Source: a virus
Lineage: Duplodnaviria; Heunggongvirae; Uroviricota; Caudoviricetes
Virus record (IMG/VR): IMGVR_UViG_3300029288_000136
DNA: 64,000 bases
Reading direction: 5' to 3' (one strand)
The notes beneath the pieces are model-generated. The model saw only the letters and a list, made by a program, of their open reading frames with translations. It was not told the origin of the DNA and searched no databases. The translations under genes were made by a program, and so were the position numbers. Below are positions 1 to 64,000 of this stretch, one piece after another. How positions within the stretch are numbered: the first letter of the stretch is position 1; every line of letters starts with the position of its first letter.

Positions 1-2
1 AA

Positions 3-2744
3 TTAACCTGTGATCTTGACGTTGAACTGATATTCAGTGAATGGTGTTATCAGGAATCAGCTACAGTATTCAATCAAAGTGGAATGGATGGAAGTTGTGG
101 TCTTAGATACAATGGATCATATTCTCTTCCAACACTGTATCACCCGATCAATATCGTAGATGGTAATGATTCGACAAGCGCTACTGGAAGCTATCTATAT
201 GTCAATTACACCAAACCAGATAATTCTGTTAATACAAGTTTATGGAGAGTTAAAGCAGTGTTTGAGGAATCAGCTGAGATAAGGAATCTATCAATACCTT
301 ATCCCTGTTGGAATTACTCTGAAGTTACATTAAATCTAAGAGCTTATGCGTGTGGATTCGATTGGTATTCATGTTCTTCAGAGGATGATGATTCAGTAGG
401 GTTCTCCTGTTGGAATGGAAGCAGTTGGCAGAACATATACAATCATAGCAATGTTTCAGTCCAATATTCTATGTATGAGGAAGGGATGTGGTGGAATATA
501 AGCGAGGAAAAGTATTCTTTTTACTCATGGAATGGAAACAAGTGGATATATGATATGGAACCTTTGATAAGGGTTAATTGGAGCTGTCCAAGAGGGAAGA
601 ACTACTGCACTCCAAGATATCAGAATAGCAGTCAGGGAGTTATGATGATATATAATAAGAGAAACATGAGTGGAGCATATATGAGACTCAATCAAACATC
701 TGATTATATTACTGTATTCTGCGGAAACAACGCATCATATACTTCTGATTATGTTAGAACCATTAATACTGATTGGAAGAAGGTATGCGATCTTGACATA
801 TATGAGAATTGTACCTTGTGGTGTTGGGTTAACAACTCACTTAACTCTTCTTTGTATGGTTATTCTTCTTTTTTGTTTGATATGAACTTCTCTAATTTCC
901 CTACGATATACTTTGAAGAACCAACTGAAGACAATGGCACATATATCTCTGAGAACCATACCAAGATAGTGTTGTATTCTTCTTTTACTGATGAGGATGC
1001 TGCTTCTAATATTTCATTCAATTGGAATGATGAGATTAATATGAGTATATTTGATGATTCTCTTGTTCTAAGTTTGAACTTCGACAATAACTCATATATC
1101 GGGGAGAATTCTATTACTGCTAAAGACACATCAAAATATAATGCAACAATAACACATTCACTTCAATCTATAGAAGGTAAATTTGGAAAAGCATTAAACT
1201 ATACTGGAAGTTCGGGTACTGGAATAGCTGGTTCTCCTTATGACATATATGATACTCCACAATTCACTTTGGAAGCATGGATATACCAGTTAAACAGGAC
1301 TGGAACAGTTGCAAATAAAGGGATTGTTGCAGGTAGAAGTTTTCGATGGCCATACTGTATGTATATATCAAATACAGGATATATTGTTAGTGGATTAACT
1401 TGGTCAGATGATAATACAGAGTATACTACAGTCAGCAATAATATAATTCCTCTCAATACATGGACACATGTTGCATTATCTTATAATGGTAGCCACGTAA
1501 TTACCTGGATAAACGGAGTATTTGATAAATCTACTGCAAAAAACAAAGACTTGAAACTTGGAACAAATAACAATTTCAAGATAGGTTATTTGGATACTAC
1601 GAACTACTTTAACGGAACAATAGATGAAGTTAGATTATATAATAGAAGTCTTTCAAATGAAGAGATAAGATTACACTACTTAATTAACTTAAAGTATAAA
1701 CTGCCAAATGAATATGAGATAACCATGAATATAACAAACCTAACAGATGGAGAATACCACTACCAAGGATGGTCCCAGAATAGCGAGGGACATGGGGCTG
1801 AAACAGAAAGAAGAACACTATATGTCAATAAAGAAGCTCCAGTGTTGACCTTCCAAGACCCTACCCCCATAGATGAGGAATCTTTAACCAATAATTGGGT
1901 AGATATCAATGTAAGTATATCGGATGTTGCTAGGAATACTTTTGGAGTAACATGGGGATCAACCAACTGCTCAATAGACGATACCTATCTTAAATTAGCT
2001 TTAAACTTCAACAATAACTCAGAGATAGGAGACAACTCAACATATTCAGTGGATATATCAAGATATGAGAACAATGGAGTAATATCTAATGGAAGCTATG
2101 TTGAAGGAAAGTTTGGACTTGGATTAAACTTCAATACTTCATCAAGAATAACAATACAAGATATGAGTAACATATCCAAGAGCTATACAATAATGCATTG
2201 GCTTAAACCTAACCCAACATCATACAATTATCCTCCAATATTATACAAGAAATCAGGTAATAATGGATTCCTTGAATACTTTAGAAAGGCTACAAATGAG
2301 GTAAGACTAGTCATGTATAACTCATCTGGAACCAATTTTGAATGCCAACAAACAAGCGACTACTGGATCAACACATGGAAACAAGTAGTGTGGACATATT
2401 CCAATTATAGCGGAGAGACAAAGTTATACCTTGACGGAACACTATCAAAGACATGCACAAACCAAAAAGACATAATAACGAACAGTGCGGACCTATTGAT
2501 CGGATCAGATGGAACATACGGATACAATGGAACAATAGACGAGTTAAGGATATATAGTAGAGTGTTGTCAGCAGAGGAAATAGCAATACAATATAAATCA
2601 GAATACACAAGATATAATGACAGTACTTATAGATTCATAACTAATATGAGCGCTGGAACAGGAACACAGAAGTTCTCAGCGTGGGCCAAAGACAACATGA
2701 ACAACTATGGGACAACAGAGATTAGAACAGTATATATCAATTGA
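3..2744 (+). CDS. LamG/concanavalin-A-like lectin domain fibre or receptor-binding protein, 5' end outside window
   Basis: Reading frame is open from nt 3 to the first ATG at 84, so the gene is truncated by the window edge. There are two LamG-type motifs: NGTIDEVRLYNRSLSNEEI and NGTIDELRIYSRVLSAEEI. The protein is N/S/T/Y/W-rich with dozens of N-x-S/T sequons. Confidence 0.6.
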   Translation, partial: LTCDLDVELIFSEWCYQESATVFNQSGMDGSCGLRYNGSYSLPTLYHPINIVDGNDSTSATGSYLYVNYTKPDNSVNTSLWRVKAVFEESAEIRNLSIPYPCWNYSEVTLNLRAYACGFDWYSCSSEDDDSVGFSCWNGSSWQNIYNHSNVSVQYSMYEEGMWWNISEEKYSFYSWNGNKWIYDMEPLIRVNWSCPRGKNYCTPRYQNSSQGVMMIYNKRNMSGAYMRLNQTSDYITVFCGNNASYTSDYVRTINTDWKKVCDLDIYENCTLWCWVNNSLNSSLYGYSSFLFDMNFSNFPTIYFEEPTEDNGTYISENHTKIVLYSSFTDEDAASNISFNWNDEINMSIFDDSLVLSLNFDNNSYIGENSITAKDTSKYNATITHSLQSIEGKFGKALNYTGSSGTGIAGSPYDIYDTPQFTLEAWIYQLNRTGTVANKGIVAGRSFRWPYCMYISNTGYIVSGLTWSDDNTEYTTVSNNIIPLNTWTHVALSYNGSHVITWINGVFDKSTAKNKDLKLGTNNNFKIGYLDTTNYFNGTIDEVRLYNRSLSNEEIRLHYLINLKYKLPNEYEITMNITNLTDGEYHYQGWSQNSEGHGAETERRTLYVNKEAPVLTFQDPTPIDEESLTNNWVDINVSISDVARNTFGVTWGSTNCSIDDTYLKLALNFNNNSEIGDNSTYSVDISRYENNGVISNGSYVEGKFGLGLNFNTSSRITIQDMSNISKSYTIMHWLKPNPTSYNYPPILYKKSGNNGFLEYFRKATNEVRLVMYNSSGTNFECQQTSDYWINTWKQVVWTYSNYSGETKLYLDGTLSKTCTNQKDIITNSADLLIGSDGTYGYNGTIDELRIYSRVLSAEEIAIQYKSEYTRYNDSTYRFITNMSAGTGTQKFSAWAKDNMNNYGTTEIRTVYIN

Positions 2745-2763
2745 ATAAGAAGAGAGGAATAGA

Positions 2764-4476
2764 ATGGTAGATGTAAAAGAGATTGGAGGAAGCGTATGGA
2801 CCTCTATGGGGATACCTGATGAATTCTCAGTATACATAAATAAGAAGGATTATACTGCTCATACTGTGTCATGGAGTCTGACAAAGAAACTAAATGAGAT
2901 AACAACATTTAAGGCATCACTGCTTGGAATAGATGATGATGAGAAACTGGATGTGGCTAAAGGAGAAGACATCAACATACTATTCGATGACGGAATAATA
3001 ATGCAGGGATCAATAGAAAGAGTAACCTATACAACAGATTATAAGACAGAAGTAGAAGGATATGGGGATGAAGGGAAGATGCTTAAGAAGATAATCCCCG
3101 TATGCTGCGAACTATACACTGATTATAAGACTGCAATATATCATATATGTTCCGAGAATGGGGATGGGATTGAACCATTTTATCTTACCCCTGCACCAAA
3201 CATAGAAGACCTTGGAATAGTCATAGCTACAATAAAGTATAAGAGCAAACTTGAAGCAATATCCGACCTTTGCAAGGTAACGGGGAGAGAATGGTGGGTT
3301 GAGACCGATTATGACACATGGATCAGCTACTTATACATGGCATACTTCAAAGGAAGCGAAGACTCAGTTATAACATTCACCGCAGATGGAACCGCTCCAA
3401 ACTGCACTGTAATAAGCTACAAACAAGATATTGAGAACTTATGTAACTCAGTCTATTATACTGGAACAATAAATTCAGTTGAGACCACTGCAAGAATAAC
3501 TGACTCTTATAGGGTTACTGGTTTGAATTGGGGGGACAAATACACTGGTCTAACAGTTGACAGCAACTTATATGAGGCAATGGATGATTCACAGACTATT
3601 ATGAAGTGCAAGAAGAGCGCTAGAACAGCCAATGCAAGGTTTGAAGGTAGGTATGTAAGCATTGGAAGCGATGAAGTAGCCCTGGTGTCAAGCTTCATAG
3701 ACATGGGAGACTACTACCAATATGAGATTGTAAGGGATGTGTTACCTGGTTACCCGGCATCAACCCACCCCATAAGAACAGAGGTGTGTCTTGCTGCAGG
3801 AGGTCCAGGAGCGGATGCTTATGTCATTGTATCCGGGAGTGATGAGGACTTGGCTGCTTTACCTGCTGTCGGAGTGTTAAAGATAGGATCACAGGATTAT
3901 ATCATATCATCAACCACCACAACTGAAGAGGATGAGGAAGGAAATATGGTTGGATTGATAAAGATGGAGTCCAGAGGATACCTCGATGAATCCCTGTATA
4001 CTGAATTACCTTTCAGTCCTGAGATAACCGGTCTACCATACAAACACAGTGAAGGATCCCTCATATTCTATTGGTATGATATGGCGGTGGCGATATATAA
4101 CCCAACCCATCCATACAGTGGATCATCTGTAGCCCTTGATGGATTATCAGAGAAATGGTACTCAGATACTTCAATAGATACATTGGACGGATTGGATCAA
4201 GCAGCATATAGTAAGCTGAACACTGAGACAATGAAGACAATAACAATAGAAGTATGCGACCCATATGAGATATTCCCATTGATAAGGATCGGAGATGTAG
4301 TATCATTCAACGATTCAGAGACTACTTTAACAGGAGACTACAGGGTGTTAGGATATACTCTTGGAATGGATCAAGGACAAATATCTCTTAAATACACAAT
4401 TAGTCAAAACTATGTGACATGTATTGATGACCTTGCAAAGACAACAAAAGATGTCAAGAACCTAACACTACATTAA
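2764..4476 (+). CDS. structural protein of unknown function (tail/baseplate candidate)
   Basis: 570-aa ORF starting 19 nt after the fibre gene on the same strand. No motif recognised. Confidence 0.45.
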   Translation: MVDVKEIGGSVWTSMGIPDEFSVYINKKDYTAHTVSWSLTKKLNEITTFKASLLGIDDDEKLDVAKGEDINILFDDGIIMQGSIERVTYTTDYKTEVEGYGDEGKMLKKIIPVCCELYTDYKTAIYHICSENGDGIEPFYLTPAPNIEDLGIVIATIKYKSKLEAISDLCKVTGREWWVETDYDTWISYLYMAYFKGSEDSVITFTADGTAPNCTVISYKQDIENLCNSVYYTGTINSVETTARITDSYRVTGLNWGDKYTGLTVDSNLYEAMDDSQTIMKCKKSARTANARFEGRYVSIGSDEVALVSSFIDMGDYYQYEIVRDVLPGYPASTHPIRTEVCLAAGGPGADAYVIVSGSDEDLAALPAVGVLKIGSQDYIISSTTTTEEDEEGNMVGLIKMESRGYLDESLYTELPFSPEITGLPYKHSEGSLIFYWYDMAVAIYNPTHPYSGSSVALDGLSEKWYSDTSIDTLDGLDQAAYSKLNTETMKTITIEVCDPYEIFPLIRIGDVVSFNDSETTLTGDYRVLGYTLGMDQGQISLKYTISQNYVTCIDDLAKTTKDVKNLTLH

Positions 4477-4477
4477 C

Positions 4478-4585
4478 TTATTGCAGTAATATACAATAAT
4501 ACTTCAATAATACTGCAGTAATATATAATAACACCGCAGTATTATTCAATACTACTGCAGTATTATTCAATAAGTATAGTAGTAT
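4478..4585. repeat. four tandem 22-30 bp repeats with CTGCAG/GCAGTA cores
   Basis: TGCAGTAATATAyAATAA occurs twice, followed by GCAGTATTATTCAATA twice, in the AT-rich spacer upstream of the protease gene. Confidence 0.6.
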
Positions 4586-4646
4586 ATATAGATGTTTGAC
4601 TATTAAATAATAAATAAAATAATCAAATAAGATCAACACAAACAAA

Positions 4647-5957
4647 ATGACAATAATGAAGAATGGAACAATAGTAGAAGATAGAAAACTAACACAAAAA
4701 GAAAGATTCGACCTACAACTACTTGAAAGCATAAGATCAATAAGTCCAAACTGCATAGGAATAGCCAAAGGAACAAAGATAACAGAAGGAAAAGACACTG
4801 GGATGCCAGCATACAAGCTATTCGTAAAGAAGAAACTACCAATAGAAAAGATACCAACAGGAGAAATGCTTCCAAAAGTGCTTGGAACACAAGATGAAAG
4901 ACTACCAACAGACGTACAAGAACTAGGAGAGATCTATATAACATCAATGCTCAAAACCAAAAGAAGCAATAAACAGAAGATAAAGAACATAATACAAAGA
5001 ATACAAGGAATAAGCAGGACAGACAAGGCAAGACCCTTCAAGATGGGAACCAGCGGAGGATGCTGGGACACCACCGCGTTAACCAATGGGATGACCTTCA
5101 AACACATAGAATCAGGGAAGAAGGTCATATTCACCAACGGACACGGATCAGGATGCGACCTAAGAGACGAGATGCCCCTATCAACAGAGAAAAGATACCT
5201 ACAACCAGGACCAGTAGACGGAGGACAACAAGAAGGAAACGTAGTAGGGGAGAGACTAAACCTGGTAAGATACAAGGACGGGAAAGGATGGAATGACGGG
5301 ATGACGGTCATGGTATCCTCGGAAGACTACCTGGATGAGGAGTTGTATGAATTAGGCAGGGTAGTTGGAGTTGATACGCTGGTGGTCGGGGATAAGGTAT
5401 TCAAGTCAGGTAGGACGACAGGAAAGACCGAAGGAAACTGCACATCTCTCAACGCAACAATATCAGTAAACTATGGAAACTACTCCATAACACACCTTGG
5501 ATGCATACTATTCACAGGGATGAGCGCAGGAGGAGACAGCGGATCAGTGATAGTAAAGATCAGGGAAGGTAAGATATATGTGGTAGCCTACCTATTCGCA
5601 GGGAATGAATCAGTGACAGTAGCCCATGAAATACAGAACATGATGAGCATATTCGGATTAGCCCTAACACAGACAGAAGAACCAAACGATCCAATGGAGA
5701 ATACTTACACAATGAATGTGGAAATGGAAAAAGAAACAAATGAGACACCACAAACATGGACAGTAAAAGGAGTCATAACAGATAAGACAACAAAACAACC
5801 AATAAACGGTGTCAATGTAAAGATAGGAGAGATAAACTGCAACACAGGATTGGATGGATCATATGCGGTTAAAGGACTCATAAAAGGGACATATAATACG
5901 CTGTTCTCAATGAGCGGATACAAGCAGATAAACGGATCAATAGTTCTTGGAGGATAA
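4647..5957 (+). CDS. trypsin-like serine protease with C-terminal carboxypeptidase-regulatory-like beta-sandwich domain
   Basis: Has a GDSGS catalytic-serine motif (SAGGDSGSVIV) and a candidate catalytic His (TNGHGSGCD). The C-terminus TWTVKGVITDKTTKQPINGVNVKIGE... resembles a CarbopepD_reg domain. Confidence 0.5.
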   Translation: MTIMKNGTIVEDRKLTQKERFDLQLLESIRSISPNCIGIAKGTKITEGKDTGMPAYKLFVKKKLPIEKIPTGEMLPKVLGTQDERLPTDVQELGEIYITSMLKTKRSNKQKIKNIIQRIQGISRTDKARPFKMGTSGGCWDTTALTNGMTFKHIESGKKVIFTNGHGSGCDLRDEMPLSTEKRYLQPGPVDGGQQEGNVVGERLNLVRYKDGKGWNDGMTVMVSSEDYLDEELYELGRVVGVDTLVVGDKVFKSGRTTGKTEGNCTSLNATISVNYGNYSITHLGCILFTGMSAGGDSGSVIVKIREGKIYVVAYLFAGNESVTVAHEIQNMMSIFGLALTQTEEPNDPMENTYTMNVEMEKETNETPQTWTVKGVITDKTTKQPINGVNVKIGEINCNTGLDGSYAVKGLIKGTYNTLFSMSGYKQINGSIVLGG

Positions 5958-5968
5958 ATACAGAGTAA

Positions 5969-6583
5969 ATGGACAAAGAAGACATAGGAGAAGAACCGGA
6001 AGAGCAAGCACCAGAGATCCAACAAGAAGAATATAATGTGAGGAAACCAGGGAGAAAGAAAGGATCAACCAATAAAGGAGTAAGGAAAGTATTATGGGAC
6101 AATCTTCCAATGAATATACAACTGGAGATATGGAAGATGAAAACAGACGGGGCAAGCATAGCAAAGATCTGTAAATACGTCCACGACCAATACCCAAAGT
6201 ATACTGCAAGCGAGAAATCAGCAACTAAATTCTTCAACTACCGGAAAGAGATACTATCAACAGAAGTAGTAAACTCCAAGACCTACCAAGACTCAATAGT
6301 TGAAACCTTCTCAGAGATGTGCAAAGACATGAACGTAGTGAGTAAACTGCTCGTGGAAAGAGCGAAAGAAGAAGCGATAGGGGGTAAAACAGAGGATCTA
6401 ACTGATGCTGCAGGAGAATTTCTGAACTTCTTCAAAGCACACGGAGACCTCTTAGAGAAGACTGGAAGACCAGATAGCAATCTGAAACCAGTGAATACAG
6501 TACAAGAATTGAAGGACACAGTGAGTGGAATAAAGATAAAGAAGATAAACCAGGAAGTAAAAGAAGAAGAGCCGAGCATTTGA
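5969..6583 (+). CDS. charged protein with HTH-like segment (regulator or small-terminase-like, uncertain)
   Basis: 204 aa. The segment KGVRKVLWDNLPMNIQLEIWKMKTDGASIAKICKYV is HTH-like, and the termini are acidic. Confidence 0.3.
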   Translation: MDKEDIGEEPEEQAPEIQQEEYNVRKPGRKKGSTNKGVRKVLWDNLPMNIQLEIWKMKTDGASIAKICKYVHDQYPKYTASEKSATKFFNYRKEILSTEVVNSKTYQDSIVETFSEMCKDMNVVSKLLVERAKEEAIGGKTEDLTDAAGEFLNFFKAHGDLLEKTGRPDSNLKPVNTVQELKDTVSGIKIKKINQEVKEEEPSI

Positions 6584-6649
6584 TCATTTAATCAATCAAG
6601 CCAATGCAAACAAAGTAAGTAGAACTCTTACTACTTATTAATATCCTAA

Positions 6650-6922
6650 TCACTTCAATTGACCAACATTACCAGAAGGACTTTTACCAACTTCCTTACA
6701 TATCTGTCTTGGAGTCTTATGCAATGATTCCTCAAAGTCCAACGTATCTCCTAAACACTTGAATCTATAATTCATCATGCGTTTACAGTAGACACATCTT
6801 ATTGGAGAATCACTTAGAGGAATACTATATGAGTCTCCGCATTTTGGACACACTGCTTCCTTCAAATAATATTTTCCTCCTCTTATCCCTATCATATCAC
6901 TTACTTTCCTCATATGAATCAC
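6650..6922 (-). CDS. zinc-ribbon protein
   Basis: Carries CPKC...CVYC pairs. First gene of the minus-strand block. Confidence 0.4.
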   Translation of the reverse strand: MIHMRKVSDMIGIRGGKYYLKEAVCPKCGDSYSIPLSDSPIRCVYCKRMMNYRFKCLGDTLDFEESLHKTPRQICKEVGKSPSGNVGQLK

Positions 6923-7191
6923 TTCCTAGAGGTGAATCCTTCCTCCTCGGTATACTTAAGATCCTTATAGGTGTTTTGTTTGATTGGTGGTTCCTTAGTC
7001 ATATTATATCCTGTAATACAGAAAAACCAACCTAAAGCTACAAATACTATGACATGTAATATATAATCTCTTGGAACGTATGAGACAAGTGTTGCAGCCC
7101 CAATCATAGTAGACACTAAGAATGTTATTAGAACAGTAGTGAGGAATACTGAGATTACTCCATTTATTATTGCTTTATAAAATCGCTTCAT
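6919..7191 (-). CDS. small membrane protein
   Basis: Two hydrophobic helices. 4-nt overlaps with both neighbours. Confidence 0.4.
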   Translation of the reverse strand: MKRFYKAIINGVISVFLTTVLITFLVSTMIGAATLVSYVPRDYILHVIVFVALGWFFCITGYNMTKEPPIKQNTYKDLKYTEEEGFTSRK

Positions 7192-7445
7192 TTTGACAAC
7201 TCCATTACCTCATTAGTTTCTTTGTTTATGATGTCCTCATCATCTAATAACAAGATTAAGGATATTCTTGTTGGATTTTTCCATAACTCCCTTAACCAAT
7301 CCCTTTGTTTTAGAGCTGCTTCAAGAGTTGGAAACCAGGATGAATTCAATCTGCCATCAAGAGATATCCATTGAACTCCAAAGTTAAGATTTCCTCTCTC
7401 CTCTTTTATTTTTAATGTATGTTCGGTTACTGTTTTTGAATTCAC
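7188..7445 (-). CDS. AP2-like DNA-binding domain protein, paralogue 1
   Basis: GNLNFGVQWISLDGRLNSSWFPTLEAALKQRDWLRELW resembles the AP2/HNH-associated domain. It is a clear paralogue of 8009..8224. Confidence 0.35.
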   Translation of the reverse strand: MNSKTVTEHTLKIKEERGNLNFGVQWISLDGRLNSSWFPTLEAALKQRDWLRELWKNPTRISLILLLDDEDIINKETNEVMELSK

Positions 7446-7714
7446 TGTAATACCTTCAGGAATAATTTGTAAAATTCTTCAGGAGATGGAGCTAAAGTGA
7501 TATATTCAACAAATCCATCAACCAATAAGGTAGGGATAGTTGCCACATTCTTCATCAATGCCTCAGTATAGTCTTCAGATGTTACGATCATCTTCAACTC
7601 ATAATCCTTCCCCTCAACCGCTCCAGTTCTTTTAGCCGATTCCAACAACTCTTTCTCGAATATCTTGCAATTGGGGCAGTTCTCAGATTTATATAATACT
7701 ATTCTTGGGTTCAT
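7442..7714 (-). CDS. thioredoxin/glutaredoxin-fold redox protein
   Basis: CPNC active-site motif near the N-terminus and a downstream IPTLLVDG motif. Confidence 0.5.
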   Translation of the reverse strand: MNPRIVLYKSENCPNCKIFEKELLESAKRTGAVEGKDYELKMIVTSEDYTEALMKNVATIPTLLVDGFVEYITLAPSPEEFYKLFLKVLQ

Positions 7715-8012
7715 TTTCTTTTACAATAAGTGAATCATCTATTGTTATATCCGAGGCAATAATTGAATTATTCCCAATCCTTTCAACTGATACTCCCGAG
7801 ATATCAACTGGTAGATTCAATTTAAGGTCTTTTACAGTTGTTAAATTTACTGTAGCTGAGATCAGTGGTCTCTTGAACATGGAATCATCTATGTTGAATT
7901 CCAGAGCAATAGCAATCTCATCTCTTTTCAAATTGCTTGGAATGCTCTTTCCAGTTGTCAATATACGTGCATGTCCCTTACTATCAAGGATCATATACTT
8001 CTTAATTTTCAT
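7689..8012 (-). CDS. hypothetical protein
   Basis: 107-aa ORF in the operon chain. No motif recognised. Confidence 0.35.
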   Translation of the reverse strand: MKIKKYMILDSKGHARILTTGKSIPSNLKRDEIAIALEFNIDDSMFKRPLISATVNLTTVKDLKLNLPVDISGVSVERIGNNSIIASDITIDDSLIVKENEPKNSII

Positions 8013-8224
8013 TTTATCTTAGTTAAGTTAACGTCATCTATTGAGACAAGTAATGAGATCCTATTTGATGAGTTCCATAACTTCCTCAACCAATCTCTCT
8101 GCCTAATAGCATCATCCAATGTAGGATACCAATTAGAATTTAAACGCCCATCTAATGATATCCATTGAACACAGAAAGGTAGATTGCCTTTACCTTCTTC
8201 CACATTAAGTTCATATTTAGCCAT
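8009..8224 (-). CDS. AP2-like DNA-binding domain protein, paralogue 2
   Basis: GNLPFCVQWISLDGRLNSNWYPTLDDAIRQRDWLRKLW, about 70% identical to 7188..7445. Confidence 0.35.
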   Translation of the reverse strand: MAKYELNVEEGKGNLPFCVQWISLDGRLNSNWYPTLDDAIRQRDWLRKLWNSSNRISLLVSIDDVNLTKIK

Positions 8225-8226
8225 TT

Positions 8227-8493
8227 TTATCTATACATCTGTTCAAACATTTCTTCATCAAGAAAACATTTTCCTTCAAGGAATATCTCTAAATTATCTC
8301 TTAATTGCTTAACTGCATCTAGTCTATCAATAGGTTTACCACAGCAATTACACACCACTTCATTCATACTGCATTCATCACATATTGTTTGTCTGATGTG
8401 TCCTTTTGATTTACTATTACACATACTGCAAACAAATTCATGTGATGTACTGAATCTTGCACCAACACATCCGCATTCTAGTGTAAATTCCAT
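8227..8493 (-). CDS. Cys-rich zinc-binding protein
   Basis: CGC...CSMC...CDEC...CNCCG. Confidence 0.35.
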   Translation of the reverse strand: MEFTLECGCVGARFSTSHEFVCSMCNSKSKGHIRQTICDECSMNEVVCNCCGKPIDRLDAVKQLRDNLEIFLEGKCFLDEEMFEQMYR

Positions 8494-8513
8494 CTTGTGT
8501 TTTTAATTGATTA

Positions 8514-8723
8514 TTATTTCCATTTATGTAAACCACACAATAGTTCAGTAAAGGAGCCTTCTTTGAATATCCACATAACTGCCTTAACACTGAATAATTC
8601 ACCATCAATCATAATTGAATCACCAATTCTTGGAATATCGTTCAATGAATGTTCCTCTGGTTCTCTAAGTCCTTCTGGATAGAATGCAAACGTAACTTTC
8701 ATCTTATAATTCAACATGATCAT
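8514..8723 (-). CDS. hypothetical protein
   Basis: 69-aa ORF in the chain. Confidence 0.3.
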   Translation of the reverse strand: MIMLNYKMKVTFAFYPEGLREPEEHSLNDIPRIGDSIMIDGELFSVKAVMWIFKEGSFTELLCGLHKWK

Positions 8724-8874
8724 CTATTTGGTCGGGTATGTTGTCCTCAACTGAGTCCTCATGTATGTAGCTTCTTAGATTGGCTCGTTGTTGTAGGATA
8801 GCATGGCACATAGGACATTCGCCATTTGGTGGAATGGTCCTATTGTGTATGTAACACATGTTCTTATATGCCAT
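8704..8874 (-). CDS. zinc-ribbon protein (start moved to internal Met)
   Basis: Contains CY..CPMCH. An internal ATG at 8872-8874 avoids overlap with the upstream mini-gene. Confidence 0.3.
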   Translation of the reverse strand: MAYKNMCYIHNRTIPPNGECPMCHAILQQRANLRSYIHEDSVEDNIPDQIDDHVEL

Positions 8875-8892
8875 GCTTTCTCCTCTTATATC

Positions 8893-9033
8893 TTTCCTTC
8901 TTTCTTGGCAGTGCACAATGGACAAAGCTGCTCTACTTCATATCTGCTCTTCTTCCCTTTGTTCTTAAAGGTCATCTCCTCTCCACACTCCTTACAGAGT
9001 GCTTTCCTTGGTTGAGTCACTGGCATTTTAATG
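8893..9033 (-). CDS. 46-aa zinc-ribbon mini-protein
   Basis: Translation MPVTQPRKALCKECGEEMTFKNKGKKSRYEVEQLCPLCTAKKEGKI. Too short for the ORF track. Confidence 0.3.
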
Positions 9034-9220
9034 GTTTAATATTTTTAATGATTTAATATTAACCCAGGAATGCCTTCCTTCATTGATACAAGGCTTCTTA
9101 GTCCTGGACCTATAATACTTCTTTGCTCCGCACTTAGTACAAATAAGTACAATATTATTATTTGACATTTGTGTTACAGATTTAATTAGGAATGATAGTA
9201 TATATACTGTTGGTTTGTTA

Positions 9221-9457
9221 TTAGTATATTCCTTTCGCTCTTCTTCGATCTCTCTCTATTCTATGGACAACTGCAAATTTAGCATTTAACTTCTCAAGCT
9301 CTCTTTCCAGCCTTAATTTGTATGTTATAAGCCCAAGGTCGGAGCAGTGTTCAAGTATCATATTGTATTCACGAGTTAACCTGGATATATCTTCCCCTGG
9401 TACAGTATGAGATCCTTCGCATCCATACTCATCTATATAATCATTTGTGTCTTTCAT
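9221..9457 (-). CDS. hypothetical protein
   Basis: 78-aa ORF. Confidence 0.3.
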   Translation of the reverse strand: MKDTNDYIDEYGCEGSHTVPGEDISRLTREYNMILEHCSDLGLITYKLRLERELEKLNAKFAVVHRIERDRRRAKGIY

Positions 9458-9467
9458 TTTAAATCAA

Positions 9468-9956
9468 TTAGTATATTCCAAAGAACCCTTCCATGTTCCA
9501 ATCCGTACCAATCCTTGGAATCTCATAAGAAACACTTTTGATGACCTCCCAGGAGACTTCCGGCTTGCAGGAGGAAGCATACATAGATAGGAAGTCGCTT
9601 ATTTTAGTGGCATAGGCTTTGAAATGGTGAGGCACTCTCCGGTCATTGAATATGAAGTAGGATTTCACCCCTGCCTTAGATGATTCAGTAAGGGCTGCTA
9701 TCTGGTGTGGTTTGATGTTGGCCCAAGGGAAGTTGTCTTTCTTGCATGACTTCAACTCAAGGAAATAGATATCTCCCCTGAATACGACCAGGTAATCACA
9801 TGGCTGCTCAATGCAACAAAGCTTCTCAGACGCTCTTCTAAATGATTTAGTATCATATAAGCGGTGTTTATAGAATCCTTTTACCTTGGATGATAGCCTG
9901 ATCAATTCTTGATTCACTTCTCGCTCAAACTCATAACCATGATTGTTATTGACCAC
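9468..9956 (-). CDS. PD-(D/E)XK nuclease, Holliday-junction-resolvase (Hjc)-like
   Basis: CDYLVVFRGDIYFLELKSCKKD fits a D...E-x-K core. Sits immediately downstream of the Cas4-like nuclease. Confidence 0.45.
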   Translation of the reverse strand: MVNNNHGYEFEREVNQELIRLSSKVKGFYKHRLYDTKSFRRASEKLCCIEQPCDYLVVFRGDIYFLELKSCKKDNFPWANIKPHQIAALTESSKAGVKSYFIFNDRRVPHHFKAYATKISDFLSMYASSCKPEVSWEVIKSVSYEIPRIGTDWNMEGFFGIY

Positions 9957-9962
9957 TTTGAA

Positions 9963-10799
9963 TCAAATACCATTACATGATCCTCTGTAAGCGCAGTAAA
10001 CACATAGCATATTCTCAGATTGGCATGGTAGAATCTCACCTGCCTTCACTTTATCAAGCATCTCAACAGTCTTATCAAGATTCTCCATGAATAACCTTCT
10101 ACCTTTCTCCTTATCAGAACCACTTATCTTAACGGAAACAGGCTTCTCATCTCCAAAGAAAACAAGATACCAATCCCTATCAGATCCAAGACCATTATTA
10201 GACAACAACCACTCATATCCAGCAAGTTGAGTAATATAATCAGAAGACACTTTCTTCTTACCAGTCTTCCAATCAACCTGCTTCAAATCATCAAAGTAGT
10301 CCAGTTGACCTGAAAAAGTATACCCCTTGTAGACAAAATAGAACCTCTTCTCAAGGATACCCTTAGAAAAGTCCATGGGGGTGTCATCAAGCCACATCCT
10401 TGCCTTAACTATGTGCTGTGTGGCCTTATCCCTTGCTTCCAGGAATACTGTTTCAGGTATTCCATCCGAATGTTCTTTAAGCAGTCCTTTTAAAGATCCA
10501 TCCTCCACTTTTCCTTTAGTGAGCAATTGTTCTATCGCGGAATGAGCAGTAGTTCCTATCAGGCCCCTTATATGTTGAGGTGCTTTCTCTATCTTGAAAT
10601 CAGTGGTATTAGACAGATAAGTGTACTGTAGTTTTCTACCACACTTACCAATTTCAGTAATGTGGATAAAGACTTCCGATCCAATTGACTCTGTGTTTGG
10701 TTGTTCATTCTTTTGTTCAATTGAACCTGTTTGTTCAATAGAATTTTCAGTCAATTCTTCAATAAGTTTTCCAATTGATTGTTTAGTTTCTTCTTCCAT
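9963..10799 (-). CDS. Cas4/RecB-family exonuclease with Fe-S cysteines
   Basis: An N-terminal Cys (CGRK) plus C-terminal C-x8-C-x2-C-x5-C (LPCQSENMLCVYCAYRGSC). QLAGYEWLL matches the Q-h-x-x-Y motif. Confidence 0.6.
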   Translation of the reverse strand: MEEETKQSIGKLIEELTENSIEQTGSIEQKNEQPNTESIGSEVFIHITEIGKCGRKLQYTYLSNTTDFKIEKAPQHIRGLIGTTAHSAIEQLLTKGKVEDGSLKGLLKEHSDGIPETVFLEARDKATQHIVKARMWLDDTPMDFSKGILEKRFYFVYKGYTFSGQLDYFDDLKQVDWKTGKKKVSSDYITQLAGYEWLLSNNGLGSDRDWYLVFFGDEKPVSVKISGSDKEKGRRLFMENLDKTVEMLDKVKAGEILPCQSENMLCVYCAYRGSCNGI

Positions 10800-10801
10800 T
10801 C

Positions 10802-11407
10802 TTATTCCTCAGATTCATCCAGTTGCTCTTCCGCTTTATTATTTGAAAAGAAGTCAGCTTCTTCCATTGCTTTCCTAATAGCAGAAGGTTCCTTGTTATC
10901 AGTATCGTCAATTATTTGATTTGTGAACTCTAGTATCTGTTCTTCCTTTGATTTAAGGAGCTTATTCTGACAGTTTTCTATTGCTTTCTTGAAGTATTCT
11001 TCCTCCGCATGTTCTGCCTCATTCCTTGCAGCCCTTAGAGATATGATCAAATTGGTTGTTTCCCTCTCTATCTCACGATATTCCTTCTTTAAGCTTGTTG
11101 AGTTGTTCTTTATCGATATTAATTTAGAGATGGCTGAGTCTATCTTATCTAATGACTCATCATTATATGTTATCTTTTTCCTCATTGACGAAGCATAGTC
11201 AATGAATTCTGACTGTATTACCTTCTTCCTGAACTCCATAGCCTTTGAGATATCTCCATTGAATAAACGCACCGCGTTTTCTTCAAGGACCATTGACACA
11301 ATCTCTCCTTTGTTCGGCAATTGGTTCAATGCTTCTATCATTTGTTGTGGTAGACTTATACTTGTCCCAATTCTCCTCATAGCTTCGTCTTTAACTATTT
11401 TCGGCAT
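10802..11407 (-). CDS. coiled-coil protein
   Basis: 201 aa, E/K-rich heptad-like sequence. Confidence 0.4.
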   Translation of the reverse strand: MPKIVKDEAMRRIGTSISLPQQMIEALNQLPNKGEIVSMVLEENAVRLFNGDISKAMEFRKKVIQSEFIDYASSMRKKITYNDESLDKIDSAISKLISIKNNSTSLKKEYREIERETTNLIISLRAARNEAEHAEEEYFKKAIENCQNKLLKSKEEQILEFTNQIIDDTDNKEPSAIRKAMEEADFFSNNKAEEQLDESEE

Positions 11408-11439
11408 AATTATTCACCTATTCTATTTTTATTATTTGA

Positions 11440-11631
11440 TTACCACTCAATGTCTCCTTTACTGAAAGATATTGCTGCAAAGATCATACATACAGAACAC
11501 CAAATACTTACAATAATCCATTCATTTGCAAAGATGTGAAATATAGCTAGAAGAATACTAAAACTCCATAAACCAAGGAATATTATTCTATTTATTATTG
11601 TTGTTCTTTGATCTTTGACAATCTTTGGCAT
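11440..11631 (-). CDS. small membrane protein
   Basis: 63 aa with two hydrophobic segments. Confidence 0.3.
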   Translation of the reverse strand: MPKIVKDQRTTIINRIIFLGLWSFSILLAIFHIFANEWIIVSIWCSVCMIFAAISFSKGDIEW

Positions 11632-11750
11632 TTTCTTTTATCAATTAGTATTCTAAGTCTTCAGATTCCTGATCCATTGCTTGTTCTGATTCAGGTAATT
11701 GAGAATCAAAGGACTTGTATAAAAGAGCTTCCTCAGCTTCCAGGTCAATA

Positions 11751-12020
11751 TCAATGTTGGAGTATTAGGGGATCCACCATATATTCAATGACCATAACAG
11801 TACCCCCACAGCAGGTGCAATACTTGACCACGCGGGGATCACCAGATAGGACAGATACCTCTATCCAGCGTATGATGTTGGGCTCCAGGCAGTTGCATCT
11901 TTTTCCGAATTTATCCATTCTTTTAAGCTTGGAATAGATGGCGTTGTCTAATTTCTTCTTACAGTTTAGGAGTTTGTCTATGTCAGGAGCCTGCTCAATC
12001 AAAGAATCAATAAATTCCAT
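11751..12020 (-). CDS. hypothetical Cys-containing protein
   Basis: 89 aa with CNC...CTCCGG. Lies downstream of dispersed repeat copy A. Confidence 0.35.
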   Translation of the reverse strand: MEFIDSLIEQAPDIDKLLNCKKKLDNAIYSKLKRMDKFGKRCNCLEPNIIRWIEVSVLSGDPRVVKYCTCCGGTVMVIEYMVDPLILQH

Positions 12021-12132
12021 TGTGTGTTTAATTTAATAATTATCAACTACTTTTTGTCTTATTATTTATTAGATAACCAAGTATAAATACTGGAAATTGC
12101 TGGAGCTGGGCAGAAAATAGGAGGATTATTAA

Positions 12133-12199
12133 TTATAAATAATTAAAAATAGAATTATTTTTTAAATCTAATAGGATTTTTAATTATTAATAAAAAATA
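12133..12199. repeat. dispersed ~70-bp AT-rich repeat, copy A
   Basis: TTATAAATAATTAAAAATAGAAT...CTAATAGGATT...TAATTATT, about 85% identical to 45325..45393 in the same orientation. Contains a TTTATAAATA TATA-box-like core on the minus strand. Confidence 0.65.
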
Positions 12200-12218
12200 A
12201 AACCTTCTATTTTCTTAG

Positions 12219-13385
12219 TTAAAAGGTGTATTTAGCTGATTGTACTCTTGGTTTTGCCACCACAACTCCATTAATATCCATGAGTAATTGTTCCTTGACT
12301 GCTAACTTGATCCAGAGTGAGTTGATTCGTGGTTTACTCATCTGATAGTATTTCTCAAAGAAGAAAAATAAATCCTCTTTGGTCATGGGGTTGGGCTCAT
12401 TCAATACTACTTGATACATGGCTTCCTTCTCAGGATCATCCCGCAGTATCATCCTATTCTTGCATTCATCTCTCAATAGGGCTTTGAGTGTGTCGTCTAC
12501 TATGATGTCAGGGAAAGTGCCATTGGCTGCAGCATAACCTACTGCGATCCTCTTATACAATGATTCTTCAAAGTGTGGGACTGCCATTGTTGTGTCTATG
12601 AGCTTCTCTACCTCTGAGACATCTATCTTATCAATCAATTTAGCCAGTTCATATAACTCAGCCACTTCAGCAGCCACTTCGTTCTTAACGCATTCAGAGA
12701 TGGGGCGTTTCATCCTTGGGTCTCTGCCAGCTTTCTTCAATTGGATTGCTATTGTTGGAGTAGGGAATATGATTTGAATGACAAAACGCCTCAATAAACC
12801 TGATGCAGTGTCCATATTGGTTAAGCGTAGACCAGGCCATATAGTAGTTCCTATCATGGTCTCTGTGATTTCTCCAGAGCATAGATCTTTGGTTGCGGTG
12901 TCTCCGTCCAATGCTGATAGGAGATACACTTCTTCATTTGTTGAGATAGCGTTCTCGGCAAGGAGTTTGAGACGCATAAACTCGTCTGCTCCAACCATCC
13001 CTCTCTTGAATCTGCTGAAGACTCCCTTGGTTGTGATGAGTTCTCCGTCCTTGCCTGTCTTCTTGTTTGAGATGGTGCCAAGCCAGCATTCAGCTGAGAA
13101 TGTGGAGCGGACTGAGACAGGGAATGTAGTGTTAGAGGAGAGGATTCCATTGGGGCCAAGGTAGAAATTAATAGTTTGAGACTTGGTGAATCCAGAAGGA
13201 GCCATAATGCCTTCGTGTAATCGGTAATTCTCCCTGCGACCAGCGTGATAATGGCGGTCAGTATCCAAGTTGGCAAGGTTGATAACATGGGATGCTATGG
13301 ATGCACAGGCTCGCTCAGTAAGGAAGGGGAATTGGATCAAGCCCATGTTCTCGTTCTCCTGCTTAACGATTGATAATAAAGACAT
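12219..13385 (-). CDS. hypothetical protein (388 aa)
   Basis: Long ORF with a GGGAGG SD 8 nt upstream of the ATG. No motif recognised. Confidence 0.5.
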   Translation of the reverse strand: MSLLSIVKQENENMGLIQFPFLTERACASIASHVINLANLDTDRHYHAGRRENYRLHEGIMAPSGFTKSQTINFYLGPNGILSSNTTFPVSVRSTFSAECWLGTISNKKTGKDGELITTKGVFSRFKRGMVGADEFMRLKLLAENAISTNEEVYLLSALDGDTATKDLCSGEITETMIGTTIWPGLRLTNMDTASGLLRRFVIQIIFPTPTIAIQLKKAGRDPRMKRPISECVKNEVAAEVAELYELAKLIDKIDVSEVEKLIDTTMAVPHFEESLYKRIAVGYAAANGTFPDIIVDDTLKALLRDECKNRMILRDDPEKEAMYQVVLNEPNPMTKEDLFFFFEKYYQMSKPRINSLWIKLAVKEQLLMDINGVVVAKPRVQSAKYTF

Positions 13386-13386
13386 C

Positions 13387-13632
13387 TTAGCCGCCTCCCT
13401 GCTTATCTTCCATCATTGAATCATTGAGAAAGATCTTGTTTGTAGTGGTCTTCTGATAGATTATCTTGGAATTCCTTCTAATCAATAAGTCAGATATGTC
13501 CTGTCTAAGCTGTTGGATGTCCTCTGCGTTCCCTTTGAAGACCACTCCATAGTTCACCAATAAAGGCATAATTGATGGAGTAGATTCTTTCTTGTCGGTT
13601 GATTCAGGTCTTTTCATTTTGTAGTTTATCAT
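13387..13632 (-). CDS. hypothetical protein
   Basis: 81-aa ORF in the chain. Confidence 0.3.
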   Translation of the reverse strand: MINYKMKRPESTDKKESTPSIMPLLVNYGVVFKGNAEDIQQLRQDISDLLIRRNSKIIYQKTTTNKIFLNDSMMEDKQGGG

Positions 13633-13990
13633 TAGATTTGATTGGGACCATTATATAGATACGTTTACCTCTCTTGCAGATATCATAAGGAAAGACACCA
13701 TGCTTCTTTAACACTAATATTCTGCTCACAATAGCCCTATGATCCATATCATTTGAATCATAGAACGCTCTTCTCACAATGTGTTTGACTCCAAGAATCC
13801 TTAATCTATCATGTATGGTAGTGATTGATAAGACTTGGAATCCTTCTTCGAATAGGAATTCAACTGTTTCAAGGACCAATTCGGTGAATTGATCCAATGA
13901 AATAGTCTCCAATGAGGTCAAAGAAGAGAGGGGCTTCTTTGACTGTATCCTCAGTTGGGAGTGTTCCTTATACTTTGTCAACTGTTCCAT
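13604..13990 (-). CDS. hypothetical protein
   Basis: 128-aa ORF. Confidence 0.35.
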   Translation of the reverse strand: MEQLTKYKEHSQLRIQSKKPLSSLTSLETISLDQFTELVLETVEFLFEEGFQVLSITTIHDRLRILGVKHIVRRAFYDSNDMDHRAIVSRILVLKKHGVFPYDICKRGKRIYIMVPIKSNDKLQNEKT

Positions 13991-14948
13991 TTGTCTTTCC
14001 TTCTGCTATGGCTTTGGAATTGTTTATCCTGTGCTCCTCATTCATGTTCAATACGAAGTCGTCCCTTATCTGGGAGTAGAGACCGACAAATTCTGTTGTA
14101 GATTTATCATTGCCTGTTCCTGGAGTGGTCTTTGATATTGTGTATTTGCGCCCTTCCAGTTCAGGGCTGCCTCTTGTCTTCTCCAATAGGGCGATTCGTT
14201 TGATGGTCCCGTACTCGTCTATTCTTTTGATGATGAAGCGGTAGCTAATGTAATCTGGGAAGGTCTTGTACCAGATAGGGACATCTTCTTTCACTATCTC
14301 CCTCTTCTCATTTACCTTGTCTTCAGTGTGTGTAGTAACGATCATATCTAGTCCATTGTCACGGGCATAGAAGTATATGAGTTCAAAGGCTTCGATTATG
14401 TAATCGTTACGGAGATTCCAATCTTCTGCACTCACTTTAATAGTGTCGTCTTCCTTCTTGCCGAAGTATTTGATCTTTTCCAATGGGATGTTCTTGGCTT
14501 GGAGCATCATCTTGAAAGAGCGTTGTTTGAGACGGTCAACTCCTTCGAAGGCCAGGAGACCGAATTGGCCTTTGTTTACTTCAAGTGTCTTCTTGACTGC
14601 GGACATTCCTATCTTCAAGCCTCTGCGATAATCGTCTCCGCAGGTGGTTCCTGAGACCACTATGAATCTATCGCGCAAGTGTGGATAGTGTGTTGAGATG
14701 ATTTTGTTGATGCTTCCATCCATGTCAAATACGAGACACTTTTTGTCTTTGGGAAGATTGGAGGCAAAGTCACATATGATGCTGCTCTTACAGGTGGAGT
14801 CTTTGCCGCACAATGCTATCACATTGGGGTCCATCACTGTGAAGGCTTCATCTATCTCGGCTTCTGAGATGTCATTTACTATTTCATCTTTTTTCTTGGT
14901 TCCATTCCAGGAACTTATATCAAATGTTTTACCTGCCATTTTGTTCAC
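13968..14948 (-). CDS. PAPS-reductase-like PP-loop ATP-pyrophosphatase family protein
   Basis: VIALCGKDSTCKSS approximates the PP-loop SGGKDS(xV), degenerate by one residue. Size is typical of phage PAPS-reductase-like proteins. Confidence 0.45.
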   Translation of the reverse strand: MNKMAGKTFDISSWNGTKKKDEIVNDISEAEIDEAFTVMDPNVIALCGKDSTCKSSIICDFASNLPKDKKCLVFDMDGSINKIISTHYPHLRDRFIVVSGTTCGDDYRRGLKIGMSAVKKTLEVNKGQFGLLAFEGVDRLKQRSFKMMLQAKNIPLEKIKYFGKKEDDTIKVSAEDWNLRNDYIIEAFELIYFYARDNGLDMIVTTHTEDKVNEKREIVKEDVPIWYKTFPDYISYRFIIKRIDEYGTIKRIALLEKTRGSPELEGRKYTISKTTPGTGNDKSTTEFVGLYSQIRDDFVLNMNEEHRINNSKAIAEGKTNGTVDKV

Positions 14949-15122
14949 ATACTTTCACTTACGTCTTTAGCTATTGCCATCATGTCTATCATAACTGCTT
15001 TCATTCCATCCATAAATTCCTTATATTCTGTTGGATTGGTCTTTCTCAGTATCACTAATTTCTCAAGGAAATCAGTATTGCTCATATCAATGCTTGCCAT
15101 TTTCTTTAATTACAAATTATCT

Positions 15123-15311
15123 TTAGTTTTTTGATTGATGTTCCACTCTTATATAATATTTGGATAAGGAGTGATGCTTTAGACAATTCTTACAGGTGCA
15201 GCGATCATACTTATAGGTTAATTTGGATTTGGTATCATCTTCCAAATCAAGTCCGCATAAGGTTTCCTGCTTGTCTGAATTGTATAAGTGGATACGAAAA
15301 GGTCTTGGCAT
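15123..15311 (-). CDS. zinc-finger mini-protein
   Basis: C...C...CTCKNC. Confidence 0.3.
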   Translation of the reverse strand: MPRPFRIHLYNSDKQETLCGLDLEDDTKSKLTYKYDRCTCKNCLKHHSLSKYYIRVEHQSKN

Positions 15312-15384
15312 CTTGCTCTCCTTTTAATTGATAAGAAAAACATTGGAGAAGCGGAAGTTGTCTTCTCCAATGAGGGGGAATTGC

Positions 15385-16146
15385 TTAGATAACTGCTCGC
15401 GCATTTATCTGAGTTTTTCCGCCCTTGTCCTGGTTCACATATCCGAAGACAGTGATCTTCTTTCCTTTTGCCGTCTTGTCTGTCTCAGGTCCGTTCACAT
15501 ATACTGTGACTGGGATCCCTTTTATGGAGACAAGTTCAAGTCCGTGTCCGCCATCATACTTGAAGACCCTTCCAACTATGCCAGTGAAGAACTCGCTCTT
15601 CTTCATGTAGTTGTCGGCTTCAGATATGTTGTGGACTCCTATCTTCTGGACCAGCTGCTCGGTTGTCGGGAACGTGGCGGTGGACGCTTTGATTATGTCC
15701 TTGCCTTCTCCCAGCACTCGCAGCTTGGGCAGTTGATCACCGTTGCCTGCTACCAGCTTGGCTTTGCAGTCATACAGTTCTCCTTCAGATACTCCGTCCA
15801 ATAGGGCTATGCGGTCATTGTAGAAGGATGCATCGTATAATACATCCTTTTCCAGTTTGCCGTCCACTCCTACAAAGGCATATACGCGGGCCACTGTGTA
15901 GGGCTCTTTGCCTTCTTTGGTTGGCTTCACAACTTGGGGGTCGCTTATTGATAGGACCCTCATTGTGATCTCTGCCACTCGTCCTCCGAATAGGTTTGCA
16001 TTCTCTGACTTCCATAGACAGAATGCAGTCTCTTCGTCATATCCCTTTGTTACCATTTCAGCTATTGCTTTTTCAATATCAGCCAATGGTACCCCAGTTG
16101 TTGTTGAGGCTATTATTGCCTCCTTCTCTATGTTTTTGTCTTGCAT
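15385..16146 (-). CDS. RPA/SSB-like single-stranded DNA-binding protein (two OB folds)
   Basis: Two segments alternating beta-strand-like patterns with K/G-rich loops (RVAEITMRVLSI...YTVARVYAFVGVDGK and GIVGRVFKYDGGHGLELVSIKGIPVTVYV...). Recombination-module context. Confidence 0.4.
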   Translation of the reverse strand: MQDKNIEKEAIIASTTTGVPLADIEKAIAEMVTKGYDEETAFCLWKSENANLFGGRVAEITMRVLSISDPQVVKPTKEGKEPYTVARVYAFVGVDGKLEKDVLYDASFYNDRIALLDGVSEGELYDCKAKLVAGNGDQLPKLRVLGEGKDIIKASTATFPTTEQLVQKIGVHNISEADNYMKKSEFFTGIVGRVFKYDGGHGLELVSIKGIPVTVYVNGPETDKTAKGKKITVFGYVNQDKGGKTQINARAVI

Positions 16147-16184
16147 TTTCTTTTGTTCTACCTCACTCCCTCATGGGGAATGGG

Positions 16185-16520
16185 CTAATCTTTGGGATTA
16201 GTGTGAGTTTTATCTTCAGTTCTCTTTGATACTTCTTCTCTTGAGACTTGGAATAAAGGAATTCTGTTGTCGCATACAGGACAATATACACATGCTTCTT
16301 TGATCTTGTACTTGGTGTATTCCAGAGTCTCTTTGTCTATTACGCTTCTGATGTATGTAGTGATGCCAAGCCAGTTTTTAATCTCTTTTTTCTTGTATGT
16401 TGTATTTGCATCAGTCATCTCTTCTTTCTCTCTTTCTTTGTACATCAGGTCTTCTTTTGAGTAACTTGACACAAACCTACATTGAGGACAAGTTATATAT
16501 CTTTCTCTTGTGTTTGCCAT
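16185..16520 (-). CDS. zinc-ribbon protein
   Basis: CPQC and CVYCPVC pairs. Start placed at the internal Met to avoid a 74-nt overlap. Confidence 0.35.
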   Translation of the reverse strand: MANTRERYITCPQCRFVSSYSKEDLMYKEREKEEMTDANTTYKKKEIKNWLGITTYIRSVIDKETLEYTKYKIKEACVYCPVCDNRIPLFQVSREEVSKRTEDKTHTNPKD

Positions 16521-16530
16521 TTTCAGTTGA

Positions 16531-16842
16531 TTATCGATGTTGTCTTTTGATTGCGAATACTTGTCTTGTATAAGCAAGATATACCTTAGTGTTATTTTCT
16601 TCAATTACATGTGCGTGTTCAGTTCCCAATGCCACATGATTTCCTTTGTGTCCATGATCCATTGTGCAGTGATATGCTTTGTAAATTGATTGGTCTGATT
16701 CAAAGGCGAATTCAGTTGGAATATGTATGTAGTGGTCTTTGTCAACTAATCGTTTTCCACAAGGAGTTGGACTTATCTCCACATCTGAGACAAGTTGACC
16801 AACCTTTAAGTAGTTCTGCCAGGGCGTGTCTTTAGCTTTCAT
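16531..16842 (-). CDS. hypothetical protein
   Basis: 103 aa, His-rich. Confidence 0.3.
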   Translation of the reverse strand: MKAKDTPWQNYLKVGQLVSDVEISPTPCGKRLVDKDHYIHIPTEFAFESDQSIYKAYHCTMDHGHKGNHVALGTEHAHVIEENNTKVYLAYTRQVFAIKRQHR

Positions 16843-17048
16843 TCTTTGATTTCTTTATCATGTATCTCTTTGACAATGGATTCAATCATAGTTATCAGTG
16901 TTTCCTTTCTTGTCTCATTTATAACACTATCCTTTATCACAGAGTATACAATGGATAGAACAAAGGAGTCATTGATGTCTTCATCTATTCCTTTGTATTC
17001 TGCTTTGTCCATGAATTCCCTTACCATTGAACCAATCGTAGTTGTCAT
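16839..17048 (-). CDS. hypothetical protein
   Basis: 69 aa, 4-nt overlap with the downstream gene. Confidence 0.3.
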   Translation of the reverse strand: MTTTIGSMVREFMDKAEYKGIDEDINDSFVLSIVYSVIKDSVINETRKETLITMIESIVKEIHDKEIKE

Positions 17049-17207
17049 TTTATGTTTTTGAAACTGAGTCTATTAAATAGTGTATCCTCTTTGCAGCTTC
17101 TCTCTCTTCTTCTTTTGAATTGGAACATACTAATACATGATCTACAAGGCAGTTTAAGTCATCTAAATCCAATGTTATTTTGGTATCAATTATCTTTGGC
17201 ATTTTAT

Positions 17208-18968
17208 TTACTCTTTAATTAGATTGAAGAAGGTTTGGGGGAGTAGGGATAAGTGGGATATTATCTTGAAGTTCCTGCGTTGAGGACCGAGGATGTCGTT
17301 GTAGTCCTTGATAACTCTCTCTCTCATTGAAGCGTCTGATTGAATGTAAGCAATTCCATAGATTGAGATGCCTGAGCGGTGAGCTATCTTGGATTGCTCA
17401 ATGGCTTCCTGCTTGTCTGATGCTATGCCGTCAGAAATGAAGAGGATGCGTTTTATGTTATTGGCTTTGCATCTTGTAATGGCAGTCCCAAGGGCTCGTC
17501 CAAGAGGGGTGAGTTTGTCAGCGTCAAAGCCTCCAAGCAAGGCACGGGTTTGGTCTGTGAATCGTTCTGTTCGTTCCTTTACCATGCGGATCTGATCCTT
17601 GTGTCCAAAGTATAGCATCTCGTATTTAATCTTGGTTGTGGTGAGGGCTTCACATATTATTGCTAGTGACATTATGTATTGGTTCTCGTATTGGGAGACG
17701 CTTCCTGAGTTGTCCACTAATATGTATAAGTCGGTTTTGTTTGAGATGCGTTCTTCATTGTTGAAGTATTTGTCGGAGCAGGAGATGTAGGCTTCAGGGT
17801 CGAAGTCTTCTCCTTCAGTGTCTAAGTGCTCATCCCAGCCAATGGTCCACTTCTTGAGACGCTGCTTCATGTCAAGGGTTTCGCGTTGGACTGCTCCCTT
17901 CAATGTGTTGTATCTGCCGATGTCTGAGGAATTGGAGCGGATTATTGGTGTCTTGGCTATCTTCATCTGTTGTGTGTATTGGTCGCATAGTGATTTGAAT
18001 TCTACCTTGAGTTCTTCTGTTGGGGAGGTTTCATCGGAGTCTATTTGTTGCAGGATCTTTTCGACTGCTTCAAGGCTTCCTCTTATTGATGCTTCGGATG
18101 TTTGTATCTTTTGTCCAGGAGTTGTGTTAGTATCAAGTTCTCCAGGTGCTTGGATATAGACCATGTTCAAGCCTTGGGAGTTTGGGTCGAGTTCTTGAGA
18201 GGTTGATCCATTCTCTTTCCTTTCATTGTATTGGTCTCTGAAATCGGGTTCATCTGGGAATAGTTTGGAGAACTTGAATGTGGACTCTATTGCTTGGTCT
18301 GTGGTCTCGATGTCTTGGAATTCAGGTATCAATGCTTTTAGTTGTGTTAGGAGTTCAGGTGAGAGTTTTTCATACATTGGGTTGGTGTCTCTTTCAGTGT
18401 CTTTGGATATGGAGCGGAGAGAGTCGAGGATGTAGAGTCCTGCGATTCTAACAGTTGAGAGAGAGTGCTTTAATCTTGTGTATTCCTTTGCGTTCTTCTT
18501 CAAGTAGTATTGGTCTCTGAAGCGTTGTTCTCTGTAGTAGCCTGTGTAAGTGCGAAGACTGATTTTTTCTATGCGGTAATCTTCTAAGGCATTGAATAAT
18601 TGGAAGATGAATTTGTCTTTGGCGTGTTCTTTTGGCAGTATGTCAGGGTTTATGTGGGGTGTGTGCCAGATGTGGAGTGATTCATGGAAAGTCTCAAAGC
18701 GGAAGAGTCTCCATATATTGAAGTCTTGGGTTAGATCGCCTGAAAACATTGGGAGTTGAGGAATGAGAATTGTGCCTCTGCTGTCTTTAGTAATTAGTGT
18801 GGAGAATCCTTTGTTTGTGAGTGAGGTGATTATATGAGTATTCTTGCATTTGGACCATACACGAGCCAAATGATTCAAGTGATCTACTCTTACATCATTG
18901 GTATAAGTGGTTTGAATAGATTGCTGTTGAGACATATTATCAATGTCGTCTGGAGTTGGTTGTTTCAT
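17208..18968 (-). CDS. CobT/NorD/CbbO-like protein with C-terminal von Willebrand factor A domain
   Basis: MIDAS DxSxS motif (LYILVDNSGSVS) and ILFISDGIAS in the C-terminal third. 586 aa. Partner of the MoxR ATPase 1 kb upstream. Confidence 0.6.
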   Translation of the reverse strand: MKQPTPDDIDNMSQQQSIQTTYTNDVRVDHLNHLARVWSKCKNTHIITSLTNKGFSTLITKDSRGTILIPQLPMFSGDLTQDFNIWRLFRFETFHESLHIWHTPHINPDILPKEHAKDKFIFQLFNALEDYRIEKISLRTYTGYYREQRFRDQYYLKKNAKEYTRLKHSLSTVRIAGLYILDSLRSISKDTERDTNPMYEKLSPELLTQLKALIPEFQDIETTDQAIESTFKFSKLFPDEPDFRDQYNERKENGSTSQELDPNSQGLNMVYIQAPGELDTNTTPGQKIQTSEASIRGSLEAVEKILQQIDSDETSPTEELKVEFKSLCDQYTQQMKIAKTPIIRSNSSDIGRYNTLKGAVQRETLDMKQRLKKWTIGWDEHLDTEGEDFDPEAYISCSDKYFNNEERISNKTDLYILVDNSGSVSQYENQYIMSLAIICEALTTTKIKYEMLYFGHKDQIRMVKERTERFTDQTRALLGGFDADKLTPLGRALGTAITRCKANNIKRILFISDGIASDKQEAIEQSKIAHRSGISIYGIAYIQSDASMRERVIKDYNDILGPQRRNFKIISHLSLLPQTFFNLIKE

Positions 18969-19110
18969 AGTCTCACTCTTATTCTTTGTTTAACTGGTTT
19001 GCATTTATGCTCTTTCATCTCTCTTGGAGTTGGATTTAATAGTAATAACCCACATGACTTACATTTCCAGTTTACTCCAATTGTTAGTTGTTTCATCTTG
19101 CTCCTAAGTG

Positions 19111-19365
19111 TTATAACTCTAAAAGTAACTTTGCATCATTATTCCATGTTCCATCTTTGTTCTCACGCCATGACATGTCTATAAACAAATTCTTCAAGTC
19201 CAGAATGTAAGCAGATTTGTAGTGATGATTTGAGAGTTCTATGGCGATGGCTTCTGCTATTCCAGCAGTTTCAGGTTGTCCTCTTCTTTGATATATGTCT
19301 CTTTTATCTTCCATTGATTTGATATAATATATCTGGGCTTCTTTGTATTCATCCATTGTAATCAC
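19111..19365 (-). CDS. hypothetical protein
   Basis: 84 aa. Confidence 0.3.
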   Translation of the reverse strand: MITMDEYKEAQIYYIKSMEDKRDIYQRRGQPETAGIAEAIAIELSNHHYKSAYILDLKNLFIDMSWRENKDGTWNNDAKLLLEL

Positions 19366-19586
19366 TCCAATTTGATCTTACCTTGTTTGTATTGATGATA
19401 TAATCTGACAACCAATCCTTTGTCTCTTATAGCGATTACTTGATTGTAGGAGCGATCTATGAATTTGGAGATTAATTCTAAGACAGTGAACCATGTGAGC
19501 ATTATTCCAAGTAGGGATATACAGAGACAATCCAGGAAACCAAGGATTATCAGTGTATAGTAAATTGATTCGAGTATTGGGATCAT
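19362..19586 (-). CDS. small two-helix membrane protein (holin-like?)
   Basis: 74 aa with two hydrophobic helices and a charged C-terminus. Confidence 0.3.
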   Translation of the reverse strand: MIPILESIYYTLIILGFLDCLCISLLGIMLTWFTVLELISKFIDRSYNQVIAIRDKGLVVRLYHQYKQGKIKLE

Positions 19587-19828
19587 TCTAATTTCCTCTT
19601 TACATATTCAGCTCTTGCTCTTTGTTCCAGTTCTTCTGCTTTGGAGAGATCGAAGTTGAAGTATTCGAAGGCGGCTAGTATTTGAACTAGGGATTGAACT
19701 ACTGCTTCTTCCACTTCTTTTTGTGTTGTCAGTTCATGTGAGCAGCATCCGCAGCCAGTTGATCTGGCACTGAATCCTTCTTCATCTATTTTGTTATCTT
19801 TATTAGACCAGAAACTCATTAGTCCCAT
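19583..19828 (-). CDS. hypothetical protein
   Basis: 81 aa, CGCC motif. Confidence 0.3.
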   Translation of the reverse strand: MGLMSFWSNKDNKIDEEGFSARSTGCGCCSHELTTQKEVEEAVVQSLVQILAAFEYFNFDLSKAEELEQRARAEYVKRKLE

Positions 19829-20015
19829 TTTAGTTTTTATTTTTTATTCTCTTTGGACAATGATCTATATCGCAGAGACATAATACACCTGGGCCTTCAT
19901 GTCTTGCATAGCATATTGCAGCTTCCATTGTCTCATTTTTGTTGTGTATGATTTCTCTTGAAAGACAATCCTCATTTGAGGTGCTTATTATCCAAGTTAG
20001 TCCCATTTTGCTTGT

Positions 20016-21035
20016 TTAGATTGTAATGTCGTCCGCTTTAACTTTTTGCTCTTCATAGCAGCCAAGGGAATGTGCAAGCGTTTTAAGGTTATCCATGTGG
20101 AAGGTTCCCCATTGTCTCATAGCATTAATCAATGTAAGATCAATGGTTTCGGTCAATGAGTAGCCGCTGTTTAGTAGGTGGGCTGCTGTGATTGATTCTC
20201 TTGTGGTGGGGCGGTATGGGTATTCGTCTGTGCTTCTAATGTTCTCGAATAGCTTCAATACCTTAAGCAAGTCATCGCGGTGTTGTGATTCTAGTGTCAG
20301 CTTTCTTTCGACTATTTTGAGTTCGGTGAAGGCTGGGGGATAGTTGTAGACTAGGCGTGCTGAGAATCGTGAGAGTATTTGTTGGGGTAGTTCCTTTGCT
20401 CCAGGGCAGTCAAGGGGATTGATTGAGGCGGTGAAAAACCAGGAGGGTTTAGCGTGTATTGTTAGTCCTTCATAGTTGAGTTCTCGTCTGTCGTCTAGGC
20501 ATTCATTTAAGCGGATTAGGACATCTGGCTCGGATTGATTGATTTCATCTAGCATTAAGATTGAGCCTTCTTCCATTGAGAGGGGGAGTGGTCCTTTTTT
20601 CCAGTTGATGTTTCCGTCCTGTAAATCCAAGCGTCCAAGTAAATGCTGTTCTCTGCAGCGTAGTGAGAGGTTTAGTGAGTGTATGTTTTGGTTGTATTTT
20701 TCTGCCATTAGTAGAATAGAGATCGTCTTGCCACAACCAGGGGGGCCAATGAGTAGGGGGTTGATTCCTTTTTCATACAAGTGGCATAGTTTTCTGAAAT
20801 TGCCTTCCCAGTCGTAGAATTTGCCTCCGCTTAGGTCTTTGAGTATCCAGATTGCTCCAGAACGTATTATGATATCCTTCTGTTTTAGTGAGTCTAGTGC
20901 AGGGTAGATGTTTTGTATGGTGAGCGGTTCTGGGAGATTTAGGGGTTTGCTCCATTCTATGAGTTCTGTGGGTGAGCCTTTCTTGTGTTGGTCCAGTATT
21001 GATACCAGTATTCCTTCTATTTGTGCTTTATCCAT
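20016..21035 (-). CDS. MoxR-family AAA+ ATPase (CobS/NorQ/CbbQ-like)
   Basis: Walker A LLIGPPGCGKT and Walker B ILMLDEINQ. AAA_5-like, 339 aa. Confidence 0.75.
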   Translation of the reverse strand: MDKAQIEGILVSILDQHKKGSPTELIEWSKPLNLPEPLTIQNIYPALDSLKQKDIIIRSGAIWILKDLSGGKFYDWEGNFRKLCHLYEKGINPLLIGPPGCGKTISILLMAEKYNQNIHSLNLSLRCREQHLLGRLDLQDGNINWKKGPLPLSMEEGSILMLDEINQSEPDVLIRLNECLDDRRELNYEGLTIHAKPSWFFTASINPLDCPGAKELPQQILSRFSARLVYNYPPAFTELKIVERKLTLESQHRDDLLKVLKLFENIRSTDEYPYRPTTRESITAAHLLNSGYSLTETIDLTLINAMRQWGTFHMDNLKTLAHSLGCYEEQKVKADDITI

Positions 21036-21047
21036 TTTGCTTTAGCT

Positions 21048-21422
21048 TTAGAGTTGTTTTCTTTTTTCATGTATCTTTAATGATTCGCTTGGGTTTTGTT
21101 GTAGGAATGTCTTCCACTGATCGTATGTGTATGTAATTCCTTTGTAGTATACTGATATGATTTCTCCACTTCCTTTGCATGTGAATTGGGGAAGTTCCAG
21201 GCCATCAGCTAATGTTGTGTTGTCTATTTCTAGTTCTTGTTTTAGTTGGGTTGATATTATTTCTTGTCGTAGTTCTTCGCATATTGTTTGTATGTTAGTA
21301 TAGTCTGATAAGGAGATATCTATTCCTAGATACATATCTCCATAAGTTGACATTTCATCAAGAATTAGATCCACTATTTTTGTCAGAGAATTTATATTGA
21401 CTTTTATTGTTTGATTTTCCAT
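21048..21422 (-). CDS. hypothetical protein
   Basis: 124 aa. Confidence 0.35.
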   Translation of the reverse strand: MENQTIKVNINSLTKIVDLILDEMSTYGDMYLGIDISLSDYTNIQTICEELRQEIISTQLKQELEIDNTTLADGLELPQFTCKGSGEIISVYYKGITYTYDQWKTFLQQNPSESLKIHEKRKQL

Positions 21423-21488
21423 CTTGCTTTCACTTTATTTGATGATTTCACTTTCCTCTTTTGCTTTGGAGAATCAGAGGAATGCAAT

Positions 21489-21534
21489 AAAAAAATTGGA
21501 CATAGACCCCCTATCCTTTTTAGGGGAATAGGGG
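21489..21534 (-). terminator. GC hairpin plus T7 run (minus orientation)
   Basis: CCCCTAT...ATAGGGG inverted repeat (21508-21534), followed on the minus strand by TTTTTTT (plus-strand A7 at 21489-21495). Lies between convergent-free neighbours 21579 and 21422. Confidence 0.4.
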
Positions 21535-21578
21535 TGGTGTATACCTGTCTGTGTCCGTCGTAATGGGGGATTATTAAT

Positions 21579-21833
21579 TCACATCCGGTGCTTAAATAGT
21601 AAATTACGTAGTCGCTGTAATCGTGTTTTCATGTCGTGGTGTGTCGTGGGTTTAAGGGGCTTTAGGGTGCTATCTACTTTGTCTTGGGTGATTCTCCAGA
21701 TACCGCAGTAGCATAGCCAGGAAGTGCCATCCCATTCCACTTCACCTGTTTTTAGCGATATGTATGTGGCTTGCTGAAGGGGGCACTTGTGGATGGGACA
21801 GTTTGGGACTTTAATAGGGGTTGATGAGATCAT
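21579..21833 (-). CDS. Cys-rich hypothetical protein
   Basis: CPIHKC...CYCG. Confidence 0.3.
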   Translation of the reverse strand: MISSTPIKVPNCPIHKCPLQQATYISLKTGEVEWDGTSWLCYCGIWRITQDKVDSTLKPLKPTTHHDMKTRLQRLRNLLFKHRM

Positions 21834-21838
21834 AAGAA

Positions 21839-22036
21839 TTAGATGTGGATTCCTGTATCGCTCATCTTCTCAAAGTCTTCTTCACTGATTGAGTTGGATT
21901 CAGTTGTGTTTAGACCTACTGGATCCTCTCCTATGTCTTCGTCAATGATTATGTAATCAATGGGTTCAGTGCTTTCAACAGCACATACACAGCCCCCTTG
22001 GACTTGTATCACTACTTTTGGTTTTTGTGTGGTCAT
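21839..22036 (-). CDS. hypothetical protein
   Basis: 65 aa. Confidence 0.3.
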   Translation of the reverse strand: MTTQKPKVVIQVQGGCVCAVESTEPIDYIIIDEDIGEDPVGLNTTESNSISEEDFEKMSDTGIHI

Positions 22037-22254
22037 TTTGTTTGATTTTTTATAAGATATTCCCTGATAAGAGATCTAAGTTGTGGAACTCCAATACTGT
22101 TTAATTCTCCTGTCTTTATCCATTGTAGAAGACCAACAGTTCCATGCATGAATGTGTGGAATGGATCAACATTATGATATACCTGATGATTTCTTTGTCT
22201 ATACTCAATGATAACTCTTTGAGCTATATCTACTCTATTTTCTATGGTTGTCAT
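22033..22254 (-). CDS. hypothetical protein
   Basis: 73 aa, 4-nt overlap with the downstream gene. Confidence 0.3.
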   Translation of the reverse strand: MTTIENRVDIAQRVIIEYRQRNHQVYHNVDPFHTFMHGTVGLLQWIKTGELNSIGVPQLRSLIREYLIKNQTK

Positions 22255-22256
22255 CT

Positions 22257-22472
22257 TCAGTGTTCACTTATGTTTATGCGAGATAAGATATCTGATTCTC
22301 CATCATCTCTGCCTCTTCCATAATATGTTTGCTTAAGGTCAATGAGAACATCATACAATTGTTCATCAGTGGTTGCTTCTTTGATTTGTTTCAAGTAATC
22401 CTGCACTTCAAGCTCATCTTCAACACGTTGCAGCCTTACTTTCTCTTTGTGATACTCTTCAAATGTAGCCAT
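22257..22472 (-). CDS. hypothetical protein
   Basis: 71 aa, acidic. Confidence 0.3.
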   Translation of the reverse strand: MATFEEYHKEKVRLQRVEDELEVQDYLKQIKEATTDEQLYDVLIDLKQTYYGRGRDDGESDILSRINISEH

Positions 22473-22672
22473 GTTAAGAAATTATAAGGAGGCTGGTGTG
22501 AGGAATTAGCTCACATCTGCTTCATCAGTTGTTTTAATCACTTTCGGAAGCTGTCTTACACGGATTCTTCAAGGGTGAAAGGTATGAAGGTACCATTTGC
22601 TTGAAGTTCCCCATTAGACGAACCAGCCATCTTTACATATTTGATTTTAATATTAATCTACATCAATACTAC

Positions 22673-22753
22673 TCAAAAACACCTAATTTTATCAAATTCT
22701 GAAACGGAACCATATTTACAATGCTTGCATATCCAATCGTCAATCTTACTCAT
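22673..22753 (-). CDS. 26-aa CxxC mini-ORF, last cassette of junction array
   Basis: MSKIDDWICKHCKYGSVSEFDKIRCF, preceded by the conserved junction GGAGGGAATGAACG-ATG. Confidence 0.25.
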   Translation of the reverse strand: MSKIDDWICKHCKYGSVSEFDKIRCF

Positions 22754-22788
22754 CGTTCATTCCCTCCTTTGCAATCTGTCTCTAATGT

Positions 22789-22863
22789 TTCCCCATGTTG
22801 GGAATCGAACCCACACCCCAGGGTAATATTACCTCCCCAAAGGCTCCATTCCAGGACTAGGGG
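22789..22863 (-). tRNA. tRNA-like element (possible degenerate tRNA or att-type tRNA fragment)
   Basis: Minus strand reads a canonical T-arm G(T)GGG-TTCGATT-CCCA(A), then CATGGGG-A. The candidate 5' strand CCCCTAG pairs with two central mismatches. D and anticodon arms were not foldable by hand. Confidence 0.35.
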
Positions 22864-22875
22864 ATTTCGATCCAT

Positions 22876-23016
22876 TTATGCTAGCTCGGCTTTGGCTTCC
22901 ATTATATCTCGTTCTTCTATCTTTTTGCCTAGCAATTCCTTCGCTTTTTTAATTGCCTCTTGCTCGCTCTCTGCCTCAACCGTAGGGCAGACCGTTATAT
23001 AAACATTGTAGTCCAT
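22876..23016 (-). CDS. 46-aa mini-protein in cassette array
   Basis: MDYNVYITVCPTVEAESEQEAIKKAKELLGKKIEERDIMEAKAELA. Its stop abuts the tRNA-like element. Confidence 0.25.
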   Translation of the reverse strand: MDYNVYITVCPTVEAESEQEAIKKAKELLGKKIEERDIMEAKAELA

Positions 23017-23027
23017 TTTGAATCTTA

Positions 23028-23192
23028 TTAAGTGTTATATCCGCAGTCATAGCATACAAGATCTTTATATTCTCCTTCCATAGTACATACATCGGTGTTC
23101 TGAGAACCGCATCTAGGGCATTTATCGCCCTTCCTTTGCTTCTGCTCAGCCGTTGAATCTGGATAGGTTTTATAACAATGCTTTTTGTTCAT
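23028..23192 (-). CDS. 54-aa zinc-ribbon cassette protein
   Basis: MNKKHCYKTYPDSTAEQKQRKGDKCPRCGSQNTDVCTMEGEYKDLVCYDCGYNT, preceded by the junction variant GGAGGGGATGAATG-ATG. Confidence 0.35.
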   Translation of the reverse strand: MNKKHCYKTYPDSTAEQKQRKGDKCPRCGSQNTDVCTMEGEYKDLVCYDCGYNT

Positions 23193-23205
23193 CATTCATC
23201 CCCTC

Positions 23206-23412
23206 CTAATGGTTTATTGCTTGGGTTAGGTCTTGTTCTGAAATTATATTTCCTTTATCATCGCTAACTACAAGAAAAACCGCTTTTATCGTTTTAAGAT
23301 ACTCACAGGTTAAAGTTCCTTCTACACAGAACTTATACCAAAACTCAGCCTCAGTTGCCTTCAACATTGATATTTTCCCATCTTTATAATTAATTCTCAG
23401 TTTTACAGTCAT
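23206..23412 (-). CDS. cassette protein (68 aa)
   Basis: Start codon lies inside the conserved junction, and its stop overlaps the next junction. Confidence 0.4.
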   Translation of the reverse strand: MTVKLRINYKDGKISMLKATEAEFWYKFCVEGTLTCEYLKTIKAVFLVVSDDKGNIISEQDLTQAINH

Positions 23413-23415
23413 CGT

Positions 23416-23784
23416 TCATTCCCTCCTTTTAATCTCTGTCTCTTTCGATTTTTCTTCTATTGGCTTATAATCCGGGCAATCCGACATCTCGCCATAACAA
23501 TAGAAAAAGCATTGTTCTTGTATTTCACTACTTGGATTATGACACCAATCGCCATGTAAAAACTTGCAGTCGGGACAGATACATGCAAGAGTGCCCTTTT
23601 CAATAACTCCCACCCCCTTCAAACGAGCAATCTCCTGGTCCTTCTCTTTGTGGTCTGGAAAGTAATGGTCCTCAACGCAGGACATACAACAAAAAACATA
23701 CTCGTCCCCATCCGCTTCTATCACTCTGATTGCATCAAAAGAGCTAAACACGCCCTTGCAAGCCTCACAACCAAGTTTAGTCAT
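23416..23784 (-). CDS. Cys-rich cassette protein (122 aa), C-terminus ...KRRE
   Basis: Multiple CxxC pairs. The C-terminal KRRE-stop is encoded by the conserved junction. Confidence 0.4.
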   Translation of the reverse strand: MTKLGCEACKGVFSSFDAIRVIEADGDEYVFCCMSCVEDHYFPDHKEKDQEIARLKGVGVIEKGTLACICPDCKFLHGDWCHNPSSEIQEQCFFYCYGEMSDCPDYKPIEEKSKETEIKRRE

Positions 23785-23787
23785 CGT

Positions 23788-23994
23788 TCATTCCCTCCTT
23801 TTTTCTCTGTCTCTTTCGATTATTTTTTTTGTTTTGTCAAGGAAAACCTCGAGAGCCGCATCCTTGACCTTCTGGTACTCAGCCAATGCCGGAGCCTCGA
23901 CCTTCTGGTACTCAGCCCAGAAAACTAATACCTCTTTCTCGTTCCTCTTGATCGCATTAAGATTTTCCTTAGAAAAAACCATATTATAGCTCAT
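23788..23994 (-). CDS. cassette protein (68 aa), C-terminus ...KRRE
   Basis: Junction at both ends. It shares a 17-nt block with the previous gene but reads it in a different frame. Confidence 0.4.
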   Translation of the reverse strand: MSYNMVFSKENLNAIKRNEKEVLVFWAEYQKVEAPALAEYQKVKDAALEVFLDKTKKIIERDREKRRE

Positions 23995-23997
23995 CGT

Positions 23998-24174
23998 TCA
24001 TTCCCTCCTTTTAACTGTTTCTAATGATTTATTCTCGTAGCCCTGCGCACGTTTCAGAATGGCTTTATATTCCTTGTCTGTATACTGCCGTCCGCATCTG
24101 GGGCATTCTCCGATCCGGGGGTCGAAGTCGCTTTCTTCAAGCAAAACCTTACACCTTGTGCAATATGCGTCCAT
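23998..24174 (-). CDS. 58-aa zinc-ribbon cassette protein, C-terminus ...KRRE
   Basis: MDAYCTRCKVLLEESDFDPRIGECPRCGRQYTDKEYKAILKRAQGYENKSLETVKRRE. The stop TGA lies inside the junction. Confidence 0.35.
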   Translation of the reverse strand: MDAYCTRCKVLLEESDFDPRIGECPRCGRQYTDKEYKAILKRAQGYENKSLETVKRRE

Positions 24175-24500
24175 TATCCTTTATGACCCTCTGTCTCTTT
24201 CGATTCTTTCCATTTTAACCCGGCACAGCTAATAATGTCCTTTGCCTGAATCAAGTCATGATATAGCCGTGCGTTCTCGGCTTTCAGTTCCGCTATTTCT
24301 CCCTTCATCCTTGCAGCTTCAATATAACATGAATCCGCTTTAAGGCTCATAATCTCCTGGTCCTTCTTCTTTAGTTCATTTAGAAGGCGTAAACAATCTT
24401 TATGGTCCAGTTCTAGTCCTCGGTGATTTAGCGTTCCCTCATAAAGTAATTGCTTCCACTCATCCCAATTCTGAGAATTCAAAACTTGTGTTTTGTCCAT
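24174..24500 (-). CDS. coiled-coil cassette protein (108 aa)
   Basis: Ends ...SKETEGHKG. Its TAA overlaps the next ATG (TAATG). Confidence 0.4.
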   Translation of the reverse strand: MDKTQVLNSQNWDEWKQLLYEGTLNHRGLELDHKDCLRLLNELKKKDQEIMSLKADSCYIEAARMKGEIAELKAENARLYHDLIQAKDIISCAGLKWKESKETEGHKG

Positions 24501-24501
24501 G

Positions 24502-24708
24502 TTACTGTTTACCCTCTGTCTCTTTGGGATGGTATTTTCCTGAAACTTCTATATCCTCTCCTGATAGTCCGTTTGAATCTATCTCAATCTTATAGCGGGC
24601 AATTCTTCCAGAGTATAGTTCCATCGTTCCTGAAATTTCGGTCGCCCCATCTCGTAGCATTTCCATCACCGCTTCCCCAATCTTGCCCGTCGTGCTAATT
24701 GCGCTCAT
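24502..24708 (-). CDS. first cassette protein (68 aa)
   Basis: Ends ...KETEGKQ. Start preceded by CAAGGAGGGAATGAACG-ATG. Confidence 0.4.
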   Translation of the reverse strand: MSAISTTGKIGEAVMEMLRDGATEISGTMELYSGRIARYKIEIDSNGLSGEDIEVSGKYHPKETEGKQ

Positions 24709-24976
24709 CGTTCATTCCCTCCTTGAACAAGCGATCAAACGAATATTAAAAAACTTACAAAAAGAAGGGAAGGTAGATGTAATAGAAGATAAAAGCCATG
24801 TCGTATTACTTAGAAAATAGGACTCAATTATATGTAAAAAGAAAAATAATCACCAGTTAATCGCTTTAAGTTTCGCTGTTTTCTGGGGTTTTTTATACTT
24901 GGCGTAAAAGTCTTCCCCAACTTGTTTCAACTTACCTAAAACCTCCTTCTCTCTTTCTTTCACCTTTAGGGGAGCA

Positions 24977-25240
24977 TCATATCTTTTCATTTTTCAATAC
25001 ATCATTCAAAAGTTCTTTTCTTATCTTGCTATGCCTAGCGTTTTCTTCTTCATATTTTTTATGGATTTTTTCCATTAGCTCAGATTCATCATAATGTCTT
25101 CCTGTCTCTTTTGACAAGCATTCAAATAAAAGCAAATCAGAAAGAGATTTGTCATGATTGCATATGGAACATCTGTATTCAAAGGGATTAACTCTTATGC
25201 TTTCTGTATCAGTGTTGCAGATGGAGCAAGGGGTTTTCAT
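24977..25240 (-). CDS. zinc-ribbon protein
   Basis: CSICN...CSICN. Confidence 0.35.
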   Translation of the reverse strand: MKTPCSICNTDTESIRVNPFEYRCSICNHDKSLSDLLLFECLSKETGRHYDESELMEKIHKKYEEENARHSKIRKELLNDVLKNEKI

Positions 25241-25470
25241 TCTACAGTATCTATTGAAGTTATTTCAACTCCACTGAATTCACGCTCACCATCTTCAATT
25301 CTGTTTTCATTTGATATGTCTTTGATGTTCTTTATAACAATATCAAAGGTGATAGTAGAATCGTCATATAAGTCATCAACTGAATTCCATATAGCATCCA
25401 TTATCTCTTGAGGATATTGGTCCTTTAGTGAGTCCATAAATGCCTTTAACTTAATTGTTGTCTCTTTCAT
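25237..25470 (-). CDS. hypothetical protein
   Basis: 77 aa, acidic, 4-nt overlaps with neighbours. Confidence 0.3.
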   Translation of the reverse strand: MKETTIKLKAFMDSLKDQYPQEIMDAIWNSVDDLYDDSTITFDIVIKNIKDISNENRIEDGEREFSGVEITSIDTVE

Positions 25471-25874
25471 TGTATATGAGATTGTTCTAAATATTTATGC
25501 TCACCATACTCATTCACTTCATCAGTCCTAATGAATTTAAAATAATCAACTGGTTTTAATGATGCAAGAATTGGAGCTTCTTCTACTGTCAAACTTAGTT
25601 TCCTACTTTTAGGTATTAAAATATAATCTCTAGTAGAATCCAAATATAAGTAAATTGATAGAGTACAGCCATAACTTTTTTCTTGTTCAAGCTCATCTAT
25701 TTTCTTACGAATACTTAGAAGATTCTCACTCCAATTTGATACTGAGTCAAACCACAATATCTTTTGATCTTCACTTAGTTTTAAGTCATCTTTATATTCC
25801 TTTTTCAGAATATCTATTTTATTGATTATCAATCGTCTTCTTATAATATATGGATTTGAACTGTCTCCTTTCAT
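25467..25874 (-). CDS. hypothetical protein
   Basis: 135 aa. Confidence 0.35.
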   Translation of the reverse strand: MKGDSSNPYIIRRRLIINKIDILKKEYKDDLKLSEDQKILWFDSVSNWSENLLSIRKKIDELEQEKSYGCTLSIYLYLDSTRDYILIPKSRKLSLTVEEAPILASLKPVDYFKFIRTDEVNEYGEHKYLEQSHIQ

Positions 25875-26530
25875 TTTAAATACTCTTGTAGAAATCTGAC
25901 TCTGCTTTCATAATCTTCATCTATGAGAAGCAATGATGAGGGGATCTTTGAGTTGTCATGGATACAGGCATAGGATTCACGGACCTCTTGGTTAAAGAAT
26001 TCCTTTAGTTCCATGTTGCGAGCGCACTTCTCATGGATATAGATGCCATGAGTGTTGACTCCTTCAATTATGTTTGAGATGATTGGGTAATAACGGCAGA
26101 TCTCAGGTCTGCAGGAATACACAGAACATCTGGAGTCCTTGGTAAAAGGACATGGAGAACACTTCATATTGAATGTGTTGTCACTATCACTCTTCTTCAC
26201 AGGAGAGATTCTATACAAATACATAAGGCGGGATTCAGTGATACCAAGGGAATCTGAGAGTCTTATGATGTCTTTGTCAGTCATACCGAGATTGTCGGGA
26301 GCAATGCAGCATAGACCACATCCTTTGCATTTGACTTTTGGATCAGTGAGAAGCTTGTATAAGACCATTGCTATGTAGTGGTCGGTTTGGAATGGGAAAG
26401 GAGCGAAGAAGGTTCCATCTATTTGGAGGATAGAATCAAGATAATCTTCCAGTTGCTCATCTGATATGGTGTGGAGATCGACTGGGGGGAATACTGGTTC
26501 TCCTATCTTGCGATTCTGTAGTGCTTTCAT
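25871..26530 (-). CDS. YkgJ-family putative zinc/iron-chelating (CxxCxxCC) protein
   Basis: CKGCGLCC motif plus further Cys pairs (CSPCP...CSVYSCRPEIC). Confidence 0.5.
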   Translation of the reverse strand: MKALQNRKIGEPVFPPVDLHTISDEQLEDYLDSILQIDGTFFAPFPFQTDHYIAMVLYKLLTDPKVKCKGCGLCCIAPDNLGMTDKDIIRLSDSLGITESRLMYLYRISPVKKSDSDNTFNMKCSPCPFTKDSRCSVYSCRPEICRYYPIISNIIEGVNTHGIYIHEKCARNMELKEFFNQEVRESYACIHDNSKIPSSLLLIDEDYESRVRFLQEYLK

Positions 26531-26925
26531 TTTTGTCTTGATGTCTCTACAAGTTTTATCAATTCAGGATTCTCATAGATATTACCAAGGATAGTTAATT
26601 TATCTCCAGGTCTTGCCAGATTAGCCATTGGAAACCAGCTACCATATCTGTAGACTCCGAAGAAGCCAGTTATGTATTTCACTTCAGATAAATAGCAGTA
26701 ACTTACAATATCATTGGACATCTTTATCTGAAGAATATCCCCTTCAAATATCTTTGAGTCTGTTTTGTCAAGGAAACCTGTGTATTGCATCAGATGGATT
26801 TGATTATATCCGATGTAGTGTCCTATATGCTCAAAGAATCGTCTTAATTCATGTATGTTCTTTTGAGAAGGACATACCATCTCTTTGGTTTTATCATTCC
26901 AGTATCTAAAAGTTGGAAGGCTCAT
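26527..26925 (-). CDS. YopX-family phage protein
   Basis: RYWNDKTKEM...MQYTGFLDKTDSKIFEGDIL...GNIYENPELI matches the YopX hallmark pattern. Confidence 0.6.
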   Translation of the reverse strand: MSLPTFRYWNDKTKEMVCPSQKNIHELRRFFEHIGHYIGYNQIHLMQYTGFLDKTDSKIFEGDILQIKMSNDIVSYCYLSEVKYITGFFGVYRYGSWFPMANLARPGDKLTILGNIYENPELIKLVETSRQK

Positions 26926-27113
26926 TTCATATACCTCGCTTTATTGACTTCATTTGTGAGTATTTCTGTTGTGGAACGAAGAGAGTTCACAAGAGAGTCG
27001 AGGGTTTCGATGTCTTGAGAACTTATTAATTCAGAGATAGTGGATCTCTTATTCTTTATCCTTATGAATAGTTCACTGTTAGGATATACTGTAATGCTTG
27101 TTGTGTGGTTCAT
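26922..27113 (-). CDS. hypothetical protein
   Basis: 63 aa. Confidence 0.3.
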   Translation of the reverse strand: MNHTTSITVYPNSELFIRIKNKRSTISELISSQDIETLDSLVNSLRSTTEILTNEVNKARYMK

Positions 27114-27712
27114 TGTTCAGAGTAAATTTCATCAAGTGTTTTCAACTGTTGATTGATGCTGAATTTAGTGTCTTTGAAGTGTTTCTTTAATACTGCATAC
27201 TGGGTTGGATTCATTCTTCCGTCAAGTGTCAGGATTGTGTGTTCACATATTCTTCTAATAACTATCCATCCTCTCTTCATCAAGTAATCAGTATCATTGC
27301 GCTCTTCAGTATCTGGATTGGTGTATTCTATGTATGAGTTGATGAATATTCTATGATCTCCATAAGGGACGTTGTACCATTCACCAGATGGGGGCATCAG
27401 TACTTCTTCATTTCTTTCATCAGTGCAGGAAGCTATCTGAGCAGTCCACAGGTAAGGACCAACTTGAGCTATCTCACGAACCAGTGCTCTCTTGTATTGT
27501 TCTCCGAATTTGGGATTAGAAGCTAAGACAGCAGCAGTTACGTTTCCATCTAAGAATCCATATAATCTATCTGCAGGCTTGGAATCCTTCGCATAACAAG
27601 GGAGATCTATGTTAAAGCCTCCAAAGCAACACTTATTAGATAGACAATACTTGCATGATTTATCTTCACAAATCCCTTGACACTTAGTTGCTCTTTTCAT
27701 CTTATTCACCAT
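27110..27712 (-). CDS. Cys-rich hypothetical protein (200 aa)
   Basis: N-terminal CQGICEDKSCKYCLSNKCC cluster. Confidence 0.35.
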   Translation of the reverse strand: MVNKMKRATKCQGICEDKSCKYCLSNKCCFGGFNIDLPCYAKDSKPADRLYGFLDGNVTAAVLASNPKFGEQYKRALVREIAQVGPYLWTAQIASCTDERNEEVLMPPSGEWYNVPYGDHRIFINSYIEYTNPDTEERNDTDYLMKRGWIVIRRICEHTILTLDGRMNPTQYAVLKKHFKDTKFSINQQLKTLDEIYSEQ

Positions 27713-27980
27713 TCAATTGCTTTCCTGCTAGTTTGATCAATGCTTTCACTGTTCTTCCTTTGTTGTCTAAGATGTGTTCGTCAACCCACATGGCAGTGAA
27801 TAGCTTGATGTTCAATGCTTCCATAGGAGGGAGAGAACCGCTTTCGATCTTGGCTGCTATGTCCTTGAATGTTTGGATGTAGGATTGGTCCATGTTATTT
27901 GTTGGAGTATTCAAGAAGTTCTGTATATAAGACAACAAAGGATATGATAACACAGTATAGGAATGTGTTGAATTCTCCAT
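27702..27980 (-). CDS. hypothetical protein
   Basis: 92 aa. Confidence 0.3.
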   Translation of the reverse strand: MENSTHSYTVLSYPLLSYIQNFLNTPTNNMDQSYIQTFKDIAAKIESGSLPPMEALNIKLFTAMWVDEHILDNKGRTVKALIKLAGKQLNGE

Positions 27981-28216
27981 ATGTTGTTAGAGAGATTTGC
28001 ATCATTCCCACTATAAGATAACTCCATATAATTGATAGTATGAATGATATGATGAGACAGGAGAGTTTGTGTTTCATCTTAATTGGCGAATTTTTAATTC
28101 CTTTAGTATTTCATCAGCAAAATCTTTATCACTTTGATCATTGGATTTTCTAGTTTCATTTAATAATACAATCAAATCCATGTCGCTCAATTCTTTAAGG
28201 TAAGGAAATTCCATTT

Positions 28217-28498
28217 TTATACTAATCTATTTAGTAAGAAATCCAATCCATATGAAGCTACTCTTATTATATCTTTTACATCTGTAAGAGGTTTATATTT
28301 TCCATCTTTAAAATCAGTTAATTGAAGAAAACAAGATTCGCTTTTCATTGTAGATTTTCTAACAAGAGTCATTTTGATGCCATTTCCTGTTGGTAGAAAA
28401 TCGAGAATCAGATCCTCATTTAAAGAATCAGGAAGGTTTTTATCTTTCAATTGCTTCTTCAACCATTCTTTAATTAAAGATTCTTTTGTGGTTGTCAT
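28217..28498 (-). CDS. hypothetical protein
   Basis: 93 aa. Confidence 0.3.
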   Translation of the reverse strand: MTTTKESLIKEWLKKQLKDKNLPDSLNEDLILDFLPTGNGIKMTLVRKSTMKSESCFLQLTDFKDGKYKPLTDVKDIIRVASYGLDFLLNRLV

Positions 28499-28917
28499 GG
28501 TCCTTTGTATTCTGTCAACGCTTTCATGAATGGTTCTTTTAAATAATTTGAACCAACAGAAACAATGCCTTCAGAGTCAAGTTTGTCAAGCCAAGATTCT
28601 AAAAATTCATCCCATAGTCTTTCACGCTTTATGTAGTCAGTTGCTTTGATGTCTTTGTTGTAGTATAGGAGTTCACCTATTTCGATCTCTGATATAGGGA
28701 GAGAAGGTTCAAATGGGATATCATCATGGTCTCGCATCACCTGAGTGGATCTGTATTGAGAAAGGATGGAGAATGATTTGATGCTGAACTTGGCTCTCTG
28801 TCCATTCTCATCTGTGAGTTCAATAGAAGAGAATTGGCGGAACTCATGTGTCTTTTTGCAGTCAAGAATTTGATTTAAATACTTTGATTTGATTGTGGCT
28901 TGTAGTTCCATTTTCAT
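28495..28917 (-). CDS. hypothetical protein
   Basis: 140 aa, 4-nt overlaps with neighbours. Confidence 0.35.
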   Translation of the reverse strand: MKMELQATIKSKYLNQILDCKKTHEFRQFSSIELTDENGQRAKFSIKSFSILSQYRSTQVMRDHDDIPFEPSLPISEIEIGELLYYNKDIKATDYIKRERLWDEFLESWLDKLDSEGIVSVGSNYLKEPFMKALTEYKGP

Positions 28918-29309
28918 AGTTCTCTTGAATATCTATATAAACATCCATGGGATGTTTTAATAACAAAATCAAATATTAATATCTTATGCTCTAGAGCAGT
29001 TAGGGGATCTGAAGATTCAAACAGTTGATAATCAATAACCTTTGCAATTTTTATTTCATCAGGAAATGGAGGTTCAGTAATATAAATTTCTCTCTCAAAC
29101 CGTTCACTTATAGGTATCTCATTGTACTCTTTTTCAGAATTATATAAGAGTAAAGAAATATTATGTATAGCTTCAATACTCTGTTTTTCCTCAGAAAGAT
29201 CATTTAAATAGTTAAGAGTATATCTATAATTATTTACTTCTTTTAAATGTTTTTGATAGTATCGTTCATAAACATCAACTGGATTTATCTTTTTCATTTT
29301 AGATTGCAT
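28914..29309 (-). CDS. hypothetical protein
   Basis: 131 aa. Confidence 0.35.
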   Translation of the reverse strand: MQSKMKKINPVDVYERYYQKHLKEVNNYRYTLNYLNDLSEEKQSIEAIHNISLLLYNSEKEYNEIPISERFEREIYITEPPFPDEIKIAKVIDYQLFESSDPLTALEHKILIFDFVIKTSHGCLYRYSREL

Positions 29310-29556
29310 TAAACTCGTTAACTATCTCCCCAGTCTTAGAATTATAATAGAACCAATTATTAGTCCAGTTCCAAGGATCACCTGTTTTAGCTATCTCCAC
29401 ATATATTGTCCACCATTCCTTGCTTTTAACTCTACTTGCAGTAAAATAAGATATCTCAATTATTTCATATCCTCCAGGAACGATCTTTAGAATATCCTTT
29501 CTGAAATTCCTGAGAGCATAAGGCTTGAACCAATATAAGTATTTTAAGTATTCCAT
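29299..29556 (-). CDS. hypothetical protein
   Basis: 85 aa, W-rich. Confidence 0.3.
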   Translation of the reverse strand: MEYLKYLYWFKPYALRNFRKDILKIVPGGYEIIEISYFTASRVKSKEWWTIYVEIAKTGDPWNWTNNWFYYNSKTGEIVNEFNAI

Positions 29557-29558
29557 CT

Positions 29559-29771
29559 TTATTCATAGATTAACATGTCAGGATCGCAGGCTTGAGGAGT
29601 TGGATTCAGAATGCAGACTCCATCATAACAGTGATAGAATCTTACAAATACATACTTGGAATTGGTGGATGTGATGATACCGCGCTCACAGTCCTTATGC
29701 AACTTGTCTCCTTTAGCATGGTGAGGGATGTAGATCACTGAGAGACCTGGTTCAAAGTCAGATGAGTTCAT
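29559..29771 (-). CDS. hypothetical protein
   Basis: 70 aa. Confidence 0.3.
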   Translation of the reverse strand: MNSSDFEPGLSVIYIPHHAKGDKLHKDCERGIITSTNSKYVFVRFYHCYDGVCILNPTPQACDPDMLIYE

Positions 29772-30013
29772 TTTGTTTTCTCTAAGACTATAAGCTCTAT
29801 AAAATCTATATCAGAAGAATGAATCTCTTTAATGTAATACCCATTCAAATTAAGATAATCAAGAAGATAGAAACCCCTTAGTATCTTAAGTTCAGAAGGT
29901 ATCCTTATTATGAAGTGATCTGGATTTATGTAAGATACACTGACTCGTGGAGTTACACTAAGAGAAGAAATACAAAGTTCTTCCAATCTTTCTATGTGTT
30001 CTGCAGTATTCAT
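29768..30013 (-). CDS. hypothetical protein
   Basis: 81 aa. Confidence 0.3.
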   Translation of the reverse strand: MNTAEHIERLEELCISSLSVTPRVSVSYINPDHFIIRIPSELKILRGFYLLDYLNLNGYYIKEIHSSDIDFIELIVLEKTK

Positions 30014-30279
30014 TTCTTTCTACGGCTCAAAGAGAACTTGGTTACAATGCCTAAGTTCATGAGCATTGATTGGGAGACATAATGAGGTTGGACAAGTTCT
30101 TCAATATCATAAGTTGAGACAATATAATCGTTGATATCGTAGTGATTGTCAATAACCCACCAATCATCGGAAGTTCCTTGGATGACTCCCATACCATGAT
30201 TGAGTTTTTCTTTACCGAAAAATATGGATGTTTTCTTTAGCTTTATGAGATCCCCTATTTTATACTTTCGCTTTGTCAT
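30010..30279 (-). CDS. hypothetical protein (start at internal Met)
   Basis: MTKRKYKIGDLIKLKK... The upstream 45 codons of the tracked ORF overlap the next gene and look non-protein-like. Confidence 0.3.
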   Translation of the reverse strand: MTKRKYKIGDLIKLKKTSIFFGKEKLNHGMGVIQGTSDDWWVIDNHYDINDYIVSTYDIEELVQPHYVSQSMLMNLGIVTKFSLSRRKK

Positions 30280-30520
30280 TTTGCAGTTTTGATTCCAATT
30301 GGTTGACACGCTGTTGGAATGCTTTAGATTTACGTTCCAGTGTAGCATACTCAAGCATCCTTTTGTTCTTAGCCCATGCAAGCTTAGACTCAAGGATATT
30401 GATGTTAGAGTCAAGGTTGGAAATAGAGGTATTGCGTCTTACAATATTGTTGAATTGTCTCAGAAGGGATTCCCTATCAGCGTCGGAGTTACATGCCTTC
30501 AATAATCTATCAAGGTCCAT
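30260..30520 (-). CDS. coiled-coil protein
   Basis: 86 aa, heptad-like. Confidence 0.3.
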   Translation of the reverse strand: MDLDRLLKACNSDADRESLLRQFNNIVRRNTSISNLDSNINILESKLAWAKNKRMLEYATLERKSKAFQQRVNQLESKLQNDKAKV

Positions 30521-31005
30521 TACTTTTTGAATCCAATATCAGTTGCTACTGTGTCCTTTACTTTGTCGTAGGTAGCTTCAAGGAGGAAGTAACCTGCGAT
30601 GTCTTGGATGGTGTCATAGGTGGATTCATTGGAAACTTCCTGCTGCTTGTTGGAGAGGGTTGTAAGTCTCATCAGTTTTTCCCATAACCTCATCAATAAG
30701 TAATTAGGGCCGAGTATTTTGCGGAGCTTATAGTAGGCTGAACCATAGTCGGAGTCCTTCTTCCTTACGAGCTCTGCAAGGTCAATGGCCTCGGAGATGA
30801 AGGGGTTGTAGTCCATGATGTTTTTGGAGAGCCAAGGGCATACCTTATCCAGTTCATTCTTGGTTAATCCTGAGTTGTAGGAGAAAGCAGTACCTATGTT
30901 TCCATTGGTTTTTAATACAATAACCATACCTGTTCTCCCATCAATCAATTCTTGAACATCCCTCTTTATATCCTCTTTAGATACTCTTTTAAATTGTGTG
31001 TCCAT
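30520..31005 (-). CDS. hypothetical alpha-helical protein (MazG-like NTP-pyrophosphatase fold possible)
   Basis: 161 aa. Weak resemblance at IQDIAGYFLLEATYD. Confidence 0.3.
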   Translation of the reverse strand: MDTQFKRVSKEDIKRDVQELIDGRTGMVIVLKTNGNIGTAFSYNSGLTKNELDKVCPWLSKNIMDYNPFISEAIDLAELVRKKDSDYGSAYYKLRKILGPNYLLMRLWEKLMRLTTLSNKQQEVSNESTYDTIQDIAGYFLLEATYDKVKDTVATDIGFKK

Positions 31006-31147
31006 TTTTATATTAAGTTACCTAGATTGAAGTGGATCCATAGGGCTCTACCAACAAGGAAGAAGAATACAAGGAGCCCAAGTTGAACTAATACAAGCAG
31101 AATCCATCCATAGTTAGAAAACCATTCCATTATACTATTCTTAAGGT

Positions 31148-31375
31148 TCATTTTAGTTCATCTGCTTTAGAAAACAACTCCTTTATCATCCTTACAATCT
31201 CAGCCTTAATTATGTCAGGCAGGTCTACTATTTGCTCGACAACAGGTGCTGCGATTATCATTGCCCTGCTTAAAAGTAACCCATCTGTAGGTTTTTTATA
31301 TACAATTGTTATTTGTATCTCTCCTTTCTTTAGAAAAGATTCAACTAATTTGTTCTTGTTATTATTTGAGTTCAT
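31148..31375 (-). CDS. hypothetical protein
   Basis: 75 aa. Confidence 0.3.
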   Translation of the reverse strand: MNSNNNKNKLVESFLKKGEIQITIVYKKPTDGLLLSRAMIIAAPVVEQIVDLPDIIKAEIVRMIKELFSKADELK

Positions 31376-31400
31376 TTTAATTTGAAATTAGTGTAAGTAT

Positions 31401-31820
31401 TTATGAGAGCTTCCTTATATACTTACGCTTTAATATCTGAATCCAGCTTAACTCATAACATTCGACTCCAGATGGGAATCTGTTAGCTCGCTTGTGTTCT
31501 CCTTTTATCATGCCATCCACCTCTCTCCAGGATAATATCAATGGCATTCTTATCCTGGGAGATTGGAGGGATTTACCTATGAAAATATAATAGAAGGTGT
31601 CTGGGTGTTTGATGTTGTTGTGGGTGTTGGCATTGATCTTGACCTTGCCTACCTGCTTTCTTTTTGTTCCAGTGTAAAAGTAAAATGATTTGATTTCGAT
31701 CTTGAATTTACCAAGATCGATGTCATGGTCGTCAAATTCAGAGGTAAGAGTACCGCGAAGCATGGCACCAATGAACTGCTCTATCTCAGTGCCTTCTGCT
31801 TTGTTATCTTTGATTGTCAT
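31401..31820 (-). CDS. hypothetical protein, possible PD-(D/E)XK fold
   Basis: DIDLGKFKIEIKS resembles a D...E-x-K core. Confidence 0.3.
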   Translation of the reverse strand: MTIKDNKAEGTEIEQFIGAMLRGTLTSEFDDHDIDLGKFKIEIKSFYFYTGTKRKQVGKVKINANTHNNIKHPDTFYYIFIGKSLQSPRIRMPLILSWREVDGMIKGEHKRANRFPSGVECYELSWIQILKRKYIRKLS

Positions 31821-31997
31821 CCTCTCTCTTTGTACTTTACACGCAGTCTATTAGCAGCTAGACATATTGCTTCATCTAAATCATTTTTAGAATCAAGTAA
31901 TTCCTTCTGAAGTTCTTCTATGATCTCTTCTTTGCGTAACAACTCAGCCTTTAAATCAGCTATCAATTGTTCAGTAGGTGTTAGAGATGCCATTGTA

Positions 31998-32300
31998 TTA
32001 GATTATCTTGTGGAAATATAGGTCAATTAAGTCAATGAGAGATACTTGAATTGATCCTCCTTCATCGTACCTAATCAAGTTGTCAAATAGAAAACTTAGA
32101 GGATGAGTGTTGTCATCTTCACATTCAATACTGTACTGCTCTCCAAGTTCTACAAGTTTGTTATTCCAGGATTTAAGACCATCACGCACTTCTTCCAGTA
32201 ATTGGATGCGGTCAGAGTAATTAAGATCATATATGGTTGGTTGTTCAAATCCAAGCTCAAGTAGTTTCTCAAGAACCTCATCCAATGTTTTAGAGTCCAT
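31998..32300 (-). CDS. hypothetical protein
   Basis: 100 aa, acidic. Confidence 0.3.
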   Translation of the reverse strand: MDSKTLDEVLEKLLELGFEQPTIYDLNYSDRIQLLEEVRDGLKSWNNKLVELGEQYSIECEDDNTHPLSFLFDNLIRYDEGGSIQVSLIDLIDLYFHKII

Positions 32301-32319
32301 TGTTCATGCATTTATGGAA

Positions 32320-32580
32320 TCATTTGTATACTAGGAATCTTATGATCCTAATAAAAAGACCAAACAGGATGCTATGTAATACTAATTTAAGGATGCTAGT
32401 GTAGTGATAAATATTAAAAATAGATAGGACAAGAAGAAAGATAAGGCCGAAGAATGAGTAAATTGTGATAACAAACAGGAAGATAAGAAGAATTATAAGA
32501 CAAAGTAAAAGCCCAATTGCAGATCCAATTATAGTAGTTGCCAATATATCAGATAATGTTTCCTTGGTTGTGTCGTCCAT
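32320..32580 (-). CDS. small membrane protein
   Basis: Two long hydrophobic helices. Confidence 0.35.
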   Translation of the reverse strand: MDDTTKETLSDILATTIIGSAIGLLLCLIILLIFLFVITIYSFFGLIFLLVLSIFNIYHYTSILKLVLHSILFGLFIRIIRFLVYK

Positions 32581-32614
32581 TTTGATTTTATTTGATCAAT
32601 TGATTGTATGATTC

Positions 32615-33067
32615 CTACAAAAGTCCAATCTTATCCAACTGTTGTCTATTTAATCTTGCGGTTGCTTTAGTATTATTGAAAGCCTTCTGTAATTTCTTCA
32701 ATACCAGGATGGATGAATGAAGGGGTCTTTTTCCATTAAACTTAAAATCATTACAAATAGATCTGGAATGACTGCTAATTGGAAATTTTGGATTCTTAAG
32801 AAGAAGCAAGTATAAGAGAGAACCGCACAATAAGTTCTTACCACCTGAAAACTTTATCGACCTACACTCACCAGATGTTAATAGATTAAAAAGATCAGAA
32901 CGATAAGAAGAATATTTAGACGGAAGGAAGTTATCAAGGTAAGTATTAACAAGAGCAGTCCTTCTACGATTACTTAAGGCTACCATATATCCTTTCTTAC
33001 GCTCAGGATTATTACGACACCACTCCTTAAGATAAGCATTCAATTCTTCCCTAGACTTAGGAGCCAT
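32615..33067 (-). CDS. basic hypothetical protein
   Basis: 150 aa, K/R-rich. Confidence 0.35.
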   Translation of the reverse strand: MAPKSREELNAYLKEWCRNNPERKKGYMVALSNRRRTALVNTYLDNFLPSKYSSYRSDLFNLLTSGECRSIKFSGGKNLLCGSLLYLLLLKNPKFPISSHSRSICNDFKFNGKRPLHSSILVLKKLQKAFNNTKATARLNRQQLDKIGLL

Positions 33068-33568
33068 AATATTAGATTTAGAAACTAAAGTATAAATAGA
33101 TAAGCAGTATTTATAGTTGAAAGAGTATGATAATATTAGAGGAATCCTGCAAAGCCTCGTGTCGGTTATAACATTGGTAGGTTATAAAATTGGGTCACTG
33201 GCTAGTTCCTTGTGTTCATCTAGTCCAGTGATCCTCATATTAGAATCAAGCATATATAAAATCAATCATATCTGTTTGTTTTTTCAATAAGGGATTCAAG
33301 CCTTAGAAGTTTGAAATCAATAGTCCTCTGGATATCTTTGAATACGTTGCGATCTGGATTGATAGCGCATAATATCGTGGTGCTGATTCACGAAATGCAC
33401 GAACTAGGGATAAAGCCAGATTTTAAAAATATATCATTATAATGTACTATTTTTTATAAAAACATATTGATTTATTAACCCTTGTGTGCTATAATATATT
33501 TGTTTGATACCCGCTATCGTTACTGTAACAGTGATGATAGGCTTAGATTACCGTTACATCTGTATATA

Positions 33569-33902
33569 ATGGCTTCTAGTGACAAAGTTGCTATATTTAT
33601 TGATTCGGGCTATTTTAACAAAGCCTTAGAGGAATTTGCCGAAGAGGTAAATGGTAGGAGGAAGTTACCTAGGATAGATTTTGGTAAAATCGGATCTGTC
33701 TTAGCAGAAATAGTAAACGCTGATTTATTTAGGGTATATTTTTATGATTGCCGCCCATTTCAAAGCAGCCCGCCAACACCCGAAGAAAGCACTAAATTTG
33801 CTTTAAATGACCGATTTCTCAAAGCACTAACTCGTATTCCTCGTTTTGTTGTTCGTGAAGGAAGACTTAATCGTTATACCGTAGTATGCAAGAAATGTAA
33901 TA
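33569..33902 (+). pseudogene. NYN/LabA-like nuclease domain gene, N-terminal fragment, interrupted by island
   Basis: MASSDKVAIFIDSGYF... is the NYN N-terminal hallmark. Sequence character changes to GC-rich after ...VVCKKCN. The C-terminal half resumes at 38787. Confidence 0.55.
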
Positions 33903-34129
33903 GGGCAGGGTGCCGGTTGTCTTCGGGTATAATATTTACTGCATGCTGGGCCGTAAGACCGGGAAGTTGCTTGCCCATAATGGGTTGTATGTTAAGAGTT
34001 TAAGCGTCGGATGGGCCGAATTAAAGAGGGATTTCTCCGGGTACGCAGTCAACGGGACTGCCTTGAATGCATCGCTGGATACGGGTAAGTCTTCCGTACA
34101 ATAGAAGTTTTTGTGGGTATTCGTCCTCA

Positions 34130-34640
34130 GGCAGTTATAGTCGAGGGCAAAAGTTGTCCACAGACATGCCCTTAAGGGCAACTAGCCTTTTTTTAAAAAT
34201 CAGATTACGTGCCCTCGAATAGATTCGCGGCCGATAGCAGTCTAAATGCATTTAAGGCATTTGCCTTTTTGCACAATTTATGGCCACGATTATGTCCAAA
34301 TCAGCGTTTTTAAGCTCTTTTGTATCATTATCCGGTTTGCCTTAGGCTGTGGGTTCTTTCCGCCTTGCAGCAGCCGAGGTCATATTATAGTGCAGGAGAT
34401 AACTTTCCTGCGCCCGTCGAGCGCATGCCTGTCAGGCGGAAAATTTGTGCCTAGAGGCACATGCCCCTTGAGGGCAAAGTCCCTTTATCTCCCTGCACTT
34501 GTTTCAAGGGCCAAAATCTTAGGGGTATTCTGGTCCTCGACTATAGTTCTTCAGGTCTTTTGCCTGCCTATTTTACAACAGTTTTCCGGCATTTAGGGAT
34601 TGAATAATCGTGGAGGGATAACTTTTCCCTCCTTAAGGCA
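34130..34640. other. GC-rich non-coding region with multiple perfect palindromes, bounded by 11-bp inverted repeat
   Basis: TATAGTCGAGG at 34137 and CCTCGACTATA at 34533. Internal palindromes GCCCTTAAGGGC, GTGCCTAGAGGCAC and GAGGGATAACTTTTCCCTC. No credible ORF. Confidence 0.45.
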
Positions 34641-34930
34641 TTCCCTGCGAGCATCCCGAGTTTTTCGTGAAAGACCTTTGTTCTCCCGCGCTGGTTTCCA
34701 GTAGGCGGACTTGCCTGGAAGGCGTTCCTCTTTAAAGGCGCGAAAATTTAATCCTTGACTAAGTGTTTTCCCTGTCTGCTCGGGGTCTGCTTCGAACACT
34801 TTTTTTCTATGCCGATGAGCCGCATATTTTCCAGGGAACCTACAGAAAAAAATTTGTTAGACGCAACATATCTTTTATTATAAATATATTCCAGTAAACA
34901 TGATATAAGGACATAGTCTTATATAGTAAC

Positions 34931-35377
34931 GTGACATTACTTTATTTTGCCTATGGCGCGAATATGAACCACAAGCACATGAAAGACGCGTGCTCTCAGA
35001 GCAGGTTCTTGAAGAGGGCTTTTCTGGAGGATCATAAGATAATATACGACGGGTACTCGGATTACATGAGAAGAAGAGCAAGGGCCAATGTCATCAGCTC
35101 TGAGGGCAGTGTCGTGTGGGGCGGCCTGTATGAGATAAGCGAGACGGACCTTGTATCGCTGGACGTATCGGAGTACGCGCCTAACTCATTCGACCGGAAG
35201 ACAACCGTCGTCAAAGACGAGGACGGGAAGACATATGAGGTCATCGTCTACCGCAGGGAAAAAAGGGAGTTGTGCGCGCCTTCTACGGAGTACAGGCAGA
35301 CCATAATACAGGGAGCAAAAGACTGCAACCTCCCCCAGGGATATATAAGGGGGATAAGTTATAGAGTAAGCGGATGA
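34931..35377 (+). CDS. gamma-glutamyl cyclotransferase / AIG2-like protein
   Basis: N-terminal LLYFAYGANMN hallmark (YFAYGSNM of the GGCT/AIG2 family). Confidence 0.55.
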   Translation: MTLLYFAYGANMNHKHMKDACSQSRFLKRAFLEDHKIIYDGYSDYMRRRARANVISSEGSVVWGGLYEISETDLVSLDVSEYAPNSFDRKTTVVKDEDGKTYEVIVYRREKRELCAPSTEYRQTIIQGAKDCNLPQGYIRGISYRVSG

Positions 35378-35391
35378 TTATCAAAATCTGA

Positions 35392-35829
35392 TTACATGTA
35401 TTTAGACTGGCTTTTAGTCTCCCGGGCAGTTGGCTCTTCCTCTGCAGGCACCGGTTCTTCTACCTGGACATCATCGGCCGGTTCGTCTACAGGGTCGTCT
35501 TCCAGGTATTCATCCAGCCGGTAGAGCCAGCAGCATTTGCCGCATTCAAGTTCCAGTTCTCCCGCGCAGTTGCCGTTTGTCCCTTCCTGCATCACTATTT
35601 CCCCGTCTCTCACATATGCTGTTATCTTGTTCTGGCATTCGGGGTTCTCACAGGTGAAAGACACTTTTTCCGCCTCGCACACAAGTTCCGGTTTATAGAC
35701 CATGTTCTCATCCTCCGATAGATCTTCGTTTAGTATCGCTCTTTCTGCGCTCGTGTAGCTTCCATATCTCAAGACAAGATATAGAAGGTACGCAACGCCA
35801 ACCAGGAAAAATAAGCTTCCCAAGTCCAT
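35392..35829 (-). CDS. membrane-anchored Cys-rich acidic protein
   Basis: N-terminal TM helix, CxxC pairs, acidic tail. Downstream of the flotillin gene. Confidence 0.4.
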   Translation of the reverse strand: MDLGSLFFLVGVAYLLYLVLRYGSYTSAERAILNEDLSEDENMVYKPELVCEAEKVSFTCENPECQNKITAYVRDGEIVMQEGTNGNCAGELELECGKCCWLYRLDEYLEDDPVDEPADDVQVEEPVPAEEEPTARETKSQSKYM

Positions 35830-35833
35830 TAAA

Positions 35834-37210
35834 TCATTCCTTCTTCTTTGTTTCGTGCTTTATCTCGTGCCTGCGCGTTATGGGCTCTACTCCGACAGCT
35901 TCGAATATCTTCGGCAGAGCCGCTGTTCCCTGCATCACGGTATTCAGGATGGATCCGCCAAGTCCCATGTCTGACGTATCCCCTGTCTGGACTATCGTTA
36001 TCTTGTCTCCGATGTTCTTCAGGGGCTCTGCTATTCTCTCGGCTATCAAAGGAAGCGTCTCTATCTTCATTATCTCAAGGCCGCTCTGGTTCAATTCCTT
36101 GTATGCTTCCGCCTTCTTCTGGACTCCTTCCGCTTCGGCTAGAAGCTTTTGTTTCTGTCCCTCCGCTTCGGCCAGTAATTTTGCCTTTATTGCTTCCGCT
36201 TCCCCGATCCCTTCCAGCTTCTTCTTCTCGGACTCTCCCGCCGCAATAGCGATCGTCTTGACTTTCTCGGCCTCTCCTTCAAGCTGCTGTATTTCCTTGT
36301 TTCGTTCGGATATCTCTACTTGTTTCTGCTTCTGTATTAGTTCGATCTTCATCTGCTCTTCTTTCAGTTTCTGTGTTTGTATGGCAGTCTCTATATCCTT
36401 TGCCTTGTCGGCCATGGCCTGCTGCGTGAATGTCTCCTGGTTGTATAGCGCCATCTTTATCTGTTTTTCTTTTTCGTATTCTGCTATCTTTGTCTGCGCT
36501 ATGTTCTCCTGCTCGCTTGCTTCCTGGTTCGCCTTGGCGGTCGCCTTCCGGGACTCGCTCTTCGCGTTGGCTTCGGCTATCTCCGCTGCTTTTATCTTTT
36601 CGGCAAGCTCCTTTGCGTAGAGGGACTCTATGTACCCTCTGCCGGTCTCTTTCTTTGTTGACGATGAATCGCTGATGTCCTTTATCGTGAAGGATACTAT
36701 CGAGAGGCCCATCTTCTCCAGGTCGTCTTTTGCGTTCTCAAGGACCCTTTTGTTGAAGCTTTCCCGGTCCTGTATCAATTCCTCGACTGTCATGTTGGCG
36801 CATATCGCCCTTATGTGGCCCTCCATTGTCTCTTCTATCTTCTGCATTATCCTTTCGGTCTCAAAGCCCAGGAATGATTTTGATACGTTGGCGTATCCTT
36901 CTTCGGTGTCCTGCAACTGTAATTGTGCGACTGCTTCCACGTCGACGGGAACGATAAGCTGAGTCTGCACGTTTTCCTTTACTATTGTGACGGTCATAAG
37001 CTGTTTTGTTATGGACCACGCTTCTTCCAGGACAGGGAATATGAGCGTTGCTCCTCCCGACACGAATCTTGTTCCTTTCCTTCCGGAGATCACCATAAGC
37101 TTTGACGGGGGTACTTTGATATAGTTCCTGCTCATAACATACGCTCCCCCCATGACCGCTATTGCTCCCCCGCCGACTATTATCGGCAGCACGAATCCGT
37201 CGATGTTCAT
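35834..37210 (-). CDS. SPFH/band-7 flotillin-like protein
   Basis: N-terminal TM helix plus SPFH-like domain, then a long EA-rich coiled coil (AEAEG repeats). 4-nt overlap with the upstream NfeD gene. Confidence 0.65.
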   Translation of the reverse strand: MNIDGFVLPIIVGGGAIAVMGGAYVMSRNYIKVPPSKLMVISGRKGTRFVSGGATLIFPVLEEAWSITKQLMTVTIVKENVQTQLIVPVDVEAVAQLQLQDTEEGYANVSKSFLGFETERIMQKIEETMEGHIRAICANMTVEELIQDRESFNKRVLENAKDDLEKMGLSIVSFTIKDISDSSSTKKETGRGYIESLYAKELAEKIKAAEIAEANAKSESRKATAKANQEASEQENIAQTKIAEYEKEKQIKMALYNQETFTQQAMADKAKDIETAIQTQKLKEEQMKIELIQKQKQVEISERNKEIQQLEGEAEKVKTIAIAAGESEKKKLEGIGEAEAIKAKLLAEAEGQKQKLLAEAEGVQKKAEAYKELNQSGLEIMKIETLPLIAERIAEPLKNIGDKITIVQTGDTSDMGLGGSILNTVMQGTAALPKIFEAVGVEPITRRHEIKHETKKKE

Positions 37211-37788
37211 TTTTCAGCCTCTCTTGATGCTTTTTTTACTTTCAACATGTCGCCGCATAGTCCGGCGACTATTACATTCGTTCCCTTGGGCAGGCTTTCG
37301 TCCGAGACCGCCAGTAAAGACTTATGGCTCCCGTCTACGAAAAGAACTTCCCCCTTGTCGCCCGCGCCCTTTATCTCCACTGTCACTACGCCCTCTTTTC
37401 CTATGAAATCCCTCAGCTTGCGTATAGAGCTTGGCGAATTGGAGAACACCTTGGACATTAGATACGTTGATGAGACGGTTATCGCTAAAGAGATAAAAAG
37501 CGACGCAGGAACCAGGACAAAAGGACTCATTTCAGGATACGCGAGCAGGAGATATACCCCGGCCCCTCCGAAAGTCGTGCAGAACGCGCCCATCGCGAAT
37601 GTGCCAAAGCCGTGGAAAGACACTCCGTCGAATGCATCCCCCAGGAGGGATATGCCATCCAACGCGTTGCCCACGCCTTCCAATACCCCTTCCAGGGCGT
37701 CGCCTAATATGTCGGCAAAGAAGCTGACAACTGTGATCAATAGCCCCATCAAGAATATTATTCCGAAAACTAGTAGAATATCTATCAT
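37207..37788 (-). CDS. NfeD-like membrane protein
   Basis: Multi-TM N-terminus plus a C-terminal OB-like segment (GKEGVVTVEIKGAGDKGEVLFVDGSHKSLLAVSDESLPKGTNVIV). Classic operon partner of SPFH proteins. Confidence 0.5.
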   Translation of the reverse strand: MIDILLVFGIIFLMGLLITVVSFFADILGDALEGVLEGVGNALDGISLLGDAFDGVSFHGFGTFAMGAFCTTFGGAGVYLLLAYPEMSPFVLVPASLFISLAITVSSTYLMSKVFSNSPSSIRKLRDFIGKEGVVTVEIKGAGDKGEVLFVDGSHKSLLAVSDESLPKGTNVIVAGLCGDMLKVKKASREAEK

Positions 37789-37945
37789 TTTTATTGAATA
37801 ATATTTAGATTATGTTATATTTATATAAATATTCTGTATAAAACTTTGATTCTTTCCTGAATTTGTAGATTTGTGGGAAGTGAGCGAATGTAGTGCCTAA
37901 CTTTCCGGACCAAAAAAAATATTTAAATAATCAGAAAACACATAC

Positions 37946-38458
37946 ATGTATGTGATGAAAGCCAGCAAACATCGCATGCTTTCTTTTATGATGGTCGCCG
38001 CGTCTACCGCTGCCGGCGCGAACTCCGTAATGGGCCCTCTGACAGGCATTTGGGGAGTGGCAATGATATTCTTATTCCTCCCGGTATGGCTTCTTGAGGC
38101 CGTAATCATTTACTTCGCAGCAAGGAAGATATGTTCCTACAGTATAAGCCTCAAGCGCGCATTTATCACGTCTTTTGCAGCCAACACCGCCTCGACAATA
38201 GGCGGCCTTATGGCAATGCAAATTTGCTACTTTATTACCTTCCTACTGTTCCATAACTATACCCTGAGCATATTTTACGAGATCGTCCCCGTCTTTGCCC
38301 TGGGTTTTGTGATAACGGTCATCATAGAAACGGTCGTGGTGCATATCTCAGTCAAGGATAAAGGCAGAGGCTGCAAGCCTTTTTATATTTCCATGCTGAT
38401 GAATCTGGCGTCATATGCCCTGCTTGCAGCGCTTGCAGTCATCAGATACAGTCGTTGA
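37946..38458 (+). CDS. integral membrane protein
   Basis: Four or five hydrophobic helices. GC-richer codon usage like the island. Confidence 0.4.
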   Translation: MYVMKASKHRMLSFMMVAASTAAGANSVMGPLTGIWGVAMIFLFLPVWLLEAVIIYFAARKICSYSISLKRAFITSFAANTASTIGGLMAMQICYFITFLLFHNYTLSIFYEIVPVFALGFVITVIIETVVVHISVKDKGRGCKPFYISMLMNLASYALLAALAVIRYSR

Positions 38459-38783
38459 CGTTCTTAAGCCACATTAGCAGCGTCGACTGAACCGTTCCGG
38501 ATGCCTCGGCGCTTATCCTCTCCGCGTCGTATCCGAACGTTATTAGCAGGTTCTCGAGAGCCCGGACCAATAGTTCGTAGTACTTGTCCGGATCGTATTC
38601 CCCCCGTATCTGCTTCGGCGTGTAGCGCCGCTCGGGCTTCTTCGCGCAGGCATCTGTTATCACGTACTCGACCGATTCCCCCGGCCGGGTCTTCAGACCG
38701 TAGCGTTCCAGCTTTTCCATCACGACCTTTTGCGCCGCCGCGCTCTTGTATTCATTCCGCTCCCTTGTCACGCTCTTGAACAT
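38442..38783 (-). pseudogene. C-terminal (thumb) fragment of an archaeal-type family-B DNA polymerase
   Basis: ...GESVEYVITD...EYDPDKYYELLVRALENLLITFGYDAERI...QSTLLMWLKNVN aligns with the conserved PolB C-terminus (G..I.Y.V...YDP.K..YDAEYYIENQVLPAV.RIL..FGY...Q..L..WL). It has no N-terminal 600+ aa and ends at the island junction. Confidence 0.65.
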
Positions 38784-38786
38784 ACA

Positions 38787-39062
38787 ATTGACTACAAGCA
38801 GAAAGGCGTAGATATACTACTATCTATGGATTTAGTAAAGTTGGTTTCTAAGGAAGAAATAAACAAAGCAGTACTAATAACTGGTGACAGTGACTTTGTG
38901 CCTGCGGTTCGAATGGCAAAGGATGATACGATCCAAATTTATTTGATACATGGTACTAGAATCCATAATGGAAAAACTCTTCCACTAGCTCATGATGAAC
39001 TTTATTCGTTATGTGACGAACGCATACCTATAACAAAGGAGCTACTTAAAAGGCTGACCTAA
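38787..39062 (+). pseudogene. NYN/LabA-like domain, C-terminal fragment
   Basis: IDYKQKGVDILLSMDLVKL...AVLITGDSDFVPAVRMA matches the NYN C-terminal core (KGVD...SGDSDF.P). No own start codon, since the tracked ORF start lies antisense to the PolB fragment. Confidence 0.55.
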
Positions 39063-39225
39063 TCATCTCTTTCTGCTAATAAACTCCCTCGTCTGCTAAT
39101 AAAGTCGCTGGTTTTCATGACTAAATTAGCAAAGCCAGTATAGATATGTTAGGATAAGTATAAAACAGATAGAAGAATCTAAGGGGATACCAAGAAGAAT
39201 CCAGAGAAGTATTAACCTGGAATAC

Positions 39226-39459
39226 CTACTTGAAGTCGAAGGCTTCGATAACTTCATCCGGTGTTGGATTATATATGTCTCCACACCCAATTGTTCCATC
39301 ATATTCATTTTCTTTGTCAACTACAAGAGCGCGTTTAGGCATGGTTCTCTTCTTGTATCCACAAAGGGGACATGCTTCTCCCGGCTTCCTGCTATCAATT
39401 CGTTCTTTCCTTTTAAGCACCTTATCCAAGTATGCTCCGATCTTATCCAATGTGTTCAT
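39226..39459 (-). CDS. zinc-ribbon protein
   Basis: CPLCGYKK...GCGD. Confidence 0.35.
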   Translation of the reverse strand: MNTLDKIGAYLDKVLKRKERIDSRKPGEACPLCGYKKRTMPKRALVVDKENEYDGTIGCGDIYNPTPDEVIEAFDFK

Positions 39460-39646
39460 TTTATGTGTATAAGTTATGAGAGAAATTGGAGCCAGTCAGG
39501 ATTTGCACCTGACAACCTGGGGACATTGTACTGTGTCAATCCCATACTGTAACAGCAGCGGCACTACAATCTTTCTCCGCCCTTGACTCCATTAATATAT
39601 GAGAGTATTATGTAGAATTGATGAAAAAAGTTAATGAAAAAAAGAG

Positions 39647-39919
39647 TTAGAGCTTATTTCTCTTCTCCATATCATTCCATAACTCAGTCATCATCAAGTA
39701 GAAACCAGCTATAGTTATCCCCCAAAAGAATGCAGTAATAAAGAGTTCAGGTAATGCTTCTCCATAGTTGTTAATTGCAACCCATGATTTTTTAGAGCTG
39801 TCCATCCAGCTTGTAAACCATACAAGCTGTAGTAGGGAGGCAAGACCCGTGCTCCATATAAGAGATATTAACTTGACATACCTTCTAATAATGTGTTTAT
39901 CCATTTTTTTAGAGCACAT
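39647..39919 (-). CDS. small membrane protein
   Basis: 90 aa, W-rich hydrophobic helices. Confidence 0.3.
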   Translation of the reverse strand: MCSKKMDKHIIRRYVKLISLIWSTGLASLLQLVWFTSWMDSSKKSWVAINNYGEALPELFITAFFWGITIAGFYLMMTELWNDMEKRNKL

Positions 39920-40337
39920 AAATGAATCTATCTCCTGTTGTTTCCCTGGTTAAAGCCCTCCAAGGCCACTTATCCTCCATACCAATTACCTGGTTTCCTT
40001 CTAATTCAATCACTCCAGGTCTTGAAGTCTCCGGAACAACCAGGGAATATGTAACTTTGGATGGTATTGGAGAGAAATAAGTCCATAAAAGCCACTCTAT
40101 TTTTCCATACCTCACCATTCCATTGTTCGATATATTGGTGACATTAAAACCATCAGGTATAGATTCTTCAATTCCAACAACTACTGTATCATTTGTCTTT
40201 GTTATGTCCAATGATATAGAGTAATTGTATCCTCTATGCATTATTAAAGAGCTACAGTCTCGTTCAATTGTTGCGGTTCCATAACAGGTTCCTATCAGCG
40301 CAAGAATTAGTATTCCTGCTATTGTTTTTGTATTCAT
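39909..40337 (-). CDS. secreted/signal-peptide protein
   Basis: N-terminal MNTKTIAGILILALIGTCYG signal-like segment. 142 aa. Confidence 0.35.
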   Translation of the reverse strand: MNTKTIAGILILALIGTCYGTATIERDCSSLIMHRGYNYSISLDITKTNDTVVVGIEESIPDGFNVTNISNNGMVRYGKIEWLLWTYFSPIPSKVTYSLVVPETSRPGVIELEGNQVIGMEDKWPWRALTRETTGDRFIYVL

Positions 40338-40546
40338 CTTAGTTTATTTACTCTATTTATATTCACTTCAGGGAATTTGGCTTCCAACAAAAAACCTATG
40401 ATTTCTTCAACACCATCATCTCTCATACGTACTATTGAGATTAGGCGAGTAACATAGCCCATCTTTTCAAGTTTATCACATTTAGGGTAAAAATCCTTAA
40501 GAGTCATATTTAGAGGGAGAGACTCTGATACTGTAGGTTCAACCAT
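40334..40546 (-). CDS. hypothetical protein
   Basis: 70 aa, 4-nt overlap with the downstream gene. Confidence 0.3.
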   Translation of the reverse strand: MVEPTVSESLPLNMTLKDFYPKCDKLEKMGYVTRLISIVRMRDDGVEEIIGFLLEAKFPEVNINRVNKLR

Positions 40547-40605
40547 TTTCTGTTTAAATAATAGAATAATAAGTATTTATATTTGTATGTCTAATATTAG
40601 TTTGT

Positions 40606-40929
40606 ATGGATCCAATAACATACAATGCATTGGTAGGAGTAATAGCTGCAGGAGTGCTGGCTATGAGTACGTATATAAGGAAAAGAGAGCAGGATGGTAC
40701 GAGTTTTGAGTTTTCAAAGCTTCTAGCCACAGGGATAACAGGGATTATTGTAGGGATAAGTGCGGCATTCATGGGGATACAGGTGAGTGAGTCATGGCTG
40801 CTAATACAGTTGGGAGCATATGCAGGATTCACTTCCATACTTGAGTCCTGGATTCGTATAGTCCTTACAAAGCTTAGAGGAATAGGAGTTGTTAATTCCT
40901 TGTACTCGAAGATCTATAAGACTGTATGA
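40606..40929 (+). CDS. small membrane protein (opposite strand to block)
   Basis: 107 aa with three hydrophobic helices. More protein-like than the overlapping minus ORF 40554..40838. Confidence 0.35.
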   Translation: MDPITYNALVGVIAAGVLAMSTYIRKREQDGTSFEFSKLLATGITGIIVGISAAFMGIQVSESWLLIQLGAYAGFTSILESWIRIVLTKLRGIGVVNSLYSKIYKTV

Positions 40930-41164
40930 TCTGTTCTTCTTTCTTTTTTTCTTTTATCCTATTTGATTCATCTATTGATTTACGTGCTTCTTTCAGTGAT
41001 TCTTCTTCTGTTAAATGTTTGAAGAAGCAGCGGATTCCGCGAGCATAGTTCTCAACCCTATTATCTTCAGGCATCACTATTGGTTCTCTCTTTGATATTT
41101 CATTCGATTCAATTGTTTCTATGTCCTCATATGTTTCCGTGTCCATTTTAGTGTAAATCAGCAA
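40892..41164 (-). CDS. hypothetical protein
   Basis: 90 aa, charged. Confidence 0.3.
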   Translation of the reverse strand: MLIYTKMDTETYEDIETIESNEISKREPIVMPEDNRVENYARGIRCFFKHLTEEESLKEARKSIDESNRIKEKKKEEQIIQSYRSSSTRN

Positions 41165-41195
41165 TAATTTGTAATAAGTAATGATTTGTAGTATT

Positions 41196-41576
41196 TTAGT
41201 AATAATGTGAGAGAGCCATTATCTTGAATGCTTTATTAGTCATATCAATATCATTCTTATCAATGAAATTAACTAAAGGCATGATCAGTTCATCTAACTC
41301 TTTGTTTTCAATCTCGATGTAATCCAAATTGCCTCCATCTTCATCACTATCACTCATTGCAAGTATGTTACCAATGAGACAATATTCTCCTGACATTCCA
41401 TCAGTTACTATACGGATTCCTCTATTCTCTTCAATGTCTGAGTATTCGTCAAAGGCAAATTCAGCAAGAGAGGAGTCTTCAATCCCATCAGGCAATAGTT
41501 TCCTGTATTCTTCCTCGTTCAGTTTTATCCCATACATTACCAGTGTTACGCAGTGTGTGCTCATTTTGGTTTCCAC
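41196..41576 (-). CDS. hypothetical protein
   Basis: 126 aa, acidic. Confidence 0.3.
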   Translation of the reverse strand: METKMSTHCVTLVMYGIKLNEEEYRKLLPDGIEDSSLAEFAFDEYSDIEENRGIRIVTDGMSGEYCLIGNILAMSDSDEDGGNLDYIEIENKELDELIMPLVNFIDKNDIDMTNKAFKIMALSHYY

Positions 41577-41947
41577 TTCTCTTTGTACATCTTTTCATAT
41601 AATTCAAGTAAGTAGTTGTAGAAGTCTGTTGCAAGTTCCTGAGAGTGTCCTACTTTAAGTAATTCCTTCTCCCATGCTCTATAAGGAGTATAACTACATG
41701 CAGTTTGTTTATTATTACATAGACCAAGTACACAGTAATTTACACCACTTCCAGCATAATTGTAGAGTTCACAAAAAGGACAGTCAAATTTTCTAGGTCC
41801 AATCCCAAGTTCATCCAAGAGTTTTCCTTTCAAGTTATTTAAGTTTCCATAACTTGTTGATGGTGTATTGCTTAGTTCCTTCCATAATAGAAGACACTCA
41901 TTGAATGCTTTCCTATTTCGTTTGCTTGGCTTCATGTATACTTCCAT
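41561..41947 (-). CDS. Cys-rich hypothetical protein
   Basis: CPFCELYNYAGSGVNYCVLGLCNN...C. Confidence 0.3.
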   Translation of the reverse strand: MEVYMKPSKRNRKAFNECLLLWKELSNTPSTSYGNLNNLKGKLLDELGIGPRKFDCPFCELYNYAGSGVNYCVLGLCNNKQTACSYTPYRAWEKELLKVGHSQELATDFYNYLLELYEKMYKEKWKPK

Positions 41948-41971
41948 TTTACCTCTAATATATTGAGATAG

Positions 41972-42424
41972 TTATTCAACAAAAACATACTCATACATAT
42001 AAACGGGATATCCTGACTCATCATGTCCATATTTTGTATTAGCCGTTCTTTTAAACACCAATGGTTGAGGCATACTAACAGGTATATTCATCGCTTCACA
42101 TACTTCATATATCTTGTTTGATCTTCTAGGAAATTGGATTATATCTCCTGCATATTCAGAAAAAAATTTAGTATCAAAGGTGTGTGTATCAAGCTTATGC
42201 TTTATTTCCTTTAGCTCTGTAGAATACCTCTTTTCCTTTGTATTTAGTTCTTCCTCAAAAGGATCCAAGATTTTTGCTTTTGTATATATTGATACATCAA
42301 GTTTATCTCTTATTTTCTTAATATCTTTTTTACATATCCTTATATCATCTAATTCCATCTGTATTGCTTTGATCCTGCTTCTAGATCTAGCTTCAAATGA
42401 ATCATATGGGTTTATTGCTTCCAT
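41972..42424 (-). CDS. hypothetical protein
   Basis: 150 aa. Confidence 0.3.
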   Translation of the reverse strand: MEAINPYDSFEARSRSRIKAIQMELDDIRICKKDIKKIRDKLDVSIYTKAKILDPFEEELNTKEKRYSTELKEIKHKLDTHTFDTKFFSEYAGDIIQFPRRSNKIYEVCEAMNIPVSMPQPLVFKRTANTKYGHDESGYPVYMYEYVFVE

Positions 42425-42430
42425 TTTACT

Positions 42431-42895
42431 TTATTCTTTCACTACTTTGATTGTTAGAGTGGTTGATCCTTCGATCCATGGAGGCATCTTATCTGATTGA
42501 GCAAATGACTCACACCATCCATACAAGAAGTGGTTCATATAGTTATTTTCAAAATCTATCCAATTATCTATGGTAACTTCACGAGTCCAGTTTTCATAAG
42601 TGGCATCGTCCATACCAGAATATTTCCTAGTGTCTTCTATTTCATCAGTGACATCCTCAGTGTATGTATGTTTGCCGTCTGTGATTATTACTTTGACTCT
42701 TAGGGGTTTCTTCAAAGTATCCAATGCTTCCTTTAGTTCAGGGATGCAGTTGGATTCTAAGAATAGCAGCAATTCAAGACGAGTAATTCCGTTGCCTTCA
42801 TCCAGTACTATCATATCTATTGGTTCATTGTTATTTGCTCCAAGAGTCAATAGGATATACTTCTTCAACACTTCCCTAGCTTGTATTTTGTCCAT
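42431..42895 (-). CDS. hypothetical protein
   Basis: 154 aa. Confidence 0.3.
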   Translation of the reverse strand: MDKIQAREVLKKYILLTLGANNNEPIDMIVLDEGNGITRLELLLFLESNCIPELKEALDTLKKPLRVKVIITDGKHTYTEDVTDEIEDTRKYSGMDDATYENWTREVTIDNWIDFENNYMNHFLYGWCESFAQSDKMPPWIEGSTTLTIKVVKE

Positions 42896-43151
42896 TGTAT
42901 ATACTACATAAAAATTGCGCTTTTAGTACGTATTCAGAAGACCCAACTGGATATTCTTCTATTACCGCCGTTCCTTTGATTATCTTTCCAATATTACAGC
43001 TTAATCCTGGAGCAATATCCAAAGTTACAGGGATCTCAATGTCTTCATTATTAATTTGGTCTCTCATTTTGTGAAGAGATTCAAGTGAAAAACTAACACC
43101 CTTGTTTTTCCCTGACACAGCTAAAACTGCAATATATGTCTTAGGTTCCAT
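42876..43151 (-). CDS. hypothetical protein
   Basis: 91 aa. Confidence 0.3.
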   Translation of the reverse strand: MEPKTYIAVLAVSGKNKGVSFSLESLHKMRDQINNEDIEIPVTLDIAPGLSCNIGKIIKGTAVIEEYPVGSSEYVLKAQFLCSIYNGQNTS

Positions 43152-43157
43152 TGTATA

Positions 43158-43340
43158 TTATTCCTTAGTCTTATTCTTAATGATCCTACGTATATCCCTT
43201 AACTTACTTGTCAATGTTTGAGCCATTTCAGTGAAGTCAACCCAGTCATCAAAAGAAAGTTTTTTATCCTTTGAGTAGTTGGCTAAATTAGTCAATTCAT
43301 CATCAATGATTTGACACGATTCCTTAACTGTTCGGCTCAT
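43158..43340 (-). CDS. hypothetical protein
   Basis: 60 aa. Confidence 0.25.
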   Translation of the reverse strand: MSRTVKESCQIIDDELTNLANYSKDKKLSFDDWVDFTEMAQTLTSKLRDIRRIIKNKTKE

Positions 43341-43522
43341 GTTTAATCTCCTAAGTATTCATTTAATATACGACTCAAGTTGAGTTTGAGCTGTTCTTTC
43401 TTAACTCCGATCATATCATCAGACGAGGGGTATTTATATTTGAGATACTATCCATCAATAGCAGAACATAATATAATCTCCAGTTGTTCTATTAAGTTTG
43501 ATGAGACCATTGTAGTAACTAT

Positions 43523-44026
43523 TCAATATTCTCCCTCCTCATAATCTATTGAGAAATCTGAGATAAATAGTTCAATGTCAATAGAGAATCCAGCTTTGAT
43601 CAATTCATCAGCCCACTTCCTCCTCAACATACGTATAGCAGTCCTGGGTTTATGCAAAGACATCAAGTAATCCTGATCTGATTTGAATCTGGAATCAATT
43701 TCATTTAGGATGACGGCGCGATTGGATTCATCTATCTTCACAACCTGCTGCTCTAATAGGAGAGAGGGATATATGATTTGAAGTTCATGGACTGTTGTAG
43801 ATGAGGCTCCCTTGAATATGAAGGTGGCGCGCTTCAGATTGCGAGTACCTGGCTCATGCTCCTTTATTATCTGAAGCGTCCCTTTCAGTTCAGGGGGTAT
43901 CAGCCAGAGGTATTTTTCAGCCAGGTAGTTGCCTATCCATTTCCATTTGTCTCTTTTGCGGTACTTCTCAAATTCTTTTCGGTTTCCTTCGTATTCTACT
44001 CCTGAGATCGTTGCTGTGTAATCCAT
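43523..44026 (-). CDS. hypothetical protein
   Basis: 167 aa. Confidence 0.35.
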   Translation of the reverse strand: MDYTATISGVEYEGNRKEFEKYRKRDKWKWIGNYLAEKYLWLIPPELKGTLQIIKEHEPGTRNLKRATFIFKGASSTTVHELQIIYPSLLLEQQVVKIDESNRAVILNEIDSRFKSDQDYLMSLHKPRTAIRMLRRKWADELIKAGFSIDIELFISDFSIDYEEGEY

Positions 44027-44186
44027 CTTAATTAGAAGTCTATTCCTCCAAATTGCCAGGAGTAAACTATTCTACCATCAACCATAAAAGGCTCACCAGT
44101 ATTTGGATCAACTGATGCATGACACTTGGAACATTCAGAAGCACATGCACCAATGTTTATTCCTATATGCCCGCAGGCTCCACACT

Positions 44187-44693
44187 TTATTTCTTTTGTT
44201 TCCATTGTTTAGTGAATGATTTCAATGAGGGTTCATCCTCGAATAGTTTCCAGAAGCGGGATGCTTCAATGTAGGACTGTTGTCGTGAGGGGGGCCAGGC
44301 TGACATGCGGGAAAGGTTGGAGGCGCGGTCACACATCTTTATCATTACAGCATCCCTTGATTTCAAGTTGGGGAAATAGTAGCCTGTTGATTTAGTTCCA
44401 GCGTGAGTGAGTTCATTGATTAGTTTAACTGCTCTTTCGTCAAAGACTTCCAGCAGTTGAGAGTATGTCAAATGCAAGTCTTCAACCAAGTCATGACCAT
44501 AAGCTTCTTGGATTACATGAGGTTGATCTGTTAATACTTTCACCATTGAGACTACTGGGAGGAGGTGGGCGTTGAAGTAGGGGATGCCCTCATCGTCCAA
44601 TACATCTTTGAATGCGGCGGCAGTGTAAGAGTAAATGCGTTGCTCCCATTGGGGCAAGTATAGGAAGTCCTTAAGTGTTTGATCGTCTTTCAT
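44187..44693 (-). CDS. HD-domain phosphohydrolase-like protein
   Basis: Upstream His (NAHLLP) and then a GHDLVED HD motif. Confidence 0.4.
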   Translation of the reverse strand: MKDDQTLKDFLYLPQWEQRIYSYTAAAFKDVLDDEGIPYFNAHLLPVVSMVKVLTDQPHVIQEAYGHDLVEDLHLTYSQLLEVFDERAVKLINELTHAGTKSTGYYFPNLKSRDAVMIKMCDRASNLSRMSAWPPSRQQSYIEASRFWKLFEDEPSLKSFTKQWKQKK

Positions 44694-44841
44694 TTTAATT
44701 TGGGTTTAGTCCAACCAGTGCTTACAACAAAAGTATCTCTCGGATCTACGTTGTATTTGTCATCAACTTCTATAGTTAGTTCCCCTGTGAGAGTATCCAT
44801 TGAAGGCTCTCCTTTGAAATGAGCTACAAGAACTTTCATTT

Positions 44842-45282
44842 TTATTCAGACGGTTTGAATAGATCTTTTCCATAAGAAATATTCCTAAGTGTTCTTTTTT
44901 GCTCATCAGATAAATTTGAATCATTTATCTTCTTTAGTTCCTCTTGAAGTTCGTCCTTTGCAGGAGCTACAATAGTGGCCCAAGTCTCTGAACCTGCAAG
45001 AGAACTTGTCATGTAAGGATAGGTTTTGTTTGACGTAGTGAATGTAAGATTAGACAAGTGGTAGCCATAATGTTTTCCATACTCATGATAACAATTCTCA
45101 TCAAATTCACATTCAGAACATTCATAGGTGCCGAGAGTGACAATGCCTTTGAAGTCTCCCTTGGTTTGTATAAGGTCACCCAAGCTGATATCTTTTCCAT
45201 TCATATCCTTAATTCCAATAGGTATCTTTTTCATTTTAAGTATAGTCAAAATATGCTTCCATCTCAAGAATCTCCTGACCAA
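44842..45282 (-). CDS. hypothetical protein
   Basis: 146 aa, downstream of repeat copy B. Confidence 0.35.
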   Translation of the reverse strand: MVRRFLRWKHILTILKMKKIPIGIKDMNGKDISLGDLIQTKGDFKGIVTLGTYECSECEFDENCYHEYGKHYGYHLSNLTFTTSNKTYPYMTSSLAGSETWATIVAPAKDELQEELKKINDSNLSDEQKRTLRNISYGKDLFKPSE

Positions 45283-45324
45283 TCTGCTTCAACGGATTGT
45301 AAAAAAAAGAAGGGGATTTTATTT

Positions 45325-45393
45325 TTATAAATAATTAAAAATAGAATAAAAAATTTTTTCTAATAGGATTATTAATTATTTTTAATTAATAAT
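45325..45393. repeat. dispersed ~70-bp AT-rich repeat, copy B
   Basis: About 85% identical to 12133..12199. Lies between the tRNA pair and gene 44842..45282. Confidence 0.65.
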
Positions 45394-45449
45394 GGGGGGT
45401 TGTTTTTAGATCGTGGAGTATGGTTAGTGTATAGATTGAGATATTTCTT

Positions 45450-45543
45450 TGCAGGTTGGGGGAATCGAACCCCCGACTCTCACAGGACTATTTATTCATC
45501 ACAGTTAGTGACTTTCCCAGTTAATCCATTGGTCGATACCTGC
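45450..45543 (-). tRNA. tRNA-like gene A (94 nt, possibly intron-containing)
   Basis: Minus strand has a perfect T-arm GGGGG-TTCGATT-CCCCC. Acceptor strands GCAGGTA / (A)ACCTGC give 6 of 7 pairs. Too long for a standard tRNA and the anticodon arm is not foldable by hand, so an intron or long variable arm is suspected. Confidence 0.45.
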
Positions 45544-45551
45544 TTACGTAT

Positions 45552-45622
45552 TGGAAGGGGTGGGATTCGAACCCACACTCATGGTATCACCCGCAACACA
45601 TCCATATTATATTATCCCTTCC
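45552..45622 (-). tRNA. tRNA-like gene B (71 nt)
   Basis: Perfect 7-bp acceptor (GGAAGGG / CCCTTCC) and perfect T-arm GTGGG-TTCGAAT-CCCAC. No canonical D or anticodon stems could be found by hand. Confidence 0.45.
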
Positions 45623-45894
45623 TTTTTGATATTGTATGATTCGTCAAATGCTTCTATGTTATCCAATTGTTCTTGAGTGAAAGGCCCATATGATTCTTGA
45701 TCATTGTCTTCATCTCTTGCATTATCAAGCTCTTCTTTGGATAATACTCCAATATTTGTATAAGTATTGAATCCACAACGCTTGCATATTCCTTCAATCA
45801 CATCAAACGGTTTATAATCAGAGTAACACTCTAAAGTTTGCTTTCCTCTGCAGCGAGGGCAATCATTTGAGTAACTGGTTCCTGACATCTTCAA
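45607..45894 (-). CDS. zinc-ribbon protein
   Basis: CPRCRGK...CKRCG. The 3' end overlaps tRNA-like B by 16 nt. Confidence 0.35.
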   Translation of the reverse strand: MKMSGTSYSNDCPRCRGKQTLECYSDYKPFDVIEGICKRCGFNTYTNIGVLSKEELDNARDEDNDQESYGPFTQEQLDNIEAFDESYNIKKEGII

Positions 45895-46127
45895 TCATCT
45901 CCATTGTATTCTTCTATTCTGTCAAAGTCCAAGAGAACATCTCCACAATTTTCGCATTCAATAGCGACATTCATGATAGGGCCTGTTCTCTTTCCTGTCT
46001 TATGATTCATCTTAGAATAACCAACACATACAATCCAGTGACCAATGTGTTGCCTTAGTGTTTCAAAGTCGTGTGCTCCCATAAGAATTAGTCCTCCTTG
46101 TTTGATTTGCCAGTAGCACAAGTCCAA
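45891..46127 (-). CDS. Cys/His-containing hypothetical protein
   Basis: 78 aa, CENCG motif. Confidence 0.3.
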   Translation of the reverse strand: MDLCYWQIKQGGLILMGAHDFETLRQHIGHWIVCVGYSKMNHKTGKRTGPIMNVAIECENCGDVLLDFDRIEEYNGDD

Positions 46128-46324
46128 TGAACTGGAATTGCTACTGAGTTATATACTTTTCCTTCTCTGCACTTCTCCTGTTCTATGACATCTTCTCCAG
46201 GACCAACAGGGACTAAACATATTAGGTCACCCAATTTAAATAAGTGCTTGCATGCGGGGCATTCTTTTCCAATTATTGGAGAATTTTGTTTAAGCGGTCC
46301 GAACTTCCTTAATTCAGTAATCAT
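46088..46324 (-). CDS. zinc-ribbon-like protein
   Basis: CPACKH...C...C. Confidence 0.3.
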   Translation of the reverse strand: MITELRKFGPLKQNSPIIGKECPACKHLFKLGDLICLVPVGPGEDVIEQEKCREGKVYNSVAIPVHWTCATGKSNKED

Positions 46325-46540
46325 TTTGTTTTGTTTGATTTATATTTTTTCATAAGTATCTCAGTTATTTCACTACGTTCCTAATTGGTTAAATCCAAGA
46401 CTATCTCTATATCAACCATGAATCTATTGGTTGAATCTGAGATCTTACACATATATCTGCGTCCCTTGTATATAACATCGTAATAGGTTGCAGTCATGTC
46501 TCCTGTCTTGCGGATTGTATCTGACATTTTGATTTATTGA

Positions 46541-46726
46541 TTATTCTATGTCATCTAGGAAGGCTCTGACAGTTTTGATATTATTGTAGATGTGGGTTGA
46601 GGTATCCTGTCCAGAGGATTCCATCTCTTCCATATGTGTGCGTTCATCATCTTCCAAGTAGTCAAGTATGGTTCTCATCGAGGAGAGAACAGCATCGGTC
46701 AGTTCAGCCATTTTTATTCGATCCAA
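46541..46726 (-). CDS. hypothetical protein
   Basis: 61 aa, acidic. Confidence 0.25.
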   Translation of the reverse strand: MDRIKMAELTDAVLSSMRTILDYLEDDERTHMEEMESSGQDTSTHIYNNIKTVRAFLDDIE

Positions 46727-46729
46727 GTG

Positions 46730-47068
46730 TTATGGTTGGTTTATAACTTCCTTCTTTAATTTCTTCTTCAAGTAGTTGTAGAAGATTAAAGCGTTCTCAG
46801 GAGTTTGAACAAGATACCAGTTTACATAAGGTTTGTTTCTACTATTACACTTATTGATAGGACAGGAATAACAGCCTCCATTGTATTGATTGCAGTAGTA
46901 TTCGCAGAGGAAACATTCTGCCATGACAAAATCATCAGATATACCAATTGCAGTCCTAGCCATATACTTGTTTATTTCTGATGATAGGGTTGGGTCGCTA
47001 TGCTTGGATAACCATTCCCACGCCTTAAGACAATAAGAGTGGGCCTCTTCTTCAGTCAATGTTTTCAT
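46730..47068 (-). CDS. Cys-rich hypothetical protein
   Basis: CFLCEYYCNQYNGGCYSCPINKC. Confidence 0.35.
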   Translation of the reverse strand: MKTLTEEEAHSYCLKAWEWLSKHSDPTLSSEINKYMARTAIGISDDFVMAECFLCEYYCNQYNGGCYSCPINKCNSRNKPYVNWYLVQTPENALIFYNYLKKKLKKEVINQP

Positions 47069-47465
47069 TTGGTTTATCGTATTTCAATAAGAGTTCACAT
47101 AGGTCGGCTTTAAATAAGTGTTCATCAGAGGGTGAGAGCTTGATTCCAAGGTCCGTATAAAGCAGTAGAGTGATGGAGGTTGAGAGTTTGAGGAGGGAGT
47201 CATAGGGTGTAGCTGGAGGGGTTGTGGTTTGGTGGGTCAGGATGACTGCATAGGACTCTATCTTAGACAGTGTGTTGCGTTCTTTCTCCATTAGGAACCA
47301 GGTGTTCAACATGCGAAGGGAGTCGAATTGAAGCAATCGCTTGGAGAAATGGATGTCAAAGTCCTTATTAGACATAAGGCGTTCAGATGTTGGGGAAATC
47401 ATTGTAATCAGGTGAAGTCTCTGAGTTCGTCTTTGTTCATTGGTCGGGAGGCTCCACATATACAC
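47052..47465 (-). CDS. hypothetical protein
   Basis: 137 aa. Confidence 0.3.
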   Translation of the reverse strand: MYMWSLPTNEQRRTQRLHLITMISPTSERLMSNKDFDIHFSKRLLQFDSLRMLNTWFLMEKERNTLSKIESYAVILTHQTTTPPATPYDSLLKLSTSITLLLYTDLGIKLSPSDEHLFKADLCELLLKYDKPNENID

Positions 47466-48535
47466 GAGACAGTCATATCTACCATGTCGTAACAGCAGTA
47501 GTCGTGTTTCTTACAGGTTTTCTCCTCAGTGGATTTTTTCTTTGAGGAATTTAGTTCTGAATCCTTTGAGAAAGTCCTGAACCAGGACTCCTTTTCCTTA
47601 GCGACTTGGACTAGTTTGGCGGCTTCCTTCTTGATTGCTTTGATTATGCGGTTTGGAATTTTTCGTCCAAGATACTCATAGATAAAGATTTCCTGATCCC
47701 TGGTCTCAATGGCCTCCTTACAATAATGCTTTCTAACATAGTCGATTGGGTCTGTTTTCTTGGAGAGGTGGAGACCGCACCATATTGCTAGGACGGTTCC
47801 AGTGCGGCCGTGAGCTCCTTCACATGTGACCAATACTTTTCCAGTGGTGGTTCTCTCTTTTAAGTAGTCAATGATCACATCCATTTGTTCTTTGGTTGGG
47901 GGAGTGCGGTCCATGACATCAACGATTAATGGAGAGAAGTAGCGGGTGTCAAAGATGGGGTATTCTCTGAGGGTGTGGTTGTCAGTCATAACCCAACCTG
48001 AGAATTCCTTCAAGCGATCATAAGGTATTGTGTAGGACATCAGGCGGACTGGTTGTAGATTGAATAGCTTGGGGTGGCTGTGTTCAATGGTGTGGGAGCA
48101 AGTATCAAAGTTGTAATAAGTGTTTGAGTGGATACAAGCTGAGCCTTTGGTGTAGAGGCCGCCGCTCAATGTGGTTTGACCTCTCATCATAGCTTCCTCT
48201 TGTTCGAGCTTGTATTCTTCAAACATGTCGCGTTCTTCTTCTGATGAGGCGCATTGAGTTAGGTAGCCTTCACATGCCAAGACAATGCGCTCATAATCTT
48301 CTTCAGAGTGACATTCAAGAGCGCAATCACATCCAATGCAGTCTACAGGTGAGCCGCATATGTCAATGTCTGATATCATAGTAGAATCTACAAGTGGAAG
48401 GATACCATAATCCTTTGACTCCTTTTCGCTCACATCGTGGTCTGAGAATAAGGAGACAATGGCTTGGTTCTCATTGATGTCATCTGAGAAGTCTTCATTT
48501 GAGTTACGTCTGCTTGTGTGTTTGTTTCGTCCCAT
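47408..48535 (-). CDS. Cys-rich protein with dual-specificity/tyrosine phosphatase (CX5R) domain
   Basis: VLVTCEGAHGRTGTVLAIWCGL fits the HC-x5-R(S/T)G P-loop signature, with the TPPTKEQ region upstream. The N-terminal half is Cys-rich. Confidence 0.5.
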   Translation of the reverse strand: MGRNKHTSRRNSNEDFSDDINENQAIVSLFSDHDVSEKESKDYGILPLVDSTMISDIDICGSPVDCIGCDCALECHSEEDYERIVLACEGYLTQCASSEEERDMFEEYKLEQEEAMMRGQTTLSGGLYTKGSACIHSNTYYNFDTCSHTIEHSHPKLFNLQPVRLMSYTIPYDRLKEFSGWVMTDNHTLREYPIFDTRYFSPLIVDVMDRTPPTKEQMDVIIDYLKERTTTGKVLVTCEGAHGRTGTVLAIWCGLHLSKKTDPIDYVRKHYCKEAIETRDQEIFIYEYLGRKIPNRIIKAIKKEAAKLVQVAKEKESWFRTFSKDSELNSSKKKSTEEKTCKKHDYCCYDMVDMTVSCICGASRPMNKDELRDFT

Positions 48536-48990
48536 TTTTGAATCTTATTTAATGTATTTTAAAAAGTATGTTTAATTGGATAAGTGAGAATAAAACTCAA
48601 GAGAGTTTAAGCTCTTGAGTAAATACTGTTGTTGTTTCCGTTGTCGTGGTCGATCTATTGGCTGCCGTATCCGTAGGTTTTGTCAACTATTTCCTGAGCG
48701 TTTTCTCCCTTAGATATGTGGGTTACGGAGAGGACAGAAGGGGTTGCCTTTGATGTTCCCTGGGTGTATAGGAAGCGAACAGCTGAGTTCACTACTCCAA
48801 CACATAAGCCAACTGAGGTTACTTGTGATGCGTGGTTTCCTTGCTTCCAGGTAAAGGACTCAGGTAGCTCTCCTTTTACAGTTGTGGTCTGATCTGCAAG
48901 TTGTATGCGGACTCTTACTGCTTCTTCACTGATCGCTCTGATTCCAATTAATCCTTTGTTGTTTCTTCAGGTTCTGTTGGGGTGGTCATC

Positions 48991-49209
48991 TTAAGGTTTG
49001 TAACGCGGTTCGATTGTGGTTCCGAATCGTTTGAGTCTGCATAGGGAGTTGATTTGATTGATGCGGAATATAAGGGAACGTGCTTGTTTTACTGTCATGC
49101 CTTCGATTAACTGTCGTTCATGTTCCATGAGGCCGTCAGTGTTTACTGGTTGGTTGTCTGCTTCAAGTTCGCGTTGTCTCATCTGTTTGATTGCATCGGA
49201 GAAGGTCAT
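48991..49209 (-). CDS. hypothetical protein
   Basis: 72 aa. Confidence 0.3.
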   Translation of the reverse strand: MTFSDAIKQMRQRELEADNQPVNTDGLMEHERQLIEGMTVKQARSLIFRINQINSLCRLKRFGTTIEPRYKP

Positions 49210-49493
49210 TTTATTTTTTGTAGTCTGGAGAGCACTTGTATCTGAATAAATCTGGTTGGAATTGGGGGTTGTCTTTTTTGAAGACGAGGCAGAGAGCGTC
49301 CAGTTGTTGTTCTATGCTTCCAGTGCGGAAGGCTTTGGCTACCAGTTCGTAATCTTTGCGGCTTGTCATTTTGATTTGTTTAGTTTACGTAAGGCAAAGT
49401 ATCATCCAAGATATATTCCAAGGAAAGAGCCAAGGTATATTCCAAAGAAAAAGGCAAGTGACCATTGAATCAGTGTAATTTGTGCGATTTGAT

Positions 49494-49916
49494 TCATTTT
49501 TGTTTGTTTAATTTGATTCTATTGATTTTTTCTTCTTGTAACTCTGCAAGTATTGTTTTAAGGTAATCTACCTCTGATTGTATTAGTGATATCATATATG
49601 AGTCAGTTGGGTCTATTGTTGTTTGTAGTTTTCTTTTTCCTTCTAAAACGTATTTTGTGTGTATTTTGTCCCAAGGCGTATTTACACAATGTCCATCTCT
49701 TAAGCGTATTGGACAATATTCGCATTTAAAATTTACGAAGAATGTTAAGCATAAAGGGCATGTATCAGTGTAGATTTCAGGGGAGTATGGTTTTTTGGCA
49801 TTTGGCTTTAAGTTGTCTTTGATCCAGTGAGAGATGCTTTGCTTGGTTGCCTCGATTGCTTTGTTAAGGTCTTGGTCTGTGTGTGTTGTTGTGTATTTGG
49901 TTGTACTGATTGTCAT
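49494..49916 (-). CDS. Cys-rich hypothetical protein
   Basis: CPLCLTFFVNFKCEYCPIRLRDGHC. Confidence 0.35.
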   Translation of the reverse strand: MTISTTKYTTTHTDQDLNKAIEATKQSISHWIKDNLKPNAKKPYSPEIYTDTCPLCLTFFVNFKCEYCPIRLRDGHCVNTPWDKIHTKYVLEGKRKLQTTIDPTDSYMISLIQSEVDYLKTILAELQEEKINRIKLNKQK

Positions 49917-49926
49917 TTTTATTTGT

Positions 49927-50121
49927 TTATTTTGATTCGTTTAAGAGTGATCTTGCGTGTTGGATTATTTTGGTTGCGGATTGCTTGAGTATTCCTATTT
50001 CTTCAAAGTCAAGATATGTGGATTCTGAGACATCTTGGATTGAGTAGATTCCTTGGGAGTTTAGGGCTTTCTCAAGTTTTGGTCCGATTCCTGCTATTTC
50101 TTTTAGGTCGTATTCGTCCAT
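49927..50121 (-). CDS. helix-hairpin-helix DNA-binding mini-protein
   Basis: IAGIGPKLEKAL HhH motif. Confidence 0.4.
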   Translation of the reverse strand: MDEYDLKEIAGIGPKLEKALNSQGIYSIQDVSESTYLDFEEIGILKQSATKIIQHARSLLNESK

Positions 50122-50331
50122 TTTTGTTGTAACTTGATTTTATCTGGTTTTAAGATTAATTGTTTTTATAAAGGAATTGGCTTCGTGTTCGTAGTATATG
50201 AATTCGATTGATGATTCGATCAAGTAGTTTGATTAATTCATTCCATGTTTGTCGTAGTCGTAACAGGAGTGTCCATGTATGTCTAAATCTTGTTCATTCA
50301 TTATAGTATTTTAAGTGTTTGTGTGAATTGA

Positions 50332-50751
50332 TTAGAGGGGTTTGTATGAGCAGATGGGGTAGCGTCTGTCTGCTTTGGAGGTGTATGGTTTGAGGTTGTA
50401 GATGCGGCTTGGGGGCCTGGGTTCAAGGGGGTTGCGGTTTAGGTCTTTTTTCTTGCGTTTTAGGTAGTCTATTGCGTCTTCTTTTTGTGTTGAGTGGAAT
50501 TGTTTTAGGGTTTTGACTGTGGTGGGGGTTATGTGGAGTATTTGGTAGACTAGTTGGTTTGGGCGTAGTAGTAGGGGGAGGATTTTTAGTGAGTCGTTTA
50601 GGCCTAGGCGGTAGTAGCCGTTGAATTCGCCTTTTTTATCGTATGTTTCGATCCAGTTGGTTGAATGCTGGATTTGCGTTGTAAGTGGTTCGATTAATGG
50701 TGTGGTCATTGGTTCCTTTATTGGTTCCTGCTCTTTAATCAGTGTTTCCAT
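50332..50751 (-). CDS. hypothetical protein
   Basis: 139 aa, P/T-rich. Confidence 0.3.
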   Translation of the reverse strand: METLIKEQEPIKEPMTTPLIEPLTTQIQHSTNWIETYDKKGEFNGYYRLGLNDSLKILPLLLRPNQLVYQILHITPTTVKTLKQFHSTQKEDAIDYLKRKKKDLNRNPLEPRPPSRIYNLKPYTSKADRRYPICSYKPL

Positions 50752-50758
50752 GTTAGAT

Positions 50759-50956
50759 TTATCTTAATTTGCAGTACTCTTTGAATCTGGGTGTGTGTTT
50801 ATGAAGTAGTGAATCATATTTGGAGTATTTATCAGATAATGGGTGTTCATTGTCTCTTATTCCAACTAGGCGGTTATAGAGAGTCATGAAGTAATGTAAA
50901 CTTGCCTCACTTAAAGCATTGTCGTATTCTTTTAGTTCTTGTTCAAATGTTTCCAT
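50759..50956 (-). CDS. hypothetical protein
   Basis: 65 aa. Confidence 0.3.
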   Translation of the reverse strand: METFEQELKEYDNALSEASLHYFMTLYNRLVGIRDNEHPLSDKYSKYDSLLHKHTPRFKEYCKLR

Positions 50957-50962
50957 GTTAGA

Positions 50963-51178
50963 TTAAGGCTTTGTAATTGTTGCTCTTATGGTGTATGTTG
51001 ATTCGTCAAAGGTTCGTGTGTAGGTGTAGAGTTTCCATGTGCCTGGGAGGAAGCCAAGGCCTTTTAGGATTCTGTTGGCGGCTCCTTTGAGTGTTTTTAG
51101 ATCTCTGATGAAGATTCCGTTGTCAGAACCCAGTCCTGCTAGTTGTCCGTTTATGTGCCTTTCAGCAAAGTAGTTCAT
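50963..51178 (-). CDS. hypothetical protein
   Basis: 71 aa. Confidence 0.3.
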   Translation of the reverse strand: MNYFAERHINGQLAGLGSDNGIFIRDLKTLKGAANRILKGLGFLPGTWKLYTYTRTFDESTYTIRATITKP

Positions 51179-51542
51179 GTTAGAGGTTATTGCTTAGGAT
51201 ATATCTTGTGTATCTCATCTCATCATCTAACTGTTCATATACTGAGTTCTTGAATTGGTTGTCTTTGCTTGGGATTCTGTCTAATAGGATTGTTAAGGCA
51301 TTCATTATGGCTTCTTGATTCCTGAGTATCTGTTTGGGTGTTGGGTCCATGTTATGGTTTAGATGGTGATGAGTTTATTTGATTGATTAAATCCTTGCAG
51401 CCTTTAAGGATTGTTGACTTCTGTAGTTCTGATAGTTCTTGTGAGTCAATTGTTATTGTATTTTGTCCCTGGTATATGCAGGTTATTGTATTGTTTTTAT
51501 TTGTGTATTTGCCAAAAGTAATTGGGTCCATGTTAGAGTTTA

Positions 51543-51860
51543 TTATTGACTATTTTCTTGTAGTTTTTCAAGTATGGTGTCATCTGTGAAGGCTATCCGG
51601 GTTTTTAGGGCTTGGTCAGCTGGCGGGCCTGAGAAGATACGTTTGAAGGCGGATTCTTTAAGTACGACAAGGCGGCCTGTGTTGGGGTTTATTAGGAGGA
51701 TGCCTTCAGTTAAGTATTTGGTTTGGCATTCTTCGCATACTTGGGGTAGGGTTGAGTCTTTAGGAGGGAGTTCGTATTTAGTGTTTTTTCGTGCTATGAG
51801 GATTACTTCCCTGTGGCATATCATACAGTCTTTTACCAGTGTTGTTTCTCCAAGTTTCAT
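51543..51860 (-). CDS. zinc-ribbon protein
   Basis: CMICHREV...CEECQTKY. Confidence 0.35.
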   Translation of the reverse strand: MKLGETTLVKDCMICHREVILIARKNTKYELPPKDSTLPQVCEECQTKYLTEGILLINPNTGRLVVLKESAFKRIFSGPPADQALKTRIAFTDDTILEKLQENSQ

Positions 51861-52220
51861 TTTGTTTGGTTTATTTGTTATGTTAAGGTAATTGTGGGGA
51901 TAGTTTGGGGATAGTTGTTGGAAAGATGCGGGAAAGATTGACTCAAATTTGGGTAGGTACTCGGATTTGAGCAGGTACTCATTTTTGGGTAATTACTCAA
52001 AAGTGAGTAGGAAAAGTGTTAGAAAGTGGACTCACTTAATTCCAAGATAGGTGAGGACTTGGACATTAAGTGAGTGTAAGTGTAATAGGTATCAAGAGAA
52101 CCATATTGATGTATTTTAATATATCAATAAGGGTTTATTATTGGGTTTTTTCTTAAGTTTATTCAAATAAATTGAATAAAAGAAAAACAATAAATAAAAG
52201 AAGAATTTTTGTTCGTTTAT

Positions 52221-52742
52221 TCAAGAGAAGATTTCCTCAAAACCGGGGGAAAAGCGAAAAAGCTCTGAATGAGTTGATTTCAATAAACGAAGAGCAATTT
52301 CAGGAGAAACAAAGCCTTTATAATCGGTTTCATAGATTTCCTTAATGCGATTAATGTAAGCATGTTTTATTCCCTCTGACTCGATTTTACACTGGTTTTT
52401 CCAGTCAGGGTCGAGAGAAATGCTCTTGAATAGGTTTGATGTTGCTTTTTGGACAAGGGCTTCAAAAACTGCTCGGTCTTTTTGGAGGAGTAAAGCCATT
52501 TCAGGAGTTAAAGGAATTGTCATAGTGTTTATACCAATGCCTATGCGTATTTGTTTTTGACTTTCGATAAGTTCTTTATCGTAGGCGATTATTTGTTCAT
52601 AGGTTTTGTTGTCGTATTTTCTTTTACGGAAGTCATAGCGGCGCATATGACTTAATTTCTTTTCGTTCTCTTTCGTTCTTTCACTTGGTCCGGTCAAGAG
52701 GACTTTTCCTCTTGGATGGTTTCGTCTATCCATTGGTTTCAC
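52221..52742 (-). CDS. basic hypothetical protein
   Basis: 173 aa, K/R-rich N-terminus. Confidence 0.35.
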   Translation of the reverse strand: MKPMDRRNHPRGKVLLTGPSERTKENEKKLSHMRRYDFRKRKYDNKTYEQIIAYDKELIESQKQIRIGIGINTMTIPLTPEMALLLQKDRAVFEALVQKATSNLFKSISLDPDWKNQCKIESEGIKHAYINRIKEIYETDYKGFVSPEIALRLLKSTHSELFRFSPGFEEIFS

Positions 52743-52831
52743 CTTTTATTTTTAATTTTTTTTAATTTGTGAGAATGAATAGAAGAAGACCAAGTTCAGT
52801 TGACTTGGCTCTACAGATTCGATCAAGCCCT

Positions 52832-53245
52832 TTATTTCAGGGTTAATGCTCCCAGGACTTTTATCTGGGTTTCCGCCTGTCCACCGAGGTACTTGATACC
52901 GCTTAACCACTCGGTCGGATACTGCGTTGGATTTTCAAACGCAGCCAGAGCAGTCTTGTTCATTGCGTCTATTTGCTCCTCGGTGTAGACGATTCCCACT
53001 GCTGCTGATTGAGTCACTATTGACTTAACTTTGGCTAATGGGTCGCCTGTTTTTACGTCGCATACTCGTGCGACTTCGGTCAGCACTTTGACTGCTGCTG
53101 TCAGTTCTTCTTTGCTTATGCCGTGAAGTTCAATCTTTGTCGCAAGTGTTGCGGCTGGGATTGACTTCTTTTTCTCGTCTGTTTCTGTTGCCATTTTTCG
53201 CTCAATTAATTGAGAGGGAAATGGAGAGTTAATTATTTGGAACAA
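52832..53245 (-). CDS. hypothetical protein
   Basis: 137 aa. Confidence 0.35.
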   Translation of the reverse strand: MFQIINSPFPSQLIERKMATETDEKKKSIPAATLATKIELHGISKEELTAAVKVLTEVARVCDVKTGDPLAKVKSIVTQSAAVGIVYTEEQIDAMNKTALAAFENPTQYPTEWLSGIKYLGGQAETQIKVLGALTLK

Positions 53246-53284
53246 GTGTGAGTCGTCAATGTAGGCAGTGTGCCTCTATTGGAT

Positions 53285-53500
53285 TTATCTTCTGAGAATC
53301 AATCCGAGCAATCTGTCGGGGTCGAAGTCGGACATCTTTATCAGTTGCCTCTCGCTCATCCCTGTCATCATGGAGATTTCCTTAAGTGGGATCTTCGATG
53401 TGCTTCCATTGGCTTCCAGTACAAAGACAGGCTCCCTGCTTCTTGTTTTGATTGGCAGGTCGCTCACCCTTATCTGGATGCCCCTTGTTGTATAGGTCAT
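53285..53500 (-). CDS. HTH-like regulator candidate
   Basis: ISMMTGMSERQLIKM is an HTH-like segment. First gene of the minus block, next to the long non-coding region. Confidence 0.3.
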   Translation of the reverse strand: MTYTTRGIQIRVSDLPIKTRSREPVFVLEANGSTSKIPLKEISMMTGMSERQLIKMSDFDPDRLLGLILRR

Positions 53501-53913
53501 CCTTAAAGTCTGTTAAGTTGGATATATCTGAGAATTCCTTGGAGATTATCTTTATGAATCTTCTTATCATTCAGAATTTTCTGAATTAATTTATTCTTAT
53601 CTCCATGTCTTAGAAGTGTTATTAACACGTAGTCAGGGATGGATTCAAGATTTATTTCCATGTTCATATCAGTTCCACTATGTAGAACATTAATTGAATC
53701 AGTTTCATTTTATTTTTTTAGAATCATTGATTAAACATTTTTTGCATGTAACTGCTTTTTTTGTTCTTGAAGCATTATTTATTTCGTTAAGACTAAGCCC
53801 ACATGCTATTTTATTGTCTCCGATAATTAAGTGAATAAATTTGTTTTTCATTTTGAGTATACTTTAGGAATCAAGTCTCTTACATTGGGTACAGTCCATT
53901 TTTGAGAAGAAAA

Positions 53914-53939
53914 TGATTAACTCATTTTTGAGTTAATCA
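53914..53939. promoter_or_regulatory. perfect 11-bp inverted repeat with 4-nt spacer (operator- or terminator-like)
   Basis: TGATTAACTCA-TTTT-TGAGTTAATCA. A CATTTTTGAG direct repeat is also present. Confidence 0.4.
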
Positions 53940-53999
53940 AATTATGTGCATGTTTACTTCATACATCATCCATTCTGTGCCTGAGCATATCTGTATGTT

Positions 54000-54780
54000 G
54001 GCTATGTAAGCACAAGCATCCAAATATCTCTGAGCAAGTCGAGAGAATTCCATTGTTTAGTTCACCTTAAAACAGTTGCTTGGCGGCATAGTGATTGAAC
54101 ACACATGCCTTAACCAGCCCGTGCAGTCTTCCAATTAAGGCTTGACTGCACGCTGTGGTATTTAGAAGCAGCACCATGTTTACTCCTTTCACCATATTGG
54201 CTTATGGATGCCAACAGCTTTCCCGTTGAATGCAGAACAGCTGAATAAGTCAGCCCGATTCAAAGGTTATACTATGTGGCAGTGCTGCCCGTATGCCTGC
54301 ATTATTTAAATACTTGCCCGCTCTGCCTCCGACAGCCGACAGTCTAAACTGTAGTAGTCATGCGTCCTCCCCGTTTTTGCTATTATCTCCAATCTTCCAA
54401 GGACCGAGTAGTTACTGACTACATCACCCGGTTAGTTCCTTGACCGTCAAGGAGAGCAATTCGTAAGAGCCGACGCTCAAGAGTATAGAGCCTCAAGTTT
54501 GTTTTTTGCGCTTTGCGACACGAGAGCCAGGCTAACAGCTCCCGTTTTTTTGCTCAATCTCATACAACCTCTGAGATTGTCGCACCGCTCCCGCTATATG
54601 GGAGATTCGGAGTCACTCTTATAGGATACAGGATAACAGGTCGCTGCCCGCATTTCCTCCTATGATAACCATTAGACGATTAGGATATAAGAGCGATTAC
54701 GACCAATTTCCCAAACCAAAACCAGCACCCTGCGAATTCACAGAGCAAAAAGATTAGAAGGGGTAGTTACACTATTTTTT
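54000..54780. other. GC-richer, hairpin-rich non-coding region upstream of terL (candidate ncRNA or packaging/ori region)
   Basis: No ATG-initiated ORF of 60 aa or more in any frame, although base composition is more balanced than the flanks. Contains an 8-bp stem-loop CAATCTCA-n9-TGAGATTG at 54555-54579, among others. Confidence 0.35.
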
Positions 54781-54785
54781 CTCAG

Positions 54786-54836
54786 TCTGACCTTTGACTT
54801 TTTCTTATTCTGATCTTTGATTATTCTGACCTTTGG
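54786..54836. repeat. three iteron-like 12-bp repeats TCTGA(C/T)CTTTG(A/G)
   Basis: Copies at 54786, 54809 and 54825. Confidence 0.45.
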
Positions 54837-54945
54837 TAAAAATCGGACTCAAACATTAGAAGCATAAATACTTATACTCTCATAATTACACATTCCAAAC
54901 AATTAATCTTAACATATACTTAATCAACCAAAAATACAAACCACA

Positions 54946-55083
54946 ATGCTCACCAACATAAGAACCCAAATTAAAACAAACCCAGCAGAACCCAATCTCA
55001 TCTTTGATCCTATAACACTAATGACTCTACACTTATTATCAATAAACAAAACCAAATATTGCATCCATCAATCACAATGCTAA
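54946..55083 (+). CDS. upstream mini-ORF 1, paralogue of the terL N-terminus (45 aa)
   Basis: MLTNIRTQIKTNPAEPNLIFDPITLMTLHLLSINKTKYCIHQSQC. The stop TAA follows the next ATG within CAATGCTAA. Confidence 0.35.
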   Translation: MLTNIRTQIKTNPAEPNLIFDPITLMTLHLLSINKTKYCIHQSQC

Positions 55084-55211
55084 CAAACATAGACCTACAA
55101 ATCAAAACAAGCCTCACAACCTCAAACCACATCATTGATCCAATAACATCAAAGACCCCACACCATCTCCAAATAGATAAACCCAAATACAATTACCACC
55201 CACAATGCTAA
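55077..55211 (+). CDS. upstream mini-ORF 2, paralogue of the terL N-terminus (44 aa)
   Basis: MLTNIDLQIKTSLTTSNHIIDPITSKTPHHLQIDKPKYNYHPQC. Its first 11 residues are nearly identical to the TerL start, and its stop overlaps the terL ATG. Confidence 0.35.
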   Translation: MLTNIDLQIKTSLTTSNHIIDPITSKTPHHLQIDKPKYNYHPQC

Positions 55212-56749
55212 CCAATATCGACTTACAGATCAAGACCGGACTAACAACCTCAGACTTCATAATAAAAGGAGCCACAGACTTCAAATACTGGGCCGAAACC
55301 CTATACGACTACACAATCAAACCATACCACATCGAATGGGCCAACAACCTAACACAACAAACACGCTCCTCAACCATCGCAGCAAGAGGACTAGGCAAAT
55401 CACTCATACTAGGAACCCTAATGCCCATCTGGCTAAGCTTCTACGACTACACACCACAGACAACAAACCTAAAAGGAATAGTAATAGCAGCCCAAAACCT
55501 AAGCCAAAGCACTAAACTAATGATGAACATCCGAAACCACATCAACAAAACAGAACTAACACAACTACTCATACCAAAAACAGGAGACTACACCTGGACC
55601 AAAAAAGAAATAAACACCACAACCGACTGGAAAATAAACGTACTACCATACAGCGACAACGCAAGAGGACCACACGTCCCATACCTCCTAATGGAAGAAG
55701 CAGGTCTATTCACCGACCTAGAAATATACACAGACGTATTCCTACCAATGATCCAAAGAGCCAACGGCAACGCAATGTTATTAGGGACCCCAAAAACAGC
55801 ATACGACCTGCTAGCAAGAAGCCAAATACCCGGAAGCGGATACCAGATAAGCAAATACCCCCTAATCAAAAACGGAGAATGCATCCTACCAGAAATATTC
55901 CCCCCAGAACGAATACAACAAATACGAAAAGACATCGGAGAACTAAGCTTCGCAAGAGAATACCTACTCGAAATAGTAGGAGAAGGACGAGCAATAAAAA
56001 CACAACACATAATAGACAGCCTAGACCCAACAGAAACCTTCACCACACTAGGAACCGAAACAGGAGAATACTACATAGGAGCAGACCTAGCACTATCCCC
56101 CACAGGAGACTACACAGTACTAACAGTCATAGAACGCTACAATGGACGCTACCACATCCGCAAAATAGAAGAATACCGCGGCATGAGCTTCGACAACCAA
56201 ATAAACACCATAGCCACCCTATACAAACAATACAACCCCGTCACCCTACTAATAGACGAAAGCAACTTCGGAGGAATAGTAACCCAAAAACTACAAACAC
56301 AATACAACATACCAGCCCAAAGCATCAAATTCCTCCCAACCACCCGCAACACCATGCTCATAAGACTAATAAACACCTTCACATCAAACAAAATAACCAT
56401 ACCACGAAACCCCAACTGCCCCACCACCCTCACACTAACAGACCACCTACTAGACCAAATAAGCAGCCTACACAGCGACAAAACACGCAGCGGCCAAGAC
56501 ACCTACAAAGCATCAACAAAACACGATGATTCTTTAATGTCCCTAGCACTAGCCCTACACGCAGCAGGAGACACAGACAACTACCAAGAAACAGCCATAC
56601 TAACAGCCAAACCACCAACAAACCAAACACAACAAAACAAGATAATACAAGACAACTACTATGAAACAATACAAAAAATGAGACAAAAACCAATAAAAGA
56701 AACCAAAGAATACGGATCAGCCTTCAACAAATGGCTACCACACAACTAA
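55205..56749 (+). CDS. terL: terminase large subunit
   Basis: Deviant Walker A AARGLGKS, Walker B LLMEEAG. C-terminal nuclease-domain acidic motifs are IGADLALSP, LLIDESNFGG and KHDDSLMSLALALH. 514 aa, immediately upstream of the portal candidate. Confidence 0.8.
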   Translation: MLTNIDLQIKTGLTTSDFIIKGATDFKYWAETLYDYTIKPYHIEWANNLTQQTRSSTIAARGLGKSLILGTLMPIWLSFYDYTPQTTNLKGIVIAAQNLSQSTKLMMNIRNHINKTELTQLLIPKTGDYTWTKKEINTTTDWKINVLPYSDNARGPHVPYLLMEEAGLFTDLEIYTDVFLPMIQRANGNAMLLGTPKTAYDLLARSQIPGSGYQISKYPLIKNGECILPEIFPPERIQQIRKDIGELSFAREYLLEIVGEGRAIKTQHIIDSLDPTETFTTLGTETGEYYIGADLALSPTGDYTVLTVIERYNGRYHIRKIEEYRGMSFDNQINTIATLYKQYNPVTLLIDESNFGGIVTQKLQTQYNIPAQSIKFLPTTRNTMLIRLINTFTSNKITIPRNPNCPTTLTLTDHLLDQISSLHSDKTRSGQDTYKASTKHDDSLMSLALALHAAGDTDNYQETAILTAKPPTNQTQQNKIIQDNYYETIQKMRQKPIKETKEYGSAFNKWLPHN

Positions 56750-57474
56750 AACACCAAACTAATCAAGCCACACAATCAACTGACACAATCAACTGACACA
56801 ATCAACTGACACAACTAACAGAGACAACTAACAGAGACAAACAAACCAAAAAACCAACCAAGACAACACAAGTAAACAAAGACAACCAAACACACAACAT
56901 ACCAATATGAATAAGCAAAGACAACTAACACAACTAACAGAAACAACACAACCAAACCACGCAACTAAGCAGACAAAGATAACTAAACCAAACAACAAAC
57001 TAACACAACCAAAACAAGACAACTAAAACAAGACAACTAAACCAAGACAATTAGATCATACAATAAAACCATACAACCAAACCAAGACAGATAAACTAAA
57101 AAAACTAACTAACTCAACTGTTAAGAATCAAAACAACTAACAGAGATAACATAACCAAATCACACAATTAATCAAAATAACTAAACAACACAATTAGATC
57201 ATACAACTAAACCATACAACTAACTAACACAACAAACCAAATAAAACAAATCAAAAACAACCAAACACAAACCAATCAGAAAAATTTAATATAAATACTA
57301 CAATACATATACAACTAATATATACCATACAAAACTAATTAATAAAAAACCAAATAAACAAGCACTAAAACAAACAGATATCAAAACAAATAAATACAAA
57401 AACAAATAAAAACCAAATTAATAAAAAACAAGACTAAAAAACAACAATAACATACAATCAATAAATATTACAAG
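56750..57474. repeat. A/C-rich low-complexity spacer with tandem repeats
   Basis: Plus strand is almost entirely A and C. CACAATCAACTGA x3 (56771-56809), CAACTAACAGAGA x2, ACAAGACAACTAAA x2, and ACAATTAGATCATACAA at both 57051 and 57191. Confidence 0.6.
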
Positions 57475-58893
57475 ATGACAACACCAAATCAAAAAACAAA
57501 AACCCAAAGAAGATCACAACCAATATCAACACACACACAAAACATACAAAACACCGGATTCCAAGGAATAATACCCACACTGCAAAAATTCATGTACGGA
57601 GAACAAAAAACAGACAACACCCCCGAACCGGAAATAGGAAACAAAGGATACAGCACCGGACTAACACTAAACAGGGCAAGCAAAGCAGACCTGGAAGCAC
57701 TATACATAAGCGACCCAGTAATATTCAACGGAATAAACACCTACTACAAAACAATCCTCTCAAACCCCCCAACCCTGACAAACGGATCGGAAAAAGACCA
57801 AAAAAAACTAGACCAATTCAGCAAACAAATAAAACTACAAAGAAGCATAATACCAAGCATAACCCAACACAGCCTCATATACGGAACCGCGTGGAATGAA
57901 AAAATCTACAACAAAGCCCCCAGAGGAAACATCCTACACAAAATACTCGGAATACCCACAAGAGACCCCAAACTAATGGACTTCCTAAGACACCAAAACA
58001 CCAACTACATAAGATTCAACGAAGTAGGAGAACCGGAAGGATACTGCCAATACATAGCTGACGGAATACACTACGAAGGAACCGACACCATAATAAACGG
58101 AACAAACAGCCTAAAAGCCATACCCTTCACCCCAAACAAAATAATGTGGACCAACTACATAGCAGTAGGAGACACCTATGAAGGAATAGGCCTGGTCGAA
58201 CCAATACTAAACAGCTCACTAGACAAAAACAACGCCCAAAAAGGATTCAGCGCATACATCTACCGACTAGGACACGGACTACTAGGCATCAAAGCAGGAA
58301 ACGAAAGATTCATACCCTCAACCGACATGATACACAAAGCCATACAGATCTTCAGCAACATAAACACCGAAACAGTAGTCTCCTACCCCTACTACCTACA
58401 ACCCGAAATGATCGAACCCAAAAGAGGAATAGAACGACTAAGAGAACAAGTAGACTACTTCATAGACCAACAAATAGCCGGAATCGGTTTGCCAGCATGC
58501 TTAGTAACAGGCCAAGGAACTTCTATGAACCGCAGCATCCTGGACAAAATGATGATGCTATTCTACCAAAGCCTCACCATGATCCAAAACAACATATCTA
58601 TAAGCATAGAAGACAACCTATCCCAAGAACTAATGGACATATACGGACTAGACAACCCCCCAAGACTAGAATGGCCCGACATAAACATAGAAAGCATGGA
58701 CAGCAAAGCAAACAGGCTAAGCACATACGCAAAAGCAGGCCTGCTAGGAGCCACCCCAATGCTGCAGACATACATACGACACTCAGAACACCTACCCCAA
58801 GAAGGAGACAACACGCCCAACACGCCAGACACCCAATCAAACGAAGACCAGGAGAACCACAAATCAAAGCTGGATTCAATCCTCGACTTCTAA
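57475..58893 (+). CDS. portal protein candidate
   Basis: 472-aa ORF directly after terL in head-module order. Size and position only, no motif checked. Confidence 0.5.
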   Translation: MTTPNQKTKTQRRSQPISTHTQNIQNTGFQGIIPTLQKFMYGEQKTDNTPEPEIGNKGYSTGLTLNRASKADLEALYISDPVIFNGINTYYKTILSNPPTLTNGSEKDQKKLDQFSKQIKLQRSIIPSITQHSLIYGTAWNEKIYNKAPRGNILHKILGIPTRDPKLMDFLRHQNTNYIRFNEVGEPEGYCQYIADGIHYEGTDTIINGTNSLKAIPFTPNKIMWTNYIAVGDTYEGIGLVEPILNSSLDKNNAQKGFSAYIYRLGHGLLGIKAGNERFIPSTDMIHKAIQIFSNINTETVVSYPYYLQPEMIEPKRGIERLREQVDYFIDQQIAGIGLPACLVTGQGTSMNRSILDKMMMLFYQSLTMIQNNISISIEDNLSQELMDIYGLDNPPRLEWPDINIESMDSKANRLSTYAKAGLLGATPMLQTYIRHSEHLPQEGDNTPNTPDTQSNEDQENHKSKLDSILDF

Positions 58894-58907
58894 ACCACAT
58901 AAAAAAG

Positions 58908-61094
58908 ATGCCAAACCCCCAAACTAACACCAAACCACCACATGAAAACAATGAGAAAATAGCGGAGTTGGTTCACTCCAACTCCGAAATAGGCTCGTCA
59001 GGATCCTCACCAACATCTTCCCCCGATTCCTCCGTCTCGGAAGCATCCTCGACTACGGAACCTCGCTCAGACTCGGCTTCATATCCTTCCTCGTTACAGG
59101 GATTGGTTCACGCCAATCCCACGTTACCTACGGAGTCGGTCTCTAAGACCTCCTCGACGTTACAATTACAAGATGAATCATCTGTGAATGTTACATCAGA
59201 CGTTACATTACGAGAACAAATAGCCAATCAATCCCATACTCAATGGTCTAAATGGATGGAATATCTATTCAATGAATCAAATCAATTAGAAGATGGAACA
59301 GTAAGCATCCCACCAACTAAAGTAAGCAGATGGAAGAGACAAATAGTTACAGATTACAAAGACTTAACTATAGAAGAGCAGAATAGTGACTTAAAAGAAG
59401 CAGATATCTACATACAAATCTTTAATTCATACTTACATAATTCCAAAGAGACCTTAGATAATGCAGAGTTAGTTCAATCCAACTCTGAAATGAATGAATC
59501 AAGTGAAAAACCACTGAATAAAGAAGAAAAGAACGCTCCGACCAACTGCGAACTAATGAAGCCATTCACCCCAATGCAGATGACAAACAAACAAATGAAC
59601 ATAGAAGACATCAATTACTACTTCAACGACAAATACTCAGAGAAATACATGCTATTCAACCAAACAAACAAAGGAACACACATATTCCTACATAAAGGAA
59701 GCAGATGGAACGGTTCAACAGTAAAGATATACAACGACAACAAAGAAGAGATAACTGACAGATACCCAGACATAGTATACCAAGCACCTGAACTGACAGA
59801 TTACTCCATAATAGTGGAAGGAATAATAGAAAACAATGGAACACTAGACTCTGGAACTCTAAATGGAACACCAAAAGGAACAGTAAACTCTGGAACACAG
59901 AATGAAACACTAAATGAAACACTAAATGGAACACTACAACTATACGACATACTATACTACGACCAACCGATGAACAGATCACAGCTGATAGAAAGACTAA
60001 GAGTATTATTCATGAATATAAAAGACACTGAAAACATAAAGAAGAACAGACCAATACCTGAGAAAAACATCAAACACATGATCAAACTAGCTAAAAAGAT
60101 GGGAACAGGCATAATAAGACACCTAGACTCAGCCTACCATATCAATGAACATGGAAACGACAAAGGATTCCAACTCTCAGACACTTCTGCAGCCTCCTCC
60201 ACTAACACTGATACAATATATAATAATATACATACAATAGGCAACAACACTTCTACAATACTAAAAGAGATATCAGACAAATTACCACAAACATTCATAT
60301 CAGAATTAAGCAAAGCAAAAGACAACTGGATACCATTCACACTATCAAAGCATTACAGAGGACACAAAGAAGGAAATAATATAATAATGAATAGCGTACA
60401 CCAGGATCTAAGATTCAACATCCCCAATTCAACAAACGTACAAGCAATAACGATACTAACACCAGGAAACAATGAAAATCAGGACCTACTAACAATAGGG
60501 GAAGCAGCTAGAAATGGAAAGATAAGATTCCTGGTAAAAGAACCAGAACCAATACAAAGCACAAAACCAACATACTACCAAGAGAATAACCCAGGAGCCA
60601 CAACAGTACCTGGATTCAGCATAGTAGTAGCAGAAGGCCAATACACGCTCCTGGAATCAACAGATACCAAGCTACATATCGAATTAAACTGCATAGAGTC
60701 CTCATCCAGTGAAGGAGAGCATACAGTAAGAAAAAACAAGGAAGTCATAGATAAAGCGCTGGAAGCAGGGATCAAAGTAGACGAAATAGACTGGAGTACT
60801 TTAAAAGACATATCAGGGGTGTGGAGCCTAAGCGAAGCGCATATGACAGACACTACAATACTACTTATGAGGCTTCTAAACAGGGGAACAGCAAGATTAC
60901 TTGAAAAAGTAGACAAAACATGGATGGAACAAGTCAAAAAAGGACACATACACAAGACCGGAGTAAACAAGGAAAAACTATACAAAATAGCCCTTATGAG
61001 CGAAGAAGGATACTACAGACCAGAGATAGCCAAAGAGATAGGAACAAACAAGGACACAGTATACAGATGGCAGAAAGCATTAGGATACTACTAA
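58908..61094 (+). CDS. large head-module protein with Ser-rich linker and C-terminal HTH
   Basis: Start set at the first ATG after the portal stop, because the tracked ORF start at 58497 lies in an alternative frame of portal. GC-rich Ser/Thr/Pro linker (SSGSSPTSSPDSSVSEASSTTEP). C-terminal EIAKEIGTNKDTVYRWQKALGY is HTH-like. Confidence 0.45.
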   Translation: MPNPQTNTKPPHENNEKIAELVHSNSEIGSSGSSPTSSPDSSVSEASSTTEPRSDSASYPSSLQGLVHANPTLPTESVSKTSSTLQLQDESSVNVTSDVTLREQIANQSHTQWSKWMEYLFNESNQLEDGTVSIPPTKVSRWKRQIVTDYKDLTIEEQNSDLKEADIYIQIFNSYLHNSKETLDNAELVQSNSEMNESSEKPLNKEEKNAPTNCELMKPFTPMQMTNKQMNIEDINYYFNDKYSEKYMLFNQTNKGTHIFLHKGSRWNGSTVKIYNDNKEEITDRYPDIVYQAPELTDYSIIVEGIIENNGTLDSGTLNGTPKGTVNSGTQNETLNETLNGTLQLYDILYYDQPMNRSQLIERLRVLFMNIKDTENIKKNRPIPEKNIKHMIKLAKKMGTGIIRHLDSAYHINEHGNDKGFQLSDTSAASSTNTDTIYNNIHTIGNNTSTILKEISDKLPQTFISELSKAKDNWIPFTLSKHYRGHKEGNNIIMNSVHQDLRFNIPNSTNVQAITILTPGNNENQDLLTIGEAARNGKIRFLVKEPEPIQSTKPTYYQENNPGATTVPGFSIVVAEGQYTLLESTDTKLHIELNCIESSSSEGEHTVRKNKEVIDKALEAGIKVDEIDWSTLKDISGVWSLSEAHMTDTTILLMRLLNRGTARLLEKVDKTWMEQVKKGHIHKTGVNKEKLYKIALMSEEGYYRPEIAKEIGTNKDTVYRWQKALGYY

Positions 61095-61372
61095 AAGTTG
61101 TCACTAATCTAAGTGAGAAAAATAGAGACAAAAAACCAGATAAACAACACACAACAAACCAAACACAATAAATTACAAACACAATACATTATAAACACAA
61201 CATATCCCAAACACAATACATTGAGAACACAATATATTAATATGGTTATAATAAATGATGTATTGATTTCTAATATACAATTCCAAATATACAACACCAT
61301 ATCAAATATACTCAATAAATATAAGCAAAAATATAAGTAAATAATCAGATTAAGAATACAAACAAGAAAAGA

Positions 61373-62524
61373 ATGCCAATACCCTCTGAGATACTCAAAA
61401 CAGAAGAAGACATACAAGAAATAAGAGTACAAGACATGATACTCCCATACAAGCTAAAAGACAGAATACTCTTCAGCCCAGGAGTACACAACCAATCAAT
61501 ATACACAGGAGACGTAATAGTTGACTCCTTCTACAACACCCAATGGAATGACAGAACCCTATCAATATACCTGGACCACAAAGACGAATTCACAACAGAC
61601 CCAGACACCGGCAGAAAGACAAAACATGTAGGAGCAGAAGTATCAGACTACGCAGGATACGTCAAAAACCTAAGATGCGACAAAGGACACATAAAAGGAG
61701 ACCTACACTTCACAGACCTAAACACCGCACTAAAAGTAAAACTAGGAGCACACTTCGGAATAAGCCCCAGAGGAGACAGCTACATGATAGGAAACAAAGT
61801 AAAAAAGATGCTAATAGAAAACTGGAGCATAGTAGTAAACCCAGCTATCAAGACAACATACCTAAACTTCGCGATGTGTGAAAAAACAGAAGAAGAAATA
61901 TTCACACAAAAAATAGAAGAAAACAACGACAAAGAAAACACAATAAAAAACAAATCAAAAGAACCAAGACCAATAACAGATCAAAAAATACAAATAGACG
62001 GATCAATAAAAAAACAAGAGGAAAAAACAATGACAGACGAAACTGTAAACAAAGAAGGAAACGAAAACACAAGCAAAAACGAAGCAGACAAAATAATCAC
62101 ACTAGGAGAAAAAGTAAACAAACTAGAGACAACCATGACCAAAGTAGCCAACATGATGGAAGAAGAACTAGCCTGTAAAAAGAAAAAACTAGAAGAAGAA
62201 ACAAAAGAAAAACAAACAATACAAGCACAAAAAGAAGAAGAGAATAGGAAAATACAAGAAATAGAAGCCAAAAAACAAGAAACAAAAGAAAAAGAAATGG
62301 CCGAAAAACAACTAAAAGAAGAAATAGAGACAGCAAAGATGAAAGAAATAGAAGAACTAAAAACACAAATAAAACTACTAAGAGAAGCAATAGACAAACC
62401 TGAAATAGAATCGATCAAAGACAAAGGAATAAGAGGAGCACCCTTTATAGAATCAGATACGATGAGCCTAGGAGACATGGACGAAGGAATGCTCGAATAC
62501 CTAAAAAAAGAAATAGTAATATAA
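61373..62524 (+). CDS. scaffolding-like protein (N-terminal globular part plus long E/K-rich coiled coil)
   Basis: The C-terminal 200 aa are an extremely charged helical KEEE-type repeat. Position between portal and capsid. Confidence 0.45.
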   Translation: MPIPSEILKTEEDIQEIRVQDMILPYKLKDRILFSPGVHNQSIYTGDVIVDSFYNTQWNDRTLSIYLDHKDEFTTDPDTGRKTKHVGAEVSDYAGYVKNLRCDKGHIKGDLHFTDLNTALKVKLGAHFGISPRGDSYMIGNKVKKMLIENWSIVVNPAIKTTYLNFAMCEKTEEEIFTQKIEENNDKENTIKNKSKEPRPITDQKIQIDGSIKKQEEKTMTDETVNKEGNENTSKNEADKIITLGEKVNKLETTMTKVANMMEEELACKKKKLEEETKEKQTIQAQKEEENRKIQEIEAKKQETKEKEMAEKQLKEEIETAKMKEIEELKTQIKLLREAIDKPEIESIKDKGIRGAPFIESDTMSLGDMDEGMLEYLKKEIVI

Positions 62525-62582
62525 GAACAAAACACCAAGAATAAAAACAAAAAAAAACAATAAACAAAAAAAAAGAGAAAAG

Positions 62583-62624
<42 letters not shown>

Positions 62625-62673
62625 TAAGAATAAAAAAAATAAATAAAAACAAACAGGTAAAAAAAAAAACAAG

Positions 62674-63876
62674 ATGGCAAACAACGCACCCGGAGAAGGA
62701 AGAAGCATATTTGAACTGGACCTAAAACCAGCCAAACACGCCCTAGGAGGAACATGGAAAACATTTGAACTAGCATCAGCGGTAACCCAACAATCAACAA
62801 CTAGAGGAACCGCCCTATCAACCAAATACATGCTCCTACCAGTAGCATGGGCAAAGGCTGCAATGGACGCAGCCAAAGAAAACATGAGATTCGTGGAAAC
62901 ATGCAAACAAGAACTCATGAAAGAAGGACAAAGCACCTATGTAATACCCAAAAGGACTAAATACATGGCTGACGGAGACTGGGAAGCCTCAGCGGAAGAA
63001 TACACCACAGCAAACACAGAGATGCTATGGACCGACATAACCACCCCTGACGGAGTAGAGTTCACCCCGACAGAATACAACTATGGAGTGGCCATAACAG
63101 ACAAAAACGTGAGAACCAACGCATTAAACATAGTACAATTCTGCAGAGAAGAACTACAATACAAACTGGAAAACCACCAAGACAACCTCGTAAGAAACGC
63201 CCTACTAGGAGTATCCAACTCAGTAGAAGCAACAGTGACCACGGCAGCGGGACCGGTAGCTATGAGCAACTCAGTAAACGGGGCAACCAACCTAATGGGA
63301 GGAGACGCTACAATGGCAGACCTATCCCTGGTAGACGGAGACATCCTAACAACCGAGCTGATGAAGAAAGCAGTAAGACACATGACCTCAGACAAAGGAT
63401 ACTACTGGAGTAATACGACCACACACACACCATCAGCGGTGACAAAGAACGCATGGGAACCAACAGCGTCAGAACCCCTGGTATGGTATATAGCGCCTGA
63501 GAACCGAACCCAACTACAAGACGACTCCCAGTTCATGAGCGCAGCCGAATACGGAAGCGACAAAGTACTGCTAAAAGGAGAAATAGGGGAATTCATAGGA
63601 ACCAAGATCATATGCACCACAAAGGTTACCAAATTCGTAGCAAACGACTACATATGGATGGATGGAACCATAAACCCCACCGTAAACTGCTCAGGAAGAC
63701 AAGTATCACTGCAGAAATCAGGAAAAGCGATGGGTCTAGTATACGGAGCCAAACCAACAATAGAAGTGTTCAGAGAACCATCCTACAGACAAGTAAGGAT
63801 GTGCCTGAACATGGCAGCACAAGCCAAACCCATCTACGACGACGCAATAGTAAAGATATGCGTGTCAGATGTGTAA
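62674..63876 (+). CDS. major capsid protein candidate (HK97-fold expected)
   Basis: 400-aa ORF after the scaffold-like gene in canonical order. Followed by a T14 run. No motif verified. Confidence 0.45.
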   Translation: MANNAPGEGRSIFELDLKPAKHALGGTWKTFELASAVTQQSTTRGTALSTKYMLLPVAWAKAAMDAAKENMRFVETCKQELMKEGQSTYVIPKRTKYMADGDWEASAEEYTTANTEMLWTDITTPDGVEFTPTEYNYGVAITDKNVRTNALNIVQFCREELQYKLENHQDNLVRNALLGVSNSVEATVTTAAGPVAMSNSVNGATNLMGGDATMADLSLVDGDILTTELMKKAVRHMTSDKGYYWSNTTTHTPSAVTKNAWEPTASEPLVWYIAPENRTQLQDDSQFMSAAEYGSDKVLLKGEIGEFIGTKIICTTKVTKFVANDYIWMDGTINPTVNCSGRQVSLQKSGKAMGLVYGAKPTIEVFREPSYRQVRMCLNMAAQAKPIYDDAIVKICVSDV

Positions 63877-63902
63877 AAAACGCAGACAAAACAACCAATC
63901 TA

Positions 63903-63916
63903 TTTTTTTTTTTTTT
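63903..63916 (+). terminator. T14 run downstream of capsid gene (oligo-T terminator candidate)
   Basis: 14 consecutive T, 27 nt after the stop codon. Confidence 0.4.
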
Positions 63917-64000
63917 ATTATATAATTGATGAATAGCGGCAAAAACAAGAGAGAAAAAGCCGACAAACATACGATAACCAATAAAACAAACTAAAAAACG

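Follow-up and report, generated by a model that had tools for sequence, protein, structure and literature searches.

Outside ribosomes and introns, structured RNAs of more than 500 nt fall, to our knowledge, into very few known classes; several of these are phage-borne, with functions that are still unexplained. GOLLD and ROOL are large "ornate" non-coding RNAs, often found in phages or prophages, that form families in Rfam, a library which also includes HEARO, OLE, pRNA, group I and group II introns, RNase P, tmRNA and riboswitches. Smaller untranslated RNAs are known as regulators of early operons, such as the CI RNA of the phage P4 immunity region or the put antitermination RNAs of HK022, while the pRNA of phi29 (120-174 nt) is the partner of an ATPase that lacks a nuclease and acts on protein-primed DNA. 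Moreover, candidate structured RNAs upstream of large-terminase genes have been predicted from covariation in IMG/VR (PMC10690425); these are short, lie on the same strand as the gene and are located within 25 nt upstream of it. We herein describe a viral locus beside a terL gene whose candidate RNA is closest in kind to GOLLD/ROOL and to the long regulatory leaders of phage early operons, and is a member of neither.

The analysed stretch of DNA (the window) comprises 64 kb of an 84.9-kb metagenomic contig that was binned with Paceibacterota; the terL product of the window has an identical counterpart at NCBI, which stems from a MAG labelled Candidatus Paceibacterota. The terminases of the nearest cultured phages share only 24% identity with it, and two of its three relatives in reference genomes come from MAGs labelled "archaeon", the third from a MAG labelled Dojkabacteria; in one relative an archaeal-type Hjc resolvase gene lies directly upstream of terL. 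Downstream of terL, the portal gene is followed by genes for a head protease and the major head protein, and a separate repeat array (56750-57474) lies between terL and the portal. Between about 6650 and 53667, almost every gene lies on the minus strand, which places the RNA region at the divergence point between this leftward block and the rightward head module. Shine-Dalgarno (SD)-like motifs precede only 24 of 114 ORF starts, indicating low SD use in this genome.

The preliminary description of this DNA had placed a 1.4-kb non-coding region upstream of terL. No ORF of at least 60 aa is indeed present on either strand at 53571-55009 (1439 bp), which is the largest gap of this kind in the 64-kb window (the runner-up has 455 bp), and the public gene call for the same contig has nothing in 53661-55205. 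Nevertheless, the term "non-coding" was overstated, as 53503-54053 is occupied by a 54-aa gene, a 48-aa ORF and a 38-aa ORF. The left boundary at 53571 had been set by an overlapping 62-aa ORF, which is probably spurious; the called gene that ends the leftward block extends over the initial ~95 nt of the interval, which are therefore coding. Genes of 48 and 38 aa are called at the matching relative positions in the contig of a close relative (P0002, see below), and the 48-aa gene also in a second related contig (L066); hence, as judged from the sequences, the 48-aa ORF is probably a small gene. With the small ORFs reaching 54053, the stretch without convincing genes is reduced to about 54054-55204, and neither read-through of any one stop codon nor stop-codon reassignment opens a long ORF in the interval. 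A GC-rich, hairpin-bearing block exists as described before, but its structured core spans 54080-54747 rather than 54000-54780: the GC content is 0.475 in this core, 0.303 in 53668-54053 and 0.328 in 54748-55204, compared with 0.389 for the whole window. The coordinates of all features are collected in Table 1.

Table 1. Features of the region between the leftward gene block and the portal gene (positions in the window).
Feature	Position	Strand	Basis or remark
71-aa called gene	53285-53500		left of the interval
Last called gene of the leftward block, 52/54 aa	53503-53661/53667	-	ORF list; public annotation (L004, 8299-8457)
48-aa ORF, two cysteine pairs (C-x29-C-x2-C context)	53705-53851	-	called gene in P0002 contig and L066
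Perfect 11-bp palindrome, TGATTAACTCA AAAA TGAGTTAATCA, then T-run	53914-53939	-	
38-aa ORF	53937-54053	-	SD-like AGGTGA 8-9 nt upstream of ATG
36-aa ORF within 3' domain	54067-54177	-	AAGGAG upstream; 25 aa in L038; ATA for ATG in L066
Structured RNA candidate, core (668 nt, GC 0.475)	54080-54747	-	L038 homology, covariation, fold z-scores
3' domain	54080-54297	-	strongest support
Central and 5' domains	54357-54480, 54476-54623, 54613-54747	-	
Helix, 12 bp	54260-54275 with 54214-54229	-	4 compensatory
Helix, 5 bp	54250-54254 with 54240-54244	-	3 compensatory
Helix, 9 bp	54100-54109 with 54085-54093	-	4 compensatory
Helix, 9 bp	54144-54152 with 54120-54128	-	2 compensatory
Helix, 8 bp	54421-54430 with 54405-54412	-	3 compensatory
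Long-range helix, 10 bp	54465-54476 with 54362-54371	-	1 compensatory
26-aa ORF	TTG 54557	-	SD-like motif; 27 aa in L038
Three iterons TCTGA(C/T)CTTTG(A/G), iteron TCTGACCTTTGA	54786-54797, 54809-54820, 54825-54836	+	
Promoter-like box AAGCATAAATACTT(A/C)TACTCT	54860-54880	+	conserved in L038 alignment
Two diverged tandem copies of terL 5' end with upstream box	54942-55204	+	
terL, large terminase with RNase H-like nuclease domain	55205-56749	+	Pfam Terminase_6C, E = 5e-11; homologues
Mu-type portal	57475-58893		downstream of terL

Relatives of this locus are few. Among 5.8 billion proteins only one close full-length relative of the terL product (P0002, 81% identity) was found, and its contig, for which gene calls were available, has a gap of ~1.07 kb upstream of terL as in the window. 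When JGI metagenomes were scanned with an alignment of terL, 41 loci were obtained, including L038, a 1086-bp contig that encodes a terL N-terminus 87% identical to ours, carries 877 bp of upstream sequence and aligns with 54080-54950 of the window. A search with the neighbouring 71-aa protein revealed L066, which is 97.7% identical to 54554-53271 of the window and unrelated outside those limits. The RNA family is therefore tiny, comprising the contig of the window, L038 and L066, with the P0002 contig as a probable fourth member. In relatives whose terL products are 30-44% identical, no nucleotide similarity was seen upstream of terL; BLASTN of the interval gave no similarity to the upstream regions of two 42%-identical relatives (L001, L003) and no match among INPHARED phages, and a protein search with the first 120 terL residues for short contigs resembling L038 returned nothing useful. 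Of four conserved patterns used for exact or gapped motif searches in IMG/VR, three had no match; the matches to the remaining pattern, CACGAGAGCCAGGCTA, were three contigs, which we rejected as unrelated. Covariance models of the central (R1) and 3' (R2) domains, applied to 55 loci of terL relatives, recovered the training sequences only, and the lack of matches beside the more distant terL relatives suggests that the RNA is specific to one lineage. When the sequence upstream of terL was tested for structure in two pairs of other relatives, the pair L003/L052 gave a weak signal that did not discriminate between the strands (z = -3.4 and -2.9) and the pair L009/L010 gave none; hence, a structured RNA is not demonstrably a family-wide feature.

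Across 723 aligned columns, the window and L038 share 69% identity, variable blocks alternating with perfectly matching runs of 13-30 nt. By comparison, identity in the terL codons next to this region is 57% at third positions and 46% (12 of 26) at four-fold degenerate sites; given that such unconstrained sites are near saturation, the non-coding region appears to be under purifying selection. Mismatches are spread evenly over the three phases in every ungapped block, so that no codon periodicity is seen, and most of the indels (10, 42, 7, 3, 3, 7, 3, 33 and 1 in one sequence; 4, 1, 1 and 10 in the other) are not multiples of three. The core therefore shows conservation above a near-neutral level without a coding signature, as is general for structured non-coding RNAs.

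RNAalifold analysis of the minus-strand alignment of the window and L038 predicted 165 pairs in 31 helices, of which 28 pairs are changed on both sides and 24 carry one-sided compatible changes, with pairing kept in all of them, while sliding the 3' partners by 1-3 columns as a control caused the double changes to drop to 0-2. Against a column-shuffle null (100 shuffles preserving identity and gap pattern), the alignment-fold z was -7.0 for the minus strand versus -3.7 for the plus strand. The same asymmetry was visible in the separate domains, with minus- and plus-strand values of -10.2 and -6.3 for 54080-54297, -4.9 and -1.2 for 54357-54480, -2.3 and -1.7 for 54476-54623, and -3.0 and -0.8 for 54613-54747. 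In an independent test free of consensus bias, the minus strand of the window was folded alone and its pairs were checked in L038: 27 of the 39 pairs with two-sided changes still pair (null rate 0.367, p = 3.7e-5). One-sided changes showed no enrichment for pairing in the single-sequence folds, as expected, since an 800-nt single-sequence fold contains many wrong pairs, and the single-sequence z values were modest (minus strand, -2.9 for the window and -4.2 for L038; plus strand, -2.6 and -2.4). Within the RNA, three sites distinguish L066 from the window. At two of them the minus-strand consensus pairing is kept (A:U becomes G:U through A54545G, and G:U becomes A:U through G54175A); at the remaining site, G54536C disrupts the pair of the consensus fold, and by eye an adjacent 2-nt insertion could re-register this hairpin. 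The covariation signal comes from two diverged sequences only, as L066 is too similar (97.7%) and offers at most three informative sites; it is at this scope that the compensatory pairs exceed the controls. The helices are complementary on both strands; thus, the strand call rests on the difference in z and on the asymmetry of G:U pairs, which fill 49 of 330 cells on the minus strand versus 23 of 264 on the plus strand.

Hence, the earlier suggestion of a large structured RNA is supported by the conservation, the 28 compensatory pairs, the strand-asymmetric z and the lack of a coding signal, and for a two-sequence comparison we consider this reading well supported. Rfam 15 gave no match in the whole window at the gathering threshold, and allowing E values up to 10 for 53400-55300, L038 and L066 produced snoRNA-type noise alone, all of it outside the core, so that the RNA core matches no Rfam family. 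The preliminary description had given no strand; the RNA is on the minus strand, antisense to the direction of terL. An enrichment of CGGG on the RNA strand, significant in the window (10 observed, 2.6 expected), was dropped from consideration, as it did not reach significance in L038.

As is the case for GOLLD and ROOL, the candidate RNA is virus-borne, belongs to a size class of ~0.6-0.8 kb, is multi-branched with long-range closing helices and has a GC content above that of its surroundings. Unlike them, it matches no Rfam model even at E up to 10, does not lie beside tRNA genes (no tRNA or tmRNA gene was found in the 64-kb window), has so far been seen in three or four contigs of one lineage and has a position that suggests the first part of an mRNA. 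This position, at the start of a leftward, presumably early, unit ahead of small ORFs, resembles that of the P4 and HK022 leaders, and control at the RNA level would be plausible here too; the candidate is, however, several times longer, shares neither sequence nor structure with them and contains no terminator-antiterminator alternative that we could identify. Moreover, in contrast to the P4 CI RNA and the HK022 put RNAs, it has no complementary target sites elsewhere in the window, where only chance 12-mers were found. The likeness to the phi29 pRNA consists in a structured viral RNA near a packaging ATPase gene in a genome without a recognisable small terminase (TerS), but in our case terL has a Terminase_6C nuclease domain, and the RNA is ~670 nt long and lies on the opposite strand. 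The candidates of PMC10690425 are likewise virus-encoded structured RNAs near terL, whereas ours is antisense, 0.45-1.1 kb away and much larger, and our scans of IMG/VR gave no match to its lineage. One might finally compare ColE1 RNA II, also a structured transcript of several hundred nt that runs towards an AT-rich stretch; this would be an analogy only, as no sign of an origin, an RNase H site or an antisense regulator of the kind that goes with such a primer is seen here.

Between the RNA core and terL, the iterons were found where the preliminary description had put them, with start-to-start spacings of 23 and 16 nt. No further match occurs in the 64 kb, even if one mismatch is allowed, and two of the copies are conserved in L038. 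The iteron segment (54746-54829) has an alignment-fold z of ~0; given this lack of an RNA structure signal, it looks like a predicted protein-binding site acting at the DNA level. In L038, the promoter-like box lies 31 nt upstream of the terL ATG, a spacing that would suit transcription of a leaderless or near-leaderless mRNA from a TATA-like promoter. The region had also been proposed to be a packaging-replication control region, and this holds in the weak sense that the iterons and the promoter-like box are conserved in a relative, yet nothing ties it to packaging or replication.

Taken together, we think it rather likely that this is a divergent control region whose GC-rich core encodes a conserved, multi-branched minus-strand RNA of ~670 nt or more. 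The RNA would be transcribed leftward, in the same direction as the adjacent gene block, from a start within or just left of the iterons and promoter box (~54750-54840). Downstream of it on the minus strand lie an SD-led ORF (38 aa) and then a stable hairpin with a T-run (53914-53939); the transcript may run into the former and end at, or be modulated by, the latter, and would then be either a long structured leader or a stand-alone RNA that is released. The palindrome itself is either a terminator-like hairpin that ends a unit of the RNA and the 38-aa ORF, or an operator. The iterons, situated between the RNA and the terL promoter-like box, may serve as a DNA-level operator at which a regulator would set the balance between leftward and rightward transcription. 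We favour a regulatory or scaffold role of the RNA in the leftward, presumably early, programme over a role in packaging. If the structured-RNA reading is true, this new member of the large RNA classes would offer a tractable example from an uncultivated tailed-virus lineage, owing also to its clear domain boundaries and to its genomic position at the head of a leftward unit, beside operator-like iterons. That this is a large, stand-alone viral RNA of a new class, with its own function, seems to us very unlikely; in the extreme version it would provide DNA recognition for, or a scaffold of, a terminase without a small subunit, and in a milder one it might, by analogy with recent descriptions of other ornate phage RNAs, build a higher-order RNA particle.

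The hairpins could also act in the DNA, as a replication origin or a pac/cos site, rather than in a transcript. The iterons, which are conserved and occur only at this locus, together with the AT-rich stretch (GC 0.30) that adjoins the core, ~0.8 kb from the iterons, would then form the origin (iterons plus 53670-53990), and the site lies at the switch of gene orientation, beside terL; helices complementary on both strands, with a z of -3.7 on the plus strand too, would equally be expected. We regard this as unlikely, however, as the helices are nested and long-range, with arms up to ~400 nt apart, unlike protein-binding palindromes, the minus strand, with its many G:U pairs, gives by far the stronger fold signal, and the iteron segment itself shows no such signal. 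Moreover, neither an initiator gene, none being recognised among the neighbouring ORFs, nor a TerS gene was found alongside, and the repeat array between terL and the portal is at least an equally good candidate for pac or an origin. Hence, the packaging/replication reading is less likely than the structured-RNA reading. That the region is merely decaying or neutral DNA (a dead gene or the remnant of an insertion) with chance hairpins would agree with its narrow distribution and a composition unlike that of the flanks, but it is scarcely credible in view of conservation above the neutral proxy, perfect runs of 30 nt and compensatory changes far above controls, and no stretch translates into a recognisable protein.

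Another view takes the core as a cluster of very small minus-strand protein genes (26-42 aa), or of leader peptides involved in translation-coupled attenuation. SD-like motifs do stand at the right spacing before TTG 54557, ATG 54177 and ATG 54053, and the ORFs at the former two starts are partly conserved in L038: the TTG 54557 ORF has an in-frame 3-nt indel and an unchanged stop position, and the 54177 ORF shows a mild synonymous excess (pN/pS ~0.3, counted by hand from 14 differences). We nevertheless consider such a cluster quite unlikely, as the ORFs cover less than 40% of the conserved core and all blocks lack codon periodicity. The 54557 ORF changes 11 of its 26 residues in L038, approximately what unconstrained drift would give at that nucleotide identity, while the 54177 ORF is truncated in L038 and has lost its ATG in L066 (a GTG remains), through a change that turns a G:U pair into the better A:U pair. 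A leader-peptide attenuator would have a conserved, translatable leader ORF overlapping alternative hairpins; the SD and ATG at 54177 overlap helices, and the length of the ORF differs in L038. The compensatory changes in the stems alter the residues of this 36-aa ORF, which is probably not a conserved gene. Given the low SD use in this genome, the purine-rich motifs in the RNA may be structural, and the embedded SD-led ORFs may have arisen by chance or belong to a mechanism linked to translation.

Could the RNA, then, be a stand-alone packaging RNA, pRNA-like or in place of the missing small terminase? It adjoins terL, and TerS is recognisable neither in the interval nor in the usual position across the virus family. 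The earlier statement that no TerS is encoded here proved correct: Pfam gave no match for the 48-, 54- and 71-aa ORFs near the interval, nor did PHROGs for the 38-, 42-, 48-, 54- and 71-aa ORFs. The ORF directly upstream of terL is heterogeneous among the relatives, encoding e.g., the Hjc resolvase or a Cas4-like protein; we found no conserved small gene in this position, as the upstream ORFs of 16 relatives are mostly mutually unrelated and have no counterpart in the window. TerS proteins are, however, often too divergent for recognition. As far as sequence comparison goes, the virus family as a whole, rather than this genome in particular, lacks a recognisable TerS, which corrects the idea that the interval hides, or substitutes for, a small terminase. 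A general partnership with this terminase is excluded by the fact that more distant terL relatives do not have the RNA. Its strand is opposite to that of terL, the leftward unit to which it belongs looks early rather than late, the region has no Rfam match and terL bears a normal nuclease domain. A pRNA-like role is thus unsupported, and we consider a packaging RNA highly improbable.

The repeats of the terL leader are likewise present where they had been reported before. Two duplications of a unit of ~130 nt, which comprises a box similar to the promoter-like box and the ~30 initial terL codons, have left three copies that are now diverged (67-78% identity); L038 is without the extra copies. 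In the window, these two units (54942-55072 and 55073-55200) stay open for 45 and 44 codons, and the stop codon of each overlaps the next ATG (ATGCTAA).

Variation was observed in and around the candidate structured RNA, which lies on the minus strand upstream of the large terminase gene (terL). In L038, a short metagenome contig from a related virus, a 33-nt insertion together with its flanks (L038 264-329) repeats the motif ACUCCGAAU...CGGUG...AAAACGGG of the central domain of the RNA; hence, judging from the sequences, part of the RNA seems to have expanded through internal duplication. The similarity between the window and the near-identical strain L066 breaks off abruptly inside the RNA, at window position 54554 (L066 1-57 diverges), and this break may be an assembly artefact, since it is also the end of the L066 contig. 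Moreover, L066 carries approximately 570 nt with two additional small genes (L066 1343-1910), versus 45 nt in the window (53226-53271). Substitutions between the two sequences are concentrated beside both breakpoints, and the overall pattern looks like mosaic recombination.

We also observed that the start of terL, along with its upstream promoter-like box, is triplicated in tandem, while a single copy is present in L038. Both extra copies have diverged, and their reading frames are still open, over 45 and 44 codons, the stop of each overlapping the next ATG (ATGCTAA), which suggests coupled re-initiation or stacked promoters. Boxes resembling the one upstream of terL recur in another ORF-free, AT-rich gap of the window, where they face each other (see the table), and this gap is probably another divergent promoter region.

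No ORF was found in the 725-bp gap between terL and the portal gene, the plus strand of which is extremely A/C-rich and composed of tandem repeats. We regard this array as a candidate for protein binding, possibly with a role as pac or ori; in the equivalent gap of P0002, a relative with an 81%-identical terL, a 108-aa gene was called. The strand composition bias is very strong in window 55000-58000 and 49000-52000, the coding strand being rich in A and C. The AT skew of the late module reaches +0.79 and its GC skew falls to -0.87, with some stretches of late genes nearly devoid of G and T.

Features located in the window, with their composition or domain content
Feature	Position	Details
Facing TATAAATA-type boxes (n=2) in the gap 33068-33481	33088 (+); 33105 (-)	Resemble the terL promoter-like box
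Triplicated terL start with box	54942-55211	
Repeats of the terL-portal gap	56750-57474	ACACAATCAACTG x3.5 (perfect); ACAACTAACAGAG x2.3; AAGACAACTAAACC ~x10
728-aa protein after portal	58908-61094	Weak ATP-dependent DNA ligase domain; C-terminal HTH (HTH_23, faint Terminase_5)
MoxR-type AAA ATPase and VWA protein; SPFH/flotillin and NfeD pair	17208-21035 and 35834-37788	

Relatives encode a protein of 730-885 aa at the position of the post-portal protein. A Cas4-like nuclease of the PD-(D/E)XK type is also encoded by the virus, as is a protein resembling dual-specificity phosphatases. In the more distant relative L003 (48% identical), an intein that contains a LAGLIDADG endonuclease splits terL (L003 6403-9018).

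Follow-up and report, generated by a model that had tools for sequence, protein, structure and literature searches.

We found that the gene for the large terminase subunit (terL) of this phage is preceded by a tandem repeat array, which had been pointed out in an initial annotation and is confirmed here as real. The array is composed of two full units and the genuine gene start (Table 1). We favour, with moderate confidence, the explanation that the terL start was duplicated in tandem long ago, specifically in this lineage, and that the copies are now decaying and their two upstream open reading frames (uORF1 and uORF2) tolerated. In the literature, we found neither a precedent for the array nor an account of this phage group.

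The window, by which we refer to the whole stretch of 64,000 nucleotides that was analysed, is part of an 84.9-kb metagenomic contig and reads as a phage genome throughout. The contig is listed as 'Candidatus Paceibacterota bacterium' in NCBI, a label that comes from a MAG, with the host being assigned by binning only. With regard to the domain of the host, Pfam matches on the large ORFs were uninformative, as was tblastn against isolated phages, in which identities of 23-24% to Bacteroides phages were observed. The gene content of the contig includes, besides TerL and a Mu-type portal, a Laminin_G_3 tail-fibre-like protein, a PD-(D/E)XK nuclease, a MoxR-type AAA_5 ATPase with a VWA protein, and an SPFH/flotillin protein. 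Leftward genes form a long module that comes to its end near 53500-53850, and terL is the first long gene of a rightward, A/C-rich late module. The strand composition of this late module (55000-64000 and 1-6600, plus-strand genes) is extreme, with the AT skew reaching a maximum of about +0.61 to +0.68 and the GC skew a minimum of -0.49; near terL the coding strand consists of approximately 44% A, 30% C, 15% T and 12% G. As a result of this composition, long spurious ORFs emerge in several frames.

Table 1. Positions in the window of the repeat units, reading frames and neighbouring elements around the start of terL.
Feature	Position	Strand	Remark
Three direct repeats, (G/T)TCTGA(C/T)CTTTG(A/G)	54785-54836	+	Two copies in L006
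Promoter-like block, AGCATAAATACTTATACTCT, and -10-like hexamer CATAAT (54881-54886)	54861-54886	+	Conserved with L006
Spacer, absent from L006	54887-54941 (55 nt)	+	Without significant similarity to heads, tails or the rest of the window
Unit 1 (U1), degenerate copy of the terL start, oldest-looking	54942-55072	+	Local alignment to U2
U1 head	54942-55005	+	Copy of the terL start
U1 tail	55006-55072	+	Resembles the U2 tail only
Unit 2 (U2), degenerate copy of the terL start	55073-55200	+	Alignments to U1 and terL
Genuine terL start, part demonstrably homologous to U1 and U2	55201-55288	+	ATG-4 to about codon 28
uORF1, 45 codons and TAA, MLTNIRTQIKT...	54946-55083	+	Stop inside the ATGCTAA of U2
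uORF2, 44 codons and TAA, MLTNIDLQIKT...	55077-55211	+	Stop inside the ATGCTAA of terL
terL, large terminase subunit, 514 aa	55205-56749	+	Terminase_6C 5e-11, phrog_38 2e-25
Mu-type portal gene	57475-58893	+	Downstream of terL

Units of the repeat array

The sequence CACAATGCT(C/A)AC is found at 54942, 55073 and 55201, at spacings of 131 and 128 nt, and the search for it returned these three plus-strand matches in the array and one unrelated match, against 0.29 expected. The local alignment of U1 to U2 scores 44 (z = 16) and that of U2 to the terL start (U3) scores 36 (z = 13), in comparison to 11-12 +/- 2 for shuffled sequences, and both exceed the scores of all 3000 same-strand, A/C-rich control segments, the maximum of which is 28. 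The alignment of U1 to U3 alone is weak (z = 2). When compared to the single-copy terL start of L006, the nearest relative with available DNA, both the first 64 nt of U1 (z = 8.2) and the head of U2 (z = 8.8) show clear similarity.

The similarity of the units to terL is significant from 4 nt before the ATG (ATG-4) to codon 20, the part that we term the head, and over this part U2 and terL are 75-78% identical. After codon 20, U1 and U2 have in common a 4-nt deletion relative to terL. Past the deletion, U2 and terL retain a collinear stretch of 20 nt with 14/20 matches (P = 0.0016), and the tails of U1 and U2 (last ~40 nt) resemble each other (z = 6). The tails did not match terL codons 21-47 of either phage (z about 1 or less; 0.9 for the U1 tail against terL), and we did not find another source for them elsewhere in the window. 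The initial annotation had described three copies of the terL 5' end of about 130 bp each; upon closer examination the head-to-tail repeat stands, with the z values of 16 and 13 given above, whereas the third unit is not a full copy of this length, its terL homology extending only from ATG-4 to about codon 28. Additionally, the start of U2, which had been given as ACCAAC, reads ACAAAC.

Among each other the copies are 22-35% diverged and they are only 65-67% identical over their full length, which explains why the array was missed by TRF. We also observe that L001, an independent assembly of the same phage, is base-for-base identical across 45205-56769, the array included, its only departures being one copy of a 13-nt repeat at 56770 and an A-rich tract near 62580. 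Given this divergence of the copies and the agreement of the second assembly, the array is not an assembly artefact. Artefact is one branch of an explanation that we regard as extremely improbable, the other branch being a fusion of the uORFs to TerL through programmed -1 frameshifting, for which the evidence is given with the reading frames below.

Three further candidates were rejected. A fourth, more degenerate unit in 54896-54941 is not found, as this segment has z values of -0.5 to 0.8 against the heads and tails. The ACACAAT motif of the late-region repeats occurs 12 times against 4.3 expected, a count that comes from tandem copies and does not constitute independent evidence. Finally, the complementarity between 54077-54098 and the start of U2 (77% over 22 nt) belongs to a set of 22 comparable pairs at chance level.

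Copy number in relatives and divergence of the copies

A scan of metagenomes provided a single useful locus, the 1086-nt contig L006, in which the 209 nt at the end code for TerL residues 1-69, 87% identical to those here. Its positions 24-565 align with 54101-54613 of the window at 68% identity, and positions 739-799 with 54735-54795 at 84% identity. In L006 there is one terL start, 4 nt past the block AGCATAAATACTTCTACTCTTAATATTAC, and a near-identical block is found in the window at 54861-54890, where it is followed by the 55-nt unmatched spacer, U1 and U2. In the more distant L002, L004, L007 and L008 there is likewise a single terL start each, with no upstream repeat of the start (TerL identity 42% for L002 and L004, 39% for L008, and 48% over half its length for the intein-containing TerL of L007). 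The intein of L007 lies in the TerL homologue P0004 (871 aa, 4001-6616) and carries a LAGLIDADG endonuclease domain. The closest full-length TerL homologue, P0002, is 81% identical, and upstream of its terL there is a gene-free gap of 1069 nt. No match to the array was obtained by blastn against 50,697 phage records, and TerL-based scans of viral and genome contig collections found nothing.

Copy number therefore varies among relatives, with one copy in L006 and in the four distant relatives as opposed to three here, which is the comparison that the initial annotation had proposed, and the array is specific to this lineage. Among close relatives this comparison is made at one locus, L006, which we count as a point against a decaying duplication. 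The uORF arrangement is not conserved either, since uORF paralogues are absent from all five loci (L006, L002, L004, L007 and L008).

Upstream of the array, the region shared with relatives contains further elements. A bipartite motif, AATTCACA-N21-GGTAGTYACAC, precedes terL in the window (54735-54775), in L006 (739-780) and in L007 (about 3275-3315), the TerL of which is only 48% identical, and is partially present in L002 (about 4215-4250). It is followed by short direct repeats that vary from phage to phage, namely TCTGACCTTTGA in three copies in the window and a 27-nt unit in three copies in L002, and the region has the appearance of a control region common to the family. The three direct repeats of Table 1 are situated in this control region, where the leftward and rightward modules diverge, and may represent an operator or another binding site.

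These elements bear on the suggestion that the 130-bp units constitute a terminase-bound packaging-recognition repeat, pac or cos-like. Known packaging sites that lie by terminase genes, such as the R sites of lambda cosB and the pac sites of P22, SPP1 or P1, are short protein-binding motifs conserved among relatives. What the array has in common with them is that a repeated sequence is placed at the start of the terminase region, and its location at the beginning of the terminase gene and the head of the late module is the one argument for such a role; no terS was recognised near terL by family matches, and the small ORFs 5' of terL in L002, L007 and L008 had no family matches and are not callable as terS. 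In contrast to packaging sites, the units are degenerate gene fragments of 130 nt that are absent from the nearest relative, in which the sequence is single-copy in spite of a TerL that is 87% identical. Furthermore, their divergence looks like that of unconstrained DNA, the best-conserved part being precisely the coding start, and the short TCTGACCTTTGA repeats and the conserved upstream blocks are better candidates for protein binding. We therefore consider the packaging repeat highly improbable, and the initial annotation is not upheld on this point.

Next, we examined the divergence of the copies, for which the comparison of U1 with U2 is free of the constraint on terL. U1 and U2 have 45 differences, spread 14:14:17 by codon position and equally frequent in the head (21/60) and the tail (24/72). 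The uORF frame has a pN/pS ratio of 0.5, compared to 0.7 for the two remaining frames, and in a placement test the synonymous excess is nominally significant (P = 0.015), which is a point against simple decay. Peptide-level constraint between U1 and U2 is weak or absent, and when set against each other the two copies look unconstrained. Between U2 and terL there are 15 differences, of which 10 are at third positions (P = 0.0085), with pN of 0.10 and pS of 0.76; uORF2 retains 17/20 of the first residues of TerL, and uORF1 has lost half of these.

The similarity of uORF2 to TerL raises the question of micropeptides, sharing the first 11-20 residues of TerL and acting as mimics that would, for example, compete for a partner of the TerL N-terminus. 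The retained residues, the mostly synonymous differences and the conservation of an MLTN N-terminus across the TerL family are compatible with such a role. However, the pN/pS contrast originates largely from the constraint on terL itself and from shared ancestry, half of the residues are lost in uORF1, the tails are frameshifted and look unconstrained, no such peptide is found in the relatives or in the protein collection, and there is no known partner, so that we regard micropeptides as very unlikely.

When the private changes in the heads are polarised with L006, we observe eight in U1, one in U2 and three in terL, those of terL being all synonymous, as expected from the constraint on terL itself. 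The informative sites are in conflict, with seven grouping U1 with U2 and six grouping U2 with terL in a mosaic, and at three of the seven U1-U2 sites the change is non-synonymous and replaces the conserved G12, D17 and F18. Together with the shared 4-nt deletion, the mosaic suggests that a first duplication was followed by the duplication of an already degenerate copy. Afterwards, either gene conversion placed short patches of terL in U2 or U2 has been under real constraint, the data for this choice being 60 sites and one outgroup.

Several of these observations count against a decaying duplication. The U2 head, with a single private change, needs gene conversion or constraint; the three copies all have an unaltered CACAATGCT start context; both uORFs retain MLTNI..QIKT, their changes being mostly at third positions; and the copies persist at about 30% divergence, with both unit lengths still being 2 mod 3. 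The fossil starts may have been recruited, either as a uORF relay setting TerL dosage or as peptides mimicking the TerL N-terminus. We judge recruitment to be unlikely, and what keeps it in consideration is the near-frozen U2 head, the intact start contexts and the preserved 2-mod-3 lengths.

Upstream reading frames and the terL leader

The initial annotation read the first two units as ORFs of 44-45 codons that end at a TAA within the next ATGCTAA, and the coordinates agree with this. The motif ATGCTAA is found at 55077-55083 and 55205-55211, with the TAA beginning 1 nt past the ATG codon, and from uORF1 to uORF2 to terL the frame changes by a step of -1 each. The third copy holds the genuine TerL N-terminus, as had also been proposed, because MLTN is conserved at the start of the homologues (39-81% identity). 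As a consequence of the 4-nt deletion shared by U1 and U2, the rest of each uORF consists of terL-derived bases out of frame, and past residue 20 the uORF peptides are out-of-frame readings and not TerL paralogues. In a collection of 15 billion proteins, neither the uORF1 nor the uORF2 peptide was called by any pipeline. On this strand, which is poor in T and G, 43 stop-free codons are expected by chance with p about 0.13, and 10/49 of the ATG ORFs on it have at least 44 codons; the open frames of the uORFs consequently carry no weight.

The successive -1 steps of the frames are what programmed -1 frameshifting would call for. Nevertheless, the last codons of uORF1 and uORF2 contain no in-frame slippery heptamer X XXY YYZ, the leader has no stimulatory structure, and the TerL homologues start at MLTN, which together argue against such a fusion.

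The embedded TAA derives from the Leu-Thr codons of TerL itself (ATG CTA AC). In L002 and L004 the terL start is ATGYTAAC, and the TAA is present without an upstream ORF. In L008 (61-180 and 174), an unrelated ORF of 39 aa ends at the TAA inside the ATGTTAA of terL. This overlap indicates that coupling of terL to an upstream ORF may be a habit of the family, which is a further point against plain decay.

The promoter-like block upstream of the array is unique in the window. Its counterpart in L006 has the hexamer TAATAT, ending 7 nt before the terL ATG, and in L002 TATAATTAC is found upstream of terL. The block, which was not called by a sigma-70 scan, is a putative promoter, and transcription of terL would start near 54893. 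With such a start, terL of L006 would be nearly leaderless, and here the gene would have a leader of approximately 310 nt containing both uORFs. A 376-nt leader segment (54885-55260) is essentially unstructured (MFE -12.9 kcal/mol, z = -0.11), and no plus-strand terminator-like site was found in 54900-55300. terL, the portal gene and the genes at 61373, 62674, 84 and 4647 are without a well-placed Shine-Dalgarno motif and lie behind A-rich leaders; among the other rightward genes examined, that at 2764 has such a motif and that at 5969 only a distal one. Since the leader is unstructured and Shine-Dalgarno motifs are lacking, the three start sites are equivalent.

The initial annotation had also proposed a translational attenuator. 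Leader-peptide attenuators of the trpL, ermCL or tnaC type resemble the array in having short ORFs in the leader of a gene. They differ from it in that here there are no alternative hairpins or terminator, no evident regulatory codons and no conservation of the uORFs, which are absent from the relatives. With a leader devoid of structure (z = -0.1) and weak or absent peptide constraint, we do not retain the attenuator.

The geometry of the junctions resembles that of termination-reinitiation coupling, which takes place at ATGA or TAATG junctions in bacterial and phage operons, and in which a stop 1 nt past the next ATG favours restart. The array shares with these junctions the upstream stop within ATGCTAA, 1 nt past the downstream ATG, the lack of a Shine-Dalgarno motif and the unstructured RNA, and L008 displays the overlap with an ordinary upstream gene. 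In contrast to usual coupling, the upstream ORFs are here paralogous fossils of the downstream gene, and both their translation and the coupling are predictions. The stop-start overlap would couple translation if the leader is transcribed.

Such coupling could have been co-opted, with the duplication serving as a translational relay or throttle in which reinitiation at ATGCTAA would set the supply of ribosomes to terL, and selection would keep the ATGs, the open frames and the 2-mod-3 length. The stop-on-start overlap at both junctions, the three identical start contexts and the unstructured, A/C-rich leader are in line with this proposal, and so are the nearly unchanged head of U2 (one private change against eight in U1), the weak synonymous excess in the uORF frame and the case of L008, where an unrelated upstream ORF is coupled to terL by way of this embedded TAA. 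On the other hand, the closest relative and four others make TerL without these uORFs, the 14:14:17 spread between U1 and U2 is the neutral prediction, the TAA is a consequence of the TerL Leu-Thr codons and is found in L002 and L004 without an upstream ORF, and the open frames are expected by chance (p = 0.13). In our assessment a selected relay is conceivable and rather doubtful.

Surrounding elements and origin of the array

To the left of the array, we observe an ORF-free stretch of ~0.85 kb (53905-54800) that is conserved with L006 (1-805) in blocks parted by indels that are not multiples of three. Its predicted folding on the minus strand has an energy of -281.8 kcal/mol (z = -4.4), with z = -3.7 on the plus strand, so that the minus strand is favoured, and there is a terminator-like hairpin on the minus strand at 53939-53914. 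The consensus with L006 contains 165 pairs, of which 28 have both sides changed yet remain paired; slid controls, in which the partners were moved by 1-3 columns, have 0-2 double-changed pairs, a contrast that is inflated by the structure being derived from the same two sequences. No Rfam family matched at E up to 1, and nothing similar was found in the viral or genome collections or in the more distant relatives. The stretch is a candidate, from two sequences, for a novel structured RNA or for a long structured leader of the leftward genes, and this conserved, structured candidate RNA is more unusual than the terL array.

To the right, the 726-nt spacer between terL and the portal gene (56750-57474) contains no credible ORF and is occupied by tandem repeats, rich in A and C, whose periods are 13, 14, 26 and 58 nt. 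In L001, the run of the 13-nt unit, ACACAATCAACTG, is shorter by one copy (at 56770). Other late genes are likewise preceded by spacers filled with repeats (61160-61239, 62543-62675 and 4503-4573), and in the A-rich tract 62543-62675 several substitutions and small indels separate the assemblies at 62575-62621, which probably reflect noise from sequencing or assembly, or else true heterogeneity of a homopolymer-like region.

The genome is slippage-prone, with late-module spacers full of tandem repeats and a 13-nt copy that differs between assemblies. Together with the single copy in five relatives and the diverged, frameshifted upstream copies, this supports the replication-slippage fossil, which was among the proposals of the initial annotation. 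In the decaying duplication that we favour, a segment of ~130 bp, beginning 4 nt before the terL ATG, would have undergone tandem duplication in this lineage, probably twice in succession, through slipped-strand mispairing or unequal recombination. The upstream copies would be non-essential pseudo-starts, presumably lacking a selected function, that have been decaying since, with their ATGs kept by descent. Because the unit length is 2 mod 3, each upstream frame meets the TAA of codons 2-3 (CTA-AC) in the next copy. If the mRNA starts near 54893, ribosomes would start at all three identical, unstructured sites that lack a Shine-Dalgarno motif, and termination 1 nt past the next ATG would hand them on, by which TerL output would be preserved and the duplication tolerated. 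A duplication of 2-mod-3 unit length would thus be harmless by virtue of its stop/start geometry, and the coupling may still be useful.

Partial-gene tandem duplication by slipped-strand mispairing or unequal recombination leaves decaying 5' gene fragments, and the array shares several of the characteristics of such duplications. The copies are head-to-tail and their number differs between close relatives, divergence is greater the farther a copy lies from the functional one, the non-functional copies have indels in common, and other tandem repeats with copy-number polymorphism are present in the same genome. Unlike in a plain partial-gene duplication, the unit holds the start codon with its context, which makes each fossil a potential translation start, and its length sets the stop of each fossil on the next start.

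For annotation, these findings warn against placing the TerL start at the first MLTN-encoding ATG (54946), which is not the genuine one. If the fossil starts were recruited, regulation would have been built from the gene's own duplicated start, in a Shine-Dalgarno-less and formerly near-leaderless gene, and a functional relay, if real, would show one way in which the 5' end of the terminase gene itself can give rise to translational control of terminase in phages. As a duplication fossil, the array is an example of a partial-gene duplication that makes upstream ORFs without destroying expression, which would survive because the frame offset puts each stop on the next start. Overall, the array marks this phage lineage as slippage-prone in its late module.

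Follow-up and report, generated by a model that had tools for sequence, protein, structure and literature searches.

The 64-kb stretch of DNA analysed here (the window) carries phage genes throughout. Its terL protein (positions 55205–56749) is identical to NCBI WC444_06135, which is encoded on an 84.9-kb contig; the metagenome-assembled genome that includes this contig carries the label Candidatus Paceibacterota. The window corresponds to positions ~3,680–67,679 of that contig. As an indication of the host, Paceibacterota is a label only, obtained by binning. The source is a tailed phage of ~85 kb, and the spacer considered below lies inside its rightward packaging and head operon. Genes for tail-type proteins occupy 0–6.6 kb on the plus strand and are followed by a leftward arm (~7–54 kb, minus strand), which encodes a PD-(D/E)XK nuclease, an AAA/VWA pair, a phosphatase and other proteins, and, from ~54.9 kb, by the rightward packaging and head module on the plus strand, which includes the genes for TerL, a Mu-type portal, a 728-aa protein, a protease-like protein and the major capsid protein. 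Searches across the 64-kb window for tRNAs and Rfam families returned none.

The large terminase gene, terL (55205–56749, plus strand, 514 aa), was assigned through Pfam Terminase_6C (5e-11) and PHROG 38 (1.6e-25), and the portal gene (57475–58893, plus strand, 472 aa) through Pfam Portal_Mu and a portal match in PHROGs. Between them lies an A/C-rich tract of 725 nt made of repeats (56750–57474, plus strand), which the initial annotation had described as a non-coding spacer between terL and portal; both gene calls and their coordinates proved right (Pfam, PHROGs), and plus-strand ORFs within the spacer do not exceed 39 aa. On the upstream side, TerL extends past its conserved nuclease domain into a lineage-specific, low-complexity C-terminal tail (56576–56749, plus strand). 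The alignments of relatives' TerL stop at approximately residue 454–457, and the tail contains an internal 75-nt duplication (56575–56593 and 56650–56668, DNYQET/DNYYET). The 3′ end of the gene reads ...CAC AAC TAA, with the stop codon sitting in the first copy of the spacer core motif, ACAACTAA. TerL of a relative with 81% identity is shorter by 4 codons at its C-terminus; thus, terL here now terminates within the first repeat unit. On the downstream side, portal codons 1–33/39 (57475–57591) form a T/N/Q/K-rich extension that is missing from every relative in the N-terminal alignment, and an in-frame ATG at 57592 represents an alternative portal start, so that the boundaries of the low-complexity tract are soft. 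Upstream of terL lies an ORF-poor region without a recognisable terS, and comparison with the upstream regions of the relatives detected no similarity.

The spacer is non-coding. Its three plus-strand frames contain 18, 12 and 20 stop codons, respectively. Of these 50, 44 are TAA, the codon that likewise ends terL, portal and the next three late genes (five of five checked). There is a single ATG in 725 nt, compared with 2.7 expected from composition, and no GTG or TTG triplets occur on the plus strand. The sole ATG-initiated ORF (56907–57026, plus strand, 39 aa) encodes a T/N/Q/K-rich product without a homologue and was judged spurious; neither this ORF nor the concatenated three-frame translation of the spacer matched any of 5.8 billion proteins at E ≤ 1. 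Triplet periodicity, like homologues, is lacking: the dominant period is 13 nt, which is not a multiple of three, so that any reading frame is broken by the repeats. A gene concealed by an alternative genetic code or start codon, the finding that the initial annotation had named as the one to overturn its interpretation, was thus looked for with a negative outcome (stop codons, use of TAA, homologues). Minus-strand ORFs of 40–64 aa with TTG starts encode Cys/Val/Leu/Phe-rich products and were dismissed as compositional and without support, since stop codons are rare on the G/T-rich minus strand because A is rare there.

At the RNA level, no Rfam match to the spacer was obtained up to E = 1. 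The initial annotation had listed an unstructured RNA leader among the possible functions of the spacer, and the sense RNA is indeed predicted to be essentially unstructured, with a minimum free energy (MFE) of −9.6 kcal/mol over 725 nt, but this does not set it apart from composition-matched shuffles (z = −0.8). The antisense RNA is equally unremarkable (z = +0.4 vs shuffles). A structured non-coding RNA was therefore rejected, in view of the missing Rfam match and the lack of excess stability on either strand. Inverted repeats were not found in the spacer, and scans of its plus strand identified neither sigma-70 promoters nor intrinsic terminators.

Repeats of the spacer and its surroundings

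All repeats listed in the initial annotation are present: CACAATCAACTGA occurs three times in tandem (56771, 56784 and 56797), CAACTAACAGAGA as a tandem pair (56812 and 56825) with a further, third copy at 57134, ACAAGACAACTAAA twice (57014 and 57028) and the 17-mer ACAATTAGATCATACAA twice, at 57047 and 57190, with a spacing of 143 nt. Tandem Repeats Finder (TRF), one of the checks suggested there, detected arrays on the plus strand, including two with 100% matches. These two perfect arrays are built of 13-nt units, namely, 3.5 copies of ACACAATCAACTG at 56770–56814 and 2.3 copies of ACAACTAACAGAG at 56811–56840. Further downstream, TRF recovered a degenerate array with a 58-nt period and 2.4 copies (56916–57050), as well as another with a 14-nt period, 9.8 copies and the consensus AAGACAACTAAACC (56976–57108). 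Positions 57130–57265 (plus strand) constitute an older segmental copy of 56927–57110, which holds the second ACAATTAGATCATACAA (families D3, 74%; D6, 78%; D10 and D11).

The repetitiveness of the spacer exceeds that of shuffled sequence by all measures applied. The longest exact repeat spans 32 nt, compared with at most 18 nt in 200 dinucleotide shuffles, and 120 10-mers recur, compared with a mean of 25 and a maximum of 51 in dinucleotide shuffles. The autocorrelation at lag 13 reaches z = 6.8, with harmonics at 26, 39 and 52, and 9-mers recurring within the spacer cover 74% of it. The hexamer AACTAA is found 20 times, against 2.6–3.7 expected, and the longer motif ACAACTAA 10 times; the latter is also identical to the final 8 nt of terL, stop codon included. 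Furthermore, the terL tail resembles positions 56985–57085 of the spacer, with a local alignment score of 66 vs 39 ± 6 (maximum, 57) for mononucleotide shuffles, which are a lenient null. That the repeats share their core with the upstream stop codon is a hint that duplication started at this point.

A comparable pattern was found in a related locus, L001, with 42% TerL identity, where a G-free stretch directly follows terL and repeats the stop context of that gene, TTCTAA; beyond these repeats lies a 14/28-nt tandem array, and AACTGA is common to the L001 gap and the 13-mer of the window. Given that L001 repeats a different motif, its own stop context, and displays the same local behaviour, a duplication process rather than a shared binding site is indicated. 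Within the window, two decayed tandem copies of the terL start region, ~130 nt each (54946–55204, plus strand), precede terL; these start with MLTNI... and have become richer in A and C, which shows that the process of duplication and decay is the same at both ends of the gene. Tandem repeats are dense from 54.7 to 64 kb, and the first 54.7 kb hold just five arrays scoring ≥60. Among the late genes, one is preceded by five copies of a 16-mer, CACAATACATT (61160–61239), and the capsid gene by a poly(A)-like tract of ~130 nt. A motif common to the spacer and the 16-mer array was sought and found not to be enriched.

The same phage is represented by another assembly (ENA ERZ27247363, locus L004), which could be aligned with the window over 18.8 kb without a single substitution; the only differences are two indels, both of them at repeats: one 13-mer copy (56770–56782) is missing from the spacer and one 47-nt unit is missing from the poly(A)-like tract before the capsid gene. 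This difference represents either population heterogeneity or assembly ambiguity exactly at repeats; both assemblies perhaps stem from the same reads, in which case the 13-nt difference could be assembly ambiguity rather than polymorphism. The spacer thus displays the two hallmarks of variable-number tandem repeats (VNTRs), that is, head-to-tail copies above chance (TRF, shuffles) and copy-number variation by a whole unit, the latter resting on the one 13-mer absent from an assembly that may share its reads.

The terL–portal gap in related phages

The order of terL and portal is retained in 16 further loci. The gap between the two genes measures 39–77 nt in six lineages and 193–352 nt in seven, five of which (L001, L003, L009, L014 and L016) carry a small hydrophobic ORF of ~49–96 aa; the ORFs of L001, L003 and L009 are homologous to one another (56–59 aa, GNDRG motif). 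In L017, the gap has expanded to 1,934 nt and accommodates three inserted genes. The gap size of the window is, as initially proposed, atypical, given that 15 of the 16 related loci have 39–352 nt at this position. By contrast, conservation in related viruses, another of the suggested checks, returned nothing: the spacer DNA has no similarity to any of the 21 related loci compared. Cultured phages, the TerL of which is just ~24% identical, likewise yielded no DNA match to the spacer, and single-protein scans of IMG/VR, JGI metagenomes and GTDB genomes produced no hits. A search by TerL alignment recovered 14 IMG/VR loci, each with at most 44% TerL identity and none with a similar tract.

The closest relative is P0002 (ENA ERZ1426824), with 81% identity in TerL, the gene calls of which imply a gap of ~790 nt with an ORF of 108 aa; the frame translations of the spacer did not retrieve this ORF at E ≤ 1. 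Since this relative also appears to have a gap of ~790 nt, a long gap would have persisted for some time. Nevertheless, judging from the short gaps of the relatives and the lack of DNA similarity, the long gap does not appear to be ancestral.

Base composition of the late operon

The spacer consists of A, C, T and G at 0.588, 0.233, 0.131 and 0.048, respectively (82% A+C), and forms the A+C maximum of the window, atop a plateau of ~70% A+C that extends from 54.8 kb to the window end. The initial description of its plus strand as almost only A and C captures the A/C-richness but is overstated: T is no lower than in terL and in portal (0.131 vs 0.135), and only G is further depleted (0.048 vs 0.14–0.16). 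The distal part of the spacer (57290–57474, plus strand), which reaches the portal ATG, is AT-rich, with A 0.63, T 0.18, C 0.16 and G 0.02.

The flanking genes avoid G and T to a greater extent where they are free to do so. Third codon positions of terL contain A 0.54, C 0.40, G 0.05 and T 0.02 (94% A+C), and four-fold degenerate sites contain A 0.66, C 0.32, G 0.01 and T 0.01 (98% A+C); the corresponding values for four-fold sites of portal are 0.59, 0.30, 0.08 and 0.03 (89% A+C). The codons ATT, CTT, GTT, TTT and CAT are not used at all in the two genes, which employ ATT for none of 100 Ile codons and AAG for 3 of 60 Lys codons, compared with 44 of 188 and 94 of 186, respectively, in six leftward genes of the same phage. 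As the silent sites of terL and portal are more G/T-free than the spacer itself, the asymmetry belongs to the late operon; being the background of the operon, it provides no evidence for a special function of the spacer. The initial inference from strict strand asymmetry to a function of the spacer as single-stranded nucleic acid could not be upheld for this reason, and also because the asymmetry follows the sense strand of a block of minus-strand genes. Conversely, T amounts to 13% of the spacer and to 1–3% at the silent sites, so that the spacer is not simply at the compositional equilibrium of silent sites, which counts against the explanation favoured below. A more general lesson is that the strand asymmetry of intergenic DNA should be compared with that of neighbouring silent sites before it is called a signal.

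On either arm of the genome, the bias tracks the sense strand, albeit patchily. At 49.5–51.9 kb, the sense strand of a block of leftward genes is biased in the same way (69–88% A+C at third positions), and the genes between this block and the divergent junction are without it. Evolution of the protein has proceeded in the same direction: replacements relative to TerL of P0002 are directional, with S→T 8:0, S→N 4:0, V→I 3:0, I→T 3:0, L→Q 3:0 and F→Y 3:0, and several of them, for instance, L→Q, F→Y and S→T, need transversions. Third codon positions of 13 related terL genes range from G+T-rich (L003 and L009) to 62–75% A+C (L001, L011 and L018), and terL of the window is the extreme A+C case.

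With standard replication and transcription skews, it is the leading or coding strand that becomes enriched in G and T, and ATA and CTA are not the usual optimal codons; textbook skews and ordinary adaptation to host tRNAs do not explain the exclusion of G and T. Searches of the literature for phages with an A/C-rich sense strand retrieved nothing relevant. In mitochondria, the A/C bias at third positions is roughly 75–80%. The A/C-rich sense strand of the late operon, with its strongly A/C-biased third positions, is reminiscent of the L strand of vertebrate mitochondrial DNA (PMC1794132), but the bias of the phage is more extreme (98%), is linked to the sense strand on both arms, is patchy and includes transversions. 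A simple deamination gradient linked to replication does not fit, because the bias follows the sense strand and includes transversions, and mitochondrion-like strand-asymmetric deamination, which is confined to transitions and tied to the replication strand, was accordingly rejected. The near-absence of G and T from third positions in part of a genome in which other genes use ordinary codons makes the context of the spacer weightier than the spacer, and it is this operon-wide exclusion, rather than the spacer, that deserves follow-up. Should it reflect selection for structure-free mRNA in a host that dispenses with Shine-Dalgarno (SD) motifs, it would amount to a natural experiment on the limits of mRNA composition.

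Origin and possible roles of the spacer

Taken together, these observations incline us towards viewing the spacer as a near-neutral intercistronic tract built by slippage, the distal end of which serves as the portal leader. The tract would have grown by replication slippage and unequal recombination, with a 13–14-nt unit carrying the AACTAA core, the context of the terL stop codon, being duplicated repeatedly; larger blocks (26, 58 and ~143–224 nt) would then have been duplicated and later decayed, and the youngest arrays would be those that have remained perfect and vary in copy number from one assembly to the other. The A/C-richness would be a local manifestation of a drive by which the sense strand of the whole late operon loses G and T. 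The spacer is presumably co-transcribed with terL and portal, and its RNA would stay single-stranded, A and C being unable to pair. At most, it would provide a leader free of structure, start codons and SD motifs, from which ribosomes may initiate at the portal AUG. The spacer length and the repeated motif are probably outside selection, and most of the 725 nt show no feature that would call for a function. If so, the phage tolerates, and keeps remodelling, three-quarters of a kilobase of apparently unselected DNA between core packaging genes.

Variable-number tandem repeats, akin to mini- and microsatellites, occur in the intergenic DNA of phages and bacteria, and the spacer is a fresh example of this known kind, a non-coding stretch expanded by variable tandem repeats, although its location is unusual and the composition of its surroundings very much so. 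It shares with VNTRs the head-to-tail copies, the coexistence of perfect young and decayed old arrays, a unit that is not a multiple of three, the one-unit indel between assemblies and the concentration of repeats in low-complexity sequence. Unlike typical VNTRs, it is, at 725 nt, unusually long for a phage operon, contains duplications nested up to a scale of ~220 nt and separates two essential, normally adjacent genes.

The distal part of the spacer (57290–57474) is the proposed translation-initiation leader and possibly also contains a promoter. It is 80% A+T, lacks AUG and SD motifs, has an A at −3 and has a predicted MFE of 0 kcal/mol in 150-nt windows. The sequence immediately upstream of portal reads ...aatattacaagATG, without an SD motif and with A at −3, and approximately 26 of 28 gene starts of the phage lack an SD motif and have A-rich upstream regions. 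Sense RNA from 56–58 kb has a predicted folding energy of −7 kcal/mol per 150 nt, compared with −24 for the window overall. In Bacteroidia, which initiate without SD motifs, low structure, A at −3 and few upstream AUGs are the determinants of initiation (PMC6847099). The portal start, which lacks an SD motif and combines A at −3 with little predicted local structure, has the sequence features of such an SD-independent, A-rich initiation region, as do most genes of the phage, but the regions described in Bacteroidia (PMC6847099) span tens of nucleotides as opposed to 725, and the contig is labelled Paceibacterota. That a leader needs tens of nucleotides out of 725 counts against the favoured explanation in its part concerning a leader role.

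The main alternative with a concrete mechanism, albeit one that we consider unlikely, is Rho loading, whereby the ribosome-free, C-rich, G-poor and unstructured RNA would act as a rut-like attenuator, recruiting host Rho between terL and portal; this might result in polarity between terL and the head genes, or downstream genes might be expressed only with the help of a promoter or antiterminator located in the AT-rich distal part. Rut sites are defined as stretches of RNA, 78 nt or longer, that are neither translated nor structured and in which C exceeds G and is spaced at ~11–13 nt (PMC6407284), and the spacer displays all these sequence features: C/G is 4.8 overall and at least 2.4 in every 78-nt window, the RNA is unstructured (MFE ~0), there is no ORF and the 13-nt period falls within the 11–13-nt spacing of C residues (PMC6407284). 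However, the whole operon has this composition, so that the features arise trivially and carry little information, and the spacer is nearly ten times as long as rut sites (PMC6407284), which it otherwise resembles in being C>G, G-poor, unstructured, untranslated and periodic at ~11–13 nt. Attenuation would also be counter-intuitive at this point, considering that portal is normally needed in greater amounts than TerL.

A broader version, to which we likewise assign only a small chance, holds that the sense strand of the late operon is actively purged of G and U, yielding ~10 kb of barely pairing mRNA, with amino-acid replacements going in the same direction. The spacer would then be the functional extreme of this trend, a ribosome-free C>G platform of ~0.7–0.85 kb with 13-nt periodicity that loads either Rho or S1 and ribosomes and thereby sets the output of portal and head proteins relative to that of terminase.

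A protein-binding array on DNA, with AACTAA or the 13-mers as the unit, appears slightly less plausible still; it could be a pac or cos site recognized by the small terminase, an iteron-type origin or an operator of a late regulator. The spacer adjoins terL, no terS is recognisable upstream of that gene, and the many direct repeats with a conserved 6–8-nt core and variable flanks, followed by a stretch of 80% A+T, are what such an array might look like; survival of AACTAA in 20 diverged copies could also reflect selection for a binding site, and the L001 gap, too, has a 14/28-nt tandem array and shares AACTGA with the 13-mer of the window. Nevertheless, six related lineages manage with just 39–77 nt, the sequence is present in no relative, the core motif is the terL stop context of each phage rather than a shared motif, and copy number differs between the assemblies. 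Moreover, the repeats are contiguous with a 13-nt period and show no helical phasing (no signal at 10–11 or 21 nt), inverted repeats and DnaA boxes are lacking, and the skews change sign outside the spacer, at the divergent junction at ~54.8 kb, which has T-rich direct repeats of its own. On these grounds, the initial proposal of a cis element for packaging or replication finds no backing.

Iteron-type origins are characterized by helically phased repeats of ~17–22 bp, DnaA boxes and an initiator gene next to the repeats. The spacer does not fit this pattern, given the contiguous 13-nt units, the neighbouring terL and portal, the location of the skew switch elsewhere and the lack of DnaA boxes within 9 kb of the spacer. 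Nor is an element retained at the homologous position in related phages, as would be expected of a pac or cos site, considering the 39–77-nt gaps of six lineages and the 21 loci without similarity. Common to the spacer and to iteron origins or pac and cos sites are the clustered direct repeats beside an AT-rich stretch, near the terminase gene; unlike these sites, it lacks helical phasing, an adjacent initiator or recognisable terS and conservation, and its copy number is unstable.

Even less probable, in our view, is a functional non-coding RNA, in which an A-rich (ARN)n or CA-rich sponge or platform would bind S1 or an Hfq-like protein and redirect host translation late in infection. The transcript would be long, single-stranded and full of AAN/ACA repeats, and other late genes are also preceded by long A-rich tracts (the 16-mer array at 61160–61239 and the poly(A)-like tract before the capsid gene). 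However, no promoter or terminator delimits such an RNA, which belongs to no Rfam family, is not conserved and does not differ in composition from its background; the proposal is made by resemblance only.

Finally, it is highly improbable that the spacer is a gene remnant, be it of the membrane-protein gene of the relatives or of an insert erased by the compositional drive, or a cryptic gene with an unusual code, inasmuch as tblastn of the small proteins of the relatives against the spacer produced noise (best E 0.04–0.3, mostly on the wrong strand), homologues are lacking for every frame, the 13-nt repeats disrupt any reading frame and an open frame needs reassignment of TAA, which yet ends terL, portal and three more late genes; what speaks for it are the hydrophobic gap ORFs of L001, L003, L009, L014 and L016, the three genes inserted in L017 and the 108-aa ORF called in the gap of the 81% relative.

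Codon bias along the two gene arms and an island with elevated G+C

Across the terL (large terminase) and portal genes (55205-58893), third codon positions are nearly devoid of G and T, and the effect continues in weaker form as far as position 64000. A or C occupies 98% of the four-fold sites in terL; in terL and portal together, the codons ATT, CTT, GTT, TTT and CAT are never used, and AAG accounts for 3 of the 60 lysine codons. Near-exclusion of G and T at third positions recurs in the minus-strand genes at 49494-51860, and codon usage in the other genes of the phage is ordinary. Thus, the bias is patchy and follows the sense strand on both the leftward and the rightward arm. It is also the force behind the directional amino acid replacements that distinguish the terminase from its 81% identical relative.

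Positions 34000-39000 form an island with elevated G+C (0.45-0.50) that includes a minus-strand gene for a Band7/flotillin-like protein (35834-37210). The third positions of this gene are G-rich (0.37), in contrast to the remainder of the phage, and the island looks like a recent acquisition.

The junction of the leftward and rightward arms

The two arms diverge at three T-rich direct repeats with the core TCTGAYCTTTG (54776-54835), and it is exactly there that both the AT and the GC skew switch sign. A regulatory or origin role is more plausible for these repeats than for the repeat-built, non-coding tract between terL and portal (56750-57474). The ORF-poor stretch of ~0.9 kb that also lies between the arms (53850-54760) contains no convincing ORFs, has a higher G+C content (0.43-0.49) without skew and, on either strand, folds somewhat better than shuffled sequences (z = -2.3 and -2.7). 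The stretch yielded no credible Rfam match and is not similar to the ORF-poor regions of ~0.8-1 kb found upstream of terL in two of the related loci, L001 and L003.

Duplications in terL and the start of the portal gene

Directly upstream of the real terL start lie two decayed tandem copies of the terL start region, of ~130 nt each (54946-55204). Each still opens an ORF of 44-45 codons beginning MLTNI, which stops at the TAA within the ATGCTAA of the next copy; no terS-like gene was found in this interval. At the other end of the gene, the lineage-specific C-terminal tail carries an in-frame tandem duplication of 75 nt (56575-56668), with copies including AGACAACTACCAAGAAACA, which encodes DNYQET, and AGACAACTACTATGAAACA, which encodes DNYYET. 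The terL of L003 (6403-9018; 871 aa) contains an intein, which bears a LAGLIDADG endonuclease domain.

The portal ORF opens with a T/N/Q/K-rich extension of 33-39 codons (57475-57591) that is found in no relative. An alternative start is present in frame at 57592, so that the untranslated tract might reach up to 842 nt. In three related loci, the interval between terL and portal holds homologous genes for small hydrophobic proteins of 56-59 aa (L001, 11380-11550; L003, 9061-9240; L009, 1975-2154), which share a GNDRG motif flanked by two hydrophobic segments; this gene is missing from the present phage. Hydrophobic ORFs also lie immediately upstream of portal in L014, L016 and L017.

The head module and translation starts

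Downstream of portal, the gene for a 728-aa protein (58908-61094; 865 aa in a longer version of the ORF, 58497-61094) combines a weak match, at residues 404-533 of the 865-aa ORF, to the adenylation domain of ATP-dependent DNA ligases with a C-terminal HTH_23/Terminase_5-like helix-turn-helix, an unusual pairing at such a place in a head module. The 278-nt gap before the gene for a 383-aa protease-like protein contains five 16-nt units repeated in tandem (61160-61239; consensus CAAACACAATACATTA), a motif not enriched elsewhere within the window. The intergenic region that precedes the major capsid gene (start at 62674) is 82% A and comprises, directly before this start, a poly(A)-like tract of ~130 nt (62543-62669), from which the second assembly of the same phage lacks one 47-nt unit (62566-62612).

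A Shine-Dalgarno motif is absent from ~26 of the 28 gene starts called at 45205-64000, where upstream regions are A-rich and frequently end in AAG ATG or AAC ATG. Such starts are typical of Bacteroidia-type initiation, whereas the contig is labelled Paceibacterota.
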